The position numbers were made by a program, and so were the translations under genes. Of a stretch of DNA of 64,000 nucleotides, positions 1 through 64,000 are shown piece by piece. The DNA is from Methanoregula sp. Lineage in GTDB: Archaea; Halobacteriota; Methanomicrobia; Methanomicrobiales; Methanospirillaceae. Positions within the stretch are counted from its first letter, which is position 1. Each line of letters begins with the position of its first letter. The notes below the pieces were generated by a model that ran no database searches, was not told the origin of the DNA, and saw only the letters and a list, made by a program, of their open reading frames with translations. The stretch is from positions 9,217-73,216 of the forward strand of contig JAJRCF010000011.1 in NCBI GenBank assembly GCA_028679075.1, in the 5' to 3' direction.

Positions 1-1
1 A

Positions 2-1564
2 CCCGGCATTGTACCGGCACAGGTCCCGTTTGTTTTCGGGAAACTGCTCTATGGCTCACGGTTCCACCAGATCCGGCAGACCCGGGGGCAGCAGGGGATC
101 GGGATCTCCGCCGCAGTGCTGTATGCCCAGCTCACGAGCGGCCTGCCAACCATTGTCATCTCACGGACCGGCGCAAAAGAACCGGCGCACCGGTTCGAGA
201 TCCAGATCAGGATCGAGACCAACGAGCCTGACATCATCGCGCAGGAGCCGTTTGAATGGGACCGGATCCACGGGACCCGGGTGCAGATTGAGTTCAAGAG
301 CACGATGGCAGCAAAGAAGAAGCTGCTTGAATATCTCCGGTACACTTCTGTCGTCAACCCCCATGCCCGGTTCCGGGTGGAACTCGACGATGAGGCATTC
401 ACCTTCGAGCGCGTCAGCCAGGAAGTGATTGTCTGCCCGGTTGCAATCCAGCCCCACCCGCACGGGATCGAACTGGGGCAGTTCAAGCGCATGGCGGCAG
501 CAAGCGACCAGAAGCTGATCGATTTCCTTGTCGAAGGGTTCAGCCGGGTCGGGAAGAAGATTGCGCAGGACATGTGCGATCGGGCCGGGCTGAAGAGCAC
601 ATTAAAAGCAAAGGGACTTTCGGCCGACCAGCAAAAAGTCCTGCTTGCCGCGATGCAGGAGATCGCGGTCCCCGCACCCCCAACCTCTCAGTGCCTTTCT
701 CCGATAGGAGAAGAACTGATCCGGCGCGGGCTTGATAAGGAGTTCCAGATGGACTTTGTTGCTGCCCGCACCCGGGCGACTTCCGTCTTCTCCGGCCACC
801 CATTCATGGTCGAGGCAGCAATCGGGTACGGGGGGAAGCTGACTGCGGAAGGGAGCGCAGTCATTCTCCGGTTTGCCAACCGCGTCCCGCTGATGTACCA
901 GCAGGGTGCCTGTGCCATTACGGAGTGCGTGACGAACGTGAACTGGAAGTCGTACAACCTCTCGCAGCAGGGGCTTCCGATGGGGCCGGTGCTTATCCTC
1001 GTCCACGTTGCCTCGACAAACGTGCCCTTCACGAGCGAAAGCAAGGATGCGATCGCGAGCATCCCGGAGATCGAGAAGGAGATAGTCCTTGCCCTGCAGG
1101 ACCTTGGCCGCGAGCTCAAGAATTTCGTCTCGCGCCGGGACAAGAACAAACTTGCCGAAGACCGGGCGCGGGCCGTCTGCGCGATCATCCCGGAGATTGC
1201 GGTGAAAGTGAGCGAGATCGTGGAAAAACCGCTGGTCGATACCTCCCCCATCGAAGGCAAGCTGATGCGGAAACTGATCGCCAAGAAATGGACCCGGGAG
1301 GGGAAGGTCACGATCGAGCTCGCCAATTACAGTGGGTACGAGGGGGAGATCTCCGTCTACGATATCTCTGCCGATAATGCATCGGACGCAGTGCCCATGG
1401 TGGCATTCGTGAGCGAGATGGACGGGCAGTTCACCAAGGTCTGGAAGATGGTCATCCCTCCAAAGACGGTCTGGCATGCAGAATATTCCGGCAAGGGCGG
1501 GGGCATCCTTGAGGTCCGGGGGATAGACGACAACAAGAAGATGGTGGTGGATCTCGATGTCTAA
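2..1564 (+). CDS. top6B: DNA topoisomerase VI subunit B (5' end lies outside the window)
   Basis: Frame is open from base 2 ([38 protein letters not shown], a GHKL ATP-binding motif). H2TH and transducer regions follow ([15 protein letters not shown]). Overlaps the top6A start. Confidence 0.97.
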
Positions 1565-2645
1565 AGAGGAACTTGAGAAGAAGGCGATGATCTCGCTCCT
1601 CAACATTGCGAGCGCGTGGTACGACCAGATGAAGTCCGGCGAAATCCCCTCCATATCCCTGCCTTCAAGGACGAAATTCAATCTCGCGTTCGATGATGCG
1701 AGCGAGGTCTGGAAATACGGGGACAAGGAGAGCATGCGAAATGCAGCTTCTGCCAAGAGCGCAACCCACCTCCTGAAGATGGCATATGTGATCGGGTTCA
1801 TCAAGCAGCAGCTCATCGAGAACCGCTCGTCAACGCTGAGAGAGATGTATTACATCTCGGAGGGCTGGAAGCGCGCAAAGTTTGGTGCGCAGGACGAGAG
1901 CAACTACCTTATCGAGGACCTTGAGATCCTGTCCGATGTCCCCCGCGAGGGATTCCACCTCCATCCCGAGGAGAACGGGGCATCGATCTACGGCCCGATG
2001 CGTATCCGGGAAGAGACGCGGCGCGGGATGAAGACCCTCCATTGCCAGGATGATGTCGGCCAGGCCGGTTATACCATTCCCAACAATGTGGAAAATATCG
2101 AATTCGTTGATCACGATGCAAAATTTGTGATTGCCATCGAGACAGGTGGTATGTACGACCGTCTCATCGAAAACGGGTTTGACGAAGAGCACAACGCGAT
2201 CCTCGTCCACCTTAAAGGCCAGCCGGCGCGCTCTACGAGAAGGATGCTCAACCGGATGAGCCAGACCTGGGACCTGCCGATTCTTGTCTTCACGGATGGC
2301 GATCCGTGGTCATACCGTATCTACGGTTCGGTTGCTTATGGCGCGATCAAGAGCGCCCACATGTCGGAGATGCTCGCTACCCCCAAGGCCCAGTTCCTCG
2401 GCCTGCGCCCGAGCGATATCCGGGACTATAATCTGCCCTCGGACAAACTGAGCGAGAAGGATGTTGAGGCGTTACGATCTGAACTGACCGATCCCCGGTT
2501 TGCTACTGATTACTGGAGAAAAGAGATCAACCTGCAGCTTGAACTCGGACTCAAGTCAGAACAACAGGCGTTTGCTGCACGCGGGTTGGATTTCGTGACG
2601 AAGAAGTATTTGCCGGCGCGGTTGAGCGATATGGGGATTATCTGA
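1557..2645 (+). CDS. top6A: DNA topoisomerase VI subunit A (Spo11-like)
   Basis: STLREMYY catalytic Tyr motif; TOPRIM motifs IAIETGGM and VFTDGDPW; directly follows top6B. Confidence 0.97.
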
Positions 2646-2653
2646 TCACTGTT

Positions 2654-4054
2654 ATGACGATCGCTGTCTGTTACCCGGATAAATATTCCGTTGAGGAGGC
2701 CTTCCAGCTCCTCAAAATACCTTGGGTATGGTATGAGGAGGGCTGCCACTATGACGTGGTTATTGCCCGGAAGGCGGATGTACCCGGATATGACGGACCA
2801 TTGATCGATCTTACGGATAATGATTTTTTTGAACGTATCAGTACCCTGCTTAATACTGGCCAACCGCATCTCCATGAGCCAGTATGTGATCTCCTGCTCG
2901 ACGCGGTCCGGCAGGAACTCAAAAAATATACGATCCTTGTGGAGATCCCTCCCGCGCCCTGGGGACATTCCTATATGGTGGCCCTTACTCACGATGTGGA
3001 TGTAACCTCGGTCAGGGAATGCCGTCTTGTCACCGTGGGATATGCAGTATTCCAGTGCATCATGCACGGCTCGGTTTTTGCGGGACTTCGGCTTGGCCTT
3101 TCACGCATTGGGATCGGAAACGATTCCTGGGACCTCTTTGAACGCTGGAAAACATTTGAGGATCAACTGGGTGTTCGATCGACGTTCTTTTTTGTTCCCA
3201 AAAAAGATGATCCCGGTGTCCGGGCACACCCGTACCGGGCTGTTTGTTATGATCTTAACATCGATGTACTTCATGATCTGACGACGGGGGGATGGGAAAC
3301 CGGCGTTCATGGTATCGATAACTGGACTGATTCTCAACGAGGAAAACTGGAGATGGCCTCCATCAGTCCCTGTGGTGAGGCATCCGGTAACCGAACACAC
3401 TGGCTTCTCTTTGACCAGAACAGCTGGAAGGTACTGGACGATGCGGGCTACTCTTACGATACCACATTCGGTTATAATGATGATGCCGGTTTTCGTGCGG
3501 GGATTCTTCAGGTATACCGGCCACGTACTGCGCAGAGATTACTGGAACTCCCGCTTCATATCCAGGATCTCGGTCTCTTTGGAAAATTCTGCTGGGCCCC
3601 CTCGGAAAATGGGTGGGAGAAGACGCCCTGCCTGCATCTTGATGTCATAGCGGCACGAACGTACTGTGATCGCATCTTGGATTTTGCAGAGAAATACGGT
3701 GGAGTAGTTACGTTACTCTGGCATTACGAGAACCTGACCCCGCCCCGCGACTGGTCTGGGACGTATGCTGAGCTGGTGAAGCGTGCTCAGGCCGATGGTG
3801 CATGGGTGACAACGGCGGGATCGGTAGTGGAGTGGTTTGAAATACGGAGAAAAACGGGTATTGGTTATGAAATAAATAAAGGACTCATTACAATCAGGAT
3901 CAATAATCCGCATTCCGGCCATAATCACCCAATGCGCGTGCGGATTCATATCGATCCAGCCTTGGTATCCTCGGTAGATACTGAGCACAGGCCCGGGAAC
4001 GGATACATCGATATTGTCTGTACCCGGCCGGAAATAACGGTGGCACTTACATGA
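2654..4054 (+). CDS. Polysaccharide deacetylase family protein (NodB-like)
   Basis: VALTHDVD, STFFF, WETGVHG and LELPLHIQD motifs; LLWH near the C-terminus. Confidence 0.8.
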   Translation: MTIAVCYPDKYSVEEAFQLLKIPWVWYEEGCHYDVVIARKADVPGYDGPLIDLTDNDFFERISTLLNTGQPHLHEPVCDLLLDAVRQELKKYTILVEIPPAPWGHSYMVALTHDVDVTSVRECRLVTVGYAVFQCIMHGSVFAGLRLGLSRIGIGNDSWDLFERWKTFEDQLGVRSTFFFVPKKDDPGVRAHPYRAVCYDLNIDVLHDLTTGGWETGVHGIDNWTDSQRGKLEMASISPCGEASGNRTHWLLFDQNSWKVLDDAGYSYDTTFGYNDDAGFRAGILQVYRPRTAQRLLELPLHIQDLGLFGKFCWAPSENGWEKTPCLHLDVIAARTYCDRILDFAEKYGGVVTLLWHYENLTPPRDWSGTYAELVKRAQADGAWVTTAGSVVEWFEIRRKTGIGYEINKGLITIRINNPHSGHNHPMRVRIHIDPALVSSVDTEHRPGNGYIDIVCTRPEITVALT

Positions 4055-5202
4055 ATGTCCTCCTGACTGACGGGAATTTCAAACATACTCTGGCAGCGGT
4101 ACGCTCTCTTGGAAAACGAGGCATTGAGGTAACCGTTCTTTCGCATCTTTCTGTCAGTATCTCTTTTTTTTCAAAATATTGCCGCCACCCTGTGATTGCG
4201 CCGGATCCTGAAAAGGACCCCCGGTTTGCAGCATTTCTGCTCGATTATGTTAAAAAAAATCACGTGGATGTTGTGTTGCCAGTCAGTTTTGCGGCGGTGA
4301 TGCAGGTTTCCCGGATTCGCCACGAACTGGAAAAATATACAAAAATTCCCTTGGCGGATGAAGCAGCGCTGGATATTGCCGGGAGTAAGGACCGCACTAT
4401 TCAATATGCAGAAACGATAGGGATCTGCGTCCCGAAAACCTGGTACCCCCGCACGGAAGCCGAAGTCGGGGTAATTGCGCACGAGGTTTCGTATCCTGCT
4501 GTGATCAAGGGATCGGAAGAATCGGGATTTGTCAGGTACGCAAACGCCCCGGACGAATTATCGGAAAAATACCGGTTAATCGCCAGACACTCTCCGGTAA
4601 TACAGGAGTATATTACGGGAGAAGGGTACGGTTTTTTCGCTCTTTATAACCATGGTACTGCCCGGGCGATCTTCATGCACAAACGGATCCGCGAATATCC
4701 GGTTACGGGCGGACCAAGTGCCGTTGCAGTAAGTGTCAATGATCCGGCATTACGCGAGGTGGGATTACGTATCCTTGATAGTCTGCACTGGCATGGTGTT
4801 GCAATGGTGGAGTTTAAAAAAGATGAGAACACCGGCGCATTTGTTCTCATGGAGATCAATCCAAAATTTTGGGGTTCTCTTGGACTCTCCATTGCAGCCG
4901 GTGTGGATTTCCCGTACCTTGCCAGCAGGATGGCAATGGATGGTGATATCGAGCCGGTATTCCACTATGAGTCCGGTGTAAAATACCGCTGGCTTTTCCC
5001 GGCAGATCTCTTTAATGTGATGACAAATCCCCGTTCGATCCAGACGTTTATCAGCGATTTCGGGGATAAATCCATACAGTACGATATAGATTTGCACGAT
5101 CCCGTTCCTGCGTTTATGCAGATGGGCATGACCTTTGCGGAGCTTATACTCCGGGTAAAACAGAACCGGTTCTGGAGGCCTCATGGACGACCTCATTGCT
5201 GA
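4051..5202 (+). CDS. ATP-grasp carboxylate-amine ligase (glycan-cluster type)
   Basis: YPAVIK, IQEYITG, VAMVEFK and LMEINPKFWGS ATP-grasp motifs; ATGA overlap with the upstream gene. Confidence 0.85.
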   Translation: MNVLLTDGNFKHTLAAVRSLGKRGIEVTVLSHLSVSISFFSKYCRHPVIAPDPEKDPRFAAFLLDYVKKNHVDVVLPVSFAAVMQVSRIRHELEKYTKIPLADEAALDIAGSKDRTIQYAETIGICVPKTWYPRTEAEVGVIAHEVSYPAVIKGSEESGFVRYANAPDELSEKYRLIARHSPVIQEYITGEGYGFFALYNHGTARAIFMHKRIREYPVTGGPSAVAVSVNDPALREVGLRILDSLHWHGVAMVEFKKDENTGAFVLMEINPKFWGSLGLSIAAGVDFPYLASRMAMDGDIEPVFHYESGVKYRWLFPADLFNVMTNPRSIQTFISDFGDKSIQYDIDLHDPVPAFMQMGMTFAELILRVKQNRFWRPHGRPHC

Positions 5203-5857
5203 TTTCCATATTCATTCAAAATACTCCCACGATTCGATAATGTCACCGGAGAGTATTGTAAAACAGGCCAAAAAGGCCGGGCTGACCTGCATTGCGATAA
5301 CGGATCACGGGACGATTCGCGGGGGTCTGGAGGGAAAAACAGTTGCCCGTACTTATGGCATTAGCGTTATTGTCGGTACAGAGATTTCGACAGATTGCGG
5401 GGATATTATCGGACTTAATCTCCATGAGGAGATTGGAGTTACCCGATGGCAGGATGTCATCAAGGAAATACGGTCGCAAGGGGGTAAAGTTGTGTTGCCG
5501 CACCCATATCGCGATCATTGCTCTATCGAAGAGATTGCAGAATGTGTTGATTTTATCGAAATATGGAACGGCCGGTCGACCCTTCAACAAAATACGGCTG
5601 CACAGGATCTGGCAAACCGCTTCTTAAAACCGGTAATGTATGGAAGTGATGCCCATGTCATTTCAGAAATTGGATCCGTTAAAACCCGTATCGATCCAGA
5701 ATCCTTCCAGTTCAGGGAGATAATCACAGAACGTTTCTCCACGGCTTCTGAAATTTATTGCAGCCAGATCATCAGCCTTATGAAACAACGAAAATGGGGA
5801 ACATTGGTCTCTCAGGGAACCAGATATATTTGTAGAAAAGTATGGCCATTTCCATAA
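5183..5857 (+). CDS. PHP-domain metal-dependent phosphoesterase
   Basis: DFHIHSKYSHD, IAITDH, PHPYR and GSDAH PHP motifs. Confidence 0.88.
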   Translation: MDDLIADFHIHSKYSHDSIMSPESIVKQAKKAGLTCIAITDHGTIRGGLEGKTVARTYGISVIVGTEISTDCGDIIGLNLHEEIGVTRWQDVIKEIRSQGGKVVLPHPYRDHCSIEEIAECVDFIEIWNGRSTLQQNTAAQDLANRFLKPVMYGSDAHVISEIGSVKTRIDPESFQFREIITERFSTASEIYCSQIISLMKQRKWGTLVSQGTRYICRKVWPFP

Positions 5858-5891
5858 CGGGCAAGAATGTTTTTTACCGGGGCAGTTTATC

Positions 5892-6830
5892 TTACGTCTT
5901 GATTCGTGCCCATTCTGCGGTGAGCATATCGTTTAAAGTATTTTTAAGAGAGATCTCCGGTTTCCAGCCAGTGATGTTGTAAATCCGGGATATATCACTC
6001 TGCTGCGAGGGGATAGTGATCTGTTGTGGATCTGTTGGAAGATTGACAGGATACCTCTTGCCCGTGATCGTCTCCAGTGTTGCGATCACTTCAGAGATCG
6101 GGCATGATCTTCCCGAACCGATATTGAATGTTTTTCCGGTACAGTCTTCCTTAAACCGGGGATGGGTCATAAGTGCCCGGTATGCCTTTGCGACATCCCT
6201 GACATCAATAAAATCGCGGGATGATTGTGTCTCCAGGAGATCAAGTGAATCGCGTTTTCCTTCTTCGAATTCCACGACCTGCCGGATAATTTTTCCACAC
6301 AAAAATGTATCCGCCTGGCCGGGACCCGTGAGATTGAACGGGCGGGCAATCGTCAGGTTGATGCCCCGCTCATGGTAATGCATCAGGGCAAGGAGATCCT
6401 GTGCAGCTTTTGCAGCACCATATTCGGTCAATGGCTGGAAGGGGTATTCCTCGGTTATGGGTGATGAACCCTGGTATCCGTATACAGCAGACGAACTTGT
6501 TATGAGAACCCGGCAGTCAGGATTTGTACTGGATATAGCCTCAAGCAGGTGTTGCGTACCACAGACATTGGTCATGAATAAATCCGCGGCTGAACCGCGG
6601 TTCAGACCGGCAAGGTGGATGATCGCATCCGGTTTAACCGTGGATATCAGTTTGAAGATATGATCGCGGTTGAGGAGATCAGCTTCCTTCCATGTCGTAC
6701 CAGAATCAGAGTCTGGGCGGGATGTTTTTTTTCGTGTGATACCTATGATCTGGATTTCCTTATCTGGAGCAAGAAGCCGGATAAGGGCTGTTCCGGTAAA
6801 ACCGGATGCCCCGGTAACCAGAAGTCTCAT
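5892..6830 (-). CDS. NDP-4-keto-6-deoxyhexose reductase / GDP-mannose dehydratase-like extended SDR (Rmd-like)
   Basis: TGASGFTG, SSSAVYG, YGAAK (YxxxK), ARPFNLTGPGQ and RDFIDVRDV. Confidence 0.75.
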   Translation of the reverse strand: MRLLVTGASGFTGTALIRLLAPDKEIQIIGITRKKTSRPDSDSGTTWKEADLLNRDHIFKLISTVKPDAIIHLAGLNRGSAADLFMTNVCGTQHLLEAISSTNPDCRVLITSSSAVYGYQGSSPITEEYPFQPLTEYGAAKAAQDLLALMHYHERGINLTIARPFNLTGPGQADTFLCGKIIRQVVEFEEGKRDSLDLLETQSSRDFIDVRDVAKAYRALMTHPRFKEDCTGKTFNIGSGRSCPISEVIATLETITGKRYPVNLPTDPQQITIPSQQSDISRIYNITGWKPEISLKNTLNDMLTAEWARIKT

Positions 6831-7531
6831 GGAAGGAAACGATCTTTATACCGCTCAAATTCCTCGATAGAACGGGCATAGTCATCAGGCCTTCCGATAT
6901 CCAGCCAGTAACCGGTATGGGGGTAACTGTACACCGCCTCGTTCTTGGCCGTAAGGGCATACATCAACTGGTCAAAGCCGAACGGTTCTCCTACCGGGAC
7001 ATAGTCCAGCACCTTTTTTGAGAAGACGTAGACGCCCATGCTGACATCGAAATGGAATGTGGGTTTCTCCCTGAATGCCGTGATCTTATGGGCCTCGTCC
7101 TTTTCAAGGACACCGAAGTCGATATTCACATCCCGCTGGTAGGTTGCCACAGTTGCGATGGCCTTGTTCCTGTGGTGGCTCTCAATGAGATCAAGATATT
7201 TGATATCGGTCAGGATATCCCCGTTCATGACAAGAAATGTCTCATCAAGATCATCAATGAGCCGGAGCGGGCCGATCGTTCCGAGCGGTGAATCTTCGTG
7301 TACATAGGAGATATTGAGGCCAAGCGTCTTGTTGCTGTCAAGGTATGCATGGATTAGTTCGTGCAGATACCCGGTGCTGATAGTTACCCTTTCGAATCCG
7401 CAGTGTTTGAGCTGACGGAGGATCACTTCCAGAATAGGGTAATCTCCGATAGGCATGAGGGGTTTGGGAAGCACTGTGGTATATGGCATCAGTCGCCGGC
7501 CTTTTTCCCCAGCCAGAATGATCGCTTGCAT
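6827..7531 (-). CDS. Sugar-1-phosphate nucleotidyltransferase (guanylyltransferase-like)
   Basis: ILAGEKGRRLMPYT-x-VLPKPL, FLVMNGD and YWLDIGRPDDY. Confidence 0.88.
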   Translation of the reverse strand: MQAIILAGEKGRRLMPYTTVLPKPLMPIGDYPILEVILRQLKHCGFERVTISTGYLHELIHAYLDSNKTLGLNISYVHEDSPLGTIGPLRLIDDLDETFLVMNGDILTDIKYLDLIESHHRNKAIATVATYQRDVNIDFGVLEKDEAHKITAFREKPTFHFDVSMGVYVFSKKVLDYVPVGEPFGFDQLMYALTAKNEAVYSYPHTGYWLDIGRPDDYARSIEEFERYKDRFLP

Positions 7532-7540
7532 GAATTCCTC

Positions 7541-8530
7541 CTAAACTGTATATACTCCGGTTTTATACGAAGCAATGTGATCCTTCATCCATCCGATGGT
7601 CAGGTCAAGTCCGTCTTCAAGTGTAAATGACGGTTGCCAGTCCGCCAGCTCTTTTGCTGACCGGTTATCGCACAACAGTTGCATAACTTCGCTCTTCTCC
7701 GGGCGGATACGCTTCTGCTCGCACACGATTTTTGCCTTGGGGTTGACTTTTTTGACGATAATATCTGCGAGTTCCCCGATTGTCACACCGCGCCCTGAGC
7801 CTGTATTGATCGTCTTGCCCACGGTTTTCCTGCTCTCCGCGAATTTTATGAATCCGGAGACCGTGTCCGCAACATACGTGAGATCACGGACCGGTGTAAG
7901 TGAGCCGAGTTTGATCGTGTTGGCGGTGAGTGCCTGGGTGATGATCGTGGGGATCACTGCGCGTGTCGATTGGCGGGGGCCAAAAGTATTGAACGGGCGG
8001 ATTGTTGTGACTGGCAGGCCAAACGAGCAAAAAAAGGATTCGGCAATCTTATCGCCACCAATCTTGCTCGCGGAGTACGGGGACTGTCCCTGGAGCGGGT
8101 GTTTCTCATCAATGGGTGTGTATTGTGCCGTCCCGTATACTTCGCTTGTTGATGTATGGACAACGCGGGTGACATCTTCGTCAATACATGCCTGCATCAT
8201 GTTCAGGGTGCCTTTGATATTGGTATTCACGTAGGATTCCGGGGCAATATAAGAATACGGGATGCCGATGAGTGCCGCAAGGTGAAAGACATATTCTTTA
8301 TTGGCCACCGCCTTTCTTACAAACAGGGCATCCGTGACATCCCCGGCGATGACTTTCAGATTGGGTGTTGCATCCGTGTAACGTCCTTCAAGCATACCCC
8401 AGTCGTTCCGGGCATTGTAATGTACAAATGCGGTGACGTCTGCTCCCCGATGCAGTAACTCGTCAACAAGGTGACTGCCAATAAAACCCCCGGCACCAGT
8501 CACCAGTACCTGCCTGTCCTGCCATTTCAT
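7541..8530 (-). CDS. NDP-sugar 4,6-dehydratase, LegB-like
   Basis: TGAGGFIGSHL, ALIGIPYSY, STSEVYGTAQY and QGQSPYSASK, typical of the LegB subfamily. Confidence 0.8.
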   Translation of the reverse strand: MKWQDRQVLVTGAGGFIGSHLVDELLHRGADVTAFVHYNARNDWGMLEGRYTDATPNLKVIAGDVTDALFVRKAVANKEYVFHLAALIGIPYSYIAPESYVNTNIKGTLNMMQACIDEDVTRVVHTSTSEVYGTAQYTPIDEKHPLQGQSPYSASKIGGDKIAESFFCSFGLPVTTIRPFNTFGPRQSTRAVIPTIITQALTANTIKLGSLTPVRDLTYVADTVSGFIKFAESRKTVGKTINTGSGRGVTIGELADIIVKKVNPKAKIVCEQKRIRPEKSEVMQLLCDNRSAKELADWQPSFTLEDGLDLTIGWMKDHIASYKTGVYTV

Positions 8531-9618
8531 GGTGAGTCCTGTCTATATGTTTTTATGAGTTCCTGATAATCTTTCTCTGCCCGTTCCATGAGTGTTTTCC
8601 ATTGCCCATTGTTAATAACAACGTCTCTTGCTGCGATTCCCATCTGTTTCCGTAATTCCGGATCACGGGCAAGTTTGAGGAGAGCAGATGCAACTTCTTC
8701 CGGAGATCCAGGTTTGATTAAGAGTCCTGTATTGTTGTTTACCCATTCCGGAATTCCCCCAACCGATGTTGCAATGCAGGGGAGGCCGCTGGCCATTGCT
8801 TCGAGGACCGAGACCGGGGTCCCGTCGGAAATTGAAGTTGTAAGGAAAATGTCCGCCTCTCGGTAATCATGAGGCACGTCACAATATCCGGTTTTTTTCC
8901 TGAAGGTGATCCTGTCATTCAATCCCAGACTCGTGACAAGGCTTCGGATAGATGGTTCATCCGGACCTTCGCCCTTGATTGTCAGGTGGAGTCGCGGGTC
9001 TTCCTTGCATGCGAGTCCGAAGCCCCTGACCAGAGTAGCATTGTCATAGACCGGGAAAAAACCACGGTTTGAAAAAATCTCTATCCTGTCTTTGTCTCGG
9101 TTATTCCGCTCTTTATTCTGCACAAACAGGTTAGTGTCTATCCCAAAGGGAAGATACCTGACCTTGGATTCCGGAATGTTATAATCTTCGATAATGTGTT
9201 TCCTGATATCTTTCGAGACGGCATATATGAGATTTGAGGAACTGAGAACTTTTTTAGTGAAATACCGGATTAATCCGCTTTTTTGTGGAAGGATGAGTAT
9301 ATCATCGCCCCAAGCGGAGACAACGGTGGGCCGGAAATGAAGCCCCGGTAAGTGGAACCCGAATTTTGCAATAAACTGGGCATGGATAATATCAGGCCGG
9401 ATTGCCCGTATGATCTTTTTGATCTGCAGGTGGCGGGGGATGAATGCGAGATAGAGATTGTTCCATCGCGAGGATAATACATGTTCAGTTACTCCCGGTA
9501 GGATTCGGTTCATGGGATCATAGGTGATCAGGTGGACCGTGTGACCGGTATCTGCGAAATATTCGGCCCAGCGCTGGTTATGGGTGCTGCGGCCGTCAGC
9601 GATAAGGAGGATGATCAT
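8527..9618 (-). CDS. Glycosyltransferase family 4 (GT-B)
   Basis: DGTPVSVLEAMASGLPCIATSVGGIPE (Ex7E) motif. Confidence 0.93.
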   Translation of the reverse strand: MIILLIADGRSTHNQRWAEYFADTGHTVHLITYDPMNRILPGVTEHVLSSRWNNLYLAFIPRHLQIKKIIRAIRPDIIHAQFIAKFGFHLPGLHFRPTVVSAWGDDILILPQKSGLIRYFTKKVLSSSNLIYAVSKDIRKHIIEDYNIPESKVRYLPFGIDTNLFVQNKERNNRDKDRIEIFSNRGFFPVYDNATLVRGFGLACKEDPRLHLTIKGEGPDEPSIRSLVTSLGLNDRITFRKKTGYCDVPHDYREADIFLTTSISDGTPVSVLEAMASGLPCIATSVGGIPEWVNNNTGLLIKPGSPEEVASALLKLARDPELRKQMGIAARDVVINNGQWKTLMERAEKDYQELIKTYRQDSP

Positions 9619-9716
9619 AGGTCAATCTTGTCTATCAATAGTCATCAATCTCCATAGATCATTTCCTGTTTTTGGTATTTCATGTGTATATATATCATGT
9701 TTACATTCGCTTTTTT

Positions 9717-11150
9717 TTAGATTACCCACTTGATTTTCACTGTTTTCAAGATATCTTCCCGTATTTGTGAATTGATTATGAAGAGGACTAGCAGATACAC
9801 CACAGTTCCAAGGCCGACCAGTGTTGCAGTGGTAAGAAAGTTTTGGGTAAGGAATATGGTTGCCGGTAAAATGACAACCGTCATAATCCCTGTTGCGATA
9901 AAGATATCCTTTATTGTTTTGATTTCGATGTAAACCGGAATGATCTTATTGAGATAATATCTGCAGATGATTGTGCATATAATGGCATTTGAAAGCGATG
10001 CCGCAGCAGCTCCGGCCAATCCCCATACTGGAACAAGGATGAATAGCAAGGGAATGTTAATAGCGATCCCGATGAAAAGTCCGTAGAACTGGTGTTTCAC
10101 ATGACCTGTTGCCATTAAAAAATTTGAATAGAGCTGGAATAGAGACTGCACTACCCGGACCCCGATAATTATTACAAGCGCCGTTGCACCAACTGCAAAA
10201 GATGAACCATATACATAATACAACAAGCGTTTTCCCAGAATCGCGCCCCCGATCAGCATGGGAATGGCAAGAATGAGCGCGTATGATGTTGCCCGGGAGA
10301 GGGCGATGGTTATGGCATTCCAGTCACCCGTTGACTTCCATCGGCTGACTTTTACACTCAACGTGTTACAGAGAGCGGTACTGATAAAAAGGGCAAATGC
10401 TGAGAATGTCCAACAAATCCCGAAAATTCCTACATCCTCTATGGACATGAAATATGCAATGATGAGCGGGTTCGTATTGTCGAATAAAATCGTGCAGGTT
10501 GTTGAAAGGAATGCCCAGCTCGAAAACGAGAAGATATTCTTTACATGCGACCAGTTGAATTCTTTCAGATGGTAGTCTATATATTTTATAAAGATAACAA
10601 TCTCCGTCAGCATTCCTGCGATGAGGCCTCCGATCAACCCGTAGATCTGAAATCCCAGAAAAACAGCGATAACCTGGATAACAATACGAATAACGTTGTC
10701 TATCAGACTGACCGAGGCTGCAAGACCCAGTCGGTTGCTGGCGCTGATGGAGGTACCAAGGGAGTTAATTACTGTTGAAATTCCCAGAACGGCAATAAGA
10801 GTCCAGATCAATCCTGTTTTATCAAGATCTCCAAAATGATTGCTGAATACTCCCATTACCGCTGCTACGATAATCCAGAGTAATACCCGGATTATTAAGC
10901 CGGTTGTGAAATATTCATCCGGGTCCTTACCCTGGCATATATAATATGATGTCGCATATCCGACCCCCAAATCGATAAACAGCCCTGCAATTGCAAAAAA
11001 TGAAAGAAATAAGAAATATTGCCCCAGAATGCCCGGCCCGATCCAGTGGGCATAAAATACCGTGGCAAGGAACCCGATGAGGGTCAAACCTATGGATGAT
11101 ATAAGGTACATCGTGCCATGACGCTGGACTTCAAGTTCTTTTTCAGACAT
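9717..11150 (-). CDS. Oligosaccharide flippase (Wzx/MOP family)
   Basis: 477 aa with more than 10 hydrophobic segments; GPGILGQY, DLGVGYA and WGLAGAAAAS patterns. Confidence 0.88.
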   Translation of the reverse strand: MSEKELEVQRHGTMYLISSIGLTLIGFLATVFYAHWIGPGILGQYFLFLSFFAIAGLFIDLGVGYATSYYICQGKDPDEYFTTGLIIRVLLWIIVAAVMGVFSNHFGDLDKTGLIWTLIAVLGISTVINSLGTSISASNRLGLAASVSLIDNVIRIVIQVIAVFLGFQIYGLIGGLIAGMLTEIVIFIKYIDYHLKEFNWSHVKNIFSFSSWAFLSTTCTILFDNTNPLIIAYFMSIEDVGIFGICWTFSAFALFISTALCNTLSVKVSRWKSTGDWNAITIALSRATSYALILAIPMLIGGAILGKRLLYYVYGSSFAVGATALVIIIGVRVVQSLFQLYSNFLMATGHVKHQFYGLFIGIAINIPLLFILVPVWGLAGAAAASLSNAIICTIICRYYLNKIIPVYIEIKTIKDIFIATGIMTVVILPATIFLTQNFLTTATLVGLGTVVYLLVLFIINSQIREDILKTVKIKWVI

Positions 11151-11581
11151 TTTCAGATCCGGATTCGCATTGTATCCAACGGGTACCTTTTACGGAGAAT
11201 GTCATCTTTCCGGGATTCTGTGGGATTAATGTTAATGCTATTCTGTCCTTGGGAATGACCAATGAATGGACTGTATCTTCCAGAATATAGATTGGATTCT
11301 AATCCCACAAGAATGTACGGTGATTTTTCCTTTTATTCTGGCGATGTGAAGGGGAAATTGATATATCAGATTTCGTTTATGAATTGGATCTCTTTCGTTC
11401 CGGTTTTTATTGCCCGTTGACCGGCAGATCCTCAAGCAACACTCCTGAAAACGGATTACAATCTGGTTATGATTTCAGTATAGAGTTTTTATTGTTTCTG
11501 TGTAACCGTTGCAGGTCATGCCCGGTTTTTCAGAGCCGGAGAGTCACCTAAATTTATATCACAAAAATAAACATTAGAATA

Positions 11582-12376
11582 ATGCAAAGAAAAACACACC
11601 AATCCCTGGATGTGGTCATTTTTTGTGGAGGCCGCGGTACCCGGTTGAGTGAAAAAACCCGGGAGATGCCCAAACCTCTCGTAGAACTCGGGGAATACCC
11701 GGTTCTCTGGCATATCATGAAAATTTATTCCGTATATAATCACCGGAAATTCATCCTTACCCTGGGTTATAAAGGTGAGATGATCACCGACTATTTCCTT
11801 AACCGGTATCCCGTTTTGCAGAATTTCAGCATTAACCTTCGTGACATTGTCCCCCCCAAAGCAAAGGACCCGTGGGACATATCATTTATCCAGACAGGTC
11901 TTGAATCAAAAACTGCAAAGAGATTGTTGCTGTGTAAAGATGCGATCAAGACAAGAACATTTCTGGCAACTTATGGGGATGGAGTCGCCGATATCAACCT
12001 GACCAGACTCATCGAACATCATGAAAAATTAAAAAAACAGGAAGGTATTATCGCGACGATCACGATAACCCGACCTTATTCGAAATATGGAATCGTTCAG
12101 CTTAACGGTAATATCATTAAGGAGTTCAGTGAAAAACCCCGGATGAACGAATATATCAATGTCGGATTCATGGTTCTTGAAAAGGAAATATTTGATTATA
12201 TCGATCCTTCAAGTGACGTAATGTTCGAAGAAACTCTGGAAACAATAGCTAAAGATAACCGGCTTGGTTATTATATCCATGATGGATTCTGGCATGCCAT
12301 GGATACCTACAAAGATTATGCGGATATGAATGCTATGTGGAGGAACGATCCGAAATGGAAGATTTGGGAAGACTGA
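11582..12376 (+). CDS. rfbF: Glucose-1-phosphate cytidylyltransferase-like
   Basis: FCGGRGTRLSEKT-x3-PKPLVE, LGYKGEMI, TYGDGVADI, INVGFMV and GFWHAMDT. Confidence 0.8.
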   Translation: MQRKTHQSLDVVIFCGGRGTRLSEKTREMPKPLVELGEYPVLWHIMKIYSVYNHRKFILTLGYKGEMITDYFLNRYPVLQNFSINLRDIVPPKAKDPWDISFIQTGLESKTAKRLLLCKDAIKTRTFLATYGDGVADINLTRLIEHHEKLKKQEGIIATITITRPYSKYGIVQLNGNIIKEFSEKPRMNEYINVGFMVLEKEIFDYIDPSSDVMFEETLETIAKDNRLGYYIHDGFWHAMDTYKDYADMNAMWRNDPKWKIWED

Positions 12377-13359
12377 ATTTTTGGAGAGAAAAACGGGTTT
12401 TTGTTACCGGCGGAACAGGGATCGTTGGCCTCAACCTGATAAACCAGCTCATTGATCTTGAAGCAGAAGTTGTCGTTCTCGTCCGTGACTGGGTTCCCCG
12501 TTCACGGATTCTTGGCTCGTGGCTGCAGGATACACCGGATGTTACTGTTGTAAGGGGAGGACTTGAAGATTTTGACTGCATCCAGCGAACGATTGCCGAG
12601 TATGAAACTGAATGCATCTTCCATCTTGGGGCACAGACCATTGTGAATATCGGGAACCGATCCCCGGTGACAACATTCAAGGCAAATATCCAGGGAACAT
12701 GGAACCTCCTTGAAGCAGTTAGGATTCTGAACTCGTATTCAGATGGTGTAAAGAGCGTCTGTGTAGCATCATCTGACAAGGCCTATGGCACAAGTGAGGT
12801 GCTTCCCTATACAGAAAATATGCCCTTGAAGGGTGAACACCCCTATGACGTGTCCAAGAGTTGTACGGATCTCTTATCCCAATGCTATGCCACAAGTTAC
12901 CAGTTACCCATCAGCGTGGCCCGGATGGGTAATATCTACGGCCCCGGTGATCTGAATTTCAACAGGATTATACCGGGAACAATCAAATCACTTGTTGAGA
13001 AGAAGAGGCCGGTTATCCGGAGTGACGGCAGCCCGGTGCGTGAATACTTTTTTGTCAGTGATGCAGTTGATGCCTATCTTGTTATGGCAGAATTTCTTGA
13101 GAAAAAGAAAAATTATGGTCAGGCATTCAATTTCAGCAGTGGTGAGAAGATCAACGTACTGGATCTGGTAAACAAGATTATTGCCTCATTCGGACTGGAT
13201 GTGACTCCTTTGATCATGAATGATAGTAAAAATGAGATCCGCAACCAGTACTTGTCAATTGATAAAGCCAGACAATTGCTTAACTGGTCTCCAAAATACC
13301 GTCTGGATGAGGGGCTTCAGGACACTATTCCCTGGTACCGGGACAAGGTGTTTGTATGA
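12355..13359 (+). CDS. rfbG: CDP-glucose 4,6-dehydratase-like
   Basis: FWREKRVFVTGGTG, FHLGAQTIV, SSDKAYG and HPYDVSKSC. ATG 12355 preferred over GTG 12337. Confidence 0.75.
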   Translation: MEDLGRLNFWREKRVFVTGGTGIVGLNLINQLIDLEAEVVVLVRDWVPRSRILGSWLQDTPDVTVVRGGLEDFDCIQRTIAEYETECIFHLGAQTIVNIGNRSPVTTFKANIQGTWNLLEAVRILNSYSDGVKSVCVASSDKAYGTSEVLPYTENMPLKGEHPYDVSKSCTDLLSQCYATSYQLPISVARMGNIYGPGDLNFNRIIPGTIKSLVEKKRPVIRSDGSPVREYFFVSDAVDAYLVMAEFLEKKKNYGQAFNFSSGEKINVLDLVNKIIASFGLDVTPLIMNDSKNEIRNQYLSIDKARQLLNWSPKYRLDEGLQDTIPWYRDKVFV

Positions 13360-13548
13360 ACCGCGGCGTCTTGAATAATTCCTTTGAGAACTATCTTGGA
13401 TGAAGGGGGGAATCGTAAGATATCCGATGAATGATTTCATGTTTTCAAAATTAACCGGTCAGAAAATGCAGGATAACCCGATCTGCCAGATCATTACTCG
13501 GACACAAAGGGAAGCTCTGTCCGGGGTAATCACGACAGACCTTAAGGA

Positions 13549-14493
13549 ATGAATATGAAACGAATTCTTGTTACCGGAGCAAACGGATTTATCGGTTCCC
13601 GTCTTGTGAAGAAACTACTTGACCGTGGTTATGATGTAGGTATACTAGTACGCGAATCTTCCGATCTCAGATCTATTGACACGATTCTTGATCGAATCAG
13701 CGTATTTCGTGGTGATATCCGGAATTGTGAGGACGTATCCGATACAGTAGTGAAATTTATTCCTGACGTTGTCATGCATCTTGTGACATACTATGCAGTG
13801 GAACATTCCTCTTCGGAAGTAAATGTCATGGTGGAAACAAATGTCATGGGGACGATCAACCTGCTGGAAGCTGCACGGATGAATAAGGTAAAACTTTTTA
13901 TAAATACCAGTACCTGTGCAGTTTATGAACAGCAGGACCGGGCATTATCTGAACAAGATCCCGTCAGCCCCCAGAATCTCTATGCGTTGACTAAACTCCA
14001 GGCAGAAGAAGCATGCAGGTTTTATGCTCTCAACTATAGTGTCGACGGAATCACACTAAGATTGTTTCCTCCCTACGGACCGGGTGATCATGAACGGCGA
14101 CTAATTCCCTATCTCATCCATGCATTCTCAACGAATCAAACCCCCCAGATAACATCGGGTGAGCAGAAATGGGATTTTATCTTTGTCGATGATATTGTCG
14201 ATGCATATATCGCAGTCCTCACAACATACCCTTTTAGGGAACGCTATGATGTGATTAATATTGGGACGGGAAACCCCCGAAGCGTCAGGCAGATTGTTCA
14301 ATCCATTATGAAGCTGATGAACAAAGATATTGAATTGTCCTGGGGTGTACTCCCCCACCGAAAGAATGAATTGTGGTATAATTCATCCGATAATAAAAAA
14401 GCAGAAGATCTCCTCGGCTGGAAACCAGTTACCGATATCCATGATGGGCTTCGTATGACAATAGAATATTTTTCACAGGAAAGGAATGTATAA
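13549..14493 (+). CDS. NAD-dependent epimerase/4-ketoreductase (CDP-abequose/paratose-synthase-like SDR)
   Basis: TGANGFIG, YALTK, LRLFPPYGPGD and WDFIFVDD. Confidence 0.75.
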   Translation: MNMKRILVTGANGFIGSRLVKKLLDRGYDVGILVRESSDLRSIDTILDRISVFRGDIRNCEDVSDTVVKFIPDVVMHLVTYYAVEHSSSEVNVMVETNVMGTINLLEAARMNKVKLFINTSTCAVYEQQDRALSEQDPVSPQNLYALTKLQAEEACRFYALNYSVDGITLRLFPPYGPGDHERRLIPYLIHAFSTNQTPQITSGEQKWDFIFVDDIVDAYIAVLTTYPFRERYDVINIGTGNPRSVRQIVQSIMKLMNKDIELSWGVLPHRKNELWYNSSDNKKAEDLLGWKPVTDIHDGLRMTIEYFSQERNV

Positions 14494-14495
14494 TC

Positions 14496-15548
14496 GTGGC
14501 TATAGTATCTGAAACCCCTTCAAATCAGGTGTCTCCATGGCATGGTCCCCTTGTCTCCATATGTATTCCCACTTATAACCGGGCAGATCTGATTACGACT
14601 GCCATTGAGAGCGCCTTAAGCCAGTCATATCGCAATATTGAGGTCCTTGTTGTGGACAATGCATCAACAGATTCAACGAATAAAGTAATTGCCCGTTATA
14701 ATGATGAACGGCTTCGTTATGTAAAAAACGAGAAAAACCTTGGCCTTTTCGGAAATTTTAATCGTTGTATTGAACTTGCCGGTGGTAAGTATATTCATAT
14801 TCTTCATTCGGATGATTGTATAGACCGGAAATTCACGGAGACCTGCGTTGATTTTTTAGAGGCCCATCCTGATGTAGCCATGACATTTGGTTCAGTTGAG
14901 CCATTCGTCAACAGCGGCGAGAGAAAAAATCGTCAATCGTCACCTCCGGTTATTTACCCGGTGCCCGAGGGATTCAGGAAAACACTGGAAGCCCGTAATT
15001 TCATAAGCTGCCCGACGGTTATGATGCGCAAGGACGTGTATGATTCTTATGGATATTATTCGCTTGAATATCCATATTCCGGAGATTTCTATCATTGGCT
15101 TCGTATTACCCGGCACTTCTCTGTGGCGTCCGTCCCGGATGCCAGACTCTATTACCGTACCGGTGATCATTCGGAGTCTTTCCTGCTGTTGTTTAAAACA
15201 CCCCTGGGATATATCGATATGATAAAGATCTATGTTCGTATCATCGATGAACTGGGTGAAGATCGGAGATTCTACCAGCGTGAACTTAACGCTGCATGTC
15301 AGCGACATATGCGTGATTGCCTGTTTGCAGGTATTGCCCGATATGAATCCATGACCGGGTATTCCTCCCTGATCTTTATTGGTTTTGCATTAAGCATGTG
15401 GTCCCTTATGAAACCCCAGTCAGTATCAGAGTGGATAAATAAAACCGGGAATTTTTTCCTGATTAGCGCAATAGCCTGTTTAACACTCGTTCCCGGGGGG
15501 CAATACATAACGAGAAAAATTTTCAGACTCGATACGAAAGGCTACTAA
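14496..15548 (+). CDS. Glycosyltransferase family 2 (GT-A)
   Basis: VSICIPTYNR, VVDNASTD and ILHSDD (DxD); hydrophobic C-terminus. Confidence 0.93.
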   Translation: MAIVSETPSNQVSPWHGPLVSICIPTYNRADLITTAIESALSQSYRNIEVLVVDNASTDSTNKVIARYNDERLRYVKNEKNLGLFGNFNRCIELAGGKYIHILHSDDCIDRKFTETCVDFLEAHPDVAMTFGSVEPFVNSGERKNRQSSPPVIYPVPEGFRKTLEARNFISCPTVMMRKDVYDSYGYYSLEYPYSGDFYHWLRITRHFSVASVPDARLYYRTGDHSESFLLLFKTPLGYIDMIKIYVRIIDELGEDRRFYQRELNAACQRHMRDCLFAGIARYESMTGYSSLIFIGFALSMWSLMKPQSVSEWINKTGNFFLISAIACLTLVPGGQYITRKIFRLDTKGY

Positions 15549-15998
15549 CTCTCCTCCTTCTTTTAATTAATAATGTTAACCTGCGATCCTCCGGAATTTC
15601 CTTGTTTTTGCCGTTTGAACTGTTTTATTGTCGAGAATAACCGGTACGTACCTGATGATACTTACTGATCCGTCTGCTGATTGTAACAATCCCGTTCGCG
15701 TTTCACGCAAAAAGATCTGTAATACTGATCTCCGGAATGAGTTGATAAGATCTGAATAAGCGTTCCTTCGGGAACAAGACGCGTATGCTGGAAATGAGTT
15801 TCGGGAAGTGCATTTATATCATGATTTTTCCCACGTGGAAATAGTTGATTTGTATCGAGGAAATTTCACGTGACAGAGATCCCTCGGAACTGCCACCTGG
15901 CTAAAATAGTCCTTTTGTATTTAATTATTGAGAATTTTCTTTCGGTCAGACCTTCGAAAGAGATAATAAAGTCTGCATTACATTATGTTGGGTAAGAA

Positions 15999-17234
15999 AT
16001 GAGTGAAAATCCACATATTTGCCGGTCCTGCGGGTCCGACGCATTAAAACCCATCATATCCCTGGGTGATCAACCCCTTGCCAATGCATTACGTACTGAA
16101 AAGGATCTGCCTATCCCTCAGAAAAAATATCCCTTGGAATTGGTTTTTTGCCCGAATTGCTCCCTGGTACAGATTACCGAGACAGTAAACCCGGAAGAAT
16201 TGTTTTCTGAATATCTTTATTTCTCTTCCTACTCAGATACCATGCTCCGGCATGCCCAATCTCTCTCTGCCCGCATTACCGAAAAGTACCATCTTTCGAA
16301 TGACTCTCTTGTAATTGAAATTGCGAGTAATGACGGATACCTGCTCCAGTATTTTAAAAAAGGAGGTATCCCGGTCTTAGGGATTGATCCCGCAAAAAAT
16401 ATTGTAAAAGTTGCCGAAGAGAAAGGAATTCCTACAAAATGCGCCTTTTTTAATCTCGAGACTGCCCGGGAACTGCGTAATGAAGGAAAGACCGGTGATA
16501 TCCTGCTGGGTCTCAATGTCCTTGCCCATCTGGCGGATCTCTCTGGTTTTATTGAAGGTGTGAAGATCCTTCTCAAGGAAAACGGAACCGCCGTTTTCGA
16601 AGTACCCTATGTTCGGGATATGATTACCCGAAATGAATTCGATACCATCTACCATGAGCATCTCTATTATTACTCGCTCATCTCTTTGAGAAATTTATTC
16701 AAAAACCACAATCTTGAAATTGTGGATGCAGAACAGGTTCCTGTCCATGGCGGTTCCCTGAGGGTATTTGTGCAGCATCACAAAGCCAGTATCCATCCAA
16801 GCACTCGGCTTGAGTCATTGCTGGCGGAAGAATATGAAGTGGGCCTCGATAAATTACGATATTATGAAGAATTCGGAAGAGAAGTTACACATCTCAAAGC
16901 CGATACCCTTACACTGTTGGCAGAATTAAAATCCCGGGGTAAAACCATTGTAGCATATGGTGCTGCAGCAAAAGGTAGTACCCTCCTGAATTATTACGGG
17001 ATTACCAAAGAAACCATAGATTATATCGGGGATCGCAGTCCGTATAAACAAGGGAAATATTTACCCGGTACACAAATTCCTATCGTCTCTCCGGACACTA
17101 TTGCTGAAACAAAGCCCGATTATATTTTCATTTTGCCTTGGAATCTCAAAGATGAGATTATGGATCAGTTAAAATATATAAAGGGCTGGGGGGGACACTA
17201 TATCATCCCAATCCCCCGTATCCAGGTGATATAA
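15999..17234 (+). CDS. NDP-hexose C-methyltransferase (SAM-dependent, Zn-binding N-terminus)
   Basis: CRSCGS and CPNCSLVQ zinc motif, EIASNDG, YHEHLYYYS, HGGSLR and YGAAAKG C-terminal domain. Confidence 0.88.
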   Translation: MSENPHICRSCGSDALKPIISLGDQPLANALRTEKDLPIPQKKYPLELVFCPNCSLVQITETVNPEELFSEYLYFSSYSDTMLRHAQSLSARITEKYHLSNDSLVIEIASNDGYLLQYFKKGGIPVLGIDPAKNIVKVAEEKGIPTKCAFFNLETARELRNEGKTGDILLGLNVLAHLADLSGFIEGVKILLKENGTAVFEVPYVRDMITRNEFDTIYHEHLYYYSLISLRNLFKNHNLEIVDAEQVPVHGGSLRVFVQHHKASIHPSTRLESLLAEEYEVGLDKLRYYEEFGREVTHLKADTLTLLAELKSRGKTIVAYGAAAKGSTLLNYYGITKETIDYIGDRSPYKQGKYLPGTQIPIVSPDTIAETKPDYIFILPWNLKDEIMDQLKYIKGWGGHYIIPIPRIQVI

Positions 17235-17236
17235 TA

Positions 17237-17767
17237 GTGATTTTCACTAAGACCCCCATCCATAATGTTTTTCTTATTCAGCCAGTGCCACTGCCCGATG
17301 AACGGGGTTTTTTTGCACGGACCTTCTGCAGGGAGGAATTTAAAGAACATGGACTCGATATTGAGATTGTCCAGTGCAATATTTCTCATAACAAAAAAAA
17401 AGGAACCCTGCGGGGAATGCATTACCAGATTCCGCCTTTTGAAGAAGCAAAGATAATATCCTGTACCAGAGGATCTATTTTTGATGTTGTGGTTGACCTG
17501 CGGAAAGATTCGCCGACATACCTCAACTGGCATGCGGAAAAATTAATTTCTGATTCAGATCGGATGCTTTACATTCCGAAAGGGTGTGCCCATGGTTTCC
17601 AGACGCTTGAGGATAATTCTCTTGTATACTACCAGATGGGAGAGTATTTTCACCCGGAATGCGCAAGAGGCTTGCGATGGAATGATCCTACGATCGGGAT
17701 TGTCTGGCCGGTTTCTATAATGGCTCTATCTGAAAAAGATAAAAGTTATGCGGATTTTGAAAAATAA
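17237..17767 (+). CDS. rfbC: NDP-4-keto-6-deoxyhexose 3,5-epimerase (RmlC/RfbC cupin)
   Basis: DERGFFARTF, KGTLRGMHYQ, DLRKDSPTY and LYIPKGCAHGFQTL. Confidence 0.9.
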   Translation: MIFTKTPIHNVFLIQPVPLPDERGFFARTFCREEFKEHGLDIEIVQCNISHNKKKGTLRGMHYQIPPFEEAKIISCTRGSIFDVVVDLRKDSPTYLNWHAEKLISDSDRMLYIPKGCAHGFQTLEDNSLVYYQMGEYFHPECARGLRWNDPTIGIVWPVSIMALSEKDKSYADFEK

Positions 17768-17918
17768 ATCAGGATTTTCTCACTAACGAACATTATCTTA
17801 TCGTTAAAAAGAGGAAAATATCAAGTCTCAAGACTTGCCCTGTTCTACAACCACTAATTTAATCTGTGTATACGCCGTGATATTATTTCCAAAGATATTT
17901 TATAGGTGCTATTACCGT

Positions 17919-19178
17919 ATGATTGATACCATAATTAAAAAAAATTCTGAACACTATTTTTGGATTATTGGCGGGGGTCTCCTACAATATCCTTTGATCC
18001 AAGAAGTTGATGATCTTGGATGTAAAGTGATTGTTTCAGATCGTAACCCGGAATGCATTTGTGCAAAAAAAGCAACCATCTTTCTTCCAATAGATATATT
18101 CGATGTTCAGAAACATCTCGAAGAAGGTTTTAAGCTAAAGGCATCTGGCATCAAAATTGACGGTGTGCTTGCGGCGGGCATTGATGCGACCGTGACCATG
18201 GCGGTGCTGGCACGGTCGCTCAATCTGCCCGGTGTTGATCCGGAGATCGCGTATATCACCAATAATAAGAACCTCTTCCGGGAAACGCTCCAGAAGTTGG
18301 GTTATCCCGTACCGAAATTCAGAGTGATTTCAGAATCAGATATAGGAAACATTGAATCCATCGCCAGCGAGATCGGGTATCCATTGATTATAAAAAATAC
18401 GGACAGCAGCGGCAGCCGGGGCACAAAGATATTTCTTAAGGAAGATCCTGAAGACATGCGGCTGATTGCAAAAACGGCAATTGTAGCATCCCGATCAAAA
18501 AGGGCCCTTGTTGAGGAATGCTGGATGGGTGAAGAATTTACGGTAGAAACCATTTTTGATAATAACGGCGGGTTCCATCCATGCTTCATTACGGATCGTT
18601 TTTTCGATAAGTCCCGGGGATATGCAATAGAACTGGGTCTTGGACACCCGACGAGATTACCTCCGGAAATACAACAGGAAATGTATGATCTTGTCAGGAA
18701 TGTTTCCCGGGACCTTGGGATAAAAATCGGTGCCGCGAAAGCTGACATGATTCTGACGCCAAAGGGACCACGTATTATCGAGATGACGGTACGCCTGTCA
18801 GGTGGTTTTGACTGCCAGTATCTCGTCCCGGCGACAACGGGAAAGAATGTCATGAGGGCGGCAATATTAACCGCTCTTGGAAAACCATTTCCTGAAAGTC
18901 TGCTTGTTGATAAAAAGCATCGCGTTGGCAGGACTGCCTCCATCTGGCCGGAACCCGGTAAAATTGTGAGAATCTCGGGTGTTGAAGAGGCATTGAAAAT
19001 TCCCGGTGTTGAGCACATTTTCTTCCGGTATAATGTCGGGGATACCATCGAACCTTACATGGATTGCACACGAAGAGTATGTTTTATTATTGTAACAGGC
19101 AGGGATGCACCAGATGCTGAAAAAACAATGAAGATTGCAATTGGGAAAATCCAGATCGATATCAAAAGGGAGCGATAA
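17919..19178 (+). CDS. ATP-grasp enzyme, L-amino-acid-ligase-like
   Basis: YPLIIKNTDSSGSRG, LVEECWMGEEFTVE and IIEMTVRLSGG, plus a LAL_C2-like C-terminus. ATG 17919 preferred over the longer ORF start. Confidence 0.8.
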   Translation: MIDTIIKKNSEHYFWIIGGGLLQYPLIQEVDDLGCKVIVSDRNPECICAKKATIFLPIDIFDVQKHLEEGFKLKASGIKIDGVLAAGIDATVTMAVLARSLNLPGVDPEIAYITNNKNLFRETLQKLGYPVPKFRVISESDIGNIESIASEIGYPLIIKNTDSSGSRGTKIFLKEDPEDMRLIAKTAIVASRSKRALVEECWMGEEFTVETIFDNNGGFHPCFITDRFFDKSRGYAIELGLGHPTRLPPEIQQEMYDLVRNVSRDLGIKIGAAKADMILTPKGPRIIEMTVRLSGGFDCQYLVPATTGKNVMRAAILTALGKPFPESLLVDKKHRVGRTASIWPEPGKIVRISGVEEALKIPGVEHIFFRYNVGDTIEPYMDCTRRVCFIIVTGRDAPDAEKTMKIAIGKIQIDIKRER

Positions 19179-19179
19179 T

Positions 19180-20283
19180 TTGAGAAGGGTCCTGTTAGTA
19201 TATGGAGCGGGTGCAATAGGCCGTGGTTATTTACCTTGGGTTTTCTCACCGCAGGAGTTCGATTATTATTATGTTGAGACAAATCCGGCAATCGCGAACC
19301 TCATAAACACCCAAAAACAGTTTACCACCTGCAGAATCCGGAATGGTGCTTATGAATGCATGACCGTGCCTGTCGTGCAGTGCTTCAGGCCCGGCGAAGA
19401 GACTGCAGTCATCGATAAAGCAGATGCAATTGTCACTGCGGTCGGACCAAGAAACATCTACCCGCTCAGCGAGAGCATAAAGGGGACGACAAAACCCGTG
19501 ATCTGTTGCGAGAATGATGCATCGATCCCCTCCCTTATTACTACCCTGACGGGAAATCCCAACGTAGTTTTTGCTATCCCCGATGTCATCACGTCAAATA
19601 CCGCCCCCCCGGAATTGCTGAATAAGGATCCTTTGAGCATTGTCACAGAAGACGGCACTTGTTACATTGATGAGCGCGTCTCATACCTTGGCGGGAACTG
19701 CATTTACATAAACCAGGATGAGCTTTCGAAGCAATGGATGGCGAAATTGTATCTCCATAATACCCCCCATTGCATTGCGGCATATCTCGGGTATATCCTT
19801 CAGGTCAACTATCTACACGAATCGATGAAAAATCCTCATGTCGACAGAATTGTGACCGGTGCAATGAATGAGATGCAACAACTTCTTGCAAAAAAATTTT
19901 TCATTGATCAGCAGTTTATCGGTTGGTACGCAGACAAAGAACTTCAGCGTTTCAGGAACTCGCTGCTATTTGATCCCATCAGCAGGGTTGCACGTGAACC
20001 CTTCCGTAAGCTCGCTCCGAATGAGCGATTGATAGGAGCTGCCCAGTTATGTGTCAGCTGCGGGATCATACCTCAGAATATCCTTCTGGGGATAATGGCA
20101 GCATTCTGTTATGATAACCCGGCTGATCCTGATGTTAATATCAAGTACCTCATGGATTCGCTCGCTCCAAAAGATTTCCTGAGGATTGCCATGCAGCTCA
20201 GGCCTGGAGAAGCACTTTACGAACTCCTGCTCAAGCGGTGGGACAATGATATTGGAACACTGAGGAACCTGAATGATATCTGA
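19180..20283 (+). CDS. Mannitol-1-phosphate 5-dehydrogenase-like (polyol-specific long-chain dehydrogenase)
   Basis: YGAGAIGRG, VTAVG, ICCEN, KLYLHNTPH, RFRN and RVAREPFRKL-x4-RL all match MtlD motifs. TTG start one base after the upstream stop. Confidence 0.8.
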   Translation: MRRVLLVYGAGAIGRGYLPWVFSPQEFDYYYVETNPAIANLINTQKQFTTCRIRNGAYECMTVPVVQCFRPGEETAVIDKADAIVTAVGPRNIYPLSESIKGTTKPVICCENDASIPSLITTLTGNPNVVFAIPDVITSNTAPPELLNKDPLSIVTEDGTCYIDERVSYLGGNCIYINQDELSKQWMAKLYLHNTPHCIAAYLGYILQVNYLHESMKNPHVDRIVTGAMNEMQQLLAKKFFIDQQFIGWYADKELQRFRNSLLFDPISRVAREPFRKLAPNERLIGAAQLCVSCGIIPQNILLGIMAAFCYDNPADPDVNIKYLMDSLAPKDFLRIAMQLRPGEALYELLLKRWDNDIGTLRNLNDI

Positions 20284-21067
20284 ACGTGAAAAAACTCTTG
20301 AACTGGCGATGAAAGCTGCCGTATCCGCCGGCAGCCTCCTGTTGGAATATTCAGGCGACCGTGTCAAGACCTCCCCGAAAGAATCTCTGCGGGATATCGT
20401 AACCGAAGTTGACATGTATGCGGAAAAAAAGGTCATCAGCATACTCCGGAAGGCGGATCCCGGATGCCAGATCCTCACTGAAGAGACCGGCCGGCTTACC
20501 GGGACCCGCGGGGATAAATTATGGATTGTGGATGCCCTTGACGGCACAGTCAACTACGTCAACCACATCCCTCTTTATAATGTATCGATTTCATGTGTCG
20601 AAAAAGGCAATCCGGTTGTGGGAGTTATCTATAACCCGGTACTTGGTGACCTTTACTATGGTGCGGAAGGCTATGGTGTGTACCGGAATCACGTTCGGAT
20701 CAAAGTGAAGGATGGTGTTCCAGGGGAGTGCTTGTTTGCTGCCGCATTCTCTGGGAAAAAATATGATCCGGCAAGCAGGAGTGAAGAGTTCCTTGCATTT
20801 GAAAAAGTAAACGATACGTCAAGAGGCTGCCTTCGCACAGGTTCTGCATCCCTCAACCTTTCCTATGTTGCTGAAGGGCGGTTGGGTGGTTGCTGGGGTA
20901 AAGCAAACAAGATCTGGGATATCGCGGCAGGAATAATCATTGCGAATCTTGCTGGTGCCCATGTTGAATATCATTATCTTAATCCTGAAAAAAGCCTCGT
21001 CAGCTACGCCGTTGCAGTACCTTCTGCGTGGGACTATTTATCCGGAATAGTCCTGCCCCGGAAATAA
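20273..21067 (+). CDS. Inositol monophosphatase family (FIG) phosphatase
   Basis: DIVTEVD, LTEE, WIVDALDGTVNY and WDIAAG motifs. Confidence 0.9.
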   Translation: MISEREKTLELAMKAAVSAGSLLLEYSGDRVKTSPKESLRDIVTEVDMYAEKKVISILRKADPGCQILTEETGRLTGTRGDKLWIVDALDGTVNYVNHIPLYNVSISCVEKGNPVVGVIYNPVLGDLYYGAEGYGVYRNHVRIKVKDGVPGECLFAAAFSGKKYDPASRSEEFLAFEKVNDTSRGCLRTGSASLNLSYVAEGRLGGCWGKANKIWDIAAGIIIANLAGAHVEYHYLNPEKSLVSYAVAVPSAWDYLSGIVLPRK

Positions 21068-21195
21068 TTATGATTTGTTTTTCCAGAGTCGCAACCATTA
21101 CCAAAATCGTTTGAAATTTTTTTGAGATCTCATCATGAATTTGGCTTAAATTTTCTGGCAAATTATTAAAACTGAAAAAGGTCTGTTTACTGATA

Positions 21196-22257
21196 TTAAC
21201 CTGATTTTTCAATGGAAGTATCCGAATTGAAAGACTCTAAAATTTTTTCTGCGGTACGCTTCACCCCGTTTCCATCAACTTTTTGTATGGAAATTGTCGA
21301 CATCTCCTTGCATCTGGTTGGATTTGACACCAGATCGTTTATCGAATCCGCAATTTTTTCAGGAGAAATCCGTGCAAAATTTCCCAATGAGATCATCATT
21401 CCCTCTTGTACAAAAGACGATGCTGATTCGGCATGATCATCCGAAAGGCATAAAAACACCGCGACAACGCCCTGTGATGCCAGCTCATATGCAGTAACAC
21501 CGAACGATGCCACTGCAATATCCGCATTTCTCATGATATCAGCCATGTTTACGACATTATTCAGGACCTGGTAGTGATGTCGTGCATTCTTTAATAAATC
21601 CAGAAGGGCATCGTGATGGAAAAATGCAGGCCCGGTTATCACCTTGACATCAAATTCAGCGTCCAGCATCTCCAGTGCCTGAATTGCCGTGAGGGTCATT
21701 CGCTGAGGATCACTCCCCCCCATTGTAACAAGGATCACTGGCCTGAGATGGCGGGGCTTATCCTTCTTGACAGAAAATTCCGGCCTGATTAGGACCCATT
21801 CCCACCCGGAGAACAGTTTTCCTTTGAACCCGGCCCACTCCATCCGTTTAATCTGGGGGATCGGGGGATAAAAGGCAAGATCTGCAAGCAATCTCCGGTC
21901 GCTGATATCATCAATGGAAATGGTTTTTATACCTCTTTTTTTTATTTCCCTTACCAGTGCCAGGGGGAAATCGTCACGGATGTCCAGGATGAACCCCCAT
22001 GGCTGGTATTCGTCAATAATGCCCATAATCCATGAAAAATAATCAAAACGCATATCATTCTTTTCGGGTGTAAAAACACGGTAATTATGTTTTCTAATGA
22101 GATCAATTCCCTCCATCCCTTCCCGGACCGCAAACGCAATTTCACAGGAATGAACTGATCGCAATTCATCAGCAAGAGCAAGACATCGGACCGTATGTCC
22201 CATCCCCACCCCGGGCGAACCGTCACAGCGAATGAGGATGCGGCAGAGAGTCGTCAT
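21196..22257 (-). CDS. pseG: UDP-2,4-diacetamido-2,4,6-trideoxy-beta-L-altropyranose hydrolase (PseG/SpsG-like)
   Basis: RCDGSPGVGMGHTVRCLALA, TMGGSDP and MRNADIAV; pse gene context. Confidence 0.8.
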   Translation of the reverse strand: MTTLCRILIRCDGSPGVGMGHTVRCLALADELRSVHSCEIAFAVREGMEGIDLIRKHNYRVFTPEKNDMRFDYFSWIMGIIDEYQPWGFILDIRDDFPLALVREIKKRGIKTISIDDISDRRLLADLAFYPPIPQIKRMEWAGFKGKLFSGWEWVLIRPEFSVKKDKPRHLRPVILVTMGGSDPQRMTLTAIQALEMLDAEFDVKVITGPAFFHHDALLDLLKNARHHYQVLNNVVNMADIMRNADIAVASFGVTAYELASQGVVAVFLCLSDDHAESASSFVQEGMMISLGNFARISPEKIADSINDLVSNPTRCKEMSTISIQKVDGNGVKRTAEKILESFNSDTSIEKSG

Positions 22258-23207
22258 TTCACCGGCCAGTTGCTGGGATTCAGTAAGAATGCATCCTGCA
22301 GAGCAAGATCCCTAGCTTCTCTCACCATTGATTCAGAAAATGGGCCGGATTCACTGACGCCTAATGCCTCAAGGAGTTCCTCACTCGTACGAATCCCAAC
22401 CAGCACACTTGATACTTCCGGTGAAGCTATGCAGAAACGAACTGCCACTCCAGGTAATTTTTCCCAGGTACCTGCCAATGTGTCCCTGCACATGAGTGCC
22501 GCTGCTTTCAGTGCAGACAACTCCGGGGGCAACCATTCGGATTTACAGGTTAAGACTCCTTTCAGAAGAGCAGATCGGACAATTATTCCGATACCGGCCT
22601 TCTTTGCGGCCGGGAAGACGTGCGCGGCCATCCGCTGGTCAAGGAGATTGTATGCCACCTGGAGCACGTCGAAACATCCCGCCTCAATTACGGCCAGCGC
22701 TTCCGCTTCAGTATATACCGAAGCCCCAATAAAATGAATGATTCCTTCATCTTTTGCCCTGAGAAGAAATTTGGCCATAGCCCCGTCATTAATTACCGGC
22801 AGAGTCGCATTATGTATCTGAACGATATCCAGATAATCCCGCTTGAGATTTTTCATACTGGATGCAAGTGAGGCATCAATGGCTGCAGATAACTCATTTC
22901 CCTTCCGGGCTTCACCCCCGGCACCCGGTGGAATGGAAACTTTTGTTGCAATGTAGCAATCGGAACGTTCTCCAATTGCCTCTCCAAGACATAACTCACT
23001 GGTTCCATAATTGGGGGCTGTATCAAAGAAATTGATCCCTGCATCAGCTGCCTTGCGAAGCAGCTGAATCACTTCCAGTTCTTCAGGACGACCGAAATTT
23101 CCCGGAACTTCTATTCCATAGTCCACGCCGAGGGATACCGTGCCGAACGAGATCGTTGATACGGATAGTCCGGTCCGTCCGAGTTTTTTATAGAACATCG
23201 GGAACAT
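22254..23207 (-). CDS. Aldo/keto reductase
   Basis: LGRTGLSVSTISFG, GINFFDTAPNYG, IATK and LKRDYLDIVQIH. Confidence 0.9.
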   Translation of the reverse strand: MFPMFYKKLGRTGLSVSTISFGTVSLGVDYGIEVPGNFGRPEELEVIQLLRKAADAGINFFDTAPNYGTSELCLGEAIGERSDCYIATKVSIPPGAGGEARKGNELSAAIDASLASSMKNLKRDYLDIVQIHNATLPVINDGAMAKFLLRAKDEGIIHFIGASVYTEAEALAVIEAGCFDVLQVAYNLLDQRMAAHVFPAAKKAGIGIIVRSALLKGVLTCKSEWLPPELSALKAAALMCRDTLAGTWEKLPGVAVRFCIASPEVSSVLVGIRTSEELLEALGVSESGPFSESMVREARDLALQDAFLLNPSNWPVK

Positions 23208-23215
23208 CCATCCAT

Positions 23216-24529
23216 TCAGGTTAACCGGTAAAATCCGCTTCTCTGTGGCGATCCTTTCAGAAGACTCCGGACCGATCCTTTTTTATGGGCATCTGCAATC
23301 CGGGAGAAGGCATCCTTCGTGACCGATATATAGGCATCAATATGTTTTTTCGTATGAGCGAATGATGGTTTAAACTGGGTGTAGGCAAGATATCTCTTTT
23401 CGAGCATAATCTGCGTAAACAGCGTGGCCATCTCTAATTTTTCATCGCCTTCAATGGAGAAATGGTTCAACGTGGACAGGCCGCTGATATGGACGGGTAA
23501 ACCCGCCTCGTCAGCTGCGTTCTGCCACCCAACCATAACTGAATTGCCGATGGATATAATGTGATCATCGACATGCTTCTCCTGGTATTTCCTGATCGTT
23601 GCGAGTGCAGCGGCAGGTCCGATGCGTTCCGTCCAGTTAGTGCTGCTGATAAATGTTGACTGGGCTGATTCCATGACTTCCGCGGTTCCTACTACCGCTG
23701 CCATTGCATACCCGTTGGACATCGCCTTTGCGAACACAGCAATATCCGGGTTGACTCCCAATGTCTGGTGAATTCCCCCGGGACACATCCGGAACCCGGT
23801 AGTTATCTCGTCGAATACCAGCACAGCATCCTGTTCCCTGGCGATTTTCTTGACCTTTTCGAGGAATCCCGGTTCCGGCGTCTGGTCCCTGCGGGGTTCC
23901 ATGACAATGGCTGCAATGCGGCCGTTATTTCTCGCCACAATCTCTTCCAGTTGTTCGATGTGGTTGTAGTGGAAGGGCAGGGCACTCCCCAGAAGCCCCC
24001 GCGGCACACCGGAGGGTTCGAGACCTGGCATGAGGTGTCCGTCCAAGGCATGATCCTCACTGATATTTGCAGCCAGGTACCAGTCGTACCACCCGTGATA
24101 GCCACAGAATGCAATGATATCCTTGCCGGTATGTGCCCGGGCGATCCTGACCGCTACTGCCATTGCCTCCCCCCCGGATCGGGCATACCGGACCATATTT
24201 GCCCATGGATGCAGCGAGCAGAGAAGTTCAGCCAGTTCCACTTCTTCTGGTGCATTCAGGGTACACTGTACACCATTTCTGAGTGCCGCAATCACAGCCC
24301 TGTCAACATCTGGGTCAGCATAGCCGAGGATGCAGGCGCCAACCCCCATGATACTCATGTCCGTGTAGGTAATCCCTGCAAGATCTGTAACCTTCACACC
24401 TTTCGCTTTTGCATAATAGGCCGGCCAGAGGTCCGGTAAAAACATTTCAGGACGTTTGGAAAGTAGTTGCGTGCCACCGGGAATCAGTTTCTTGCCTTTC
24501 TTGTATAATTCCTGACCATCCATTCTCAT
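23216..24529 (-). CDS. Class III PLP aminotransferase (GSA-aminomutase-like, not HemL)
   Basis: FCGYHGW, IAAIVMEP, VFDEITTGFR and PDIAVFAKAMSNG (PLP lysine). Confidence 0.88.
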   Translation of the reverse strand: MRMDGQELYKKGKKLIPGGTQLLSKRPEMFLPDLWPAYYAKAKGVKVTDLAGITYTDMSIMGVGACILGYADPDVDRAVIAALRNGVQCTLNAPEEVELAELLCSLHPWANMVRYARSGGEAMAVAVRIARAHTGKDIIAFCGYHGWYDWYLAANISEDHALDGHLMPGLEPSGVPRGLLGSALPFHYNHIEQLEEIVARNNGRIAAIVMEPRRDQTPEPGFLEKVKKIAREQDAVLVFDEITTGFRMCPGGIHQTLGVNPDIAVFAKAMSNGYAMAAVVGTAEVMESAQSTFISSTNWTERIGPAAALATIRKYQEKHVDDHIISIGNSVMVGWQNAADEAGLPVHISGLSTLNHFSIEGDEKLEMATLFTQIMLEKRYLAYTQFKPSFAHTKKHIDAYISVTKDAFSRIADAHKKGSVRSLLKGSPQRSGFYRLT

Positions 24530-25290
24530 TCACCTTTCAGTAATTCCTGATCTTTCTTTAATGATTTCAGATATCCTTCATTTCGAAGAATGTCGGCATT
24601 GATGTTCACGAGATCCGGTTCTTTTTCCAGGAGCCGGAGAATATCTTCAGCAAGGAAAATTTCTTTCTCCTTATAGAGCCGTGTGTATATTTTCCTGATA
24701 AACTGAATGTCTTCCGGCTCATCAACAGTCCACCTCATATGGCCGAGGTTGCTGAATTTTTTAAACTGACCCAGTTTGAATTTTTCCGGGTGATTGATAA
24801 TATACGGTCCCACGTGTTCCCGTTCAGAAGGAAGTTTTGCATTATTCCATGCATCCCTGAGCGCTGAATAGGAAAACACGGTGACATCCAGCCCATCAGG
24901 GAATTCCCCGGATAACCAATATGCGTCAAAGTGGCCTTTAAAAAACCCAGTAATCGTCTCATCAACAATTACAGGATCAATCACGGGACAATCCGCAGTG
25001 ATTCTTACGACCGGATCGGCATTAAATTTCGTTGCAGCCTGGTAGTAACGGTCGAGAACATCGTCCTCGCTTCCTGCAAACGATCGTACGCCAGCGGATT
25101 CTGCCAGATCGACGATTGCCCTGTCCTCGGGACGGTTGGATGTTGCAACTACAATCTGCTGGACTGTTTTACACTTTTTGATCCGGTTTATGACATGCCA
25201 TACCAAAGGTTTTCCGGAGAGCTCCATCAGGACTTTTCCCGGTAACCTGCTGGATCCCATCCGTGCCTGGATGATTACGGTTGTTGTCAT
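24526..25290 (-). CDS. SpsF-type cytidylyltransferase (probable CMP-nonulosonate synthetase)
   Basis: IIQARMGSSRLPGKVL, GSEDDVLDRY, VRITADCP, EREHV and RWTVDEPED. Confidence 0.85.
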   Translation of the reverse strand: MTTTVIIQARMGSSRLPGKVLMELSGKPLVWHVINRIKKCKTVQQIVVATSNRPEDRAIVDLAESAGVRSFAGSEDDVLDRYYQAATKFNADPVVRITADCPVIDPVIVDETITGFFKGHFDAYWLSGEFPDGLDVTVFSYSALRDAWNNAKLPSEREHVGPYIINHPEKFKLGQFKKFSNLGHMRWTVDEPEDIQFIRKIYTRLYKEKEIFLAEDILRLLEKEPDLVNINADILRNEGYLKSLKKDQELLKGE

Positions 25291-26150
25291 GAGGCATCTC
25301 TGAATGATTCACGAATTTTCATAACCGGTCGTAAGCCGTCGGAGGGATCCGCTCTCCAGTCGCGCTCCACCATCTCGTTGGCATCGGGTTTCTTCTCCCC
25401 GGTTCCATCCGAAGAGATCCCGGTATGTATTGTAGTGATTACATTCTTCATCTCTTCAGGAAGCCAGCAATGCCCCGTTGAATATTCCTCTCCTTTCCCA
25501 TCGAGATCAAGGTGGAACTCAATCATCGTTGCCCCCCAGTGATGAACTGCGCGGTAAATGACAGGAGGAGATACGGTGTGGTCTGACCATCCGACAGAAC
25601 CTCCAAATACTTTTCTGAGGGTTTCCATTGCTGCCAGGTTGCATTGCCCGGGAGGTGTTGGATATACCGAAGCACAGTGGAGCAAGGTGAGATCCTTGCA
25701 ACCGGCCTTTTTGAGAACAGTTACTGCATCTCTGACTTCATCGAGAGTTGCCATTCCCGTTGAGAGGACTACCGGTTTTCCTGTTTTCGCACAGGAAACA
25801 AGAAGATCTTTCCAGAGCAGTTCGTAGGATGCGATTTTATAGAATTCCACGAAGGGCTCCAGTTCATGGACCGCTTCAAGATAAAACGGAGTGCAGGAAA
25901 AAAGGATGTCATGTTTCCTGCACTTGTCGGCAAGATAGGGCAGGAAAGAAACCGGCAGTTCCCATTGTTTTCTTTTCCTGATATCCTCACGCTTTCGGAT
26001 GATTTCGGGTGCAAACAATTCATCAATCTTAAATAACTGGAATTTTACTGACTCGCAGCCGATATCTGCTGCCGTTTCAATAAACCGGAAACATCTCTCC
26101 AGATTCTGGTTGTGATTACTGGATACTTCTGCAATAAAATGTGGTTTCAT
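25287..26150 (-). CDS. pseI: Nonulosonic acid synthase (PseI/NeuB family), short form without the C-terminal SAF domain
   Basis: IAEVSSNHNQ, VKFQLF, YKIASYE, VLSTGMA, LLHCASVYP, GWSDHT and IEFH; only 287 aa. Confidence 0.85.
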   Translation of the reverse strand: MKPHFIAEVSSNHNQNLERCFRFIETAADIGCESVKFQLFKIDELFAPEIIRKREDIRKRKQWELPVSFLPYLADKCRKHDILFSCTPFYLEAVHELEPFVEFYKIASYELLWKDLLVSCAKTGKPVVLSTGMATLDEVRDAVTVLKKAGCKDLTLLHCASVYPTPPGQCNLAAMETLRKVFGGSVGWSDHTVSPPVIYRAVHHWGATMIEFHLDLDGKGEEYSTGHCWLPEEMKNVITTIHTGISSDGTGEKKPDANEMVERDWRADPSDGLRPVMKIRESFRDAS

Positions 26151-27319
26151 GATCCGTCCACCCCGAGAATTTTACATATTGCTGATATCACACGGTTAAC
26201 ATCCTCATCATCCATCCTCGGAAAAATCGGGAGTGAGAGTTCATGGTGATAATAATTCTCCGCATGAGGGAACTGGCCTTCCCTGAAGCCAAAATGATTC
26301 TGGTAGTACGGCTGCTGATGGATGGGGATATAATGTACCTGAGTGAGGATGCCCTGTTCTTTGAGTTTTGACATCATGCCCTTCCGGTCGCATCCGGTAC
26401 ATTGTATCGGGTAGATATGGAATGCATGCCGGGAATCCGGCCACCGAGGCCTGGGAGGGATAATGATGCCGGGCAGATCCTGGAATACCTGATCATACGC
26501 GTCAGCGATCTCATTCCGGCGTGTTATAAACCCCTCCAGTTTACTGAATTGGGAAATACCGAGAGCGCACTGGATATCCGTTATCCGGTAGTTATATCCA
26601 AGTTCCTGCATCTCGTAATACCACGACCCTTCATTACGGGTGAGTTTCTTCGGATCCTTTGTGGTCCCATGACTCCGTAAAAGTCGGAGCCGTTCGGTAT
26701 ACTCATCGCTGTCCGTGACAATAATACCGCCCTCTCCTGTTGTAATATGTTTGACAGGATGGAAGGAAAACATGGTCATATCTGCTTCCTTCCCAACGGA
26801 CATTCCGTACCGTCGTCCTCCTAAAGCATGAGCGGCATCTTCGACTATCACCAGGTCATGCCTGTCGGCAATATCCCGGATCTCACGCATATCCATAGGA
26901 TATCCTGCCATGTCAACCGGCGCAATCACCTTTGTGCGATCCGTGATGGCATGCTCGATGAGTTGTGTATTGATGCAGTATGTAGCCGGGTCAATATCAA
27001 CGAATACCGGAATACCTCCAAGGTACACTGCGGAATTTGGCGTTGCCACGAATGAAATGGGGGTGGTGATCACTTCATCGCCCGAAGATACACCTGCAGC
27101 AAACATCGCCCCGTGGAGAGCCGATGTACCTGAATTAAATGCCACAGCATATCGTGTGCCGGCATATTTGGCGATCTTATCTTCGAACTGTTCAATCAAC
27201 GGTCCCTGTGTGAGCCAGTCGCCTTTCAACACTGCGCACACTGCGTTGATATCGTTGTCATCCACCCATTGTGATCCATAGGGAATGGTTTTCATCGGCA
27301 TCTGTCCGGACTTTTGCAT
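26147..27319 (-). CDS. pseC: UDP-4-amino-4,6-dideoxy-N-acetyl-beta-L-altrosamine transaminase (DegT family)
   Basis: IPYGSQW, WLTQGP, EDAAHALG, FSFHPVKHITTGEGG, LGYNYRITDIQCALG and QVHYIP. Confidence 0.9.
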   Translation of the reverse strand: MQKSGQMPMKTIPYGSQWVDDNDINAVCAVLKGDWLTQGPLIEQFEDKIAKYAGTRYAVAFNSGTSALHGAMFAAGVSSGDEVITTPISFVATPNSAVYLGGIPVFVDIDPATYCINTQLIEHAITDRTKVIAPVDMAGYPMDMREIRDIADRHDLVIVEDAAHALGGRRYGMSVGKEADMTMFSFHPVKHITTGEGGIIVTDSDEYTERLRLLRSHGTTKDPKKLTRNEGSWYYEMQELGYNYRITDIQCALGISQFSKLEGFITRRNEIADAYDQVFQDLPGIIIPPRPRWPDSRHAFHIYPIQCTGCDRKGMMSKLKEQGILTQVHYIPIHQQPYYQNHFGFREGQFPHAENYYHHELSLPIFPRMDDEDVNRVISAICKILGVDGS

Positions 27320-27320
27320 C

Positions 27321-28301
27321 TCAATAGGAGGACAAGTTAATCATGCGATTGAAATCCTTTTTGTCAAGCCACTGGGTATTGTTATCGCTGCTGTACCTGA
27401 AACCTTCCGGCAGGCTCCGACCTCCGGTTCTGCCATTTTTCCAGAATTTCAGTTCAGGTTCGATCACAAAGAAGGTATCATACTCTTTCGTGTGGCGGGC
27501 CTCGTCTTCTGTAAGAAGGATCTCATGGAGCTTCTCTCCGGGCCGGATACCGATAGTCTCGATCTTTGCGTCAGGTGCCATTGCATGGGCCAGATCAATC
27601 ACTTTCATGCTGGGGATTTTCGGGACAAAGACTTCCCCGCCGGTCATGATGGGAAGACATTTTCTGACAAACTGGACGCCTTCTTCCAGTGTCAGCCAGA
27701 ACCGGGTCATGCGTTCGTCGGTAATGGTAAGTCGCCCGGATTTTTTTTGTTCGAGAAACAGCGGGACAACGCTTCCCCGGCTTCCTACAACGTTTCCGTA
27801 CCGTACACAGGAAAACTTGGTGGGGTGGATATCTCCTGAATAGGAATTTCCCTGCATAAACAATTTTTCTGCAACCATTTTTGTGGATCCATAGAGATTC
27901 ACCGGGTGAACTGCCTTGTCTGTGCTGAGCGCGAGGACCCGATCGACATTGTTGTCAATAGCGGTGTCGATGATATTGATAGAACCATTAATATTGGTCT
28001 TCACCGCTTCAATAGGATTGTATTCACAGGCAGGTACCTGCTTGAGAGCAGCTGCATGAACAACAATATCTACACCATTCATCGCTCGGGAAAGCCGTTC
28101 TTTATCCCTTACATCTCCGATAAAAAACCTGATCCGATCATCCGGAAACAGTTTTTCCGTTTCATACTGGAGCATTTCACCCCGGGAATAGATACGAATG
28201 CTTTTGGGATTGTCTTCTCGTAAAAGAGTTTTCAGGAACGCTCTTCCGAATGATCCTGTACCCCCGGTGATGAGTATTGTCTTATCGTTGAAATATGACA
28301 T
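27321..28301 (-). CDS. pseB: UDP-N-acetylglucosamine 4,6-dehydratase (inverting)
   Basis: ITGGTGSFG, HAAALKQVPACEYNP, LSTDKA, NLYGSTK, RYGNVVGSRGSV, MTRFW and GIRPGEKLHE. Confidence 0.93.
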   Translation of the reverse strand: MSYFNDKTILITGGTGSFGRAFLKTLLREDNPKSIRIYSRGEMLQYETEKLFPDDRIRFFIGDVRDKERLSRAMNGVDIVVHAAALKQVPACEYNPIEAVKTNINGSINIIDTAIDNNVDRVLALSTDKAVHPVNLYGSTKMVAEKLFMQGNSYSGDIHPTKFSCVRYGNVVGSRGSVVPLFLEQKKSGRLTITDERMTRFWLTLEEGVQFVRKCLPIMTGGEVFVPKIPSMKVIDLAHAMAPDAKIETIGIRPGEKLHEILLTEDEARHTKEYDTFFVIEPELKFWKNGRTGGRSLPEGFRYSSDNNTQWLDKKDFNRMINLSSY

Positions 28302-28682
28302 TGCTAATAGATCTACTTATACAGAGTTTAAGATTTCGACTTACCTGATGTGTTCATTACGGGATCTGTATGAAACGCACTGAAATCAAGTCCCCCTCTT
28401 CGGTGCAGTTTTCAAAGAGATCTGCCCGATAGATTCACATTTCCTGTCGGATGTGCTGATATCTGTAGGTGTATAGGCTGAAATTTCTCTCTATTTCGCC
28501 GGAATAAGGATACTTGATTTTTGGCATCTGAGATCAGACATCTTATATCCTGTGAAGAAAAATGAATTCTTGAATGCGGACTCAGTTCCAGTGAATTATA
28601 ACAAACGGATATCGATAATATTTATTATGCATCTCATCTCATTCCATCTTCTGACAAACGCTAAAATGAAAACGTATTTGAA

Positions 28683-30629
28683 ATGCAGATCAGAGACCGG
28701 TGCGTAATGGTAAAAACACTATTTTTTTTAGAAGACCCCAAAAAAATTGATTGGGTCATTCAGGATAGTGTGAAAAGCACAGGGCAATCAGTCTTTATTT
28801 CACTCTCTGCGACTGCATCATATGCGTATGAAAGGTACCAGATCCCTTATAAATCGATCCGGGACTTCGGTGGCGGGGAGGAACGATACCAGCAGGGTTT
28901 GGAAAATTTTCAAAGATTTGATCGGATAGTGACAATTCTTGATAAGGAACTAACTCTTCATCATAACAATCTTACACTGACACCGGCTCGTTATTCAATA
29001 TATAATCTCAAAATTCTTTTTGATACACTTTGGAATGCAATTCAAATTTTAAAACAGATTATTGATATAGAACAGCCGGATTTTATTCGTCTTTATGCAA
29101 TACCCCGGGTAAGATCCGTGAATAAGGTCTGTGTATTCTCAAACAACGAATCGATATATACCGAAGTTTTGAACATGTCTGGATGGAATGTTCAGATCGA
29201 AATAATTCAGGAAACAGAACCTGACCGTATTGATCAAGGGATTACAGGAAGAAGTTACACACGTTTTTCCCGTTTAATGGACTGGATCAAAGAACAGGAT
29301 CTTTTGTTTAATCTGGGGCTGATCAGTAAACGAGAAGGTATCGGATTGGCAACGCTGGCGTTATATTATCATATTATCGTCATGCGCCGGAACCCCGTCC
29401 TTATTTATAATAGCGGATACAATTGGGATGATTCCCTGATTGAACTCTTCCGCGAAGGGATGGTTCCGGTATACCGGATAAGGGATGAGTTCTTAACCAA
29501 TGATATTACAGATGACACGGCATCCTGCGAGGAGGTTCGTAATATATGCGGCGTTCATCCCGGAATGAGGGAATTTGATACTATCCTCGGCATCGATGTA
29601 TCCACATTCTTTTTTGAAAGGCTTTCGGAAATTGTCGGACGTGCTCTTCAGGAATCAGTAGTTGCATATACCTATGCCCGCAAAAAAATCCGACGGAAAA
29701 ACATTCAATGCCTCCTCCTCGCAGCGTGTGATACAACTATGGGTCATGCTATTGTCCAGGCAGCACATGATACAGAAATTCCCGTTGTCTCATGGCAGCA
29801 CGGAGGTGCAGGATATAGTTATCATCCGCTGATGTCATTTATTGAATTTGTCAATTCTGACTGGCATTTTGTTTTTGGGGAAGGCGTTGCCACGAGTTAC
29901 CTGTCCACCTCAAAGTGTATCGGTCTTAAGAAAATCCCCCGTTTTGTCCCCGTGGGATCGAGTTCTCTTGACATCTTTGATAGAAATAAACGAAAAACCG
30001 CGATTAAACCGGATAACGGACCGGTTGTTTATATTACTACTGCGTACCTGCGGAATATCTACATGAATTCCGGGAAAGATGACCTTGGCGTGTTTGACGA
30101 ACATCTTTGGGATATACAACAGCATATCCTCAATCTTGCGAAGAATAACCCTGATAAAGAGTTTATCATAAAATTGCATCCCACTCATATCGATAAAGAA
30201 CCCCTCAATGGGTTTGTGATTGATCATAACATACGCAATGTGAAACTTATCACCTCAGAAATGACCATACGGGAATTAACGGATATTGCCGGAATAATGA
30301 TATTTGACCTTATTTCAACGGGAATCCTACAGGTACTTACCTCAGAACTCCCAGTTTTCGTTTATCCGGGCCTGTATAAAGTCGATCCTGATCCTCTGAT
30401 GCAATTGATGAAACGTGCTTACGTGAGTTATGACAAGAATCGGTTTGTCGCCATGATCCAACAATTCATTGACGTTCATTCGGTAGATTCCTTCGATAGC
30501 GTAGATGTAAAAAATACCGATTTTCTGATAAGATACGGAACTGATCCTGTCCATCATAATAGTGCTGTTGAAGCAGTAACGGCCTTGAAAAAAATCCTGC
30601 TTCAGGAATACCCGTTTCCTCGTGAATAG
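28683..30629 (+). CDS. Large GT-B-like protein, candidate nonulosonate transferase (LIC12162-like); alternative start 28707
   Basis: WQHGG, VPVGSS, IIKLHP and DLISTG motifs resemble the HP and S/T motifs of CMP-sugar transferases. Divergent from pseB. Confidence 0.5.
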   Translation: MQIRDRCVMVKTLFFLEDPKKIDWVIQDSVKSTGQSVFISLSATASYAYERYQIPYKSIRDFGGGEERYQQGLENFQRFDRIVTILDKELTLHHNNLTLTPARYSIYNLKILFDTLWNAIQILKQIIDIEQPDFIRLYAIPRVRSVNKVCVFSNNESIYTEVLNMSGWNVQIEIIQETEPDRIDQGITGRSYTRFSRLMDWIKEQDLLFNLGLISKREGIGLATLALYYHIIVMRRNPVLIYNSGYNWDDSLIELFREGMVPVYRIRDEFLTNDITDDTASCEEVRNICGVHPGMREFDTILGIDVSTFFFERLSEIVGRALQESVVAYTYARKKIRRKNIQCLLLAACDTTMGHAIVQAAHDTEIPVVSWQHGGAGYSYHPLMSFIEFVNSDWHFVFGEGVATSYLSTSKCIGLKKIPRFVPVGSSSLDIFDRNKRKTAIKPDNGPVVYITTAYLRNIYMNSGKDDLGVFDEHLWDIQQHILNLAKNNPDKEFIIKLHPTHIDKEPLNGFVIDHNIRNVKLITSEMTIRELTDIAGIMIFDLISTGILQVLTSELPVFVYPGLYKVDPDPLMQLMKRAYVSYDKNRFVAMIQQFIDVHSVDSFDSVDVKNTDFLIRYGTDPVHHNSAVEAVTALKKILLQEYPFPRE

Positions 30630-30769
30630 TTTTATCCTGAAGAATACCCTTCGATACTGTTTTAAATACAAAATCAGGTGTCAATGTAGGGCCCTTCTAA
30701 AAGAATGATTATTTTCATTAATCTCATAGTATAATTTCGAGTTAAACTACTTTTTAACAAAACTGTAAA

Positions 30770-30842
30770 AGCCTCAGCCGTGATTTGAACACGGGACCTG
30801 CTGATTACAAGTCAGCCGCTCTGCCAACTAAGCCACTGAGGC
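30770..30842 (-). tRNA. tRNA-Thr(TGT)
   Basis: The reverse complement folds as a cloverleaf: GCCTCAG acceptor, GCTGA-CTTGTAA-TCAGC anticodon arm, CCGTG-TTCAAAT-CACGG T arm. Confidence 0.96.
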
Positions 30843-30991
30843 GCCATAGTATTTTGACGTTGGATGGTAAAAAAGATGGTGTCTGGCCCGGTAGTTTTCC
30901 CGCCATTACCCCGCAGGAAAGATCTCGATCAGCCTGATCCGGAAACATATCCAAATATCTTATACCCCCCGGCACAGACGTAGTAGTACAG

Positions 30992-32218
30992 ATGGCCCAG
31001 CTGACCGTGGATATTGGCGGAAGCCCCGGCATCAACTGCCGCGGATACTGCGAATACTGCTATTTCAAAAAAGTCAAGGGTGAAACACAACTCGGGTGCC
31101 GGTACTGCCTGCCGTTCAAGAAAGGCTGCGACTACTGCACCCGTGGCGTAAAAGAGGAGTACTCCGGGTTCAAGGACCTCCGGAGCATCGCAGACGAGAC
31201 CCTCGCGAACCTCCAGTCAAAGCAGGGCGAGATCGAACGGATTACAATAAGTGGTGGCGGTGATCCGAGCTGTTACCCGCAGTTTAAGGATCTCATCGAA
31301 CTGCTCGGCAGCACGGAAGCCCCGCTCCACATCGGGTACACGAGTGGGAAGGGTTGGGACGACCCGGCTATTGCCGATCTCCTGATTGAGAACGGGCTCA
31401 CCGAGATTTCATTTACGGTCTTTGCCACGGACCCGAGACTCCGGAAGAAGTATATGCACGACCCGACACCGGAAGCCTCCCTTGCGATCCTTGAACGGCT
31501 CTGCGGTGCGGTTGATGTGTATGCGGCAACGGTTGTCCTCCCGGGTGTGAATGACGGGAAAGTACTGGAGGAGACCTGCCGGTGGCTCCAGGACCGGGGG
31601 GCAAAGGGCCTGATCCTGATGCGGTTTGCCAATGCCATGGAGCAGGGGCTCATCCTCGGCAACGGGCCGGTCATGGGGAAGCAGAAAGTCCAGAGCGTGG
31701 AATCGTTCCGTGACATGATCACGGACCTCCGGAAAAAATTCACAATGAAAATATCCGGTACGCCACTCTGGGACCCGGAGATCGGTTCGCCGTTTGCGAT
31801 CCGTTATGAGCCAGGCCTACTCGCAAAACTCCCCCGGGTCACGAAACGGGCGAGCGTGGTCAGCGGGAGCATCGCCACGCCATTCATCGATACAATCCTT
31901 TCCGCATGCGGGTCAGAGGTCCCGGTCATTCCGGTCAAGAAAGAGATTGCCTGCCTGATCACCGCAGATGACCTCCGCGGGCTCGACCTCGCGGCTCTTG
32001 AAACCGCGGTGATCATCCCCGGCCGTGCGTTCGTGCATGATGCCGAGGCAGAAGAGATCCTCTCACGTGACGGGGTTGAGCGGTTGGTAATACGGGGGCC
32101 TGACATGCTGACTGCCGATGCCGAGACCAGTATGGGGATGACCCGCGACCAGGTGCTGGAGATGGAGATGGAAGGGTTTGCCGAATTGATCCAGATGATC
32201 AACCGGTTTGGGAAATGA
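30992..32218 (+). CDS. mmp10: Methyl-coenzyme M reductase arginine C-methyltransferase, radical SAM/cobalamin (methanogenesis marker 10)
   Basis: N-terminal DIGGSPG-x2-CRGYCEYCYF, second CxxC-x6-CxxC iron site (CRYC...CDYC) and a DUF512-like C-terminus. Confidence 0.9.
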   Translation: MAQLTVDIGGSPGINCRGYCEYCYFKKVKGETQLGCRYCLPFKKGCDYCTRGVKEEYSGFKDLRSIADETLANLQSKQGEIERITISGGGDPSCYPQFKDLIELLGSTEAPLHIGYTSGKGWDDPAIADLLIENGLTEISFTVFATDPRLRKKYMHDPTPEASLAILERLCGAVDVYAATVVLPGVNDGKVLEETCRWLQDRGAKGLILMRFANAMEQGLILGNGPVMGKQKVQSVESFRDMITDLRKKFTMKISGTPLWDPEIGSPFAIRYEPGLLAKLPRVTKRASVVSGSIATPFIDTILSACGSEVPVIPVKKEIACLITADDLRGLDLAALETAVIIPGRAFVHDAEAEEILSRDGVERLVIRGPDMLTADAETSMGMTRDQVLEMEMEGFAELIQMINRFGK

Positions 32219-32253
32219 TCCGGTAAGTCCTCACGGTACCGGGAAAAACAGTA

Positions 32254-32366
32254 TGCTGCGAGAGGGTTACGATCCCCCGATCTCCAGATCTCTCGAAGCG
32301 TGAACGCGGAATTGGTGTTCAACAACCCTATGAGTCTGGCGCCCTAACCAGCTAGGCCACCGCAGC
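32254..32366 (-). tRNA. tRNA-Met(CAT), elongator type, with a 39-nt intron at 37/38 (32290-32328)
   Basis: Acceptor GCTGCGG/TCGCAGC, D arm GCCT/GGGC, anticodon arm CCAGA-CTCATA|A-TCTGG split by the intron. T-loop is atypical (ATCGTAA). Confidence 0.88.
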
Positions 32367-32428
32367 ACAAAAGTGCATAATAAAAACGCCGTAAAAACTA
32401 TTAAAGGTTCTGACACGACAAAGCTGCG

Positions 32429-33904
32429 TCATTCCTTCTTTTGCTGGAGGTACATGTTGACCGCTGCTGTGATCGCGGCTACTTTCTTTCCCTGGTCGAA
32501 CGACCCTGCAAGGGTCTGCATACGGGTCTCCTCGTCCCGCTTGTATCGCTCGAGCGTACTTAAGATATGCTCCTCCTGCAGGAAGTGCGTGTGGGTGTTT
32601 CCCTCGATGAACTGCTGGTTGTTCATGATCGCATAATGAAGGGGGAGCGTGGTCCTGATGCCGAGGACGATATACTCCGAGATAGCTCTCCGCATCCTCA
32701 TGATCGCATCGGTACGGGTGCTGTCCCAGGCACAGAGCTTTGCGATCATCGAGTCGTAATTGGGGGGGATCGTGTATCCCATATGAATCCCGGAATCGAC
32801 CCGGATCCCGGGTCCGCCCGGTGACCGGTAGCGCACTATCTTCCCGGGATCGGCAGCGAAATTGTTGAGGGGGTCTTCGGCATTGATCCGGCATTCGATC
32901 GCATGCCCGCGGATCGAGAGATCCTTCTGCTCGAACGGGAGTGATTCACCGGCTGCTATCGCAATCTGTTGTTTGACGAGATCGACACCCGTAATGATTT
33001 CTGTGATAGTATGCTCGACCTGGAGACGGGTGTTCATCTCCATGAAGTAATAATTCCCTTCGCTGTACAGGAACTCGACCGACCCGGCATTGGTATAATC
33101 CGATGCTTCAACGACTTTGAGTGCCGATTGTGACATCCGCTCCCGCAGCTCGTTGGTCATGATCGGGGAGGGGGCCTCCTCGATCAGTTTCTGGTGCCGG
33201 CGCTGGATGGAGCACTCGCGGTCATACAGGTGGACCGCGTTCTTGTGCTCATCGGCCAGCACCTGGAACTCGATATGCCGCGGTTTGATGAGATACTTCT
33301 CGATGAAGACCGTCGCATCCCCAAATGCAGATTTTGCGATACGCTGGCTTGCCGTAACGGCTTCTTCGAGGGACTGCTCATTGTCCACGATCTGCATCCC
33401 GATGCCGCCGCCTCCCGCGCTGGCCTTGACAATGACCGGGTACCCGATCTTCGCGGCAACTTTTTTTGCCGCATCGATGTCCTTGATGCCGCTGTCAGTA
33501 CCGGGGAGCACCGGAACCCCGGCGTCCTTCATCATCTGCTTGCTGCCAATCTTGGACCCCATCGCCTTGATGGTCTTCCATTGCGGGCCGACAAACGTGA
33601 CGCTCTCGTCCTGGCAGAGCTTGGCAAACCGGTAGTTCTCTGCAAGGAACCCGTACCCGGGATGGATCGCCTCGGCACCGGACTTCTTGGCAATATCGAT
33701 GATCCGCTCCATGTTGAGGTAACTCTTGGAGGGGTGAGCCTCGCCCACATGAAATGCCTCGTCCGCGTACTTGACGTGGAGGGCATTCCTGTCCGCATCG
33801 GAATAGATCGCTACGGTCTCAATGTCAAGCTCGCGGCATGCCCGCATTACCCGGATCGCGATCTCGCCGCGGTTGGCGATTAAGAGTTTCTCAAAAAATT
33901 TCAT
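32429..33904 (-). CDS. pycA: Pyruvate carboxylase subunit A (biotin carboxylase)
   Basis: LIANRGEIA, IHPGYGFLAEN, RECSIQRRHQK, EMNTRLQVEH and YDSMIAK. Confidence 0.95.
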   Translation of the reverse strand: MKFFEKLLIANRGEIAIRVMRACRELDIETVAIYSDADRNALHVKYADEAFHVGEAHPSKSYLNMERIIDIAKKSGAEAIHPGYGFLAENYRFAKLCQDESVTFVGPQWKTIKAMGSKIGSKQMMKDAGVPVLPGTDSGIKDIDAAKKVAAKIGYPVIVKASAGGGGIGMQIVDNEQSLEEAVTASQRIAKSAFGDATVFIEKYLIKPRHIEFQVLADEHKNAVHLYDRECSIQRRHQKLIEEAPSPIMTNELRERMSQSALKVVEASDYTNAGSVEFLYSEGNYYFMEMNTRLQVEHTITEIITGVDLVKQQIAIAAGESLPFEQKDLSIRGHAIECRINAEDPLNNFAADPGKIVRYRSPGGPGIRVDSGIHMGYTIPPNYDSMIAKLCAWDSTRTDAIMRMRRAISEYIVLGIRTTLPLHYAIMNNQQFIEGNTHTHFLQEEHILSTLERYKRDEETRMQTLAGSFDQGKKVAAITAAVNMYLQQKKE

Positions 33905-35640
33905 TGCACCACCAGCAGGACATCGCCGTTCTGGACGACATCGCCGGTATCGACAAAGATCTCGGTGACTTTGCCGTCAGCCGGGCTGTGGATCGGGTTC
34001 TCCATCTTCATTGCTTCGAGGACAACGAGGGTATCGCCTTTCTTGACCGCCGCTCCCCGGCCGCCCAGCACCTGCAGGACCATGCCCTGCATGTTGCTCT
34101 TGATACCGCCGGCATATTCTCCCCGTGGGATCTTCTGGGGAGCAACGCTGGTGACCTCGACCTTGCTCCCGCCAACGGATACGATCTTGACCGAGAAGAC
34201 CTCCCCATCCACTTCGACTTCCATCTGGCTGGGGATGTCACTGGCAGGTTTTTGGGTCGGCTGTTTTTTCGGGATCTCTTCAATCGTCCGTTCTCCCTTG
34301 AGGAACGAGGGGGCAATGGCCGGGTAGAGGATGTATGTCAGAACATCTTCCTCTTTTTTGACCAGTCCCGCTTTCATTGCCTCGGCTTTCATGCTCTCAT
34401 ATGCCGGTTCAAGCAGGTCGGCAGGCCGGGAGGTAATCACGTTTTCATCACCGATAATGAGCTTGCGGATCTCGTCGCTCACCGGCCCGGGGGATTTGCC
34501 ATAGAGACCGCGCACATAGTCCTTGACCTCCTTGGTCACGTTCCGGTACCGCTGGCCGTTGACAAGGACGTTCAGCACGGCCTGTGTGCCGACAATCTGG
34601 CTCGTGGGCGTGACGAGCGGGGGATAGCCGAGGTCCTTCCGGACCCGGGGGATCTCTGCGAGCACCTCGTCCCAGCGGTCGAGCGCGTCCTGTTCCTGCA
34701 GTTGCGAAACGATATTCGAGATCATTCCGCCGGGGAGCTGGTAAATGAGGACATCGCTGTCCACGCGTTCCGATATCGGGTTAAAGAGTCCGCCGTATTT
34801 ATCCCGGATCTGCAGGCACCGGTTACGGACGGCCCTGAGCTTGATCAGGTCGATACCCGTATCGCGGGGCGTGCCGATCAGGGATGCGACAACGCTCTCG
34901 GTCGGTGGCTGGGAGGTACCCATGGCAATGGGTGACATCGCGGTATCGAGGATGTCGACACCAGCCTCGATCGCTGCCTGGTAACTCATGGGCGCGATCC
35001 CGCTCGTGCAGTGGCTGTGGAGACAGACTTTCACATCAACGGCTTTCTTGATGCCGGTGATCAATTCACGGGCCTCTGCGGGCATGATGAGGCCGGCCAT
35101 GTCCTTGATGCAGATCGAATCGCAGTCAAGGGCATACAGGTCCTTTGCCATGTTGATGAATGACTTCGTGCTGTGGACCGGGCTTGTGGTATAGGATATC
35201 GTGCCCTGCAGGTGAGCCCCCGTCTTCTTGACCCGCTCCATCGAGCGCTTCATGTTACGGATATCGTTCAGCGCATCGAAGATACGGAATATATCCACTC
35301 CGTTCTTATGGGCAGCGTCGACAAACTTATCGACGACGTCATCGGGATAATGACGGTACCCGACAAGGTTCTGTCCCCGAAGGAGCATCTGTATGGGAGT
35401 GTGTTTGAGTTCAGCCTTGAGAGCTGTCAGACGGTCCCACGGGTCATCGTTTAAAAACCGTATACCGGTATCGAACGTTGCACCGCCCCATGCCTCAACA
35501 GAAAAAAAACCACAGTGATCGATCTCCTGTGCAAGAGGAAGCATGTCCTCAGTCCTGAGCCGTGTGGCAATCAGCGACTGGTGGGCGTCACGAAGGGTAG
35601 TATCGGTTATCAGGACTTTTTTTGTGGACGCAGCGTGCAT
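33901..35640 (-). CDS. pycB: Pyruvate carboxylase subunit B (carboxyltransferase plus biotin carrier)
   Basis: DTTLRDAHQSL, WGGATFD, IKDMAG, PLVTPTSQIVG and the biotinylation site EAMKM. Confidence 0.95.
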   Translation of the reverse strand: MHAASTKKVLITDTTLRDAHQSLIATRLRTEDMLPLAQEIDHCGFFSVEAWGGATFDTGIRFLNDDPWDRLTALKAELKHTPIQMLLRGQNLVGYRHYPDDVVDKFVDAAHKNGVDIFRIFDALNDIRNMKRSMERVKKTGAHLQGTISYTTSPVHSTKSFINMAKDLYALDCDSICIKDMAGLIMPAEARELITGIKKAVDVKVCLHSHCTSGIAPMSYQAAIEAGVDILDTAMSPIAMGTSQPPTESVVASLIGTPRDTGIDLIKLRAVRNRCLQIRDKYGGLFNPISERVDSDVLIYQLPGGMISNIVSQLQEQDALDRWDEVLAEIPRVRKDLGYPPLVTPTSQIVGTQAVLNVLVNGQRYRNVTKEVKDYVRGLYGKSPGPVSDEIRKLIIGDENVITSRPADLLEPAYESMKAEAMKAGLVKKEEDVLTYILYPAIAPSFLKGERTIEEIPKKQPTQKPASDIPSQMEVEVDGEVFSVKIVSVGGSKVEVTSVAPQKIPRGEYAGGIKSNMQGMVLQVLGGRGAAVKKGDTLVVLEAMKMENPIHSPADGKVTEIFVDTGDVVQNGDVLLVVQ

Positions 35641-35692
35641 GAAGGGAACCTCTGCCGGGCAGCAGGATGTAGATATTCAGCCTCTCAAAACT

Positions 35693-36346
35693 TCATCGGT
35701 AAAGTATAAAAAATTCACTAACGGGAATAAGAGCGAGGATGAGCACGCATAGCGCTGCAAGTGTGGAAAGGATGTCCATTCTTGGTGTAATGAACTCCGG
35801 GCAGAGCGATCCCCCGTCGTGATAGCCCCGCACCGCCATGAGTTCTGCGGTGCTTTCGGCCCGGGAGAGCGCACCGTTCACGAGAACAAAACCGGCTGGC
35901 ACCAGCGTCTTCCACCCGGGATGTATCCCCTTGAGTGTTTCTGCAATGCAGATCTGGTGGAAGTCCCGGACCAGAAGGTGCAGGGTCTGCATACTCATAT
36001 CGGCGATCATGCCGAGTTCGAATCCTGCGCGTTCTCCCAGCAGCCATACGCCAAACCGGAGGAATTCACCGCTCTTCTGTTCCGTGTATAGCCAGAATCC
36101 GATGAGGATGATGACCATCATACGGATAAAATAGGATGCCCCGTCGCCTCCTGTCAGTGCGAGTACGATACTAAAAAAAGCAACCATCGCCACAATGGGG
36201 AGCATCATGCGGACTTGTTTTACCTGTGTAAACCTGCCCGCAAAGACCAGCCACCAGAGAAATGCTGCAACCGCTCCCGGGATACTGATAAATGCCGATA
36301 TGCAGAGGAGGACTGCCGCAGCGGTCCGCAGTCTTACGTCCTGCAT
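35693..36346 (-). CDS. ECF transporter transmembrane (T, BioN-like) component
   Basis: Hydrophobic N-terminal half and a C-terminal MAVRGY motif; in an operon with bioY and two ATPases. Confidence 0.7.
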   Translation of the reverse strand: MQDVRLRTAAAVLLCISAFISIPGAVAAFLWWLVFAGRFTQVKQVRMMLPIVAMVAFFSIVLALTGGDGASYFIRMMVIILIGFWLYTEQKSGEFLRFGVWLLGERAGFELGMIADMSMQTLHLLVRDFHQICIAETLKGIHPGWKTLVPAGFVLVNGALSRAESTAELMAVRGYHDGGSLCPEFITPRMDILSTLAALCVLILALIPVSEFFILYR

Positions 36347-37026
36347 GCCGCCTCCAGGAGATCCGATGGAGTGATGTTTTCCGGGACTTTCCCCCGGGCT
36401 ATGAGTTTTTTAATAATGTCAGGTGCATGTTCCCATGCCTCAAGTGCCCCGGGAACGGACCCCCTGTTGTGAAGTGAACCGCGGGCGATCTCCCAGATAT
36501 AATCAACCCGCGGGAACTGCATCTGCTCATGCGTAAAGATCACCGTTATTCCTGTTGTGCGGCGGGAGATTGCGCTGCACACGCGTTCCTTCTCACGGCA
36601 GTCAAGGGAGCTGAAGGGTTCATCAAGTACCAACAGATCATAATCCCGGGCCAGGACGCAGGCAAGGTGAAGGCGCTTCAGCTCGCCCCTGCTCAGTTTC
36701 AGCGGGGACAGATCCTGCCTGTCACGGAGGTTCGCAGCAGTCAGTACTCCCGTTGGATCGATACCCCACGAGATGCATTCGTCCCTGATCGTCGCCCCTG
36801 TGACATGATACTCCGGGAACTGGAACGAGACCATCAGTGAGGATATCCCTTCGCGGCAAACCGTGCCGGAGGACGGGGGTAACAGTCCCGCGAGCAACAG
36901 CGCGAGGGTGGTCTTGCCGCTGCCGGTATCACCGCTGACCAGGTGGATGCCTTCCGTGAATATGCCTTGGGCGGAGAGTGACCACCCCTCCCGGGACATG
37001 CATACGTCATCCAGTTCAACTCTCAT
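36334..37026 (-). CDS. ECF/ABC ATPase (A' component)
   Basis: GDTGSGKTT, LSRGE and LVLDEPFSSLD; ATGA overlap with the upstream ATPase stop. Confidence 0.88.
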   Translation of the reverse strand: MRVELDDVCMSREGWSLSAQGIFTEGIHLVSGDTGSGKTTLALLLAGLLPPSSGTVCREGISSLMVSFQFPEYHVTGATIRDECISWGIDPTGVLTAANLRDRQDLSPLKLSRGELKRLHLACVLARDYDLLVLDEPFSSLDCREKERVCSAISRRTTGITVIFTHEQMQFPRVDYIWEIARGSLHNRGSVPGALEAWEHAPDIIKKLIARGKVPENITPSDLLEAACRT

Positions 37027-37694
37027 GTCCCGCACCTCAGCGAAAGCGGGTAAAAAGCACTACCGGAAAGCGAGGAAAAGACCTCCGGAGGCGATCCATG
37101 GTGTATGGCCCTGCCGTTTTCAAGATAGACAATCCGGTCGCCCAGTGCAGCGGTCTCCATCTGCTGGGTGCACCGGATCACGTACGGTATCCTGCCCGAC
37201 CTCAGGATGTCGTCGATCGCACGGGCCCTGCCGGCATCGAGATGGGAGTCGTATTCATCAAGCACGAGCACATGAGGGGAATGGACAAGGGCCGCAGCAA
37301 GGGCAACAAGGATCTTCTCACCCCCCGAGAGATCGCGAACCGCCCTGTCCCTGAGGTGAATGATCCCCATCACCCCAAGCTGATGGTCGACCCGGCTTGA
37401 GATCATCTCGCAGGAAACCCGCCGGAACCGTAGCGGGGATGCAACCTCGTCCGCAACCGTCTCGAACAGGATATTGCGGTCCGGGAACTCATTGACCCAG
37501 CCGGTCTCCGTCTCCCGCGGCGAGTGGCCGTCAACAAGCACCGTCCCGGCAGATGGTTCGGCGATCCCGGCACAGCATTTGAGGAGTGTGGTCTTGCCGC
37601 TGCCGTTCGGGCCGATCACTGAAGTGATCCCGGGCTGGATGTCCAGCGAAGGAATATCGAGCACCTGGTGCCGGAGGCTGCGCAGCGAGATCAT
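37023..37694 (-). CDS. ECF/ABC ATPase (A component)
   Basis: GPNGSGKTT, LSGGE and LVLDE; start set at ATG 37694 (ATGA overlap with the bioY stop). Confidence 0.88.
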   Translation of the reverse strand: MISLRSLRHQVLDIPSLDIQPGITSVIGPNGSGKTTLLKCCAGIAEPSAGTVLVDGHSPRETETGWVNEFPDRNILFETVADEVASPLRFRRVSCEMISSRVDHQLGVMGIIHLRDRAVRDLSGGEKILVALAAALVHSPHVLVLDEYDSHLDAGRARAIDDILRSGRIPYVIRCTQQMETAALGDRIVYLENGRAIHHGSPPEVFSSLSGSAFYPLSLRCGT

Positions 37695-38200
37695 GGAAGT
37701 TGCCGGGCTATCGCGTATGCTGCAACACACTTGAGGGTACCACCAATGACAAAGGGCAGGACACCGACAGAAAATGCCGGAAGTAATCCCATGCCGAGTG
37801 AATACATCAGCCACGCCATGCCAAAGAGGAGGGTGATGACCGTCCCGCACGCAAGCCCGGCGATATGCACATACCGGGATTCTCTCTCATATGCCAGACC
37901 GACAACCAGCGCAGTGAAGATAAACCCGATGAGGTATCCCCCGGTCGGGCCGAGGAGCACGCCCGGCCCGGCCATGCCGTTGTGAAATACCGGGAGTCCT
38001 ATTGATCCCAATAGGACGTACGCGGCAACCGGGATCACCGCCTTTCGTTTCATCACGGCACCGGCAAGCAGCACGAAGAGTGTCTGGAGGGTGAACGGCA
38101 CCGGGATGCAGGGAATGGAGATCCAGCTGCCGAGCGCGATGAGCCCGATAAAGGCAGCGGAATAAGTAATGAGCCGTGATCGCTCCAGGTCACCAAACAT
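37691..38200 (-). CDS. bioY: Biotin ECF S component BioY
   Basis: PVPFTLQTLFVLLAG, GLPVF, LGPTGGYLIGF and VLPFV. Confidence 0.95.
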   Translation of the reverse strand: MFGDLERSRLITYSAAFIGLIALGSWISIPCIPVPFTLQTLFVLLAGAVMKRKAVIPVAAYVLLGSIGLPVFHNGMAGPGVLLGPTGGYLIGFIFTALVVGLAYERESRYVHIAGLACGTVITLLFGMAWLMYSLGMGLLPAFSVGVLPFVIGGTLKCVAAYAIARQLP

Positions 38201-38232
38201 CGTCAACCATTAAAAAAATGATGGTTGACGAT
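38199..38232. promoter_or_regulatory. BirA operator over the bioY start, with a TATA-like TTTTTAT just upstream on the minus strand
   Basis: Perfect 12-bp inverted repeat ATCGTCAACCAT-N10-ATGGTTGACGAT, i.e. GTCAAC-N16-GTTGAC, matching the BirA consensus GTtAAC-N14-16-GTTaAC. birA with an HTH is adjacent. Confidence 0.8.
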
Positions 38233-38246
38233 AAAAAGTACTCTTT

Positions 38247-39227
38247 TCACTGGTGATAACAGTCGCCGGCAATGACGCGTTCGAGCTTGCCATTGGGCTT
38301 TCTGATGATCAGCGCGCCGTACTCGTCAATGTCTACCGCTTCACCTTCAAAGCTGTTCTTGAGCGTCCGGATCTGGACCCGGTTGTCCAGCGTGCAGGAG
38401 ATGCTCTTCCATTCCTGGATGATCGCGTCATATTCGCCGCTCTCGATCAAAAGGTAATGGTTCTCAAATTCTTTCAAGATGCGGGCAAGGAATGCGGGAC
38501 GGTCAACCTTGTGACCCACCTCGGCACAGATGGAGGTGATCTGGTTCTGGAGTTCCGGTGAAAAATTGGTGATAGGTACATTCACATCAATACCAATGGA
38601 GAGGAGGCAGTGGTGGACCACATCGGAATCTGCCGAAAGTTCGAGCAGGAGACCGGCTACTTTCTTGTTGCCGATGAAAATATCATTGGGCCACTTGATC
38701 AGGGCACCGAGATTGAACTCTTTCCTGATCGCCCGTGCGACCGCAATCGATCCGGCCATCGTGATCATGAAAATATGGTCGATGGGGACATGGGGTTTGA
38801 GGACAATGGTCAGCCAGATCCCGCCGCTGGGTGAGATCCAGGCCCGTCCCATCCTGCCGACACCTCCGGTCTGCTCCTCGGCGATGATGACCATGCCATG
38901 CATCTTCTCGACATCGCCTTCGGAACAGAGCTGCTTTCCTACCCAGATCGTCGAAGGGGTGTTTTCCAGATAGCGTATCTTCTTGCCGATAAACCGGGTC
39001 TGGAGTTTCTTGTGGATTTCATAGGGGAGCAGTTTAGCGCTCGATTCGGCAAGCTGGTATCCGGCTTTCTGGGATGAGGTAATCTCGTATCCCATCATGC
39101 GGAGTTCGTTGATATGTTTCCAGACTGCCGACCGGGTGACACCCAGCTCATTGCTGATTGTCTCCCCGGAGAGGGGGCCATCGGCACGTTCGAGGATCTC
39201 AAGTACTTTAAACGCGGATTCCGGCAT
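38247..39227 (-). CDS. birA: Bifunctional biotin ligase/repressor (group II BirA with N-terminal HTH)
   Basis: SGETISNELGVTRSAVWKHI HTH, AEEQTGGVGR-x-GR-x-W and IKWPNDI-x4-KKVAG. Start set at MPESAFK. Confidence 0.93.
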   Translation of the reverse strand: MPESAFKVLEILERADGPLSGETISNELGVTRSAVWKHINELRMMGYEITSSQKAGYQLAESSAKLLPYEIHKKLQTRFIGKKIRYLENTPSTIWVGKQLCSEGDVEKMHGMVIIAEEQTGGVGRMGRAWISPSGGIWLTIVLKPHVPIDHIFMITMAGSIAVARAIRKEFNLGALIKWPNDIFIGNKKVAGLLLELSADSDVVHHCLLSIGIDVNVPITNFSPELQNQITSICAEVGHKVDRPAFLARILKEFENHYLLIESGEYDAIIQEWKSISCTLDNRVQIRTLKNSFEGEAVDIDEYGALIIRKPNGKLERVIAGDCYHQ

Positions 39228-39231
39228 CGCA

Positions 39232-39654
39232 TTACCTCCGGGAACTGATCTGTTCTGAATCGAGAGGGCAGGGGTCCTTGCCGCACACCTGTTTGAGGAT
39301 CGCAGACTGGTGCTCCATGAGCGTGGCGAGATCGAATATGCCCGTGATATCGACAATGCCGATCGCCCCGATCGCGTTCCCGTCTTTATCCCGGATGGGG
39401 GTGACGGTGACCGGCACTCCCTTGTAGGCCCCGGTCGCCGGGGTTATCCTGATCGTGGTGTTCTTTTCGATAGCATCGAGAAGGATTGGGCCGGTATACT
39501 TGCGATCAACTACCCTGCCATCCTCGACCCGGATGCCGTCCCGGTCAACGGACTTCGCAGTAACGGGAAGCCGGTGTACCAGTTCATGGACGGCAAGGAC
39601 AATGGGTTCGAGCTCGTCTGATTCGGCACTGCAGGACAAAATATAGCGGTGCAT
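39232..39654 (-). CDS. DUF2111 family protein (methanogen-specific, small sensory-domain-like)
   Basis: LPVT, YTGP-x-L, GAYKGVPV and AIGIVD pattern. Confidence 0.75.
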   Translation of the reverse strand: MHRYILSCSAESDELEPIVLAVHELVHRLPVTAKSVDRDGIRVEDGRVVDRKYTGPILLDAIEKNTTIRITPATGAYKGVPVTVTPIRDKDGNAIGAIGIVDITGIFDLATLMEHQSAILKQVCGKDPCPLDSEQISSRR

Positions 39655-39774
39655 ATAGAATGCCTCAATACTCTGGTCATTCTTTATCCAGATGAAGGTT
39701 GCGTATCAGGCAGGGCCTTTTCAAACACGAAAAATCATGAAAGCTGATGCTTCATCATAAGGAGAGAAAAGTGA

Positions 39775-40350
39775 TCAAAAGGTCGCATGAGTTCCATTAC
39801 AGCAAAATTTTTTAATGAAACTGCGTGACGGGAATTCATGGACACTGGTCACGATGATCGTTCCCTTTCCGTATGTGTGCTCGATGATGACATCTGCTGA
39901 TCCATCCGCCCCGATACCCCGGCCCTCATGGACCGGGAATGTCCCATCGCATTCGATATTCCCCGGATCATATTCATCGGCAATGGTTGTACCAACAGAC
40001 TCCCCGGAAAATGCGAGGCATCTGGGATGACAGTCGTGCCGGTAGGTCACCGTGAACGGCAGCCAGTCGTAGGCATCTGCCCTGTCGTCCGCGGCCCCGA
40101 AGACGAGGAGGTTCCCCCCGGCTTCCACGAACCTCCTGATCCGCGATGAGGATGCCCGGAGTGCCGGGAGGAGGTTCGAATACCGGGGGTTTCCAAAGCC
40201 GGTGGGGATGATTAGGCAATTGAACGAACCCCGGAAGAACGGGGCTGCGAGCATCTGGGGCGTGACAATCTCGCAGACGATCCCGCAGTCCTCTATCAGC
40301 CGGCTGAAGTGCTGCGGGGAGTCCCAGACAAATCCTGCCCGGCAACTCAT
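39775..40350 (-). CDS. Conserved hypothetical protein (class I glutamine-amidotransferase-like fold)
   Basis: LIIPTGF and FVEAGGNLLVFG patterns; overlaps the rtcB stop. Confidence 0.55.
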   Translation of the reverse strand: MSCRAGFVWDSPQHFSRLIEDCGIVCEIVTPQMLAAPFFRGSFNCLIIPTGFGNPRYSNLLPALRASSSRIRRFVEAGGNLLVFGAADDRADAYDWLPFTVTYRHDCHPRCLAFSGESVGTTIADEYDPGNIECDGTFPVHEGRGIGADGSADVIIEHTYGKGTIIVTSVHEFPSRSFIKKFCCNGTHATF

Positions 40351-41780
40351 CCCTTGATCACCCCGACCGGTGTGAGCCGGGCCACGAGCCGCGAGATGCC
40401 GACGTCGTGGACAACCTGCACCACTTCATCGCTGGGCTTGTACACGTCCGGTGCCTCATCCGCGATCGCGTTCTCGTGGGGAGCCCGGACAATGATCCCT
40501 TCCTTTAACAGGTTCTCTGTGACCTCCTTTCCGCTCATCCGCTTCTTGGCCTGCGACCGGCTCATGATCCGGCCTGCCCCGTGGCAGGTGCTGCCAAACG
40601 TCCGCTCCATCGCCGTCTTCGTCCCGCGAAGGATATAGGACGAGGTTCCCATGCTGCCGGGAATGATTACCGGCTGGCCGATGGAAGACAGTTCGTGGGG
40701 AATATCCGCTGAGCCCGGCCCGAATGCCCGGGTGGCACCCTTGCGGTGGACACAGACCTTCATGGACTTCCCGTCAACAACATGGTCTTCGAATTTCGCT
40801 ACATTATGGGCAACGTCATAAACGAGGGGCATGTCCTCGTAATCGATCCTAAACATCCTGGAGAGGACCTGTCGTGTGGTGTGCGTGATCATCTGCCGGT
40901 TGGCCCAGGCATAATTTGCTGCCGCGGCCATTGCACTAAAATACTCCCTGCCTTCCGGTGACGTGAGCGGTGCGCAGGCAAGCTGACGGTCAGGAAGTTT
41001 GATCTGGTACTTTTTTGTTGCCGCTTCCAGGAGTTTCAAGTGATCCGTGCATACCTGGTGCCCGAGCCCCCGCGAACCGCAGTGGATCATGCAGCAGACC
41101 TGGCCTTCCCGGATCCCGAACGCCTCAGCGGCAACCGGATCGAAGATCTCGCGGACGACCTGTACTTCAAGGAAATGGTTGCCGGACCCCAGCGTGCCCC
41201 CCTGAGGTACACCGCGCTGCCGTGCCTTCACCGATACGGAACGGGTATCGGCCCCCTTCATGCAACCGCTCTCTTCGCACCGGACGAGATCTCGGGGAAC
41301 GCCATACCCGTTCTCCACGGCCCAGCGTGCTCCCGTTGTCATCATCGCATCGAGCGATTTGGGCGAGAGTTTTAAGGAACTTTTTGCCCCGACTCCGGTA
41401 GGAACTGCATGGAAGAGCTGGTCAACCAGGTCCCGCCTGCCGCTGACATCCTTAAATGAGAGCGGGGTTGTCATCAGCCGGACACCGCAGTTGATGTCAA
41501 ACCCCACGCCCCCGGGCGAGATGACCCCGTCTTCGAGCGAGAACGCGGCAACGCCCCCGATCGGAAACCCGTATCCCCAGTGAATATCCGGCATAGCGAG
41601 GGCATTTTTTATAATGCCCGGCATGGTTGCGACATTTGCGAGCTGCTGCAGTGCCCCGGGCTCAAGGCTCTGTCCCAGGGACTCCGAAAGAAAAAACCGT
41701 CCCGGGACCCGCATGCCGGGAATAAATCCCTCCGGCACCTCCCACTCGTTGGTATCGATCCGTTTTACGCCTTCAATCAT
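40347..41780 (-). CDS. rtcB: tRNA-splicing ligase RtcB
   Basis: MPDIHWGYGFPIGG, GFDINCG, GTLGSGNHFLE, HCGSRG, VHRKGAT, HGAGR and EAP-x2-YK. Confidence 0.97.
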   Translation of the reverse strand: MIEGVKRIDTNEWEVPEGFIPGMRVPGRFFLSESLGQSLEPGALQQLANVATMPGIIKNALAMPDIHWGYGFPIGGVAAFSLEDGVISPGGVGFDINCGVRLMTTPLSFKDVSGRRDLVDQLFHAVPTGVGAKSSLKLSPKSLDAMMTTGARWAVENGYGVPRDLVRCEESGCMKGADTRSVSVKARQRGVPQGGTLGSGNHFLEVQVVREIFDPVAAEAFGIREGQVCCMIHCGSRGLGHQVCTDHLKLLEAATKKYQIKLPDRQLACAPLTSPEGREYFSAMAAAANYAWANRQMITHTTRQVLSRMFRIDYEDMPLVYDVAHNVAKFEDHVVDGKSMKVCVHRKGATRAFGPGSADIPHELSSIGQPVIIPGSMGTSSYILRGTKTAMERTFGSTCHGAGRIMSRSQAKKRMSGKEVTENLLKEGIIVRAPHENAIADEAPDVYKPSDEVVQVVHDVGISRLVARLTPVGVIKG

Positions 41781-41801
41781 CTGCTCACCTGCCGGGGTTC
41801 T

Positions 41802-42209
41802 TCATACATCAAATATGATGTCCAGCATATATCCGTTCGTATCGCGGGTAACGGACATGCCGGAATAGGAGATCCCTTTCACTTCACTGCCACCGGCATG
41901 CCGTGACGGATCAAATGGTTCCCCGTCAAGCACCGCGTGCAGTTTACCCCCGGCGATCCGGATCTCTGCCCGGGAAAAGACCAGCCTGTCAACTTCGGAG
42001 ATAAAAAGTATTTCTGAAAGGAAGTCGGCAAGAAGTGCCTCGTTGTCGGAAGATTCAACATCGATCTCTTTTGAGGTCCCGCCCCTGCGGTCTTTCCCGT
42101 ACATCACCTGCATCAGCGCATCGAATGCATCGGAAAACAGGGCTTCAAGGGTTTGGGCGCGTGCCCGGATCTTTACATCTGCCGTATGGGGCAGCTCGGT
42201 AAAACTCAT
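41802..42209 (-). CDS. Archease
   Basis: ELPHTAD at the N-terminus, EVKGISY and IIFDV at the C-terminus; adjacent to rtcB. Confidence 0.93.
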   Translation of the reverse strand: MSFTELPHTADVKIRARAQTLEALFSDAFDALMQVMYGKDRRGGTSKEIDVESSDNEALLADFLSEILFISEVDRLVFSRAEIRIAGGKLHAVLDGEPFDPSRHAGGSEVKGISYSGMSVTRDTNGYMLDIIFDV

Positions 42210-42496
42210 TCGCGGTCGTACCCGTTCGGCTCGTTCTCATCAAAAAACGGGATCATATCCATCTGGAGCGAATGGAGAAACCGGGCCTGGTGAATGGAAA
42301 TGTAAACGGTGTGGTTACCTGCTTTCATAAGAAGATCGGTTTTTTTCGGGGGCTTGATCCGGATGGGTAACAATATCGGACCGCCACAGGAAGTGCAGAC
42401 CCGGAAATCGCAGTCCCGTTTATTGATATAATCGATAACTTCCGGGTAAATGGTGACATCGCTTACATCTGCGCTGCCATGAGGATGAGTGTGCAT
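42206..42496 (-). CDS. Small conserved hypothetical protein with a CxxCGGP motif (HesB/IscA-like fold possible)
   Basis: FRVCTSCGGPILLP; translationally coupled to archease. Confidence 0.5.
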   Translation of the reverse strand: MHTHPHGSADVSDVTIYPEVIDYINKRDCDFRVCTSCGGPILLPIRIKPPKKTDLLMKAGNHTVYISIHQARFLHSLQMDMIPFFDENEPNGYDRE

Positions 42497-42563
42497 GATG
42501 CTACTATCATAGGAACGATGGAGTAAAAACCGTTATGGATCGGAATCCGGGACGCCTGATTTT

Positions 42564-42875
42564 TCAGGCAGTCCCGACAATCGCGGTCACAATGTCGACA
42601 TACTTTTCCTTGAGTTCGTAACTGTTCACGCCATCGGAACCCCGCGTTGAGCGGAGGATACCGATGCGGGAAGCAATGATACCAACCATCGAGGCAATCG
42701 CGTGAAAAGTAACGGTGAACTGTTTCTGCAGTTTTGCCACCAGTTCGGCGATTGTGATCGATTTCTTCTTTACAAAGAGCCTGAGAACTTCGCGCCGGAT
42801 ACCAGTCTTGTCGCGGGACAGGTATGACCGTAACCGGCCCTCAATGACTCTTTTGATCTCTGAAGGAGATCTCAT
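42564..42875 (-). CDS. DUF2551 family winged-helix protein
   Basis: RLRSYLSRDKTGIRR and SMVGIIASRIGIL. Start set at MRSPSEI. Confidence 0.75.
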   Translation of the reverse strand: MRSPSEIKRVIEGRLRSYLSRDKTGIRREVLRLFVKKKSITIAELVAKLQKQFTVTFHAIASMVGIIASRIGILRSTRGSDGVNSYELKEKYVDIVTAIVGTA

Positions 42876-43091
42876 AATTGTAGTCTCAAATGTCACTGTA
42901 TATATAATTTTTGATTTTGTGCGATTTAAAATCCCCAATCGCTGATTCGGGCATTTAAAGAAGGAACAAAAATTTTCTGCGCAATCCGGAAACCAGCCTT
43001 CCGCGCATGCCCGTTCACGGCGGTACCTGTCAGCCGGCACAGGCATACGTGTCTGATAACTATTTATTCGTACATTACAGATGAATACGAT

Positions 43092-43943
43092 ATGGGATTA
43101 TTCAATTATAATATCGAGAAATACTCGCCACAACAGTTGGTAGTAATCCCGCTCGTGCTTCTTGTACTATCCCTGGCAGTTGTCGCCTTCTTCATGGCGA
43201 CAACGGGGATGCCGGTCACCCCCGGCCTTGATTTTTCGGGAGGCACTGCGGTAACCATCCGGACAACCGACAGCCATGATCAGCTGCGTGCTGTGTTTGC
43301 TGACTACCCGCTTGTGGAGATCAGCGACATGAACGATGCAAAATTCATAAAATTCGGCACCATGGATGATGCCACATCACGGTCACTGTCAGCACTGGTC
43401 AGCGAGAAGTATTCGGATGCAAGCATCAACCAGATCAGCGAAACATTCGGGAAATCCCTGCAGTACCAGGCCTTCATTGCCCTGATCTTTTCCTTCATCG
43501 GCATGGCAATCGTGGTCTTCCTCTCGTTTCGGACATTTGTCCCGTCCGTTGCAGTTGTTCTGTCAGCATTTGCCGACATGGTGATGACCGCTGCAGCGAT
43601 GAACCTTGGAGGTATCACCCTGACGCTCGGGACAACCGCAGCACTCCTTATGCTCATCGGTTATTCCGTGGACAGCGATATCCTGCTCACCAACCGTGTA
43701 CTGAAACGGCAGGGAAAGCTGAACGACAAGCTTACCGGCGCGTTCCATACCGGTATCATCATGACCTCGACCACCTTTGCCGCGATTTCGGTACTGTTCG
43801 TTGTCTCCTGGATCGGATCGATCCAGATCCTCATGGAAATTTCTGCCGTGCTCCTCATCGGTCTCGTCTTTGATGTCCTCAACACTTGGCTGACCAATGT
43901 CGGGATCCTCAAATGGTACGTCCTGAAGGGAGGTGGGAAATGA
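43092..43943 (+). CDS. secF: Preprotein translocase subunit SecF
   Basis: GLDFSGG, IGYSVDSDILL and multiple TM helices. Confidence 0.95.
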   Translation: MGLFNYNIEKYSPQQLVVIPLVLLVLSLAVVAFFMATTGMPVTPGLDFSGGTAVTIRTTDSHDQLRAVFADYPLVEISDMNDAKFIKFGTMDDATSRSLSALVSEKYSDASINQISETFGKSLQYQAFIALIFSFIGMAIVVFLSFRTFVPSVAVVLSAFADMVMTAAAMNLGGITLTLGTTAALLMLIGYSVDSDILLTNRVLKRQGKLNDKLTGAFHTGIIMTSTTFAAISVLFVVSWIGSIQILMEISAVLLIGLVFDVLNTWLTNVGILKWYVLKGGGK

Positions 43944-45397
43944 ACGCAAAGGAGATAAAAACCATCGTCTCTGACTGGAGAGTTGCCATCCTGATCATCC
44001 TCATCATCGGGTCCCTTATTGCCATATACCCCCACTACGATGAGAACGGCAACCTTGCCTCCAACCTGCAGTACGGCCTTGACCTCCAGCAGGGCGCATG
44101 GATCCAGCTGGAACTCCGCGCCGAAGTGGTTGGCTTTACCACAGACCGTCCTCTCAACGACTTTGTCGGCAACCTCTCCAAGAGCCTGGATGCCGATATT
44201 GAGTTGATCGATGCCAACCACATTGAGATCCGGAAATATTTCACCAAGGAAGAACTTGAGGCAAAGTTCAGTGAACAGGGTGGCACGCTCACCAGTTACC
44301 AGCAGGGTGTGTCCAAGGACTCCGCTGCCCATATCAAGACCATCCTTGAAAACAAGATCAACTCGATGGGCACCAAGGACGCGAAGGTCAACACGCTCGC
44401 AGGCCTGAACAATGTTGTCCGGTATGTCCGGATTGAGCTTGCCGGCGTTAACATGAACGAAGCCCAGCAGATTGTTGGGAAACAGGGCAAGTTCGAGATC
44501 CGTGTGCAGACAACCGGCAACCAGTCGGAGCACGTGGTCTTCGGCGATAAGATCTCCAGTGTCCAGGTACCGGAAAAAGATCTCCAGTCCGGGTCATGGG
44601 GTGTTCAGTTCACCCTGAACGAGGCCGGGGCGGCCGAATTCCAGAATGCCGCGATCAAGACCGGTGCAACTGACGACCCCGACAACCACGAGCTGATGAT
44701 GATCCTCGATAACGTGACCGTCTACTCAGCGCCCCTGAACGATCGTCTCGCCACGTCGCTCAAGACCGAACAGGTCCGGCAGATGATTGCATCGACCGGT
44801 ACCGGGACGAGCGGGGCAACTGCGGCAACAAACCTCGAGATCCACTTAAGGGCCGGGGCATTGCCGGTTGATGTCAGTATCGCAGGATCCGGTTCAACAT
44901 CCGCACCCCTCGGGGAGCGGTACAAGGCAATGGTCCTCCTTGCCGGTGTGCTTGCACTTCTCATGGTCGGATGTGTCATTTACTACCGCTACCGGGAGTC
45001 AAGTATTGTCCTGCCGATGGTACTGATCAATGCCTCGGAAGTGCTCATCCTGCTCGGGTTCATCGCAGCGATCAAGTTCCAGCTGGACCTGCCGACCATT
45101 GCGGGTCTGATTGCAGTCCTCGGAACAGGTATCGACCAGCTCGTGATCATCACGGATGAGATCCTGCACGAGGGAAAGGTCCCGTCCCCGAACCTCTATC
45201 TCAAGCGGCTCGCCCGGGCTCTCGCCATTATCGTTGCAGCAGCTGCAACCGTGGTCATTGCGATGGTCCCGCTGGTCTTAATGGACCTCTCGACCCTCAA
45301 GGGTTTTGCCATCATCACGATCCTCGGTGTGCTGGTCGGCGTAATCATCACCCGTCCGGCATATGGCAGGATCATCATGGCGATCCTCTCCAAGTAA
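43940..45397 (+). CDS. secD: Preprotein translocase subunit SecD
   Basis: YGLDLQQG, LRAGALP and GTGIDQLVIITDE; ATGA overlap with secF. Confidence 0.95.
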   Translation: MNAKEIKTIVSDWRVAILIILIIGSLIAIYPHYDENGNLASNLQYGLDLQQGAWIQLELRAEVVGFTTDRPLNDFVGNLSKSLDADIELIDANHIEIRKYFTKEELEAKFSEQGGTLTSYQQGVSKDSAAHIKTILENKINSMGTKDAKVNTLAGLNNVVRYVRIELAGVNMNEAQQIVGKQGKFEIRVQTTGNQSEHVVFGDKISSVQVPEKDLQSGSWGVQFTLNEAGAAEFQNAAIKTGATDDPDNHELMMILDNVTVYSAPLNDRLATSLKTEQVRQMIASTGTGTSGATAATNLEIHLRAGALPVDVSIAGSGSTSAPLGERYKAMVLLAGVLALLMVGCVIYYRYRESSIVLPMVLINASEVLILLGFIAAIKFQLDLPTIAGLIAVLGTGIDQLVIITDEILHEGKVPSPNLYLKRLARALAIIVAAAATVVIAMVPLVLMDLSTLKGFAIITILGVLVGVIITRPAYGRIIMAILSK

Positions 45398-45450
45398 CAA
45401 TACCATAGATTTATCTTTTTTTCTTCCACAACTCTTCCGGGTACGTTCGA

Positions 45451-45723
45451 ATGAGCAAACCGGTATTGTTTGATTTTTTTGCCACTTGGTGCGGTCCGTG
45501 CAAGCTGCAGACCCCCATATTAGAGGAACTGGCAAAAAAGATGGGCGACTCCGTTGAGATACGGAAGATCGACGTGGACCAGCATATGGATCTCGCCGAA
45601 AAGTACGGCATCCGCGTCGTGCCGACCCTGATTATTGAAAAAGACGGAAAGACTGTCCAGTCCCTTGAAGGCGTCACGGATGCGGCCACGCTTGAAACGA
45701 TCTTAAAACCGCTGGTGGGATAA
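45451..45723 (+). CDS. trx: Thioredoxin
   Basis: DFFATWCGPCK and YGIRVVPT. Confidence 0.95.
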   Translation: MSKPVLFDFFATWCGPCKLQTPILEELAKKMGDSVEIRKIDVDQHMDLAEKYGIRVVPTLIIEKDGKTVQSLEGVTDAATLETILKPLVG

Positions 45724-46374
45724 GTGAAGATCGGCATCGTCGGAGGGACCGGGGATATCGGCGAGGGGATGGCGATGCGCCTCTCCGCATATTACGATGT
45801 GATCGTCGGCTCACGGGAGCAGGACAAGGCTGAAGCGACCTGCACGATGGGACGCATGGAAGTCACCAAACGCGGAAAGCCCTGCTCGCTCACGGGAGTT
45901 ACCAACCAGGAGGCAATCGATGCAGCGGACGTGATCATCATTGCGATCCCGTTCAAACACGCGGCCTCGACCCTTGCAACCCTCCACGGTTTTGAGAATA
46001 AGATCGTGGTAAGCCCGGTCAACCCGATGGAGAAGACCGATCACTTTGTCTTTGTGCCTCCAAAAGAAGGGTCTGCGGCTCTTATGATCCGGAAGATCCT
46101 GCCAAAGGAAGCCCGGATCTGCTCGGCGTTCAACACGATTGCCGCAAACAAGTGGAAAGCCCTTGACGAGGAGCTTGATTACTCCGTCCCGGTCTGCAGC
46201 GATGATGCCGAGGCAAAGAGGATCGTCATGGAGATTGTGAACAGGGTCTCCCGGTTCAAAGCCTTTGATGCCGGCCCGCTTGCATCCTCCTGTATGGTGG
46301 AATCGTTAACCCCGCTCCTGCTCAATATCGCGCGATACAACAAGATGAGGGATGTCGGCATCAGATTCATTTAA
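45724..46374 (+). CDS. npdG: F420H2:NADP+ oxidoreductase
   Basis: KIGIVGGTGDIGEGMA, GSRE, VSPVNP, SAFNT and DAGPL-x5-VESLTPLL. Confidence 0.92.
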   Translation: MKIGIVGGTGDIGEGMAMRLSAYYDVIVGSREQDKAEATCTMGRMEVTKRGKPCSLTGVTNQEAIDAADVIIIAIPFKHAASTLATLHGFENKIVVSPVNPMEKTDHFVFVPPKEGSAALMIRKILPKEARICSAFNTIAANKWKALDEELDYSVPVCSDDAEAKRIVMEIVNRVSRFKAFDAGPLASSCMVESLTPLLLNIARYNKMRDVGIRFI

Positions 46375-46987
46375 AGTGCGGAAGATCATCCGGGCCCTGA
46401 AGAAAAAATACGGGAAGATCCCGTGGTGGCCCGGCGACTGCGACGAGGTGATGATCGGTGCGATCCTCACCCAGCAGACCCGGTGGGAGAACGTTGAGCG
46501 GGCACTTGACGAACTTCGCCGGCGTGATCTCTGTTCCCTGTCCGCGATCCGGATCGCGGATCCATCGGCAATTGAGGAGGCGATCCGGTGCACCGGTTTT
46601 TACCGGATCAAGGCCGGGAGGCTCAAAGCCCTTGCGGCATTTGTCGAGGAGACCTGCGGGGGCGTCCAACAGATGGAAAAAATTCCAACCCGGACGCTCA
46701 GGCAAGGCCTGCTGGGTGTCCATGGAATCGGTGAGGAGACCGCTGACAGCATTCTCTGTTACGGGTTCTCGCGCCCGAGTTTTGTGATTGATGCATACAC
46801 AGACCGGATGGTACGGTGCGCCGGCGTGACCGAGCCGCGCAACCGGTTGAAAGACCTGTTCGAGAGCGTGCTGCCAAAAAATAATGAGGCCTGCCGCCAG
46901 ACCCATGCACATATCGTGGAGTATGCAAAAGAGTTCTGTGGCAGGAAGAGGTGCGATGCATGTATACTCGTGAATTCGAACGAATAG
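46352..46987 (+). CDS. HhH-GPD (endonuclease III-like) DNA glycosylase
   Basis: GAILTQQTRW, LLGVHGIGEETADSIL, FVIDAYT and a C-terminal Cys cluster. Confidence 0.9.
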   Translation: MSASDSFKVRKIIRALKKKYGKIPWWPGDCDEVMIGAILTQQTRWENVERALDELRRRDLCSLSAIRIADPSAIEEAIRCTGFYRIKAGRLKALAAFVEETCGGVQQMEKIPTRTLRQGLLGVHGIGEETADSILCYGFSRPSFVIDAYTDRMVRCAGVTEPRNRLKDLFESVLPKNNEACRQTHAHIVEYAKEFCGRKRCDACILVNSNE

Positions 46988-47502
46988 GAAAACGGCTCTT
47001 TGCCGAGCATCTCGTGGGGGGCAACTTCGGCAACATGAGTGTCCGCGAAGGCAGCAAAGGTTTCCAGATCAAACAGACCGGTGATTATCTCGATACCGTA
47101 AGCGGCCTCGTCTTTGTCCCGTTTGAGGGGGCCGTCCCGAAGAATGCGTCCAGCGAATACCGCGTCCATCTCGCGGTGTACAAGAATTCCCCGCATGCGG
47201 CAATCGTCCACGCACACCCGCAGGCTGCGATTGCTGCCTCGCTGGTTGTTGATACCATAATTCCGGAAGACAGCGAAGGGAAGATGTTCTGCCCGGAGAT
47301 CCCGGTTGTTGGTGGTGCACCGGGCTCGCAGGAGATTGCCGACAATGTTGCAGCAATACTATCGAAATCGAAGCTGGTGGTCGTGCGGGGCCATGGCACC
47401 TTTGCCGCGGGAAAAAATCTTGACGAGGCGTACCAGTTCACATCGCTTGCCGAGCATTCGTGCCGGGTGCTTGCACTGAAAAAGAATTTCCTGCCCGGAT
47501 AA
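46960..47502 (+). CDS. Class II aldolase/adducin family (fuculose-1-P aldolase-like)
   Basis: GNMSVR, SSEYRVH, IVHAHP and RGHGTF. Confidence 0.88.
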   Translation: MYTREFERIGKRLFAEHLVGGNFGNMSVREGSKGFQIKQTGDYLDTVSGLVFVPFEGAVPKNASSEYRVHLAVYKNSPHAAIVHAHPQAAIAASLVVDTIIPEDSEGKMFCPEIPVVGGAPGSQEIADNVAAILSKSKLVVVRGHGTFAAGKNLDEAYQFTSLAEHSCRVLALKKNFLPG

Positions 47503-47574
47503 TTTTTAAGAGATCCACTTTTTTCGGACCCGGCGCATCCACGCGACTAGGCCCCGCTGCAAATTTAAAAAAAA

Positions 47575-48507
47575 TTACTTGGGTGGCCGTGGTGGCTGCT
47601 GGAGCTGGATCTCCCGGATAATTTCCCGGTGGAAGACGAGCAGCATGTCACTGATCATGCCGAACATGAAGATCTCGATACCCACGACGATCAGCAGCAC
47701 GGTGAGGATCGTGAGCGGGATATGCTCGATGTGGCCTGCGGGATTGAACCATTCCAGCGTGACATAGATTCCGACGAGAAACCCGAGCAGGGTGGTGAAA
47801 ATACCCATCATACCAAAATAGAACATCGGGTTGTTGACACGGGCAAGCCGGTAGATGGTGCTGACAATTTTAATTCCATCATGGAACGGGGATAACTTTG
47901 TTGCGGTCCCGGGCCTGCGTAAATACCTGATGGGGACAACCATGACCCGCTGGCCGTTCCGTACGGATTCAACAGAGATCTCGGTCTCGATCTCGAAGCC
48001 TTTCTCTCTTAAGTGCATCTGCTGGATTGCAAGCTTGGTGAAAGCCCTGTACCCGGAAAGGATATCGTGCAGGTCCCTGCTGTGGGCAATCTTGAAGAGC
48101 ATGTTGAGCATGTGGTTGCCAAAGAGGTTCAGCCGGGAGAACGATCCCTCTTCGGCATTGACGAGCCGGTCACCGATTACCTGGTCGAACCCCAGGAACA
48201 GGGGAGTCAGCATCTTCTCAGCATCTTTTGCAGAATAGGTGCCATCCCCGTCAAGCATGAGGATGTACGGCTGCTCGATCACCTCAAATGCCTCGATGAT
48301 CGCATTCCCTTTCCCTTTGCCGGACTGCGTCCGGACATTGGCACCGGCCTCGCGGGCGATCTTCACGCTGTTGTCCGTGCTCTTGCCGTCAACGACAAGG
48401 ATGTGGTTATAGCCGAGGGCCTTGAACTCCCTGACTACCCCGCCGATTGTCGGCCCCTCGTTCAGCGTGGGGATTAAGATGCAGACCTCATCTTTGTTGA
48501 ATTTCAT
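47575..48507 (-). CDS. aglJ: Dolichol-phosphate glycosyltransferase AglJ (S-layer N-glycosylation)
   Basis: LIPTLNE, VDGKSTD, MLDGDGTY, DILSGYR and GFEIETE, plus two C-terminal TM helices. Confidence 0.85.
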   Translation of the reverse strand: MKFNKDEVCILIPTLNEGPTIGGVVREFKALGYNHILVVDGKSTDNSVKIAREAGANVRTQSGKGKGNAIIEAFEVIEQPYILMLDGDGTYSAKDAEKMLTPLFLGFDQVIGDRLVNAEEGSFSRLNLFGNHMLNMLFKIAHSRDLHDILSGYRAFTKLAIQQMHLREKGFEIETEISVESVRNGQRVMVVPIRYLRRPGTATKLSPFHDGIKIVSTIYRLARVNNPMFYFGMMGIFTTLLGFLVGIYVTLEWFNPAGHIEHIPLTILTVLLIVVGIEIFMFGMISDMLLVFHREIIREIQLQQPPRPPK

Positions 48508-48545
48508 TGGTATAGTATTTTTAATCGGTTGTCATAAGGTCTTCT

Positions 48546-49121
48546 ATGCATCTGCCCAAAAAAGGGCTGCGCGCACTCGGCATTGCGGAGAGCTATACCG
48601 GCAGGACGCGCTCGACCCTTGCCGGGGTCGTGATGAGAAAGGACCTTCGCATCGATGGTTTCTCGTTTGCATCGGTCACGGTTGGCGGGATGGATGCAAC
48701 GGATCGTATCATCCACATGATCCATGACCTGCAGCGCAGGGACATCAACGTCATCCTGCTCTCCGGCTGTGTGATTGCATGGTTCAATGTGATCGATCCT
48801 TCACGCATAGAGAAGGAGTCCGGCATTCCGGTCATCTGCGTCACGTACGAGGATTCCGATGGACTCAGTGAGGATATCCGCCACCATTTCCCGGATGATC
48901 CCGGCCGTATTGCCGCATACAATAAGCTGGGGGAACGCACTCCCGCCCGGCTGCACACCGGCCAGACAATCTTCATCCGTTCCTTTGGACTTTCTGACAA
49001 TGACGCAGCACGTTTTTGCGATGATTTCACCCTTGACGGCAAGGTCCCCGAACCCCTGCGTGTGGCCCGGCTCTGTGCCCGGAACCTGCCGGAACTGCCT
49101 CACCCTCCGGGCAGACCATGA
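48546..49121 (+). CDS. DUF99 family (endonuclease V/dU-like)
   Basis: RALGIAES, VGGMDAT, GCVIAWFNVID and KVPEPLRVA. Confidence 0.85.
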   Translation: MHLPKKGLRALGIAESYTGRTRSTLAGVVMRKDLRIDGFSFASVTVGGMDATDRIIHMIHDLQRRDINVILLSGCVIAWFNVIDPSRIEKESGIPVICVTYEDSDGLSEDIRHHFPDDPGRIAAYNKLGERTPARLHTGQTIFIRSFGLSDNDAARFCDDFTLDGKVPEPLRVARLCARNLPELPHPPGRP

Positions 49122-49216
49122 CCCGGTGTGGAGGTTGCCCGGAAGGGTGATTTCATATCAATGCAGGAAAAAGTGGTAGATGTATTTATGTCCGGAATGT
49201 ATGGAGTTAATTTACC

Positions 49217-49408
49217 ATGACACAGGCTGTGAAACTCGCACGATGGGTTTGTCTTGAATGCCATTACATCTACGACCCGGCAAAAGGCGATCCGAAAAAT
49301 GGCATCCCGCCCGGTACCGCATTCGAGGACATTCCCGATACCTGGCGCTGCCCGGAATGCAAGATCCTCAAAGCGAAGAAAGGCGTGTTCAGGCGCCTTG
49401 ACGACTGA
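49217..49408 (+). CDS. Rubredoxin
   Basis: [10 protein letters not shown] and [16 protein letters not shown]. Confidence 0.95.
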
Positions 49409-49973
49409 GATATAACTCCATCATTTTTTCCTGGTTACTCTCTTCTGCGTGAGGATAGGTATCGCGCGAAATGATCTTTTTTGTTGTCGCATCGTAGATC
49501 TCGATGGTAACGCTGTCTCCGGGTTGAATTGTCCGGTCATTATAATCAATTGCCAGACGTTCTCCCGAAGTCCAGACCGCATTGCCTTTCGCCCGGGAGC
49601 CTTCTGCCCCCTCGCCCTCAAGAACCTGCACGCCATGGTGGTGAGTGTCCGCAGCCTGTTCATAGGCATTCAGCGTTGGGACCTCTGCCGGAATTTTCTT
49701 TCCGTTGACATAGGTGATGGCATACAGGTTCCAGTTCTGGTACCCGGTCTTTGCAGTGTTTTTCAGGGTTACCCGGCTTTCAAAGGTCATCCGCTCGTAT
49801 TGATCCGTATGCCGTATCTTGGTAATCTTGAAAATTGCGGGGACATCCGGTTCCTGCCAGAGGTGAGGCATCTGGGGAACCATGAGCAGCACGAGTGCTG
49901 CAAGAGCAATGGTGATCGCGAGCGTAAGAATAACGCCGATCACCACTGATGTTGCGCCATCCGGTATTTTCAT
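49389..49973 (-). CDS. Type IV pilin-like protein (class III signal peptide-like N-terminus)
   Basis: [28 protein letters not shown] resembles the archaeal pilin D-x-AVS-x-VIGVIL pattern. Start set at ATG 49973. Confidence 0.65.
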
Positions 49974-50150
49974 CGATCGTGGAGACAATAAGAAAAAGTC
50001 AGCGTCAATTGATATAATATTTTTTAATTTATCCTGCAATCAAAATGTTAATAAATTTTATTTCCATCGCTATTTTGAATAGTAAATAATTATCCGGACC
50101 CGATTCGTTATTTTTCCCGGTTAACATAAATATCACATGCGCCAATCTCT

Positions 50151-51152
50151 GTGAGAATCATCATCCCTTCGCCGGGACAACTCCCCAGGTTCTATATGCC
50201 GGACGTTTCAGCTCGTGCCAGTATCCACCGGAAAAGTATGCAGGACTATTACGAAGGGCTCGCATCCGGGCGGGACGGCCGGCACGAGGATGCATTGACC
50301 TCTTTTTCCCGTGCACTGGCATCCGATCCCACCCTTGCCATTGCCTGGGTGGGCCGGGGGTTTGCGCTCGGGAAGCTGGGACGGTACGAAGAGGAGATCG
50401 AGTGTTGTGACAAGGCAATCCAGCTTGACCCGCGGTGTGCTGATGCATGGGTCAACAAGGGATTTGCCTGCGGCATGCTTGACCGTTTCGATGAGAAGAT
50501 CGCGTGCTGTGAACAGGCATTGCAGATCGATCCGGAGAACGCAACGGCCTGGAACAACAAGGGTGTTGCCTTAGGGATGCTCAAAAAGTTTGAAGCGGAG
50601 ATCCGCTGCTGCGACCGTGCCCTTGAGATCCGGCCGCGGTACCTTTCCGCATGGGTCAACAAGGGATTTGCCTGCGGAAAACTGAAACGGTTTGAGGACG
50701 AAGCCGCCTGTTATGACCGTGCCCTGAAAATTTATCCGTTTTACCAGTCCGCCCTGCTCAAGAAGGGCATTGCACAGATCAACCTGAAGAACTACGAAGA
50801 GGCCATCGAAACACTGGACCGCACCCTCGCCATTGAGCACAGGAATGCACGGGCCCTGTACCGGAAAGGCCTTGCCCTCTCCATGCTGGGACGGCATGCG
50901 GACGCGATCGGGTGTCTTGAACAGGCGCTGGAAATCGATCCGTCTATTGCTGACGCGTGGGTGGTGATGAGTAACTCCTGCTTCATGATCGGACGGCTGG
51001 AAGAGTCTGCACGTGCGTTCGACCAGGCCTACTACCTTGATGTAAAGGATGTCCGCACGGGCGTTGTCAAGGGGTTATCGTTACTGAAGAACGGTAAGTT
51101 TGACGACGCGCTCCGCAGTTTTTCGGATGTGTTCGGCATCCTGCTCAGGTAA
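50151..51152 (+). CDS. Tetratricopeptide repeat protein (start may be 50196 or 50238)
   Basis: About 8 tandem 34-aa repeats (AWxNKG...AL-x-IDP); the DNA repeat GCATGGGTCAACAAGGGATTTGCCTGCGG occurs twice. Confidence 0.92.
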   Translation: MRIIIPSPGQLPRFYMPDVSARASIHRKSMQDYYEGLASGRDGRHEDALTSFSRALASDPTLAIAWVGRGFALGKLGRYEEEIECCDKAIQLDPRCADAWVNKGFACGMLDRFDEKIACCEQALQIDPENATAWNNKGVALGMLKKFEAEIRCCDRALEIRPRYLSAWVNKGFACGKLKRFEDEAACYDRALKIYPFYQSALLKKGIAQINLKNYEEAIETLDRTLAIEHRNARALYRKGLALSMLGRHADAIGCLEQALEIDPSIADAWVVMSNSCFMIGRLEESARAFDQAYYLDVKDVRTGVVKGLSLLKNGKFDDALRSFSDVFGILLR

Positions 51153-51216
51153 TTTCCGGGCCCCTCCGGGATCATGATACTCCGCCTTTTTATGCCTGTT
51201 TCACGTACAGAAAAGT

Positions 51217-52551
51217 ATGGATGTCGAGGAGTATGCCCGCAGGGGACTCGCAGAAGGTACTGAAGAAAAAACCCTGCAGGAAAAGCTGGCTGATCACATT
51301 GTCCGGATGAAAAATGCCAGCCCCTCCTATGCATCAGCGTTCGCCCGCGCCGTTATTGAAGAAGTGAAGAACACTCAAGGGTTGTCCGGCGACTTTTTTA
51401 CCTTTGAACCGGCCGGCGTCCGGATGGGCGAGTTCGGCGTGGGTTCCCGGGGAAAAGGGGATTTTTTTGCCCACCGCCAGATCGCCCGCATCATCGGGAA
51501 GACGTCTGCCTCCGTTGGTGTTGACGAGATGGACGATGCCGGTGCGGTCTGTGCCGGGGGAAAATACATCATTTGCACGGTCGACGGGATGCACTCGCGC
51601 CTTTCGGATTTTCCGTACCTTGCCGGTTTCCACGTGACCCGCGCAACGCTCCGTGACGCGTACGTGATGGGGGCAAAACCGATCATGCTCTTCTCGGATA
51701 TCCACGTTGCCGATGACGGCGATGTGGCAAAGATCTTTGATTATACCGCAGGTATCACGACCGTTGGCGAGGCAATGGACGTGCCGCTTGTCACCGGATC
51801 GACCCTGCGCATTGGTGGCGACATGGTGCTTGGCAGCCGGCTCACCGGGTGTGTCGGTGCCGTGGGCGTGGCCGAACACCTGACTGCCCGGAAGTCCACG
51901 CAGCCGGGGGATGTCCTCCTGATGACGGAAGGTGCCGGGGGCGGGACGATTGCGACAGCCGCGATCTATTCAGGGTTCCCGGAAGTTGTCGAAGAAACAA
52001 TCAACCTGAATTTCCTCATGGCCTGCGAGGCGCTGATGAAGAGCAGCGTCTTTACGCAGATCCACGCGATGACGGATGTGACGAACGGGGGGCTCCGCGG
52101 CGATGCGTTCGAGATGGCCGAGACTGCCGGCTGCCGGATCGTCATTGACGAGTCAGATATCGGCAGCCTGGTCCAGTCCCAGGTGAAGGAGATGCTCGAA
52201 GCGCTGAAGATTGATTACCTTGGCGTTTCGCTTGACTCCCTGCTCGTGGTTGCACCGGCCGGAGCTGCCGATGAGATCTGCCGCGTGATCCGGTCGGCCG
52301 GTGTCACGATGAAGCAGGTCGGGCACGTGGAAGAGGGGAAGCCGGAAGCGGTGCTCCGTGCCGGTGGTAAAGACCATGACTTCTCGCCCCGGTTCCGTGA
52401 ATCCGCGTACACTCCGGTGAAGAAGGTGGCGGATACGGAGATGCGTGACTTTGAGGAGATGAAAGCGGGAGTGGTGCGTGCCTCTGAAGCGGCGATACAG
52501 AAAAAGCAGCGGGTGCTGAGCCGGCTGCGGGCCGGGAAGGGCGGGTTTTAA
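51217..52551 (+). CDS. AIR-synthase-related protein (PurM/HypE/SelD superfamily)
   Basis: MGEFGVGSRG-x-GDF, DDAG, VDGMHSRLS, HAMTDVTNGG-x-RGD and LGVSLDSL. Confidence 0.8.
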   Translation: MDVEEYARRGLAEGTEEKTLQEKLADHIVRMKNASPSYASAFARAVIEEVKNTQGLSGDFFTFEPAGVRMGEFGVGSRGKGDFFAHRQIARIIGKTSASVGVDEMDDAGAVCAGGKYIICTVDGMHSRLSDFPYLAGFHVTRATLRDAYVMGAKPIMLFSDIHVADDGDVAKIFDYTAGITTVGEAMDVPLVTGSTLRIGGDMVLGSRLTGCVGAVGVAEHLTARKSTQPGDVLLMTEGAGGGTIATAAIYSGFPEVVEETINLNFLMACEALMKSSVFTQIHAMTDVTNGGLRGDAFEMAETAGCRIVIDESDIGSLVQSQVKEMLEALKIDYLGVSLDSLLVVAPAGAADEICRVIRSAGVTMKQVGHVEEGKPEAVLRAGGKDHDFSPRFRESAYTPVKKVADTEMRDFEEMKAGVVRASEAAIQKKQRVLSRLRAGKGGF

Positions 52552-52637
52552 AAAATATTTTTTGGGCCACGTGCGAAAAAAATTTTTGTGAACGTAAATT
52601 TTTTTAGAAATTTTTTGATACAGTGCCTGCTCTCACA

Positions 52638-52910
52638 ATTTATTTTTCCTGAGGAGTAAGGGGTCTCATGAATTATTTTTGATGAGGGGGTAGGGGGGTC
52701 ACGCAAATTTTTTAATGAGGGGTACCCCCCCTCAGTAAAAATTTTTCGTGAGGGTCTGCCCCTGTTTTCGAAACGGTTTACGACGGGACGCTGTGTTTTT
52801 GCGTGGGGAAAATCGTGAGGGGTAGGGGATGTGAGCGAAAAAATCTGATGAGGGGAGTGGGGGCTCAGGCAAATATTCTGGTGAGGGGTCGGGGGGATTG
52901 GAAACCCTGT
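52638..52910 (+). repeat. Degenerate 33-bp tandem array (A/T-tract followed by TGAGGGGTAGGGG)
   Basis: TGAGG at 52650, 52683, 52716, 52749, 52816, 52849 and 52882; one degenerate slot near 52782. Confidence 0.85.
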
Positions 52911-52982
52911 CCCACACCGGTATACGACGGAATCCAGCCCCGTAACCTCCTCTTAGATAGTGCAGATCCGGACTCATGCAAA

Positions 52983-53078
52983 ATACCTGTCACAGGTCAC
53001 TGACCTGTCCGATGCACCTGACCTGTCACGGGTCAGATACCTGTGACAGGTCAACTGACCCGTATTAGGGAGCCCTAA
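52983..53078. repeat. Palindromic 9-bp lattice of TGACCTGT sites followed by TTAGGG-AG-CCCTAA
   Basis: Eight TGACCTGT-like cores in alternating orientation; palindrome centres at 52991, 53000, 53027, 53045 and about 53054. Confidence 0.88.
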
Positions 53079-53615
53079 AACTGCGATCCAAAACAGGGGT
53101 TCTTTTCGGTTTCCAGGACCATAGCCTGTTTGAAAAACGATCGGCCATCCAATTGCGTCTATTAGCCTATATTATATTCTTCGACGGAGAAAATCCAATC
53201 CGGGCCCGTATCGGGTGGGAAAATCTCCTTATTGTATCGTTTTTTGGGAATTAGACACGTTTGAGTGGGGTCAGGCTGGTTCCCCGTTATCGGTCTCCGA
53301 CGGTGAGTGGAGTTTGTGAGAGGGTATCTTCCCGGGAGTATTCCGGAAGGATGATCTCCGACGTGAAATTTGCTTTTACGTCAGGGATGATCTTACAGGC
53401 CCCCTGTTTGTGAAAAACCACGAATGTGTTTCTGACAGTGGGGGATGTTTTAGTGGGTGGAGTGTTGGGGGTGTGGGATGAGTGGACCGGAATATTTTCC
53501 GGGCCGGGAAATTTTTTGTAAAAAAGATTTAGGAAAAAAATCTAAAAAAAATTTAGAGAAAATTTCTCAATGGAAAATTTATTGAACCGTGCTAGGTTGT
53601 ATTGATCATGAAAAT

Positions 53616-53725
53616 TGTGATGAACGGCCGCCGCCCCGAAGGGCGCCCCGCGGCGGATCAGTGACGAAAAGCAAAATACTCATTGCCCCGCCGCGCCTCG
53701 GAGAGGCCCTGAGGCGGGAGGCCTC
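53616..53725. repeat. Structured GC-rich dispersed repeat, copy 1
   Basis: CCCCGCGGCGGATCA (53646-53660) and TGCCCCGCCGCGCCTCGGAGAGGCCCTGAGGCGGG (53684-53718) are shared with copy 2. Confidence 0.85.
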
Positions 53726-53794
53726 ACAATTTTTTATGGTTTCGGTGTGAACTTGATCTGTTGATACCCGTTTCCGCAGGGTTAAAATTCCCGG

Positions 53795-54523
53795 TTATTC
53801 CCGGGGCTTCTTAGCACTCACAAAAATATTATACGCCAGTTGCGGCACCCGCTTCTCGACAAACGGCTCGATCTTGCTGGCAAGGTTGTACAGCGGGTCG
53901 ATCATGTCGATGTGGGCAAACGAGCACCACTTGACCGCAATGTCCGAGAACCCGGCCTGGTTGAACAGGTCGTTCATCTCGTCTTCATTGTAATAATGCT
54001 CGCCGAAATCCTTCATGACCACGTGCCTGACATTCATCTTCTCGCTGATCTGGTACAGTGCCGGGATGCCCCGGGTCAGGAGTTTTTTCCCAAGCGTGCA
54101 GATCGCAATCGCACCCCCGGGCCGCAGCACGCGATACGACTCCGACAACATCGTCTCCGGGTCCCTGACATAACTGAACACCAGCAGGCTGGAGACGGCA
54201 TCGAACGAATTGTTGCGGAACGGTAACGTCTCGCCATTCCCCTCGGCAAACTCACACCCGGCGCAACGGTGGCGCGCCCGTGCGGTCATCTTCCGGCTGA
54301 TATCGAGGCCGACCGCGGTCCCCCCGTGGCGGAGATACTTCTCGACAAAGAGACCTGTCCCGCACCCGATATCGAGGAGGTCGCCCTTTTCCGGCAGGGC
54401 TTTGATGAGATAATTGCTGATGTGGGTGTGGTAGTTCCGGCCGCGGGGATGATCGTAGTGGTGGTCGTACGTATCCGCAACGCTGTCATAATGGTCGCGG
54501 ATCTTCTCCTGCCTGACGGTCAC
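53795..54523 (-). CDS. Class I SAM-dependent methyltransferase (UbiE-like)
   Basis: LLDIGCGTG, GLDIS, LPFRNNSFDAV and RVLRPGG. Confidence 0.9.
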   Translation of the reverse strand: MTVRQEKIRDHYDSVADTYDHHYDHPRGRNYHTHISNYLIKALPEKGDLLDIGCGTGLFVEKYLRHGGTAVGLDISRKMTARARHRCAGCEFAEGNGETLPFRNNSFDAVSSLLVFSYVRDPETMLSESYRVLRPGGAIAICTLGKKLLTRGIPALYQISEKMNVRHVVMKDFGEHYYNEDEMNDLFNQAGFSDIAVKWCSFAHIDMIDPLYNLASKIEPFVEKRVPQLAYNIFVSAKKPRE

Positions 54524-55515
54524 GGGAAGGTCTCCTGTATTCCTGCGGTGAGTGCGCCGATCTGGATGTATTCGTTATTTGCATGCCGCATCCGGTATTC
54601 GGCATCGGCAAGGGCGATAGCAAGTGCAGGATGGTTGTACTCACGTTTCAGGACTTTCCTGATCTCGGAGAGGACCTCGCTGCCGGAAAGGCCGGAATCG
54701 ATCATCAGGGATTCGAGGCGACGGGTCGCGACCCGGACATCCCCTTCCTTGAGCGCGGCAATGGCCGATGTGGCAATGTTCCCGGTCTCTGACTGCGAAA
54801 TGGCAAACAGGTCCTGGCATTTCCCGGTCTCGAACGCGACCTGCGTGAGGAGGATCGCACGCCGCATATCGCCCGCGGAGGCCTGCACGATCAGGTCAAG
54901 GTCATCATCGGAACAGGTTGTGTTCTCCGGGTTCTCCCGGTCCTTGATCATCCGGAGATGCGAAAGCACGATCCCCTGATCGACCGGGGCAAAGAACAAC
55001 GGCAGGCAGCGCGATGTGATCGCCGGGATGATCGCGCTCTGGTTCGTTGTCGTGAAGATGAAGCGGCAGGTGTTGCTGGTCTGCTCCATGATCCGGCGCA
55101 GTGCCTGCTGGGCATCGCGGGTCAGGGTATGCGCATCCTCAAAGACCAGGAGCTTGAACTCTGCATCAAGCGGGCGCAGCGAGGCATACCACCTGATGAT
55201 GTACTTGAAATTCGTGATCAGGGACTGGCTCTTCTGGTACAGGTGGGTGTACCGCTCGTCCTGTTCGAGCAGGGCTTTTCCCTGGAGGAAGATGTCCGCG
55301 GTCTGGAACACGGTGGTGTTCTGTTCCCAGTTCTCCCCGTACAGTTCCTTTGCAAAGCATTCGATCGCAATGCTCTTCCCGGTGCCGTGCGGCCCCGAAA
55401 GGATCAGGTGAGGTACGTTCTTGGAGCCGGCAAACGAGGTGAGGTGGCGCATGACTGCGTCCTGTCCCAGGATCTCCTGTGATGAAGACGGCCGGTATTT
55501 TTCAGTCCAGAGCAT
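54520..55515 (-). CDS. rfcS: Replication factor C small subunit (divergent S2-type paralog)
   Basis: WTEKYRP, PHLILSGPHGTGKS, AQQALRRIME and ITSRC; Walker B reads FEDAH. Confidence 0.88.
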   Translation of the reverse strand: MLWTEKYRPSSSQEILGQDAVMRHLTSFAGSKNVPHLILSGPHGTGKSIAIECFAKELYGENWEQNTTVFQTADIFLQGKALLEQDERYTHLYQKSQSLITNFKYIIRWYASLRPLDAEFKLLVFEDAHTLTRDAQQALRRIMEQTSNTCRFIFTTTNQSAIIPAITSRCLPLFFAPVDQGIVLSHLRMIKDRENPENTTCSDDDLDLIVQASAGDMRRAILLTQVAFETGKCQDLFAISQSETGNIATSAIAALKEGDVRVATRRLESLMIDSGLSGSEVLSEIRKVLKREYNHPALAIALADAEYRMRHANNEYIQIGALTAGIQETFP

Positions 55516-56233
55516 GGGACAACCTCACTGTCATCTCACGTATTGCCTCTGACAAAAGATAATGATTATCGGTTGCGGAGAGGAGCCGTTCCCGGTCCGC
55601 GGCCGACAGTTCCCGGCACGCCCGGGTGATCTCCGGCAGCGCCCGGGTCAGTTCATCGACAATGGTGAGGGTCGCCCGTTGTGCCGTGCGGGACAGCGGG
55701 TTGAGGTCGACTGCAATCACCTTCTTTCCCATGGCAACCAGCGCCTCGCACCGGTCGCCGTCTTCTAAGGGAACGATGATGACATCGGCAGAGAACATTC
55801 CCTCCCTCCGGCACCACGCGCGGTCGTGGGAGAGGGGGAGCAACCGTTCGGCCTCACCGGAAAATACATCTGCCCCGGCATCCCGCAGGAGTTTCTCGAT
55901 CCGGGCAACGCGGTCTTCGGTCCGGTGGAAAAGGTTCACTTCCACGAGTGCCCCGGATGCTTTCTGCAGTTCGGCAATTTCATGTGCAGCGAGGGCTGCC
56001 GTATTCCCGTTAACCGAGATGACCGGGCGTTGGGCAGTCATCAGCATTGCCGCGGCGGTCTGTTCTGCAAGGAGTGCACTTGGTGTCGTCCGTTCCCCAA
56101 TCAGGTAGTCAAAGGCCTCGCCCCGCCCGTGGGCAGTAAGGCCTTCCATTGCCACGATCCCCGATCTGGCACATTCCGCAAGGCGCTCGCGGGTGACGAG
56201 CGAGCGGTAGCGTGGGTGATCGGGCGGTATCAT
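55502..56233 (-). CDS. pps: 4-phosphopantoate--beta-alanine ligase (phosphopantothenate synthetase)
   Basis: IPPDHPRYRSL, AHGRGEAFDYL, SVNGN, VPLEDGDR and DLNPLSRT. Confidence 0.93.
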   Translation of the reverse strand: MIPPDHPRYRSLVTRERLAECARSGIVAMEGLTAHGRGEAFDYLIGERTTPSALLAEQTAAAMLMTAQRPVISVNGNTAALAAHEIAELQKASGALVEVNLFHRTEDRVARIEKLLRDAGADVFSGEAERLLPLSHDRAWCRREGMFSADVIIVPLEDGDRCEALVAMGKKVIAVDLNPLSRTAQRATLTIVDELTRALPEITRACRELSAADRERLLSATDNHYLLSEAIREMTVRLSHALD

Positions 56234-57096
56234 GGTCTCTCCCCGGTGATGCGTGCGCCGGTCCGGGCCACGGCACATTCGTACACCTCGCCGAACTTCG
56301 CGAGGAGATCCCGGGCATCGCGGCCGTACGCGAATACGCCATTTCCGAGCATGGTCATGCTTGCGGGAATACCATGGGCCCCGCAGTGCTGGATGACCTC
56401 CCGGACTTGGCGGGTAACGAGCCCGCTGGCAACAGCAAACTCCTGTGAGATCCGGAAGAGATCGTCAATGTTTTTTGGCGACCTGCGGGGAAATGCGGAG
56501 GAGACTCGTTCCATCTGCTGCTGCGAGCCTAAGACTGACGGGGTGTGGATGGGCCCGAAACTTACTGCATATACGGATCCGGTCAGATCATACCGTCGCT
56601 GGATTGTGGCGTCGATACCCGGCCCTTTCCGGACAACCCAGCCCCCGCTCTGGCATGCGGCAACGTCCCCAAGACCGGTCCGGTGCATGACCTCTGCTTC
56701 ATGGGCAAGCAGGGCGATATCATGGGCGGTCAGGTCCAGGCCGTATAACCTGTCAAGGGCAGTCAGCGTGGCAAGCAGGGCTGCTGCCGAAAGCCCGAAC
56801 CCGGCGCCTATCGGGAGGTGGCATTCCGTGACCACCGATGCGGTGACGCCAAGCCGTTCCATGACCGATGAGAGCAGGGGGGAATCGCCCGCGTATTCGC
56901 TTCTCGTGCCGTTTGCATCCACGCGGTCCACGCGGATGGATGTCCTCCCGGCTTTTGTTACGGTGGCAGCAACACCTTTGTCAATGACAATCCCTGCACC
57001 AATGCTCCCGGTATCCGCTCTTGTCGTACCATTGACGCGTTTGAAATAGCCGGATATATGGCCGGGGCAAAAAGCGGTAACCGTTCCAGGTCTCAT
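56230..57096 (-). CDS. pok: Pantoate kinase (GHMP family)
   Basis: FCPGHISGYF, GSIGAG, PIGAGFGLSAA, AHEAEV-x3-TGLGDV and SMTMLGNGVF. Confidence 0.93.
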   Translation of the reverse strand: MRPGTVTAFCPGHISGYFKRVNGTTRADTGSIGAGIVIDKGVAATVTKAGRTSIRVDRVDANGTRSEYAGDSPLLSSVMERLGVTASVVTECHLPIGAGFGLSAAALLATLTALDRLYGLDLTAHDIALLAHEAEVMHRTGLGDVAACQSGGWVVRKGPGIDATIQRRYDLTGSVYAVSFGPIHTPSVLGSQQQMERVSSAFPRRSPKNIDDLFRISQEFAVASGLVTRQVREVIQHCGAHGIPASMTMLGNGVFAYGRDARDLLAKFGEVYECAVARTGARITGERP

Positions 57097-57225
57097 GGAT
57101 GTCCCATCGTGTAATAACCGTTGGTCTTTTTGGACTTTAAGGAATTGTAAAGAAAATAGATCAGAGTAAATGAGCAGGGATGATCAGATTATAATGAAGG
57201 AGGTTAGGATCCCCTGACCCCTATT

Positions 57226-57392
57226 ATGATTAACGCCGCCGCAGTCGAAGAATCCTCATGGATTCTTCTCTAGTCAATCCTCGCTGATGCGACGATTGCC
57301 TCCCCGCGGCGGATCAATTACCGTAATAATGATAAGAGATAAAACCGCCATGCCCCGCCGTGCCTCGGAGAGGCCCTGAGGCGGGGAGCTCT
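57226..57392. repeat. Structured GC-rich dispersed repeat, copy 2 (with extra internal hairpins)
   Basis: CCCCGCGGCGGATCA (57302-57316), a 35-nt motif at 57351-57385 (34/35 identical to copy 1), and the hairpin GAAGAATCC-TCAT-GGATTCTTC (57247-57268). Confidence 0.85.
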
Positions 57393-57475
57393 CGTATCAA
57401 ATTAGCATATTTTGGTTTTCTTGGCTCCAGTACGAACCATCAGCATTACGAGATTTAAAAAATAGCCATAATCCC

Positions 57476-58639
57476 TCAGGATTTACCATCGGACATGCGT
57501 TGGATCTCATCCCAGATTTTCCCGGCAACTTCCTCTTTTGTTCCGGTAATCTTACAGGATCCTTTGGACGTGAGCAGCTCGTAGTCCCCGGTGCGGCTGC
57601 CCATGGTCTCCGGGCGGTTCATTAACACCATCGAGACGCCCTTCTTAAGCATCGCCTTTGCCGGCCCCTCCGGCTTCCGGTCGATCTTGAACGCAACCGT
57701 GAATGGTGCGTATTCCTTCACCACTTTATCCAGCAGTTTCGGGAGCGGGGTGAGGTCGATCACCGCAGGCTTTCCGCTCTTAATCTTCCCCTCTTTCCGC
57801 TGCGGGGCAAAGTCCGAGATGGCTGCGGCGCTGATGTAGATGTCGGGCCCGCCCTGTGTTACAAGCTCGTTTCTTACCGCATCCCGCATCTCGCCCGCGG
57901 TCTCTGCACTCACGTTCGTCACGCAGGGAATGGTGTCCCCATGGACAATGGTCACGTCCGCGCCAAGCCGGAATGCCTGCAGGGCCAGTTCCCGCCCCAT
58001 CTGCCCGCTGGACCGGGTGGTCAGGACCCTGACATCATCAACCGGTTCGCGGCAGTGCCCGCTGGTGATGAGCACGCGTTTTCCGGCAAGCGGTTTTCCC
58101 GACACCGCCCGCTCGGACGCAAGAACGATCTCATCGATATCCGCAATCTTTGCCTTACCCTCTTCGATGCGGGGTGCAAGGACACCGATCCCCCAGCCCT
58201 CGAGCCGTGCGATATTTTCCGTCAGGGCCGGGTGCCGGAACATGCTGTGGTGCATGGCCGGGACGACCAGTACTGGCATGCCGCTCCCGATTGCGGTCGT
58301 GGCAAATGTCGTCACGGGTGTATCGTCAATCCCGCAGGCAATCTTGCTGATGGTATTTGCCGTGCAGGGTGCGATGAGGAGGAGGTCTGCGCTCCCGCCA
58401 TCCCCGCAGTAGGTCACGTGTTCCACCATGCCGGAGATCCGGGTGATGGCCGGACGGCCACAGGCATAGGTGATGGCATCGGGGGTAACGATGCCCGCAG
58501 CCGCATCGCTCATGACTGCCTGGACTTCAGCGCCCCGCCGCCGTAATGCATGGACCAGTCTCACCACTTCGACCGCGGCGATACTTCCCGTTACCGCTAC
58601 CACGACCTGTTTTCCGGCAAGGGTCTGTACGGGTGTCAT
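57476..58639 (-). CDS. coaBC: Phosphopantothenoylcysteine decarboxylase/ligase
   Basis: VTGSIAAVE, APCTANTISK, PAMHHSM, EEGKAK, VLITSG, RSSG-x-MG and AAISDF. Confidence 0.95.
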   Translation of the reverse strand: MTPVQTLAGKQVVVAVTGSIAAVEVVRLVHALRRRGAEVQAVMSDAAAGIVTPDAITYACGRPAITRISGMVEHVTYCGDGGSADLLLIAPCTANTISKIACGIDDTPVTTFATTAIGSGMPVLVVPAMHHSMFRHPALTENIARLEGWGIGVLAPRIEEGKAKIADIDEIVLASERAVSGKPLAGKRVLITSGHCREPVDDVRVLTTRSSGQMGRELALQAFRLGADVTIVHGDTIPCVTNVSAETAGEMRDAVRNELVTQGGPDIYISAAAISDFAPQRKEGKIKSGKPAVIDLTPLPKLLDKVVKEYAPFTVAFKIDRKPEGPAKAMLKKGVSMVLMNRPETMGSRTGDYELLTSKGSCKITGTKEEVAGKIWDEIQRMSDGKS

Positions 58640-59514
58640 GCAATGGTCACGTCCTGCACCACATGCCAGGCATGCGGCCGGTATTTCTTCACTTTATGTA
58701 CCTGGATTGTACCAGAAAAACCTGCGCCCTCAAGCTGTTCCCGGATCGGCACTTCGGCCAGACCGATGCTGTGGACGTGGAGGGTACTCCCGTGTCTCAC
58801 GTGCCTGAGCGCATCGGCGACCATTGATACTGCATCAAAATGTCCCATCACGATCCGGTCGTAGGTGCCGGTCAATGATTTTCGGCAATCCCCGGGCGTT
58901 GCCGTGATCCGATCGCTGAACTGGTTCTCCCGGATATTCTGCTCAAGGTACCCGAATGCCACGGGATTGATCTCCATTGCGTGTACCCGTGCACCGGCGC
59001 CTGCCATGGGTATGGTGAAGTACCCGATGCCGGCAAACATGTCTGCCACGTGTTCGTTGCCGGTCCCGGCACGGACCAGGTCCGCGATGCGCATCTTCTC
59101 GTTCCGGTTGCCCATCGAGAACATGACCTTCTGCGGGTCGAGGATGTAGGTGTACCCGCTCTCTTTATGGCGCACAACGCCTGCCGCTCCCCACAGGAGC
59201 TCCGTATGCGGTGTGCGTGTGATATCCCGGAGGGATTCGATCCAGACAATGCCGCGCGGGTGGCGGAACCCGATGATCGCGTCAAGCGCGGCACCTGATG
59301 GTTTATCCCCATGGATGACCGCAACATCGCCTACCATGTAATAGCCTTTCCCGGTATAGGGCGAGCGTTCCCGGACCTCGGCATCACAGGGCTCGTCAGG
59401 TTTTACCGGGACCCATGCAACATCCCCGTCAACAAACACGCCCCGTGACGGGTCGACCCAGTCCTCCCCGCTTACGGTGCCGAGCTGCTCCCGTGCGATC
59501 TTCCTTGCCCGCAT
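58636..59514 (-). CDS. taw2: Met-10+/Trm5 family SAM transferase, probably Taw2 (wyosine pathway)
   Basis: DPQKVMFSMGNRNEK, DMFAGIGYF and DRIVMG (lacks the Trm5 NLP motif). Start set at MRARK. Confidence 0.7.
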   Translation of the reverse strand: MRARKIAREQLGTVSGEDWVDPSRGVFVDGDVAWVPVKPDEPCDAEVRERSPYTGKGYYMVGDVAVIHGDKPSGAALDAIIGFRHPRGIVWIESLRDITRTPHTELLWGAAGVVRHKESGYTYILDPQKVMFSMGNRNEKMRIADLVRAGTGNEHVADMFAGIGYFTIPMAGAGARVHAMEINPVAFGYLEQNIRENQFSDRITATPGDCRKSLTGTYDRIVMGHFDAVSMVADALRHVRHGSTLHVHSIGLAEVPIREQLEGAGFSGTIQVHKVKKYRPHAWHVVQDVTIA

Positions 59515-59516
59515 TG

Positions 59517-60557
59517 TTACCTGACAATAATGAACTGCTCCCCGTCCCGCAGGATGTTGACATGGTCGCCGGCCCGGATCTCCATCCATCCCGGTCGCGC
59601 GATCTCATGGGTCCTGCCGCTGACCGGGTCGAGAATGCCGACAATAGAATTGTCTGAAAATGCCGCCAGCGCGGACTCTACGTTCCGCGAGTTGCCGATG
59701 ATGCGTTCAATATCATCGAGCCGCACGGTCTTCGATGTGCCGTCTTTGAGATCCAGGACACGGACGTGGTTCGACTCAATACGTTCGACTTCGTAATACC
59801 GTTTCCTGACAATGACCACATCGTGCTTCTGGAAACGGGGGAGGCGCACCGAGTAGGTGATCCGGTACAGCTGGCGGCCGTTCTTCTCCCCCACCAGTTT
59901 CGGGTGCGTGGTGTACCTCCCGCCAAGCTGGGCAACGATTCCCTGGGATATGAGCTGGCCGATGTGCTGCGTCCCGATGATGATATCAATGCCATCGCGG
60001 ATCTCGTTCATGTCGGATATGAACGAGAGGCGCTCTCCTCCTGACTGGAGTGTTTCCTCGATCTGCTGGGCGATCGATGCCGCCATCTGGACCTCGAAGG
60101 TGCTCGGGATCCTGCCTTCGGCACGGACCTGGACAATCCCCTCGTAATAACTCCCGCTGATCCGGTTGCAGCGGTCGCACTGCTCCTTGTCCCAGATGAT
60201 CTCGACCGTACAGCTCCCTGTGACCGGTGTCTTGTACAGGGTCCCCCGGAGAGAAAGGGTGGCGCGTGACCGGTTCACGGTCAGCTCGTCGACTATAACA
60301 TCGATCTCCGGTTTTTTGACATCGGCGTGGAAATGCACGGCCGACTTTGCGAGATCGGGTGCCAGTTCATGCCGGGTGCGGGTGCTGTCGGTCCAGGTAT
60401 TCACCTGTTTGATCGCCCCGCAGCTGGGACACTGGACATTTTTTGCGCGGGTGTCGCAGGTAAACCAGGGGGTACTCCCGATCCGGCATTGCATGCAGAG
60501 CCCTTCCTTATCGGAAGGCTTCCCGCATTTTGGACAAAAATTATCGCGGATACTCAT
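59517..60557 (-). CDS. NMD3 family ribosome biogenesis protein
   Basis: FCPKCG...LCMQC, CPSCG, CDRC-x4-GSYYEGIVQVRA and LVGEKNG-x3-YRITYSVR. Confidence 0.92.
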   Translation of the reverse strand: MSIRDNFCPKCGKPSDKEGLCMQCRIGSTPWFTCDTRAKNVQCPSCGAIKQVNTWTDSTRTRHELAPDLAKSAVHFHADVKKPEIDVIVDELTVNRSRATLSLRGTLYKTPVTGSCTVEIIWDKEQCDRCNRISGSYYEGIVQVRAEGRIPSTFEVQMAASIAQQIEETLQSGGERLSFISDMNEIRDGIDIIIGTQHIGQLISQGIVAQLGGRYTTHPKLVGEKNGRQLYRITYSVRLPRFQKHDVVIVRKRYYEVERIESNHVRVLDLKDGTSKTVRLDDIERIIGNSRNVESALAAFSDNSIVGILDPVSGRTHEIARPGWMEIRAGDHVNILRDGEQFIIVR

Positions 60558-60847
60558 AGATGGTAGATTTGTACGTGAGGAATTTTCCCGATCATGATAC
60601 AATTGGACCGCGTGATCAGTCCCATGGCAACAGCGAGGCTGACCGATCGCTCACCCATGAGGTTGATATTGCCGGCATCGTTCAGCGCTGCACGGACGTC
60701 CTCTTCGGTTGCCGGTTTGCTGCCATAGAACGATTCGGTGATCATGACAGTGATCTTTTCATGGCTGATTGTCGTATTGATCAGTTCGCGATCACATACT
60801 GCCACGACATCCCCCGACCCCGGGGAACGGTGAATCTTCAGAAACAT
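60554..60847 (-). CDS. DUF424 family protein
   Basis: VVAVCDRELI, SFYG, NINLMGE and IPHVQI. Confidence 0.85.
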   Translation of the reverse strand: MFLKIHRSPGSGDVVAVCDRELINTTISHEKITVMITESFYGSKPATEEDVRAALNDAGNINLMGERSVSLAVAMGLITRSNCIMIGKIPHVQIYHL

Positions 60848-60898
60848 TGATCACTCATTGGCTGGCGGGGATAAAAAAAGGTGAGTCTGTACTATTCG

Positions 60899-61729
60899 TC
60901 AGGCAAGGACAATTGTCACACCATAGACGTCCTGGATGGTCTCTGCATGGATCCGGAAACAGTCGTCCTCTGTCATCTGCCCGGATTCGAGCAGCTTGTT
61001 GGTATACCGGGGCACGGACTTGGGGCCGATCACGGCGCCCGGTCGGGCGTTTTCATCCATGTAGTCGCTCTCCATGGTGAACGGCCTTCCGCTGCGTACC
61101 AGGTCCGGGATCGCTTCATGCTTTGCAATCAGCGACGGGTGCAAGGGTGTGTCGGGTGACCCGTAATGCTTGACCACCCGTCCGGCCGGTACCCCGGCAA
61201 GACGTGCCATGTCAATGATGTCGCTGCAGGGCCCGGTCTCTGCGTGCACCTGGAGGGCGCACCCGCAGTCCGCGGCACAGGCGAGGGCATGCATGAGCAC
61301 TTCGTTGGATGCAGCCAGCAGCTCCGGGCTTACTTCATAGTGCGGGCGCCCGCTCTTCAGGGCAACCGCTGTTCCTTCCCGGACATATCGTGCGGCACAG
61401 TCGATCCCGCCTTTCATCGTGTCGACCGCTTCCGCAAGCGACATGCGCTCCGTAAGGTGCGTGATCTCGGCAGGGTGGACGCCAAGGACGGGGAATGCGA
61501 CAACTCCGGTCTCTTTGACCAGGGCAGCGATCCGGATCGTCTCATCGAACACCGCTGCATAATCAGCGCCGGATGCCGGGTGGACGGATAAAGACCAGGA
61601 GGGTTTTGACACGAGAAAGAGGTGCGTTCCCCCGGCCCGGCAAAAATCCTTCACCGCTTCGAGACCGCGGCCATTGACCGGATCGATATGGATATGGTCG
61701 TCAGTTACGGGATATCTTCTCGATTTCAT
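60899..61729 (-). CDS. TatD family hydrolase
   Basis: DDHIHID, LGVHP, GRPHY, LQVHAE, VKHY and MESDYMD-x3-RPGAV. Confidence 0.88.
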   Translation of the reverse strand: MKSRRYPVTDDHIHIDPVNGRGLEAVKDFCRAGGTHLFLVSKPSWSLSVHPASGADYAAVFDETIRIAALVKETGVVAFPVLGVHPAEITHLTERMSLAEAVDTMKGGIDCAARYVREGTAVALKSGRPHYEVSPELLAASNEVLMHALACAADCGCALQVHAETGPCSDIIDMARLAGVPAGRVVKHYGSPDTPLHPSLIAKHEAIPDLVRSGRPFTMESDYMDENARPGAVIGPKSVPRYTNKLLESGQMTEDDCFRIHAETIQDVYGVTIVLA

Positions 61730-62054
61730 GGCACTCCACGATCGTCATCAGGGGATAGCCCTGTTCCGGGGAGAGGCGCGCCCGGCAGTACGCAAACCCG
61801 ACGCGGGTCACTATCTCCACGTTGAACATCATGCCGGACAGTTCGCTGTACCCGAACCGGTTCTCCGTCATCAGGTCCCGGTCAAGCCGGACCGTGATCT
61901 CTTCCACAAACGGCTGGAGGATGACTGCCCGCTCGATTGCCGTCTCGACGCTCGCCGCGGATGCCCGGGAAATGGGGGTCCCCACCCACTGGTGGTAAAG
62001 GGCCCCGAGCTTGATCCCGGCTTCAAACACTGCCTGTTCCCTGTTGCTTGTCAT
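61701..62054 (-). CDS. mptD: Archaeal dihydroneopterin aldolase
   Basis: FEAGIKLGALYHQW-x-GTP, QPFV, GYSEL and YPLM. Confidence 0.85.
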   Translation of the reverse strand: MTSNREQAVFEAGIKLGALYHQWVGTPISRASAASVETAIERAVILQPFVEEITVRLDRDLMTENRFGYSELSGMMFNVEIVTRVGFAYCRARLSPEQGYPLMTIVECHEIEKISRN

Positions 62055-62078
62055 GGATGCTGCTCCTGGATCAACTTC

Positions 62079-63998
62079 CTAGATCAACTGGATGATACCG
62101 GACTTTGGTTCCATTGCTTCCCCGTGCCGGAGGAGCATGTCGATCCCGTCTTTCACTTTGTCCCGCGGGAATCCCTTTGCGCTGACCGCATCGATCACCT
62201 GGTCGATACCCGCACGGCGTCCTTCGCCGCCGATATCGCGGATCGCGTCCTTGATGACCCGCACGATGTCGCGTTTCTCTTTGGAGATGCCGGTTACGAC
62301 CTTGTCGATATCGAAGGTGCCGGTCTTCGCATCATATGCGATCTGCCGCAGGCAGGCATCAACGATATGGATAACGCGTTCTGCGTCGCTCAGCTCGATC
62401 TTATCCGAAAGCCGGATACGCGCACTTGCCTCGGCAAGCCGGACAAGCGCTTCGAGTTGCCGGGCCGTCACCGGCACCGGCTTGTTGGGTTCCGCGATAC
62501 CCCTGAGTTTTAAGTAATACCCGACAAGCGCTTCCCGGGATTCTGCCGAGAGCATCGGGAAGCAGGAGCGTTTGGCATATGCCACGTATTTTCTGAAGAG
62601 CCCGGGATCGATATCCGGCATGACCGGCGCGAGCTGCTGCTGGATGTACTCGTCCGTGACGCCGGGTATGGGCGTCTTCCTGTGCTGCGCGATCAGTTCC
62701 CCGGTACTGTGCGCCTTGAGGATGTGTTCTGCGATAGCGAGGTCCCGTTTCTGCTCCGGCTGGTCGGTCATGATGAAGATCAGGTCAAACCGGGAGAGCA
62801 GCGACGGGGGCATGTTGATCTGGTCGGAGATGTCCCCGAACATATCGAACCGGCCGTACTTCGGGTTTGCTGCGCCAAGCAGGGCGCACCGCGATTTGAG
62901 GGTGGCCGTGATCCCGGCCTTCGCAACGCTGATCGACTGCTGCTCCATTGCCTCGTGGAGGGCGGAACGGTCACCCTTCTCCATCTTGTCCATCTCATCG
63001 ACTGCGGCGACACCCATATCGGCAAGCACCAGCGCACCGGCTTCGAGCGTCCAGCGGCCTTCCCCGAATTCGTCTTTCACCGCGGTTGCGGTCAGGCCCG
63101 CGGCAGTCGAGGACTGTCCGCTCGTATAGATCGCACGGGGGGAGAGTTTGACAACGTACCGCAGCAACTGGCTTTTTGCAATACCCGGGTCACCGATCAG
63201 GAGGACATGGATATCGCCCCTGAGACGGCTGCCATCCGGCATCTCCTTTGCGATCCCGCCGAACAACTGGAGGGCAATTGCCTGCTTCACGTCCTCGCTC
63301 CCGTAAATGGTCGGGGCAATCGAGTGGGTGATCATCCGGTAGATCATCGGGTCCCTGCTCAGGCGCTGGATCTCGTCTTCGGCCTTCTCGTCGATCTCGA
63401 CCTCCTCGAATTCCTTCTCCGCGACCTCGATGGAATTGCATTCAAGGAAGATATCGAAGACCGTGCTCTTCTCGCCCTTGACGATCCGCTGCATCGAGCG
63501 CAGGATGCCATTGATAATGACGCGGTCGCCCGGGGAAACTTTACCGGAGAGGTCATCGGTCACATCGATATCCAGTGTCTGCGGCTGTTCGCCCCCGCGC
63601 AGGCCTTCCGGGGACTCCTGGATCCTCAGTTTCTGGGAGTCCACGAACTTCGACCGCTTGGGCATGAGCTCGAGCTTCTTGAACGTACAGCCATCGGTGG
63701 CACAACCCTCAGGCTCGATAAATTTCCCGTACTTCTGCTGTTTTAACGTAAAATGGCCGGCAGGGCAGCGGAACACGGCATCGACAATGCGTGGCCGGAC
63801 TTCCGTGGTCTTTCTGAGGATGCCCTCTACGGAAACGAAACGGTTGATGTCATCCGACCGGATATAGCGGATACCGGTCTTTTTCGGGAGATTGGTGAAC
63901 CGTATGTTGATGCCTTTTGGTTCTTTGCTATCCTTGGTCCGTATCAACTGGCTGTTTTTTATTGCGTCCCAGACATCCTCGAGGACCTTCCCGGGATT
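62079..63998 (-). CDS. mcm: MCM replicative helicase (N-terminus outside the window; no intein in the visible part)
   Basis: Frame is open to the window edge (NPGKVLEDVWDAI). Zn finger, IGDPGIAKSQ, GALVLAD, VDEMDKM, EAMEQQ, SRFD and TARQLE motifs. Confidence 0.97.
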   Translation of the reverse strand, partial: NPGKVLEDVWDAIKNSQLIRTKDSKEPKGINIRFTNLPKKTGIRYIRSDDINRFVSVEGILRKTTEVRPRIVDAVFRCPAGHFTLKQQKYGKFIEPEGCATDGCTFKKLELMPKRSKFVDSQKLRIQESPEGLRGGEQPQTLDIDVTDDLSGKVSPGDRVIINGILRSMQRIVKGEKSTVFDIFLECNSIEVAEKEFEEVEIDEKAEDEIQRLSRDPMIYRMITHSIAPTIYGSEDVKQAIALQLFGGIAKEMPDGSRLRGDIHVLLIGDPGIAKSQLLRYVVKLSPRAIYTSGQSSTAAGLTATAVKDEFGEGRWTLEAGALVLADMGVAAVDEMDKMEKGDRSALHEAMEQQSISVAKAGITATLKSRCALLGAANPKYGRFDMFGDISDQINMPPSLLSRFDLIFIMTDQPEQKRDLAIAEHILKAHSTGELIAQHRKTPIPGVTDEYIQQQLAPVMPDIDPGLFRKYVAYAKRSCFPMLSAESREALVGYYLKLRGIAEPNKPVPVTARQLEALVRLAEASARIRLSDKIELSDAERVIHIVDACLRQIAYDAKTGTFDIDKVVTGISKEKRDIVRVIKDAIRDIGGEGRRAGIDQVIDAVSAKGFPRDKVKDGIDMLLRHGEAMEPKSGIIQLI

Positions 63999-64000
63999 TT

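Follow-up and report, generated by a model that had tools for sequence, protein, structure and literature searches.

The window, a 64,000-nucleotide stretch of DNA from Methanoregula sp., carries at positions 17919-21067 three intact and coupled forward-strand genes (hereafter, the trio) for an ATP-grasp ligase of the L-amino acid ligase (LAL) type, an M1PDH-like dehydrogenase and an IMPase-family phosphatase. Specifically, gene 1 (17919..19178; 419 aa) runs from an ATG at 17919 to a stop codon at 19176-19178 and is followed, after the single spacer base 19179, by gene 2 (19180..20283; 367 aa), which begins with a TTG at 19180, stops at 20283 and shares 11 bp with gene 3 (20273..21067; 264 aa), itself beginning with an ATG at 20273 and stopping at 21067. 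These coordinates match the coupling by a 1-bp gap and an 11-bp overlap given in a preliminary description of the locus. SD-like sites can be read before all three starts (GGTG at 17905-17908, AGGGAG at 19166-19171, and GAGGA ~6 nt 5' of 20273). Ahead of gene 1, an A/T-rich TTTAAT near 17866, a TTTTATA at 17898 and the first SD-like site form a candidate element (17863..17910, forward strand) that is possibly the trio's own archaeal promoter.

Predicted enzymes of the trio

Pfam assigns LAL_C2 (5e-16) and ATP-grasp_4 domains to gene 1, Mannitol_dh and Mannitol_dh_C to gene 2, and Inositol_P (6.5e-44) to gene 3, while all three proteins miss the NCBIfam equivalog cut-offs by a wide margin. In the predicted carboxylate ligase, K159 and the Mg/ATP motif E288-M-T-V-R292 are invariant in an alignment of 19 sequences. 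Its AlphaFold model (pLDDT 92.3) has the LAL BL00235 (3vot) as closest PDB entry (TM 0.83; E 1e-15 by sequence), and the formate-dependent ATP-grasp enzyme PurT is among the structural neighbours.

Based on Pfam, motifs and predicted fold, gene 2 encodes a putative NAD(H)-type ketose-phosphate reductase. The preliminary description had listed its MtlD motifs as intact; this holds for GAGAIGRG and RVAREPFRKL, but the spacing K-x3-N was wrong, the catalytic motif being K189-x4-N194-x2-H197. KxxxxNxxH, DxxxR, RVxR and RxxxRKxxxxER are present and invariant, and the last of these corresponds to RxxxRKxxxx(E/D)R, the Arg-rich motif to which work on AbMtlD and SaM1PDH assigned phosphate selectivity (PMC9168451, PMC6623548). 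The M1PDH-type active site and phosphate pocket are thus predicted to be intact. The predicted structure (pLDDT 94.2) is closest to PDB entries 5jnm and 3h2z (TM 0.78-0.79). By contrast, the best NCBIfam MtlD model scores 137 bits, well short of its cut-off of 404 (relevant equivalog cut-offs span 269-719 bits), the VDRIV of M1PDH is replaced by PDVITSNTA, a 15-residue deletion is present, and in the tree the family branches deeply as a clade of its own, distant from true MtlD (branch length 3.56). Because of this distance, and because the motif that touches the substrate's terminal carbon differs, we do not retain mannitol as the product.

The phosphatase, which probably acts on a sugar phosphate, scores below the cut-off of every NCBIfam equivalog and has bacterial IMPase/SuhB structures as its closest PDB entries. 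Eighteen orthologues all conserve its metal-site residues E70/E71, D87, D90-G-T92 and W215-D216.

Glycan island and distribution of the trio

The trio adjoins a Pse cassette (21196-28301) with which it is convergent, the cassette operon and the trio ending 129 bp apart. All seven cassette genes lie on the reverse strand. Two pass their NCBIfam equivalog cut-offs, namely the inverting 4,6-dehydratase PseB (27321..28301; 503.8 bits, cut-off 407.75) and the aminotransferase PseC (26147..27319; 501.5 bits, cut-off 423.5). The others are a NeuB-family synthase of 287 aa without a SAF domain (25287..26150; Pfam NeuB 1.4e-60; NCBIfam NeuB 181.8 and PseI 176.4 bits, both below cut-off), a CMP-ulosonic acid cytidylyltransferase (24526..25290; CTP_transf_3, Pfam 4e-32) with a KdsB-like N-terminal part and a weak PseF match, a class-III aminotransferase resembling GSA aminomutase (23216..24529; Pfam Aminotran_3; best NCBIfam matches PRK06209, 245 bits, and GntE, neither reaching its cut-off), an aldo/keto reductase (22254..23207; Pfam Aldo_ket_red 3e-39) and a PseG-like UDP-sugar hydrolase with a GT28 C-terminal fold (21196..22257; Pfam Glyco_tran_28_C; NCBIfam PseG 143.6 bits, cut-off 153.55). 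A candidate nonulosonate transferase of 648 aa follows at 28683..30629 on the forward strand; over residues 470-539 it weakly matches (30.7 bits) the NCBIfam glycosyltransferase domain of BFO_1060, a member of the Tannerella Pse/Leg transferase family (PMC5420450).

The cassette lacks PseH. Genome-wide, the best PseH match reaches 24.9 bits, well short of the cut-off of 93.1, in a genome that is only ~90% complete, so that a PseH could be missed. A Pfam scan of 30 ORFs between positions 116 and 37850, a set that spans the entire island, identified no acetyltransferase family and, in agreement with the preliminary description, no PTS or mannitol-transport family. The trio island has a GC content of 45.7%, compared with 55.6% for the remaining window. 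On the same strand as the trio, a C-methyltransferase/RmlC pair lies 152 bp upstream; being convergent with the Pse operon and co-directional with this pair is an arrangement that counts against assigning the trio to NulO decoration.

The ATP-grasp, M1PDH-like and IMPase genes recur in the same order and with overlapping junctions in 73 distinct loci of bacteria and archaea, far beyond chance, and Pse-type cassettes with the trio as a sub-module are spread over >10 phyla. The three-gene unit is real and conserved, and its genes do stand together elsewhere. The earlier designation as undescribed also appears correct within the literature covered, in which no paper on the trio was found. Among the 24 loci with at least 6 kb of upstream and at least 5 kb of downstream sequence, IMPase was found in 24, NeuB in 23, a CMP-transferase in 18, a PseG-like protein in 17, PseC in 16, PseB and an aldo/keto reductase in 13 each, and a class-III aminotransferase in 12; in L003 and L062, this aminotransferase and the cytidylyltransferase are one fused protein. 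In bacterial cassettes, the PseG-like gene lies directly 5' of methyltransferase and ATP-grasp genes. Pfam-labelled contexts agree with the neighbour counts, and one locus, L088, belongs to a flagellin glycosylation island that also encodes flagellin and a Maf protein. In a complete Pelagibacter genome (L029), the sole NeuB lies ~450 kb from the trio, which speaks against a NulO role.

These counts bear on the upstream forward-strand CDP-hexose route (C-methyltransferase, 3,5-epimerase; 11582-17767), to which the trio would belong if it decorated a branched 6-deoxy sugar. Shared strand and the short distance to the RmlC-like gene fit such a role, as does L011, in which a C-methyltransferase (45% identity) and RmlC (51% identity) lie near the trio; nevertheless, the C-methyltransferase occurs in 1/24 and RmlC in 0/24 well-flanked loci, as opposed to the near-constant NeuB, and the intergenic region before the trio has its own A/T boxes and SD site. 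We regard this assignment as highly improbable.

In none of 150 other genomes of Methanomicrobiales, the order of the host, was the trio found, an indication that the archaeon acquired it horizontally. Moreover, the window trio is 62-72% identical to loci whose NeuB shares just 31-39% with the window NeuB, and by these identities the trio appears to move as a unit. The preliminary description had also framed the trio as an operon in its own right that could yield a free polyol or a compatible solute. Such a pathway would lead from fructose-6-P through mannitol-1-P to mannitol, with the ATP-grasp enzyme either unrelated or making an aminoacyl-polyol solute, and it has in its favour the M1PDH motifs and phosphate pocket followed by a phosphatase, a two-step logic (fructose-6-P reduction, then dephosphorylation to mannitol) that is established for AbMtlD (PMC9168451). 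It is, however, very unlikely given that the search of the 150 other genomes of the order did not find the trio, the location in a low-GC surface-glycan island, the remote family and the changed C1 pocket; the trio is always found within NulO/glycan clusters and, because it always includes a carboxylate-activating ligase that a solute pathway does not need, a solute role is unlikely. What stands of the earlier proposal is a glycan substituent, favoured by the glycan island, the adjoining Pse cassette and the frequency of NeuB.

Proposed role in NulO decoration

Our working hypothesis, which we hold to be somewhat more probable than its negation, is that the trio is a side-group sub-module of a Pse-type NulO cassette, making and attaching a non-acetyl group; any specific chemistry is less probable than this general role. 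Rather than free mannitol, the most likely product is an unusual decoration on a Pse-type sugar. The substrates, bonds and order of steps that we infer are the following. PseB, PseC, the PseG-like enzyme, NeuB and the cytidylyltransferase would make a Pse-type sugar, the 7-amino group of which (the 4-amino group of the hexose precursor) would not receive the usual acetyl because the cassette has no PseH. The M1PDH-like enzyme would act on a six-carbon keto compound that bears a phosphate on its far end, reducing the keto group; fructose-6-P would be the only universally available candidate, and the altered C1 pocket would suit a C1-modified analogue, e.g. a 2-keto-6-phospho sugar acid. The ATP-grasp enzyme would convert a carboxylate to an acyl phosphate and then join the reduced polyhydroxylated unit to a NulO pathway intermediate, and the IMPase would strip the phosphate handle before ligation or, as Cj1435 does, after it. 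Most bacterial versions have genes for one or two SAM methyltransferases directly 5', and these enzymes would subsequently O-methylate the side group.

Variants of the trio inform on the ligase. In sister clades, an AMP-binding adenylating enzyme is encoded directly 5' of the M1PDH-like and IMPase genes, in the ligase slot, within clusters containing NeuB, a CMP-transferase and a class-III aminotransferase; in L062 and L069 it is accompanied by an AcpS-like phosphopantetheinyl transferase. Because ATP-grasp and adenylating enzymes both activate carboxylates, the ligase slot is functionally constrained. Distant ATP-grasp relatives (<50% identity) are found in Pse clusters without the M1PDH-like/IMPase pair and are followed there by a PMI-like cupin, an HAD phosphatase and a DJ-1/PfpI protein. 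A phosphatase, of the HAD type, thus recurs in these clusters.

Such variants could also mean that the M1PDH-like/IMPase pair works in the backbone pathway, e.g. on an alternative NeuB precursor or product (cf. Kdn-9-P, Neu5Ac-9-P), and that the ligase independently N-acylates with formate, acetate or an amino acid. In line with this, the pair is linked to NeuB, CMP-transferase and aminotransferase genes without ATP-grasp (L061-63, L071, L078), ATP-grasp relatives occur without the pair, PurT is a structural neighbour, and L001 has two NeuB genes with PseB/PseC not found within 10 kb. Against it, Pse is 9-deoxy and the known Pse route has no phosphorylated intermediate, in NulO contexts a ligase is always encoded directly 5' of the pair, and most cassettes have a single NeuB with a complete PseB, PseC and PseG-like set. 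We consider this division of labour unlikely.

Within the side-group hypothesis, we tentatively prefer a polyhydroxy acid amide at N7, a chemistry that is possible rather than probable and in which the ATP-grasp enzyme would be a PseH replacement. No acetyltransferase was seen in the ATP-grasp-type cassettes examined; some adenylating-ligase cassettes do contain a GNAT (L062, fused to NeuB; L061; L071), so the ligase need not replace PseH. Because the canonical M1PDH reaction yields a polyol phosphate without a carboxylate, the N-acyl version needs a keto-acid phosphate, and we know of no such compound from methanogens or CPR bacteria.

A precedent comes from C. jejuni, where Cj1438C attaches a phosphorylated amine, itself derived from a sugar phosphate, to the carboxylate of a sugar before Cj1435 removes the phosphate (PMC11800397). 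Applied strictly, the Cj1435-1438 logic would have the ATP-grasp enzyme activate the sugar's own carboxylate (NulO C1 or a glycan uronic acid) for attack by an (amino-)polyol phosphate that the M1PDH-like enzyme makes from fructose-6-P, the amine coming from the class-III aminotransferase in cassettes that have one; the product would be an amide or ester from which the IMPase removes the phosphate after ligation. This verified precedent starts from a central sugar phosphate, and of the universally available substrates only fructose-6-P fits the conserved M1PDH pocket; the alternative PMI-like cupin/HAD phosphatase module plausibly starts there too. The aminotransferase, at times fused to the cytidylyltransferase, occurs in half of the cassettes and is equally missing from half. 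Relevant here is Shewanella oneidensis sfmABCDE, which encodes a NeuB-like protein, a TPP enzyme, an SDR, a methyltransferase and an ATP-grasp_4 protein; the glycan is a mono-acetyl Pse to which a C9H16O7 unit is attached that lacks nitrogen and bears 0-2 O-methyl groups, and the flagellin mass drops on deletion of the ATP-grasp gene (PMC3765264). The lability of this outer unit in the ion source and the behaviour of the inner Pse, which resembles that of a sugar with a free amine (PMC3765264), fit an ester or glycosidic link better than an amide, and an ester agrees with the C. jejuni logic. Conversely, an adenylating ligase with an AcpS-like protein implies a carrier-loaded small acid rather than a sugar carboxylate, and small acids are the normal substrates of LAL-type ATP-grasp enzymes. 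To our knowledge, no described NulO is amidated or esterified at C1. We therefore consider this chemistry rather doubtful, a little more so than the N7 amide.

Comparison with known systems

L-amino acid ligases (BL00235, BacD/YwfE, RizA) share the LAL_C2 domain and are the top sequence and structure matches of the trio ligase, yet identity is ~14-22% and their context is peptide antibiotics rather than glycan biosynthesis. MtlD/M1PDH enzymes have the fold, the catalytic Asn in KxxxxNxxH, and the DxxxR, RVxR and Arg-rich phosphate motifs in common with the trio dehydrogenase, and in AbMtlD a phosphatase acts next, as proposed for the trio. The trio dehydrogenase is, however, only 20-23% identical to them, and where they contact the terminal C1-OH through V(D/N)RxV it has PDVITSNTA; the partner phosphatase belongs to the IMPase family instead of HAD, and a NulO cassette with a ligase replaces the PTS or osmolyte context.

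Of the canonical pathway PseB-PseC-PseH-PseG-PseI-PseF, the window has PseB and PseC equivalogs together with PseG-like, NeuB-family and CTP_transf_3 genes in one operon. It differs in lacking PseH, in the SAF-less NeuB and KdsB-like cytidylyltransferase, and in the additional class-III aminotransferase, aldo/keto reductase and trio. An N-glyceroyl group on Tannerella Pse is known, the responsible genes being still unknown (PMC6120980). sfmABCDE resembles trio cassettes in its short NeuB-like gene, SAM methyltransferase, ATP-grasp_4 protein (~412 aa) and absence of a clear PseH, but has a TPP enzyme and an SDR as companions where the trio has M1PDH-like and IMPase enzymes.

The C. jejuni HS:2 capsule system Cj1437/Cj1438 (C-terminal amidoligase)/Cj1435 proceeds from a sugar phosphate to a phosphorylated unit, ATP-dependent ligation and dephosphorylation, which is the logic proposed for the trio, and an aminotransferase is often present in trio cassettes as in the Cj1437 set. 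Demonstrated homology is limited to the general ligase class: the converting enzyme is an M1PDH-like reductase in the trio and a transaminase in C. jejuni, the phosphatases are IMPase and HAD, respectively, and the target would be a Pse-type NulO rather than glucuronate.

Genes and proteins of the trio

The trio consists of three intact plus-strand genes, laid out as in the preliminary description: an ATP-grasp ligase gene (ATG at 17919 to stop at 19178; 419 aa; Pfam LAL_C2 and ATP-grasp domains), a gene for a mannitol-1-P dehydrogenase (M1PDH)-like protein (TTG at 19180 to 20283; 367 aa; Mannitol_dh and Mannitol_dh_C), and an IMPase gene (ATG at 20273 to 21067; 264 aa; Inositol_P), with one spacer base (19179) between the first two and an 11-bp overlap between the last two. 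By inspection, a Shine-Dalgarno-like purine run precedes each of the three starts; counts from a sigma-70 promoter/terminator scan were not above those in shuffled sequence, and the sigma-70 model is inapplicable to archaea. All three proteins are far under every NCBIfam equivalog cut-off, and they appear to be family members rather than recognisable orthologues of named enzymes.

In the dehydrogenase, alignment with E. coli MtlD identified K189, N194, H197, and N112, all invariant among 22 family members, as the KxxxxNxxH PSLDR catalytic motif and the N-domain catalytic Asn (defined in PMC9168451). The MtlD motifs reported earlier are therefore genuinely present, except that the catalytic motif is K-x4-N-x2-H and not K-x3-N. 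D265, R269, R272, R276, K277, E282, and R283 are all there and make up DxxxR, RVxR, and RxxxRKxxxx(E/D)R. Work on the structurally studied M1PDHs AbMtlD and SaM1PDH showed that Arg in DxxxR/RVxR binds the C3/C4 hydroxyls and defined, with mutagenesis, the Arg-rich RxxxRKxxxx(E/D)R as a phosphate-selectivity motif (PMC9168451, PMC6623548); the Arg and Lys residues of the latter are invariant across the M1PDH-like family, as are DxxxR and RVxR. In M1PDH, a further motif, V(D/N)RxV, contributes an Asp/Asn that touches the terminal C1-OH and an invariant Arg (PMC9168451, PMC6623548). In the E. coli MtlD alignment this motif is absent from the M1PDH-like family, which has PDVITSNTA instead in every context type, and 15 residues of E. 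coli MtlD are deleted beside it. The protein also scores under the cut-off of all nine NCBIfam MtlD models (top score 137.3 bits, cut-off 404). Because the equivalog cut-off is missed and V(D/N)RxV is absent, we rejected membership in MtlD proper, and the protein is no more than a candidate fructose-6-P reductase. We read it as a predicted reductase whose substrate would be a keto compound of six carbons phosphorylated at the distal end, with the C1 side of the pocket altered, and the acidic residue E33 ending strand 2 suggests NAD(H) as cofactor. We consider it very unlikely that the trio is a pathway to free mannitol as a solute.

A large protein collection contains 1866 relatives of the M1PDH-like protein, many of them bacterial at 55–69% identity. 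In a quick tree, the window protein falls inside a set of bacterial proteins from CPR, Aerophobetes, and Planctomycetota. Trio-type dehydrogenases form nearly one clade (SH-aLRT 93) with the position of the Terriglobales locus L055 unsettled, and the branch leading to E. coli MtlD has a length of 3.56 changes per site. The M1PDH-like proteins form a distinct clade, recognisable by the signature motif PDVITSNTA. Five Methanimicrococcus genomes (loci L056-L060) carry a solo member of 43–45% identity with a VIASNTA motif, and no IMPase, ligase, or NeuB gene lies inside 10 kb of it.

The ATP-binding K159 and the Mg-site E288-M-T290-V-R292 of the ATP-grasp protein are invariant in the orthologue alignment, and its LAL_C2 domain scores 59.1 bits (cut-off 29.4). 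Its predicted model (pLDDT 92.3; TM 0.83 to 3vot) has L-amino acid ligases and PurT as nearest folds, while that of the dehydrogenase (pLDDT 94.2) is closest to S. aureus and Shigella M1PDH (TM 0.78–0.79); the fold searches reaffirmed the families LAL and M1PDH and gave no clue to the substrates. Across 18 orthologues, the metal-site motifs of the IMPase (E70/E71, W84-IVD87-AL-D90-G-T92, and W215-D216-IAAG220) do not vary, with Ala in place of Pro in the WxxDPxDGT-like motif. Pfam Inositol_P matches at 150.9 bits (cut-off 27), and none of the named NCBIfam equivalogs (SuhB/IMPase, HisN, CysQ, archaeal FBPase/IMPase) is matched above its cut-off (IMPase 125 vs 332 bits; FBPase/IMPase 111 vs 264 bits).

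Association with nonulosonic acid cassettes

The host is a methanogen of the Methanomicrobiales, since every named relative of the window's topoisomerase VI subunit A comes from this order, including a 75% identical protein of Methanolinea mesophila. A low-GC island full of glycan genes contains the trio (GC 46.9% for the trio and 45.7% for 5892-30629 vs 55.6% for the remaining window). The M1PDH-like gene is the sole Mannitol_dh gene of the host genome and was detected in none of 150 other genomes of the order, covering 33 genera. The methanogen probably got the module by horizontal transfer.

A pseudaminic acid (Pse) operon (28301-21196) adjoins the trio in convergent orientation, their ends 129 bp apart, and encodes in order PseB, PseC, a NeuB-family synthase, a CTP_transf_3 cytidylyltransferase, a class-III aminotransferase (GSA-aminomutase-like), an aldo/keto reductase (AKR), and a PseG-like hydrolase. 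PseB and PseC exceed their equivalog cut-offs (503.8 vs 407.75 bits and 501.5 vs 423.5 bits, respectively), while the PseG model gives 143.6 bits (cut-off 153.55) on the hydrolase, the PseI model 176.4 bits (cut-off 340.25) and the NeuB model 181.8 bits on the synthase, and the PseF model 30.6 bits (cut-off 205.7) on the cytidylyltransferase, which is KdsB-like. No acetyltransferase family matched among the 30 window ORFs scanned (116 to 37850), and the equivalog of PseH, the N-acetyltransferase step, was not found genome-wide in the 90% complete assembly (best 24.9 bits, cut-off 93.1). The synthase (25287-26150, minus strand) has just 287 aa and no C-terminal SAF domain; a lone Pelagibacter sp. 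NeuB also occupies a 287-aa open frame, and SfmA of the Shewanella flagellin modification (sfm) operon has 290 aa (PMC3765264). Divergent from pseB, a 648-aa ORF (28683-30629, plus strand) has a weak match (30.7 bits, residues 470–539) to the BFO_1060 glycosyltransferase domain, from a family of Tannerella transferases for Pse and legionaminic acid (Leg) (PMC5420450), and is a candidate nonulosonic acid (NulO) transferase. At the island edge (2654-5857, plus strand), a 466-aa ORF without a Pfam match accompanies a second ATP-grasp protein (ATPgrasp_Ter/PRK06849-like, 383 aa) and an overlapping PHP-domain phosphoesterase (224 aa), a further ligase-plus-phosphoesterase pair.

The preliminary description had proposed looking for the trio elsewhere, and the same genes were found adjacent in other genomes. 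Loci were drawn from Pfam-labelled contigs, from 80 one-per-species genome loci obtained with the dehydrogenase as query, and, independently, from 80 metagenome loci obtained with the ATP-grasp protein as query. The ATP-grasp gene is followed by the M1PDH-like gene in 73 distinct loci, with the IMPase gene next in 67 of these and most remaining loci ending at a contig edge; as in the window, the stop/start junctions overlap or abut. For 24 well-flanked loci (at least 6 kb upstream and at least 5 kb downstream), neighbours were counted by tblastn with the window proteins as probes, so that diverged neighbours are undercounted: IMPase was present in all 24, NeuB in 23, CMP-transferase in 18, PseG-like in 17, PseC in 16, PseB and AKR in 13 each, class-III aminotransferase in 12, and Methyltransf_23 in 10. 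The usual bacterial order (e.g. L003, L095) is PseB, PseC, NeuB, CMP-transferase, aminotransferase, AKR, PseG-like, methyltransferase, ATP-grasp, M1PDH-like, IMPase; the window has identical neighbours with the trio inverted. In L055, a minimal cassette of PseB, PseC, NeuB, CMP-transferase, PseG, methyltransferase, and trio is flanked by genes for an initiating transferase, a flippase, and a polysialyltransferase-like protein, and in L088 the trio locus is an island for flagellin glycosylation. Only a complete Pelagibacter genome departs clearly from this pattern: its sole NeuB gene is ~450 kb away from the trio. The genomic context of the trio argues for an acceptor of the ATP-grasp enzyme other than an L-amino acid.

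Directly 5' of the trio in the window (15999-17767, plus strand) are genes for a TylC3-type C-methyltransferase (Methyltransf_13/14) and an RmlC-like epimerase; similar genes (45% and 51% identity, respectively) lie near the trio in the Solirubrobacteraceae locus L011, and weaker C-methyltransferase matches occur in L061, L063, L071, and L078. We rejected a linkage to C-methyl sugar genes because the C-methyltransferase occurs in only 1 of the 24 well-flanked loci; RmlC occurs in none, and it is highly improbable that the trio belongs to this upstream C-methyl sugar pathway.

Carriers of the trio include SAR11, CPR bacteria, Planctomycetota, Acidobacteriota, Desulfobacterota, and one methanogen. 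In loci whose ATP-grasp protein is 69–72% identical to that of the window, NeuB is just 31–39% identical. By these identities the trio is better conserved than its cassette partners, and it therefore moves as a unit from one NulO cassette to another.

Variant modules in related clades

In NeuB/CMP-transferase/aminotransferase-linked sister clades of the dehydrogenase tree (L061-63, L069, L071, L078, L080), an AMP-binding adenylating enzyme replaces the ATP-grasp protein directly 5' of the M1PDH-like and IMPase genes (e.g. L061:7313-12926, L062:1131-12597, L078:2258-6029). An AcpS-like phosphopantetheinyl transferase gene lies beside it in L062 (7077-7451) and L069, and L062 also has NeuB fused to a GNAT, with a single 1053-aa protein there joining cytidylyltransferase, APH-type kinase, and class-III aminotransferase. 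Because two unrelated carboxylate-activating ligases occupy one slot, we argue that carboxylate activation is an integral step of the unit. ATP-grasp relatives of 46–50% identity occur in Pse clusters without M1PDH-like and IMPase genes, where they are followed by a PMI C-terminal-like cupin, an HAD phosphatase, and a DJ-1/PfpI protein (L175:7995-11055, L170:4545-7015, also L164 and L177); the cupin and HAD phosphatase would again be a sugar-phosphate-type converting enzyme plus a phosphatase. The NulO cluster of L175 also holds a formyltransferase-like gene and a PIG-L de-N-acetylase gene.

In a large M1PDH-like clade of 41–49% identity (L018-L053; e.g. L035:4689-13764, L021:7472-15425) from Burkholderiales, Omnitrophota, Bdellovibrionota, and Myxococcota, IMPase and NTP_transferase genes always follow, and the neighbours encode a UxaA-like sugar-acid dehydratase, an ALS/POX-type TPP enzyme, an SDR, and a DegT aminotransferase, a gene set that looks like an undescribed nucleotide-sugar pathway. 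The ligase and NeuB are both absent from these contexts, and we therefore take the M1PDH-like/IMPase pair to be an element that different sugar-modification pathways reuse to "reduce then dephosphorylate". The pair often adjoins enzymes that are predicted to handle sugar acids. A role for the pair in making the NulO backbone itself we regard as improbable.

Proposed role and comparison with known systems

NulOs such as Pse and Leg coat flagella, S-layers, and capsules, and their N-acyl and other decorations set charge, phage recognition, and immune recognition; to our knowledge, almost no enzymes installing non-acetyl decorations have been described. Our working hypothesis, which we consider somewhat probable, is that the trio works as a module adding a side group to a Pse-type NulO; the substrates and the bond formed are inferred. 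The M1PDH-like enzyme would reduce a phosphorylated six-carbon keto compound, the ATP-grasp enzyme would activate a carboxylate and so join this compound to the NulO pathway, the IMPase would take off the phosphate, and methyltransferases, where encoded, would O-methylate the side group. In the version to which we give a slight preference, and which is possible rather than probable, the side group would be attached by N-acylation of the amino group left free without PseH. Several features agree with this version: ATP-grasp cassettes lack a GNAT, both ligase types tend to use small acids, Pse and Leg are known to carry varied hydroxyacyl groups, O-methylation is expected, and the C1-site Asp, with which a C1 carboxylate would clash, is lost. 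Its weak point is where a methanogen or CPR bacterium would obtain a keto-acid phosphate. A second NeuB as maker of the keto-acid substrate was rejected because most cassettes have a single NeuB. The M1PDH-like enzyme conserves every sugar-OH ligand as well as the pocket for the distal phosphate, a geometry that requires a chain of about six carbons; for this reason we also rejected a route from glycerate, 3-phosphoglycerate, or phosphohydroxypyruvate to an N-glyceroyl group, for which the Tannerella literature explicitly states that the genes are unknown (PMC6120980).

A second version, by analogy with the C. jejuni HS:2 capsule enzyme Cj1438, would have a polyol or amino-polyol phosphate act as nucleophile on a sugar carboxylate. 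This version is possible but slightly less probable than the first, and we know of no C1 amide or ester of a NulO, which counts against it. It would use the universal fructose-6-P as starting material, it has a verified precedent in C. jejuni (PMC11800397), and it agrees with the outer unit in the Shewanella glycan, which is labile and contains no nitrogen (PMC3765264).

Leaving the bond aside, we tentatively propose that a widely transferred route encoded by the trio replaces PseH acetylation and decorates Pse with a polyhydroxy acyl or polyol group, often O-methylated, whose six carbons derive from a sugar phosphate. On a base of Pse5Ac7N (274.12 Da), the predicted additions are ~162 (3-deoxyhexonoyl), ~164 (hexitol), or ~178 Da (hexonoyl), plus 14 Da per O-methyl. 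If true, this would be a new class of NulO derivative, and the PDVITSNTA M1PDH-like clade would be a new specificity within the polyol-specific long-chain dehydrogenases. The trio is a concrete three-enzyme candidate module for NulO decoration, with a footprint of 73 loci in many phyla, including abundant marine SAR11 relatives, and we file the finding as a variant of the NulO biosynthesis/modification cassette.

In the literature searched, no paper connected NulO clusters with a gene for an M1PDH-like protein or an IMPase, in agreement with the earlier designation of the trio as undescribed, and only analogies (sfm, Cj1435-38, Tannerella) were found. The parts of the trio are known superfamilies, and its logic resembles that of two systems. 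In the Shewanella flagellin glycan, an outer unit of C9H16O7 with 0–2 methyl groups is carried on mono-acetyl Pse (PMC3765264). In the C. jejuni HS:2 capsule, Cj1437, Cj1438, and Cj1435 are amide-decoration enzymes (PMC11800397); like Cj1438/Cj1435, the trio, by gene content and adjacency in the 73 loci, encodes an ATP-dependent ligase, a phosphatase, and an enzyme converting a central sugar phosphate, and the adenylating-enzyme and cupin/HAD variants repeat this theme with non-homologous parts.

Follow-up and report, generated by a model that had tools for sequence, protein, structure and literature searches.

The window analysed here, a 64,000-nucleotide stretch of Methanoregula sp. DNA, lies on an 81-kb contig (C11) and contains seven co-directional genes on the minus strand at positions 21196-28301, for all of which ORFs are present at the coordinates given below. 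The gene order (5' to 3') is pseB-pseC-NeuB-family synthase-spsF-AT3-AKR-pseG-like, and the junctions comprise four 4-nt ATGA-type overlaps, one 1-nt gap, and one 8-nt gap. The G+C content of the operon is 48-50%, compared with 55-60% in the flanks. The locus is known here from its sequence, and gene functions are assigned by homology. Topo VI-A and Mmp10 are also encoded in the window and the closest named relative is Methanolinea/Methanoregulaceae, in agreement with the archaeal assignment made in an earlier note on this DNA, whose description of the seven genes as one overlapping operon was confirmed in coordinates and families.

27321..28301, minus strand: pseB, UDP-GlcNAc 4,6-dehydratase (inverting), first gene of the operon (TIGR03589, 503.8 bits, cut-off 407.75; PF02719, E 3e-99)
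26147..27319, minus strand: pseC, DegT-type aminotransferase (TIGR03588, 501.5 bits, cut-off 423.5)
25287..26150, minus strand: SAF-less NeuB-family nonulosonate synthase, 287 aa (PF03102 only)
24526..25290, minus strand: SpsF-type cytidylyltransferase, presumed CMP-nonulosonate synthetase (PF02348, CTP_transf_3, E 4e-32)
23216..24529, minus strand: AT3, HemL-like class III PLP aminotransferase (PF00202), 4-nt overlap with spsF
22254..23207, minus strand: AKR, proposed sugar dehydrogenase (PF00248; D/Y/K/H tetrad present)
21196..22257, minus strand: PseG-like GT-B protein, presumed UDP-sugar hydrolase, last gene of the operon (TIGR03590, 143.6 bits, cut-off 153.55)
17835..19178, plus strand: L-amino-acid-ligase-type (LAL) ATP-grasp, candidate amide ligase (PF18603 LAL_C2 and ATP-grasp families)
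19135-20283, plus strand: mannitol-1-P-dehydrogenase-like (MtlD-like) gene (PF01232/PF08125)
20273-21067, plus strand: IMPase-like phosphatase (PF00459)
28683..30629, plus strand: 648-aa ORF, candidate nonulosonate transferase, divergent from pseB

From equivalog-level homology, the product of PseC is predicted to be UDP-4-amino-4,6-dideoxy-beta-L-AltNAc. With scores of 176 and 182 bits, the synthase, the sole NeuB homologue in the genome (2.5 Mb in 40 contigs, 90% complete), does not reach the equivalog cut-offs for PseI (340) and NeuB (400). Its counterparts in type A loci (276-306 aa; for type A, see the AT3 tree below) share 52-63% identity with it, and a solved structure exists for a 290-aa relative (PDB 6ncs). 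The SpsF-type protein reaches only 30.6 bits with the PseF model, and its gene is the only CTP_transf_3 gene above cut-off in the genome. The PseG-like protein aligns weakly with Campylobacter jejuni PseG (3hbm), keeps the histidine of the N-terminal G-x-G-H motif, and has no GNAT domain; PseG-GNAT fusions of 500-555 aa are found in non-A loci. As in the canonical PseB-PseC-PseH-PseG-PseI-PseF pathway of C. jejuni and Helicobacter pylori, PseB and PseC equivalogs, a PseG-like protein, a NeuB homologue, and a CTP_transf_3 protein are encoded in one operon. Unlike the canonical CMP-Pse5Ac7Ac pathway, the window lacks PseH, its SAF-less synthase scores at half the PseI cut-off, an SpsF-type protein takes the place of PseF, PseG is just under its cut-off, and the AKR and the class III aminotransferase are extra. 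Family searches thus support the earlier description of the operon as a pseudaminic-acid-type pathway that lacks PseH and has a synthase devoid of a SAF domain. The SpsC-D-E-F-G system of Bacillus subtilis (PMC7439481) likewise combines an SpsF-type protein, an SpsE/NeuB synthase (the best PDB match, 1vli), and an SpsG/PseG-like protein acting on UDP-linked precursors, but it includes an acetyltransferase (SpsD), its SpsE has a SAF domain, AT3 and AKR are missing, and its product is legionaminic acid, which is made but not transferred in spsF mutants.

The best NCBIfam matches of AT3 are HemL-like and all fall under their cut-offs (for hemL, 195 bits against a cut-off of 527); the genuine HemL of this genome, encoded on contig C1, scores 526.8 bits. 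The PLP lysine (FAKAMSNGY) and aspartate (VFDEITTGFR) match in an alignment with GSAM, and the best characterised PDB relatives of the AKR are L-galactose dehydrogenases. With these residues and the D-Y-K-H tetrad present, both enzymes retain an intact catalytic apparatus. In type A loci, the AKRs encoded downstream of AT3 share 43-59% identity with that of the window. In the AT3 tree, the protein of the window falls within the otherwise bacterial type A clade (support, 99/95), and it shares 66-70% identity with bacterial proteins and 52-60% with those of its own order, in which only 7 of 150 genomes have one. Because AT3 sits in this bacterial clade and is closer to bacterial than to own-order proteins, and because the G+C content of the operon is below that of its flanks, the operon was probably acquired horizontally from bacteria. 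The view that the extra pair is an archaeal novelty, peculiar to this organism, is not supported: the cassette is common in bacteria and archaea, and the widespread module is probably of bacterial origin.

The spsF gene lies directly upstream of AT3 in ~30 loci from >10 phyla, and the two are fused into a single 675-704-aa ORF in L038, L039, L041, L046, P0070, and P0077. The SpsF-AT3 pair, mostly with the AKR, is equally conserved in nine loci without an ATP-grasp, one of which is a legionaminic-type SAR11 locus, and SpsF and AT3 also occur in loci where PseH is present as a fusion to PseG or PseI. Since the pair is thus found in PseH-containing and legionaminic-type loci, the cassette does not replace PseH, and the connection of the extra pair with the missing PseH that the earlier note implies is not supported. 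The place of the AKR is taken by a GFO/IDH/MocA dehydrogenase in a Methanothrix locus (L020) and a Dehalococcoidia locus (L037), and some loci (e.g. L044) show no detectable AKR or replacement. Fusions of CTP_transf_3 with AKR have been reported in Vibrio (PMC7371886). Judged by adjacency and fusions, the SpsF/AT3/AKR cassette is a functional unit.

A role in which the pair oxidises and then aminates a nonulosonate, as had been suggested, best fits these comparative data; the position, most plausibly C8, is assigned by analogy. The fusions are consistent with this role, and the replacement of the AKR by a GFO/IDH/MocA dehydrogenase fits an oxidise-then-aminate step. An oxidative AKR is also in line with its L-galactose dehydrogenase relatives and its intact catalytic residues, although AKRs usually reduce in vivo. 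In the synthesis of Kdo8N in Shewanella, KdnB and KdnA oxidise and then transaminate a hydroxyl of a 2-keto-3-deoxy sugar acid. The logic is alike, but the families differ, KdnB being an iron-type alcohol dehydrogenase and not an AKR, and the hydroxyl in question is a primary alcohol, at C8 of an eight-carbon sugar. A further precedent is EpaA of Acinetobacter baumannii prophages, a CTP_transf_3-AKR fusion, which together with the SDR EpaB converts Pse5Ac7Ac to its 8-epimer (PMC12053666). EpaA resembles the cassette in coupling a CTP_transf_3 domain to an AKR, which in this case acts on Pse at C8, and the pair brings an activating enzyme of its own for the modified sugar; as described, EpaA is set apart by being a single fused protein, by its SDR partner in place of an aminotransferase, and by 8-epimerisation instead of amination.

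Alternatively, AT3 and the AKR might make a small acid or amino acid (e.g. by transamination and reduction of an oxo-acid or semialdehyde) that is attached by the ATP-grasp, without touching the nine-carbon sugar. The nearest characterised relatives of AT3, GSA aminomutase and the GntE transaminase, use small omega-aldehydes and amines, AKRs typically reduce aldehydes, and ATP-grasp, AT3, and AKR co-occur in type A loci. This alternative is nevertheless unlikely, given the conservation of the pair in the nine loci without an ATP-grasp, the repeated fusion of AT3 to the cytidylyltransferase, and the action of EpaA on Pse itself.

The statement that the window contains no GNAT or LbH acetyltransferase holds for all 81 kb of contig C11, on which PF00583, PF13302, PF00132, PF00551, and TIGR03585 gave no matches, i.e. 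no GNAT, hexapeptide (LbH), or formyl transferase was found. A genome-wide search of the 90%-complete assembly for PseH, also suggested earlier, yielded no protein at the cut-off (best, 24.9 bits; cut-off, 93.1). RimL-type GNATs and LbH proteins encoded elsewhere, including an LbH protein on contig C24, are located in unrelated contexts or in a UDP-GlcNAc/AglB cluster. Six other genomes that carry the module, five from Acidobacteriota and one from Dehalococcoidia, gave no PseH-like match (E <= 1e-5), and in the seven type A loci for which Pfam annotation was precomputed, neither a GNAT nor a Hexapep protein nor a formyltransferase lies within 10 kb. A homologue of the LAL-type ATP-grasp is present in 13 of the 14 syntenic PseH-less type A loci and in none of nine non-A loci, whereas an N-acyltransferase (GNAT, LbH, or formyl transferase) is present in all nine of the latter. 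Because type A loci nearly always have the ligase and no N-acyltransferase and non-A loci the reverse, the ATP-grasp likely substitutes for PseH; the suggestion that such an enzyme supplies the missing N-acylation thus gains support from co-occurrence and stands as a prediction. The ATP-grasp (best PDB match 3vot, 61 bits) gives full-length matches of 129-261 bits to those adjoining type A modules; its target might instead be the new amine, which it would acylate, the carboxylate, which it would amidate, or another sugar of the island. The MtlD-like and IMPase-like genes, which are below every NCBIfam cut-off, share an operon with the ATP-grasp, converge on pseG, and may supply the acid for ligation. 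No homologues of them were found in the other loci compared, and the ATP-grasp partners in bacterial type A loci differ (SDR, TPP enzyme or KduI, GH57-like protein, and methyltransferases).

A generic GNAT, the contig C24 LbH protein, or a PseH in the missing 10% of the genome could acetylate in trans, in which case the product would be ordinary Pse5Ac7Ac and the extra genes dispensable. In the canonical pathway, PseG and PseI act on the acetylated intermediate, and the incomplete assembly with its several RimL-type GNATs and a 199-aa LbH acetyltransferase leaves room for such an enzyme. We consider this quite improbable: no candidate reaches the PseH cut-off or lies near pathway sugar genes, the module-bearing genomes and annotated type A loci searched showed none either, and the divergent, sub-cut-off synthase and PseG-like protein fit a different substrate.

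In the group I polar-flagellin islands of Aeromonas (subgroups IA-IE; PMC7874193) and the LPS cluster of Legionella pneumophila Sg6/Sg12 (PMC3694923), the same reductase, SpsF-type 'pseF', and class III aminotransferase are encoded between pseB/pseC and pseG/pseI, and for both the description covers gene content only. The Aeromonas order (pseC-AKR-pseF-AT3) differs from that of the window and falls on the non-A side of the AT3 tree, without an ATP-grasp; in those loci of this order that were examined, the AKR is 26-30% identical to that of the window, PseI is full-length, and PseH is usually present or fused. Epimerisation at C8 (or C4) via a keto intermediate, or exchange of the unacetylated 7-amine for a hydroxyl by transamination and subsequent reduction, without added nitrogen, is very unlikely, even though EpaA/EpaB epimerise C8, AKRs favour reduction, transaminases are reversible, and the free 7-amine of PseH-less loci is an available substrate, since two redox enzymes, and no aminotransferase, are required to epimerise a centre, yet the smallest version of the cassette (Aeromonas subgroup IA; PMC7874193) contains a single oxidoreductase plus AT3, stripping an amine just placed by PseC would be wasteful, and the 7-amine route is impossible where PseH acetylates N7, most non-A loci having PseH.

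Regarding acylation, the flagellin of Shewanella oneidensis, which lacks a clear PseH orthologue, carries a mono-N-acetyl Pse with an oxygen-rich group of 236-264 Da (sfmABCDE; PMC3765264), and that of Treponema denticola a Pse-type sugar with a 2-methoxy-4,5,6-trihydroxyhexanoyl group (PMC13439194). Both sugars carry one N-acetyl and, on the other amine, a larger oxygen-rich O-methylated acyl group of a type that matches the bacterial type A gene set (ATP-grasp, SDR, KduI or TPP enzyme, and methyltransferases). Neither AT3 nor AKR is among the sfm genes as described, and the ATP-grasp of the window has other neighbours. Regarding amination, the O-antigen of Tenacibaculum maritimum contains an 8-amino nonulosonate (PMC3210612), and the Pse-like glycan of Aeromonas hydrophila AH-1 (403 Da, unsolved; PMC4691044) has an odd nominal mass, from which an odd number of nitrogens follows. 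Small islands (group I or III) are exemplified in the literature by AH-1, and the cassette gene order is that of group I (PMC7874193). In the literature, we found no assay of any enzyme of an AKR/SpsF/AT3 cassette or of an ATP-grasp of this subfamily.

Taken as a whole, the route to a CMP-activated, ligase-acylated Pse-type sugar with a probable third amino group has, in our estimate, a little less than an even chance of being correct. PseB and PseC would produce UDP-4-amino-4,6-dideoxy-L-AltNAc, as equivalog-level homology predicts, and co-occurrence suggests that its free 4-amine (later N7) would be acylated by the ATP-grasp with a carboxylic acid, not acetylated, the acid possibly being supplied by the co-operonic dehydrogenase and phosphatase. 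The PseG-like protein would then remove UDP, the SAF-less NeuB join the hexose to PEP, and the SpsF-type protein add CMP, roles suggested by homology and by each gene being single in the genome. At the stage of the free sugar or the CMP-sugar, the AKR, acting as a dehydrogenase, would oxidise a hydroxyl and AT3 aminate the ketone, giving a triamino sugar, most plausibly C8-aminated; fusions, non-orthologous displacement, and EpaA/EpaB point to this step. The sugar would probably be passed to a surface glycan by the candidate transferase of 648 aa, which has no Pfam match and in which residues 470-539 give weak matches to two models, that of the BFO_1060 family glycosyltransferases (E 1.7e-7) and that of the LIC12162 family. 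BFO_1060 is the orthologue of Tannerella Tanf_01245, a genetically proven transferase of a Pse derivative (PMC5420450). If this route is right, the product would be a CMP-activated, sialic-acid-like nine-carbon surface sugar, made with a widespread cassette whose gene content has already been described for Aeromonas and Legionella.

The operon comprises seven ORFs on the minus strand, running from 28301 down to 21196 of the window; four of its junctions are 4-nt ATGA overlaps, and at the remaining junctions the genes are separated by 1 nt and 8 nt. Judged against the NCBI equivalog cut-offs, its first two genes encode PseB, the inverting UDP-GlcNAc 4,6-dehydratase (TIGR03589, 503.8 bits; cut-off, 407.75), and the 4-aminotransferase PseC (TIGR03588, 501.5 bits; cut-off, 423.5). 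The third gene specifies a synthase of 287 aa that matches the NeuB domain (PF03102) only; the lack of a SAF domain described in the earlier note was thereby confirmed. This protein is not a canonical PseI (NeuB plus SAF; TIGR03586, 176.4 bits; cut-off, 340.25), and its score is about half of the PseI and NeuB cut-offs. A CTP_transf_3 protein of the SpsF type, and not PseF (TIGR03584, 30.6 bits; cut-off, 205.7), is encoded by the fourth gene. The seventh gene encodes a PseG-like protein of 353 aa (TIGR03590, 143.6 bits; cut-off, 153.55); in a weak alignment to C. jejuni PseG (PDB 3hbm; E 0.002), its N-terminal G-x-G-H histidine is retained. The NeuB and SpsF genes are single-copy in the genome, the operon SpsF being its sole CTP_transf_3 protein, and a second DegT gene is located on another contig (C2), beside a UDP-sugar dehydrogenase gene. 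Among solved structures, those closest or nearly closest to the synthase and SpsF are PDB 6ncs (a SAF-less 'sialic acid synthetase' of 290 aa; E 5e-28) and 6oew (a 'cytidylyltransferase' of 250 aa; E 6e-36), respectively, which are possible templates for the two proteins.

Two further genes are present between the SpsF-type and PseG-like genes:
23216-24529, minus strand: class III HemL-like PLP aminotransferase (AT3)
22254-23207, minus strand: aldo-keto reductase (AKR; PF00248), 8 nt downstream of AT3

AT3 contains a PLP lysine and an aspartate that align to those of GSA aminomutase and scores 195.5 bits at the equivalog level of HemL, i.e. glutamate-1-semialdehyde 2,1-aminomutase (cut-off, 527.3). 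It was rejected as the housekeeping HemL because the true HemL of this genome was found on contig C1 (97912-99129; 526.8 bits), and in a tree of 41 sequences the AT3 proteins of such loci were split from the genome's own HemL by a long branch. The AKR keeps the D-Y-K-H tetrad, and among characterised relatives of solved structure its best matches are L-galactose dehydrogenases, which are AKRs that work oxidatively.

The presence of this pair in an operon without PseH, as previously noted, was likewise confirmed, and PseH is missing as far as the present assembly goes. The genome-wide search for pseH called for in the earlier note was performed on the whole assembly (2.5 Mb, 40 contigs, 90% complete), in which the best match to TIGR03585 scored 24.9 bits (cut-off, 93.1); no match to this model or to PF00583, PF13302, PF00132, or PF00551 was found on C11, the contig containing the window. 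The possibility that PseH is encoded elsewhere in this 90%-complete genome was rejected, because nothing came near the cut-off and the GNAT and LbH genes are present in other contexts: RimL-type GNATs on contigs C20 and C6 lie amid unrelated genes, and a 199-aa LbH acetyltransferase on contig C24 is encoded in an AglB/GlmS/GlmU/GlmM cluster. This cluster (C24, 8981-18789), which also contains a GT4 gene and two GlmU-like genes in addition to that for the AglB oligosaccharyltransferase, is the UDP-GlcNAc supply and N-glycosylation locus of the genome. A GNAT domain hidden in the PseG-like protein was also rejected: this protein of 353 aa yielded no GNAT match even at E 1, whereas the fusions found elsewhere are 500-555 aa long.

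The SpsF-type, AT3, and AKR genes constitute a cassette that ranges over more than 10 phyla, including Aeromonas, Legionella, SAR11, cyanobacteria, Methanothrix, and Asgard archaea. In about 30 loci from this range, the SpsF gene immediately precedes AT3 (the two overlap by 4 nt in the window), and both are fused into one ORF of 675-704 aa in six cases (Lentisphaerae, an Enterobacteriaceae MAG, Oscillatoria, SAR11, and two metagenomic proteins). The AKR of the window, an NAD(P) oxidoreductase, is encoded in the same gene run, embedded among pseB, pseC, and neuB. Two forms of the AKR exist, and its position varies; in loci of Methanothrix (L020) and Dehalococcoidia (L037), it is absent, and a GFO/IDH/MocA oxidoreductase gene adjoins SpsF and AT3. 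Members of the GFO/IDH/MocA family commonly oxidise sugar hydroxyls before transamination.

We designated the loci whose AT3 belongs to the clade of the window as type A, and the other cassette loci as non-A. Several non-A loci encode acyltransferases, in some cases as fusions of PseH to neighbouring enzymes of its pathway; the first two entries below are of this kind, and the third contains a fused cassette:
L025, 10227-11690: GNAT-PseI fusion of 487 aa in a Spirochaetia genome
L020, 9340-10968 (Methanothrix), and L038, 9303-10856 (Lentisphaerae): PseG-GNAT fusions of 517-542 aa
L046, 6415-9296 and 11437-17028: AKR and SpsF-AT3 fusion in a legionaminic-acid-type cluster of a SAR11 single-cell genome

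A PseG-GNAT fusion is also present in L041, free GNATs in L032, L039, and L041, a formyltransferase in L021, and PglD-like LbH enzymes in L044 and L046. The supposed link between the extra enzyme pair and the loss of PseH was thus not upheld, since non-A loci with the cassette also carry GNAT, LbH, or formyltransferase genes, and the cassette is independent of the absence of PseH. Because L046, where PtmE-, NeuC-, and PglD-like genes are accompanied by one for a carbamoyltransferase, is of the legionaminic acid type, the cassette is not specific to pseudaminic acid (Pse) and would serve 5,7-diamino nonulosonates in general. Another locus, L015 of a Deferribacteres MAG (6131-12601), is a rearranged type A locus with AKR, SpsF, and PseC pieces of 113, 150, and 239 aa, respectively, and may be decaying or misassembled.

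A candidate for the missing acylation is encoded next to the operon:
17835-21067, plus strand, convergent on pseG: operon of an ATP-grasp gene (17835-19178), a mannitol-1-P-dehydrogenase-like gene, and an IMPase-like phosphatase gene

The ATP-grasp protein matched LAL_C2 (PF18603; E 5.8e-16) as well as ATP-grasp families, and its fold and LAL_C2 domain place it in the L-amino acid ligase family. Among PDB entries, the closest to it is 3vot, an L-amino acid ligase (61 bits), and it matches the ATP-grasp proteins of type A loci over their full length (129-261 bits). Fourteen syntenic type A loci were judged (the window, L005, L007, L009, L011-L014, L016, L037, L055-L057, and the P0042 locus), among which five from Acidobacteriota are close kin and not independent; the fifteenth, L015, was set aside because of its rearrangement and truncated genes. 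An LAL_C2-type ATP-grasp is encoded within a few kb of the core in 13 of these loci, none of the 14 contains a PseH-type GNAT, and neither Hexapep nor formyltransferase genes were found within 10 kb in the seven type A loci with precomputed Pfam annotation. The exception, L007, instead contains a gene with a CapK_C domain (PF27533), proteins of the CapK type being adenylate-forming enzymes. In the nine non-A loci, no L-amino-acid-ligase-type ATP-grasp is encoded. Because of this complementary distribution, this protein is the best candidate for an enzyme that acylates the amine usually acetylated by PseH. The earlier suggestion that an ATP-grasp of the island supplies the N-acylation gained comparative support in this respect but not for the island's second ATP-grasp (4051-5202), which was rejected as a PseH substitute because none of the related loci has an equivalent of it.

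In the bacterial type A loci L055, L056, L057, L009, L014, and L011, a common accessory run is present downstream of the PseG-like gene, encoding one or more methyltransferases, an SDR, a TPP enzyme/transketolase/KduI, the ATP-grasp, and a GH57-like protein of 660-685 aa. In Shewanella oneidensis, where a clear PseH orthologue is lacking, a mono-N-acetyl Pse bears a large oxygen-rich, O-methylated acyl group (PMC3765264), and Treponema denticola carries a 2-methoxy-4,5,6-trihydroxyhexanoyl group (PMC13439194). The bacterial accessory set fits acyl groups of these kinds. Of the three genes at 17835-21067, that for the ATP-grasp alone recurs in related loci, and the other two are peculiar to the genome of the window. 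Given these different partners of the ATP-grasp, the acid may differ in the window.

Topo VI subunit A and the methanogen marker Mmp10 are likewise encoded in the window; the former shares 75% identity with the Methanolinea mesophila protein, and the further named matches are to Methanoregulaceae and Methanomicrobiales. The G+C content is 55-60% in the flanks in contrast to 41-50% at approximately 4-32 kb, and this stretch of low G+C content constitutes a glycan island, in which several further sugar pathways are encoded. AT3 has thousands of relatives, the best of which are bacterial proteins (66-70% identical), and the same seven genes surround relatives in Syntrophorhabdus (where the locus adjoins a flagellar FlaF gene), Acidobacteriota, Dehalococcoidia, and other contigs. 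In a maximum-likelihood tree, the AT3 of the window was placed inside the type A clade (support, 99/95), whose taxon-named members are all bacterial, whereas those of Methanothrix and Hodarchaeota fall outside the clade. AT3 orthologues were identified in seven of 150 other genomes of the order, including two of the 11 from the same genus, and all are 52-60% identical. That the AT3 of the window resembles bacterial genes more closely than the genes of its own genus, combined with the low G+C content, indicates a probable recent bacterial-to-archaeal acquisition of the module. The operon is hence best described as a transferred bacterial variant, and its presumed archaeal novelty was not upheld.

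Two other features of the island were noted:
28683-30629, plus strand, divergent from pseB: ORF of 648 aa with no Pfam domain
2654-5857, plus strand: ORF of 466 aa, followed by the second ATP-grasp gene (PRK06849-like) and a gene for a PHP-domain protein

Residues 470-539 of the 648-aa ORF weakly match the BFO_1060 glycosyltransferase model (E 1.7e-7) and also the LIC12162 family. The BFO_1060 family includes Tanf_01245, which is needed to add a Pse derivative to the Tannerella S-layer O-glycan (PMC5420450), and the ORF is a reasonable candidate for a nonulosonate transferase. Its homology to the bacterial GH57-like proteins encoded after the ATP-grasp was rejected by a profile search, as the profile built from five such proteins found no match in the window or genome. 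The 466-aa ORF weakly matches the VimE deacetylase (UDP-2,3-diacetamido-2,3-dideoxy-glucuronate deacetylase), and the set at 2654-5857 looks like another amide-forming sugar-tailoring set.

Several known systems resemble the cassette. EpaA of Acinetobacter baumannii prophages is a CTP_transf_3-AKR fusion; NMR has shown that, together with the SDR EpaB, it turns Pse5Ac7Ac into the 8-epimer (PMC12053666), and a fusion of the same type is present in a Vibrio Pse cluster (PMC7371886). In the window, however, SpsF and AKR are separate with AT3 between them, and the operon contains no adh_short gene corresponding to the AciE-like SDR EpaB. In our searches for EpaA in a phage collection, the matches were generic AKRs only, and the SpsF query found no match in Acinetobacter phages. 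The KdnA/KdnB system for Kdo8N differs in using an iron-type alcohol dehydrogenase as the oxidase, whereas the oxidoreductase of the window is a PF00248 protein. In 39 Aeromonas strains of subgroup IA, the order pseB-pseC-reductase-pseF-class III aminotransferase-pseG-pseI has been described as gene content without an assigned function (PMC7874193). The window shares the SpsF-AT3 adjacency, the distinct AT3 clade, and the embedded oxidoreductase with this group I-type cassette. A PseG/aminomutase/cytidylyltransferase run is similarly listed without an assigned function in the Legionella Sg6/12 LPS locus (PMC3694923). In our literature searches, neither the cassette nor triamino nonulosonates proved to be the subject of any biochemical study.

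The most economical reading, and a plausible one, is that the AKR, or the oxidoreductase replacing it, would yield a keto-nonulosonate, which AT3 would aminate, and that the SpsF-type enzyme would activate the modified sugar to which it is matched. The oxidation and amination proposed previously thus received comparative support from the fusions and the GFO/IDH/MocA replacement, but not as an archaeal novelty. By analogy with Epa and with the 8-amino-pentadeoxy-nonulosonate of the Tenacibaculum maritimum O-antigen (PMC3210612), C8 would be the likeliest site of amination. We tentatively consider it possible, though rather doubtful, that the operon and the ATP-grasp trio together produce a triamino nonulosonate, 5-acetamido-7-(acylamido)-8-amino-3,5,7,8,9-pentadeoxy in form, with an amide ligase in place of PseH and the AKR/AT3 pair adding the third nitrogen.

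Nonulosonic acids are found on flagella, capsules, S-layers, and LPS and shape phage and immune recognition, and the cassette is among the most widespread gene sets without an assigned role in nonulosonate loci. Aeromonas hydrophila AH-1, a strain cited among those with small (group I or III) islands, has an unsolved 403-Da Pse-like sugar (PMC4691044), the odd nominal mass of which implies an odd number of nitrogens. If the cassette adds a third amino group, such masses would be explained, and genes would be assigned to the known 8-amino nonulosonates; these would be the first genes for such sugars, e.g. that of T. maritimum, and would place one on a methanogen surface glycan. If an ATP-grasp amide ligase replaces the acetyl-CoA transferase, the large oxygen-rich N-acyl groups of Shewanella and Treponema would be explained as well. 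For the methanogen, the operon would document that a complete surface-sugar pathway has recently passed from bacteria to archaea.

Follow-up and report, generated by a model that had tools for sequence, protein, structure and literature searches.

In Archaea, nonulosonic acids (Pse, Leg, and Neu) are found in the glycans of S-layers and archaellins. There is demand for defined pseudaminyl and legionaminyl transferases with which to make these sugars chemoenzymatically. A 2018 paper on archaeal legionaminic acid described the transferase as still unidentified (PMC6137143), and subsequent searches of the literature gave us no archaeal nonulosonate transferase. Among described systems, the NF046086 (BFO_1060) family includes Tanf_01245 of Tannerella forsythia, a Pse5Am7Gra transferase, and TFUB4_00887, which transfers a Leg derivative; both were validated by knockout, and CMP-nonulosonate still accumulates in the mutants (PMC5420450). 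The LIC12162 family (TIGR04331; PF27859) is uncharacterized and occurs in bacterial nonulosonate and O-antigen loci, e.g., in Leptospira and Herbaspirillum (PMC6679464). In GT-B sialyltransferases (GT38, GT52, and GT80), D/E-D/E-G occurs together with an HP motif (Freiberger et al. 2007, cited in PMC5420450 and PMC7439481), and an HP motif is described for both sialyltransferases and the Tannerella enzymes (PMC5420450, PMC7439481). The only biochemically defined glycan pseudaminyltransferase that we found in the literature is KpsS1 of Acinetobacter baumannii (GT118), a member of the KpsS/KpsC/WbbB retaining lineage (PF05159-like) (PMC12887879).

We analyzed a 64,000-nucleotide stretch of a Methanoregula sp. 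genome (the window), in which a low-GC island encodes a protein, P0001, that a preliminary description had put forward as a candidate archaeal nonulosonate (pseudaminyl-type) transferase. The gene lies in an uninterrupted reading frame of 648 amino acids (28683..30629, + strand) and has a GC content of 41%, versus 56% outside the island. The protein begins at M9 (ATG 28707; 640 amino acids) both for the gene caller and in the ESM Atlas, and homolog alignments to P0001 open at residues 9 to 11; M9 is the probable true start. In some homolog matches (L028 and L038), in-frame stops occur at alignment positions 2 and 18, which are close to the expected start or upstream of it; the stop in L028 reflects read-through upstream of the start. 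Because pseB (27321-28301; TIGR03589, 503.8 bits) is encoded on the − strand, the two genes form a divergent pair, as initially described, with a spacer of about 400 bp between them (28302..28706). By eye alone, an AT-rich part of this spacer near 28614-28631 looks TATA-like. The adjacent operon (21196..28301, − strand) encodes, from the spacer outward, PseB, PseC, a NeuB/PseI-like synthase, a CTP_transf_3 cytidylyltransferase, a class III aminotransferase, an aldo-keto reductase, and a PseG-like protein; it should supply the donor sugar of P0001.

The AlphaFold2 model of P0001 (pLDDT 90) contains the expected GT-B fold, complete over residues 234 to 648, and an extra N-terminal domain. This accessory domain (residues 9 to 233; 28707..29381, + strand) consists of a Rossmann-like half-domain, a long helical hairpin (residues 65 to 130), and a helical linker. 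The GT-B N-lobe (residues 234 to 425; 29382..29957, + strand) carries a subfamily motif, GYNWDD (residues 245 to 250), and the deeply conserved PV..WQHG (residues 367 to 374), and the C-lobe (residues 426 to 648 plus the stop codon; 29958..30629, + strand) is the predicted nucleotide-binding lobe. P0001 has no membrane span; we rejected the possibility that it is a membrane protein, and the sole hydrophobic peak (residues 535 to 553, KD 1.8) maps in the model to a strand and a helix in the core of the C-lobe. The best structural neighbors are UDP-GlcNAc 2-epimerases, not transferases, and an Atlas neighbor carrying PF27859 superimposes with a TM score of 0.81 over 590 residues. Sialyltransferase structures were not among the top matches listed for the GT-B body, to which they may still be similar. 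A PDB sequence search with two family profiles returned only a UDP-GlcNAc 2-epimerase (E values of 0.006 and 0.03) and no solved structure from the family.

Three motifs previously noted in the C-terminal half of the protein (QHGG, KLHP, and ST) are present and can be placed on this model. WQHGG (residues 371 to 375; 29793..29807, + strand) contains H373, a candidate catalytic base; KLHP (residues 497 to 500; 30171..30182, + strand) is of the HP type and immediately follows the first β-strand of the C-lobe; and DLIST (D-x-x-S-T; residues 542 to 546; 30306..30320, + strand), which reads D-x-P-S/T-T in the wider family, lies at a C-lobe strand-to-helix turn and may contact the ribose or phosphate. 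W371, Q372, H373, G374, K497, D542, and T546 are invariant in all 36 homologs of 26 to 65% identity, in which H499 is retained in 35 and P500 in 33. Across 46 more distant relatives (20 to 26% identity), conservation is 44/46 for H373, 45/46 for K497, 34/46 for H499, 39/46 for P500, 43/46 for D542, and 45/46 for T546. Judged by this conservation, which reaches down to about 22% identity, the motifs are not chance strings. The two aspartates of a DDS stretch (residues 249 to 251) are kept in 34/36 and 33/36 members of the close subfamily and lost in distant relatives; we compared this stretch with D/E-D/E-G, a comparison that does not imply positional equivalence. In a low-scoring HMMER alignment, the H373 loop position is matched to the “EAG” of UDP-GlcNAc 2-epimerase, and the histidine of KLHP pairs with one in the “LHLNP” stretch of the epimerase.

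P0001 resembles the GT38, GT52, and GT80 enzymes in its GT-B fold, in a putative CMP-sugar donor for which no DxD motif would be needed, and in an HP motif that follows the first C-lobe strand and precedes a downstream Ser/Thr pair, whereas its candidate base is the histidine of the WQHG loop rather than the Asp/Glu of D/E-D/E-G. With the Tannerella enzymes it shares a predicted GT-B/TagB-type fold, a conserved C-terminal nucleotide lobe that contains an HP motif, and a gene position adjoining a CMP-nonulosonate biosynthesis locus. It differs from them in its archaeal host and in its length (640 amino acids, including the extra N-terminal domain of about 225 amino acids, versus 442 to 445), and the D/E-D/E-G motif of the BFO_1060 family has no clear equivalent in P0001.

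Among named families, P0001 matches NF046086 over residues 470 to 539 only (30.7 bits, E = 1.7e-7, against a cutoff of 200) and TIGR04331 over residues 430 to 558 only (17.2 bits, E = 0.0017, against a cutoff of 225). NF046086 is matched significantly but below threshold by 35 of 36 relatives (best E value, 1.9e-15), and a best E value of 4.4e-18 was also recorded among relatives; since weak matches to this model occur in five unrelated control genomes as well, they indicate superfamily membership only. TIGR04331 is matched by 28 of 36 relatives, and none of 82 relatives comes near its cutoff of 225 bits (best E value, 1e-14). A Pfam scan of P0001 (E ≤ 10) gave a spurious BRCT_3 match alone (E = 0.08), so that neither GT38 nor any other Pfam glycosyltransferase model is matched, and a homolog search with the C-lobe alone (residues 425 to 625) yielded only the close relatives already identified, without any named family. 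PF27859 (“LIC12162”) is recorded for relatives of 60 to 63% identity (P0012, P0014, and P0018) as well as for many relatives at greater distance; no precomputed match is recorded for P0001's own cluster. These PF27859 records, taken with scores far below the cutoffs for P0001 itself, make it a divergent archaeal branch of the LIC12162/BFO_1060 superfamily. By sequence, its clade is a sister to TIGR04331 rather than a member. The family, suggested to be an unclassified glycosyltransferase family, is not wholly so: it is already catalogued, within the sphere of TIGR04331, PF27859, and NF046086, even though the P0001 scores lie well under the TIGR04331 and NF046086 cutoffs. P0001 and the LIC12162 family have in common a length of about 600 amino acids, an N-terminal extension followed by a GT-B body, and proximity to NeuA/B/C-type genes; we know of no TIGR04331 member that has been assayed biochemically. 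Annotations of the nearest Atlas clusters are LIC12162, Glyphos_transf, and Capsule_synth, each of them a family with cytidine-nucleotide donors; sporadic Pfam matches among the relatives are to PF04464 (3/36, weak), PF05159 (2/36, marginal), and GT99. P0001 and KpsS1 would share a reaction class (CMP-Pse to glycan) but not a lineage, as P0001 does not match PF05159.

To relate the family to nonulosonate synthesis, we sampled 201 genomes of the class, in which NeuB occurs in 73 and the close P0001 family in 18. NeuB is present in 17 of these 18 genomes and lies within 16 kb on the same contig in 15; the exception is a single genome in which NeuB was not detected (G087). Owing to relatedness among the genomes, the naive Fisher P value of 1e-7 overstates the strength of this co-occurrence. 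A wider profile matched 33 genomes, of which 30 encode NeuB (within 16 kb in 25). Conversely, the close family accounts for 17/73 and the wider superfamily for 30/73 of the NeuB genomes. NeuB is also less than 10 kb away in 14 further homolog loci, those with enough flanking sequence, and adjacency recurs in independent metagenome and MAG loci from Methanosarcina, Methanoperedens, Methanolobus, Hadarchaeum, and other metagenome contigs; at a minority of loci (L024, L026, L028, and L034), NeuB was not found within 10 kb. The family member P0096 is from Methanosarcina. Homologs thus do not occur independently of nonulosonate genes. Neither of the two outcomes that the preliminary description named as refuting its proposal, a fold other than GT-B and homologs independent of nonulosonate genes, was observed.

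Independent support for a CMP-nonulosonate donor comes from gene fusions. In five distant relatives (P0136, P0188, P0191, P0201, and P0204), a PF02348 cytidylyltransferase domain (E values of 3e-14 to 8e-29) is fused N-terminally to a whole P0001-like body. The core motifs are mostly retained in these proteins, P0188 (RLHP) and P0191 (KIHQ) each having one substitution. Both fusion genes examined sit 0.1 to 1.2 kb downstream of NeuB in nonulosonate operons. Such cytidylyltransferase-transferase fusions point strongly to the function of the LIC12162-like superfamily as a whole, bacteria included.

The fusions also bear on an alternative in which P0001 would be a TagF/TarL-like phosphotransferase, using CDP-alditol, CDP-glycerol, or another cytidine-diphosphate donor to add a phospho-alditol rather than a nonulosonate. 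TagD/IspD-type cytidylyltransferases make CDP-glycerol or CDP-ribitol; the fused domain is instead PF02348, of the NeuA/KdsB/PseF type that makes CMP-ulosonic acids. The genomic linkage is specifically to NeuB, and the genomic partner of P0001 is a CMP-ulosonate rather than a CDP-alditol pathway. PF04464 is matched neither by P0001 nor by anything in the genome, and we consider this alternative unlikely.

A second alternative is a biosynthetic role for P0001 within the nonulosonate pathway, as a nucleotide-sugar hydrolase or 2-epimerase (PseG-, LegG-, or NeuC-like) or another nucleotide-sugar-modifying GT-B enzyme. We regard this as quite improbable. P0001 does not match PF02350, and in the low-confidence alignment the Glu position of the epimerase “EAG” is a histidine across the whole family. 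The extra domain of 230 amino acids would be unexpected in a hydrolase acting before NeuB, and the fusions join the family to the enzyme of the final biosynthetic step, CMP activation, not to early-pathway enzymes. Because PseG co-occurs with the family, in 11 of the 18 close-family genomes and in the window itself, substitution for PseG was rejected as a general function.

Finally, although the island carries several NDP-hexose pathways and a homolog of 61% identity (L026) belongs to a neighborhood of CDP/NDP-hexose genes and lacks a NeuB gene within 10 kb, it is very unlikely that P0001 transfers an ordinary UDP, GDP, or dTDP sugar and shares this variable glycan island by chance, given that GT1, GT4, and GT28 Pfam signatures are absent, that K-x-H-P, D-x-x-S-T, and the weak family matches all indicate cytidine-nucleotide enzymes, and that the fusions and the NeuB linkage across distant lineages agree with this.

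P0001 had been described as the only candidate in the island for use of the CMP-nonulosonate, which is only partly so. Also encoded there are a GT4 (8527-9618, − strand), a GT2 (14496-15548, + strand), and a PseG-like protein of the GT28 fold (21196-22257, − strand), but none of these has cytidine-nucleotide-type motifs or family matches. A genome scan with the GT38 (PF07388), KpsC/S (PF05159), and TagF (PF04464) models gave no matches, and the sole MptE/Maf-fold match in the genome is a 221-amino-acid open reading frame on a different contig. On these searches, P0001 is without a competing candidate in this genome.

The GT-B fold, NeuB linkage, and cytidylyltransferase fusions together support the role first proposed, and we think it probable that P0001 is a GT-B transferase that moves a CMP-activated pseudaminic-acid-type nonulosonate onto a surface glycan. 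One precedent counts against this assignment: Bacillus subtilis SpsB combines a TagB domain with DEG and HP motifs and is encoded beside CMP-Leg genes, yet knockout showed it to be dispensable for Leg transfer (PMC7439481), so the same line of reasoning has failed once. The P0001 family is a concrete candidate for the missing archaeal nonulosonate-transfer step. P0001 would act in the cytoplasm as a soluble or peripheral enzyme, taking its CMP-activated pseudaminic-acid-type donor from the divergently transcribed operon and passing the sugar to a growing surface glycan. The CMP may be held in the C-lobe by K497 and H499 of the HP motif, D542, and S545/T546, and H373 of the N-lobe WQHG loop may be the catalytic base for the acceptor hydroxyl or help to position that base. 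The acceptor is probably a dolichol-phosphate-linked oligosaccharide that would later be flipped and transferred by AglB; a flippase is encoded with P0001 in the low-GC island, and the genome has two AglB (STT3) genes. The extra N-terminal domain could aid acceptor or membrane recognition, or oligomerization.

More tentatively, and at somewhat less than even likelihood, the P0001 clade and its fused relatives, about 650 clusters at 50% identity from Archaea and Bacteria, may form a CMP-nonulosonate transferase family shared by both domains. P0001 would then be the first identifiable archaeal pseudaminyl-type transferase, capping dolichol-linked glycans, with a His-based WQHG catalytic loop in place of the D/E-D/E-G base of sialyltransferases and, at its N terminus, a Rossmann-plus-hairpin module of a kind not described before, which would recognize the acceptor or the membrane.

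The window sequence bears out the preliminary description of a 648-aa open reading frame that diverges from pseB and encodes QHGG, KLHP, and ST motifs. The frame (28683-30629, plus strand; 41% GC) is uninterrupted, and its product, P0001, carries WQHGG at residues 371 to 375, KLHP at 497 to 500, and DLIST at 542 to 546. Translation more likely begins at 28707 (ATG, residue 9; 640 aa) than at 28683, since the database copy of P0001 and its ESM Atlas record start there and homolog alignments start at residues 9 to 11. Because pseB (27321-28301, minus strand; TIGR03589, 503.8 bits) is the first gene on the opposite strand, the two genes are divergent, with a spacer of ~400 bp between them.

PseB heads a seven-gene nonulosonate operon (21196-28301, minus strand). 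Reading away from the spacer, it is followed by PseC (501.5 bits), a NeuB/PseI-like synthase (25287-26150; 287 aa), a PF02348 cytidylyltransferase, a class-III aminotransferase, an aldo-keto reductase, and a PseG-like protein (143.6 bits; cut-off, 153.55). The synthase lacks a SAF domain and scores below both equivalog cut-offs (NeuB, 181.8 versus 399.65; PseI, 176.4 versus 340.25); short NeuB forms also lie beside family members at two other loci (L043 and L045). Encoded downstream of P0001 are Mmp10 (582.8 bits) and subunits of pyruvate carboxylase, which indicate a methanogen host. The low-GC glycan island at 4 to 31 kb (46% versus 56% outside) also encodes a flippase (9717-11150), a GT4, a GT2, and several NDP-hexose pathway genes. 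The closest homologs of P0001 are named Methanoregula or Methanospirillum. On contig k141_1213998 (L041), the site beside Mmp10 and biotin carboxylase carries a nonulosonate cluster different from that at 21196-33904 of the window, comprising GFO_IDH, a GT4, a NeuB with a SAF domain, and a separate family member, P0077. The arrangement resembles a conserved chromosomal position into which different glycan cassettes can be swapped.

The GT-B fold expected of a transferase was borne out. In an AlphaFold2 model (pLDDT 90, pTM 0.89; 36-sequence alignment as input), residues 234 to 648 form a complete GT-B fold, for which Foldseek returned UDP-GlcNAc 2-epimerases as the best matches (E = 1e-10); no membrane span was found in P0001. 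Relatives down to 20 to 26% identity keep a core of P367-V368-x-x-[WY]-Q372-H373-G374, G399, G425-S426, Y450, D472, Q479, K497-L-H499-P500, D542-x-P-[ST]-T546, and R578, while a GYNWDD motif (245 to 250) is limited to the close subfamily. In the model, KLHP follows the first C-lobe strand and DxxST lies at a strand-to-helix turn. Compared by motif descriptions, these appear to be the positions at which GT-B enzymes that use CMP-sugars would be expected to have an HP motif and a Ser/Thr pair that binds phosphate. Descriptions of the HP and related motifs are available for such enzymes (PMC5420450, PMC7439481).

A Pfam scan gave no credible match for P0001, which fell below threshold for every Pfam glycosyltransferase model searched locally. 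Its C-terminal lobe weakly matches two NCBIfam models, scoring 30.7 bits with NF046086 (BFO_1060 family glycosyltransferase), whose curated cut-off is 200, and 17.2 bits with TIGR04331 (LIC12162 family transferase), whose curated cut-off is 225. An exhaustive HMMER search with P0001 retrieved 651 cluster representatives at E ≤ 0.001, of which 106 reach E ≤ 1e-30; the majority are 600 to 670 aa long. Many relatives, some 60 to 63% identical to P0001, are assigned to the recent Pfam family PF27859 (LIC12162). Among 36 aligned relatives, 35 matched NF046086 (best E = 1.9e-15), 28 TIGR04331, and 18 TIGR04396, all far under the cut-offs, and 46 more distant relatives showed the same pattern. Since NF046086 gives weak matches in five unrelated control genomes as well, such matches indicate superfamily kinship rather than function. 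The controls Methanocaldococcus jannaschii and Methanosarcina acetivorans likewise contain weak TIGR04331 matches, as well as matches to PF07388 (the GT38 polysialyltransferase model). ESM Atlas neighbors of P0001 are labeled LIC12162, Glyphos_transf, Capsule_synth, and Epimerase_2. Judged by sequence, P0001 is part of a divergent, mainly archaeal sister clade inside the LIC12162/BFO_1060/TagB-like group of GT-B enzymes, and its most fitting classification is as a new archaeal member of the catalogued, biochemically uncharacterized LIC12162-like kind, with relatives under PF27859.

Homologs of P0001 do not occur independently of nonulosonate genes. Of 201 genomes of the class, 73 encode NeuB and 18 encode the close family (E ≤ 1e-10); NeuB is present in 17 of these 18 and lies on the same contig, 0.8 to 15 kb away, in 15. 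A wider profile matched 33 genomes, 30 with NeuB and 25 with NeuB within 16 kb. Naive Fisher P values (1e-7 and 1e-12, respectively) are overstated because the genomes are related, and more weight falls on the physical adjacency. At independent loci with sufficient flanking sequence (Methanosarcina, Methanoperedens, Methanolobus, Hadarchaeum, Methanomicrobiales MAGs, and metagenome contigs), NeuB again lies no more than 10 kb away, in most cases along with a PF02348 gene. Some loci are exceptions. One glycan island (L026) has no NeuB within 10 kb, that genome's NeuB lying at a contig end; L024 and L034 are short, and the G087 locus is truncated by a contig end. In Methanoregula sp. SKADARSKE-2 (L028:284-1078), the homolog lies where the chromosome record begins, next to a DDE transposase and 148 kb from the NeuB and PseG of that genome, which suggests IS-mediated rearrangement.

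Five distant relatives of 842 to 863 aa (P0136, P0188, P0191, P0201, and P0204; E = 2e-66 to 1.8e-31 versus P0001) have a PF02348 cytidylyltransferase domain at the N terminus, ahead of an entire P0001-like body. This domain is of the NeuA/KdsB/PseF type, which produces CMP-ulosonic acids, and such a fusion to a CMP-activating enzyme is expected if the P0001-like domain consumes a CMP-sugar. The fusions mostly keep the core motifs, with variants RLHP in P0188 and KIHQ in P0191. Both fusion genes that could be located (L047:6715-9258 and L048:10001-12592) have NeuB 0.1 to 1.2 kb upstream, and one closes a PseB/PseC/PseG-like operon. No mention of PF02348-LIC12162-like fusions was found in the literature searched. 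The type of cytidylyltransferase fused, together with the NeuB linkage, makes it unlikely that P0001 is a TagF-like CDP-alditol phosphotransferase, a role suggested by the matches to TarL/TagF and by a small number of weak PF04464 hits. A PseG/NeuC-like biosynthetic role, suggested by the epimerase-like fold and by four genomes with a family member near nonulosonate genes but no detected PseG/Epimerase_2, is also unlikely, as the family and PseG occur together in 11 of 18 genomes, as they do in the window, and the fusion partner is the last pathway enzyme, not an early one. In those four archaeal genomes (G201 to G204), no PseG or Epimerase_2 (NeuC/LegG) gene was found at E ≤ 1e-5, and the nucleotide-sugar hydrolase step has no assigned gene; NeuB lies within 10 kb of the family member at L031, L037, and L040, and L038 has only a cytidylyltransferase, at a contig edge.

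Beyond the observed fold, motifs, linkage, and fusions, we infer the following donor, acceptor, and catalytic roles for P0001 as a transferase. Cytoplasmic synthesis by the operon enzymes would yield a CMP-activated Pse-type sugar, whose CMP moiety the C-lobe would bind through K497, H499, D542, and S545/T546. H373, in the interdomain cleft, may receive the acceptor hydroxyl before transfer of the sugar. The acceptor would most likely be a dolichol-phosphate-linked oligosaccharide assembled by the island GT2 and GT4; the product could then be flipped by the island flippase and moved to protein by one of the two AglB homologs in the genome.

NF046086 was built around Tannerella forsythia proteins; deletion mutants lose the Pse or Leg derivative that terminates the O-glycan but still contain the CMP-sugar (PMC5420450). 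In its proposed function, P0001 most resembles these transferases and bears a looser resemblance to HP-motif GT-B sialyltransferases. Bacillus subtilis SpsB combines a TagB domain with DEG and HP motifs and adjoins CMP-Leg genes, yet Leg transfer did not require it (PMC7439481); by this precedent, genomic association and motifs fall short of proof of transferase function. The archaeal legionaminic acid transferase was stated to be unidentified in 2018 (PMC6137143), and subsequent searches of the literature turned up no nonulosonate transferase from Archaea. P0001 is a well-supported, testable candidate, an outcome in line with specialist expectation. The fusions are informative for the entire superfamily.

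Another long form within the family (P0082, P0086, P0090, and P0126; 870 to 882 aa) has an N-terminal extension of ~230 aa without a Pfam match. One long-form gene (L042:10001-12649) has a carbamoyltransferase gene on one side and B12-radical-SAM genes on the other, and adjoins a pse-like operon. At the island edge (window 2654-5857), a 466-aa open reading frame with no Pfam match and a weak VimE-deacetylase-like match (E = 6e-10) precedes a pair of genes for an ATP-grasp protein and a PHP phosphoesterase; a comparable pair immediately adjoins NeuB at L021.
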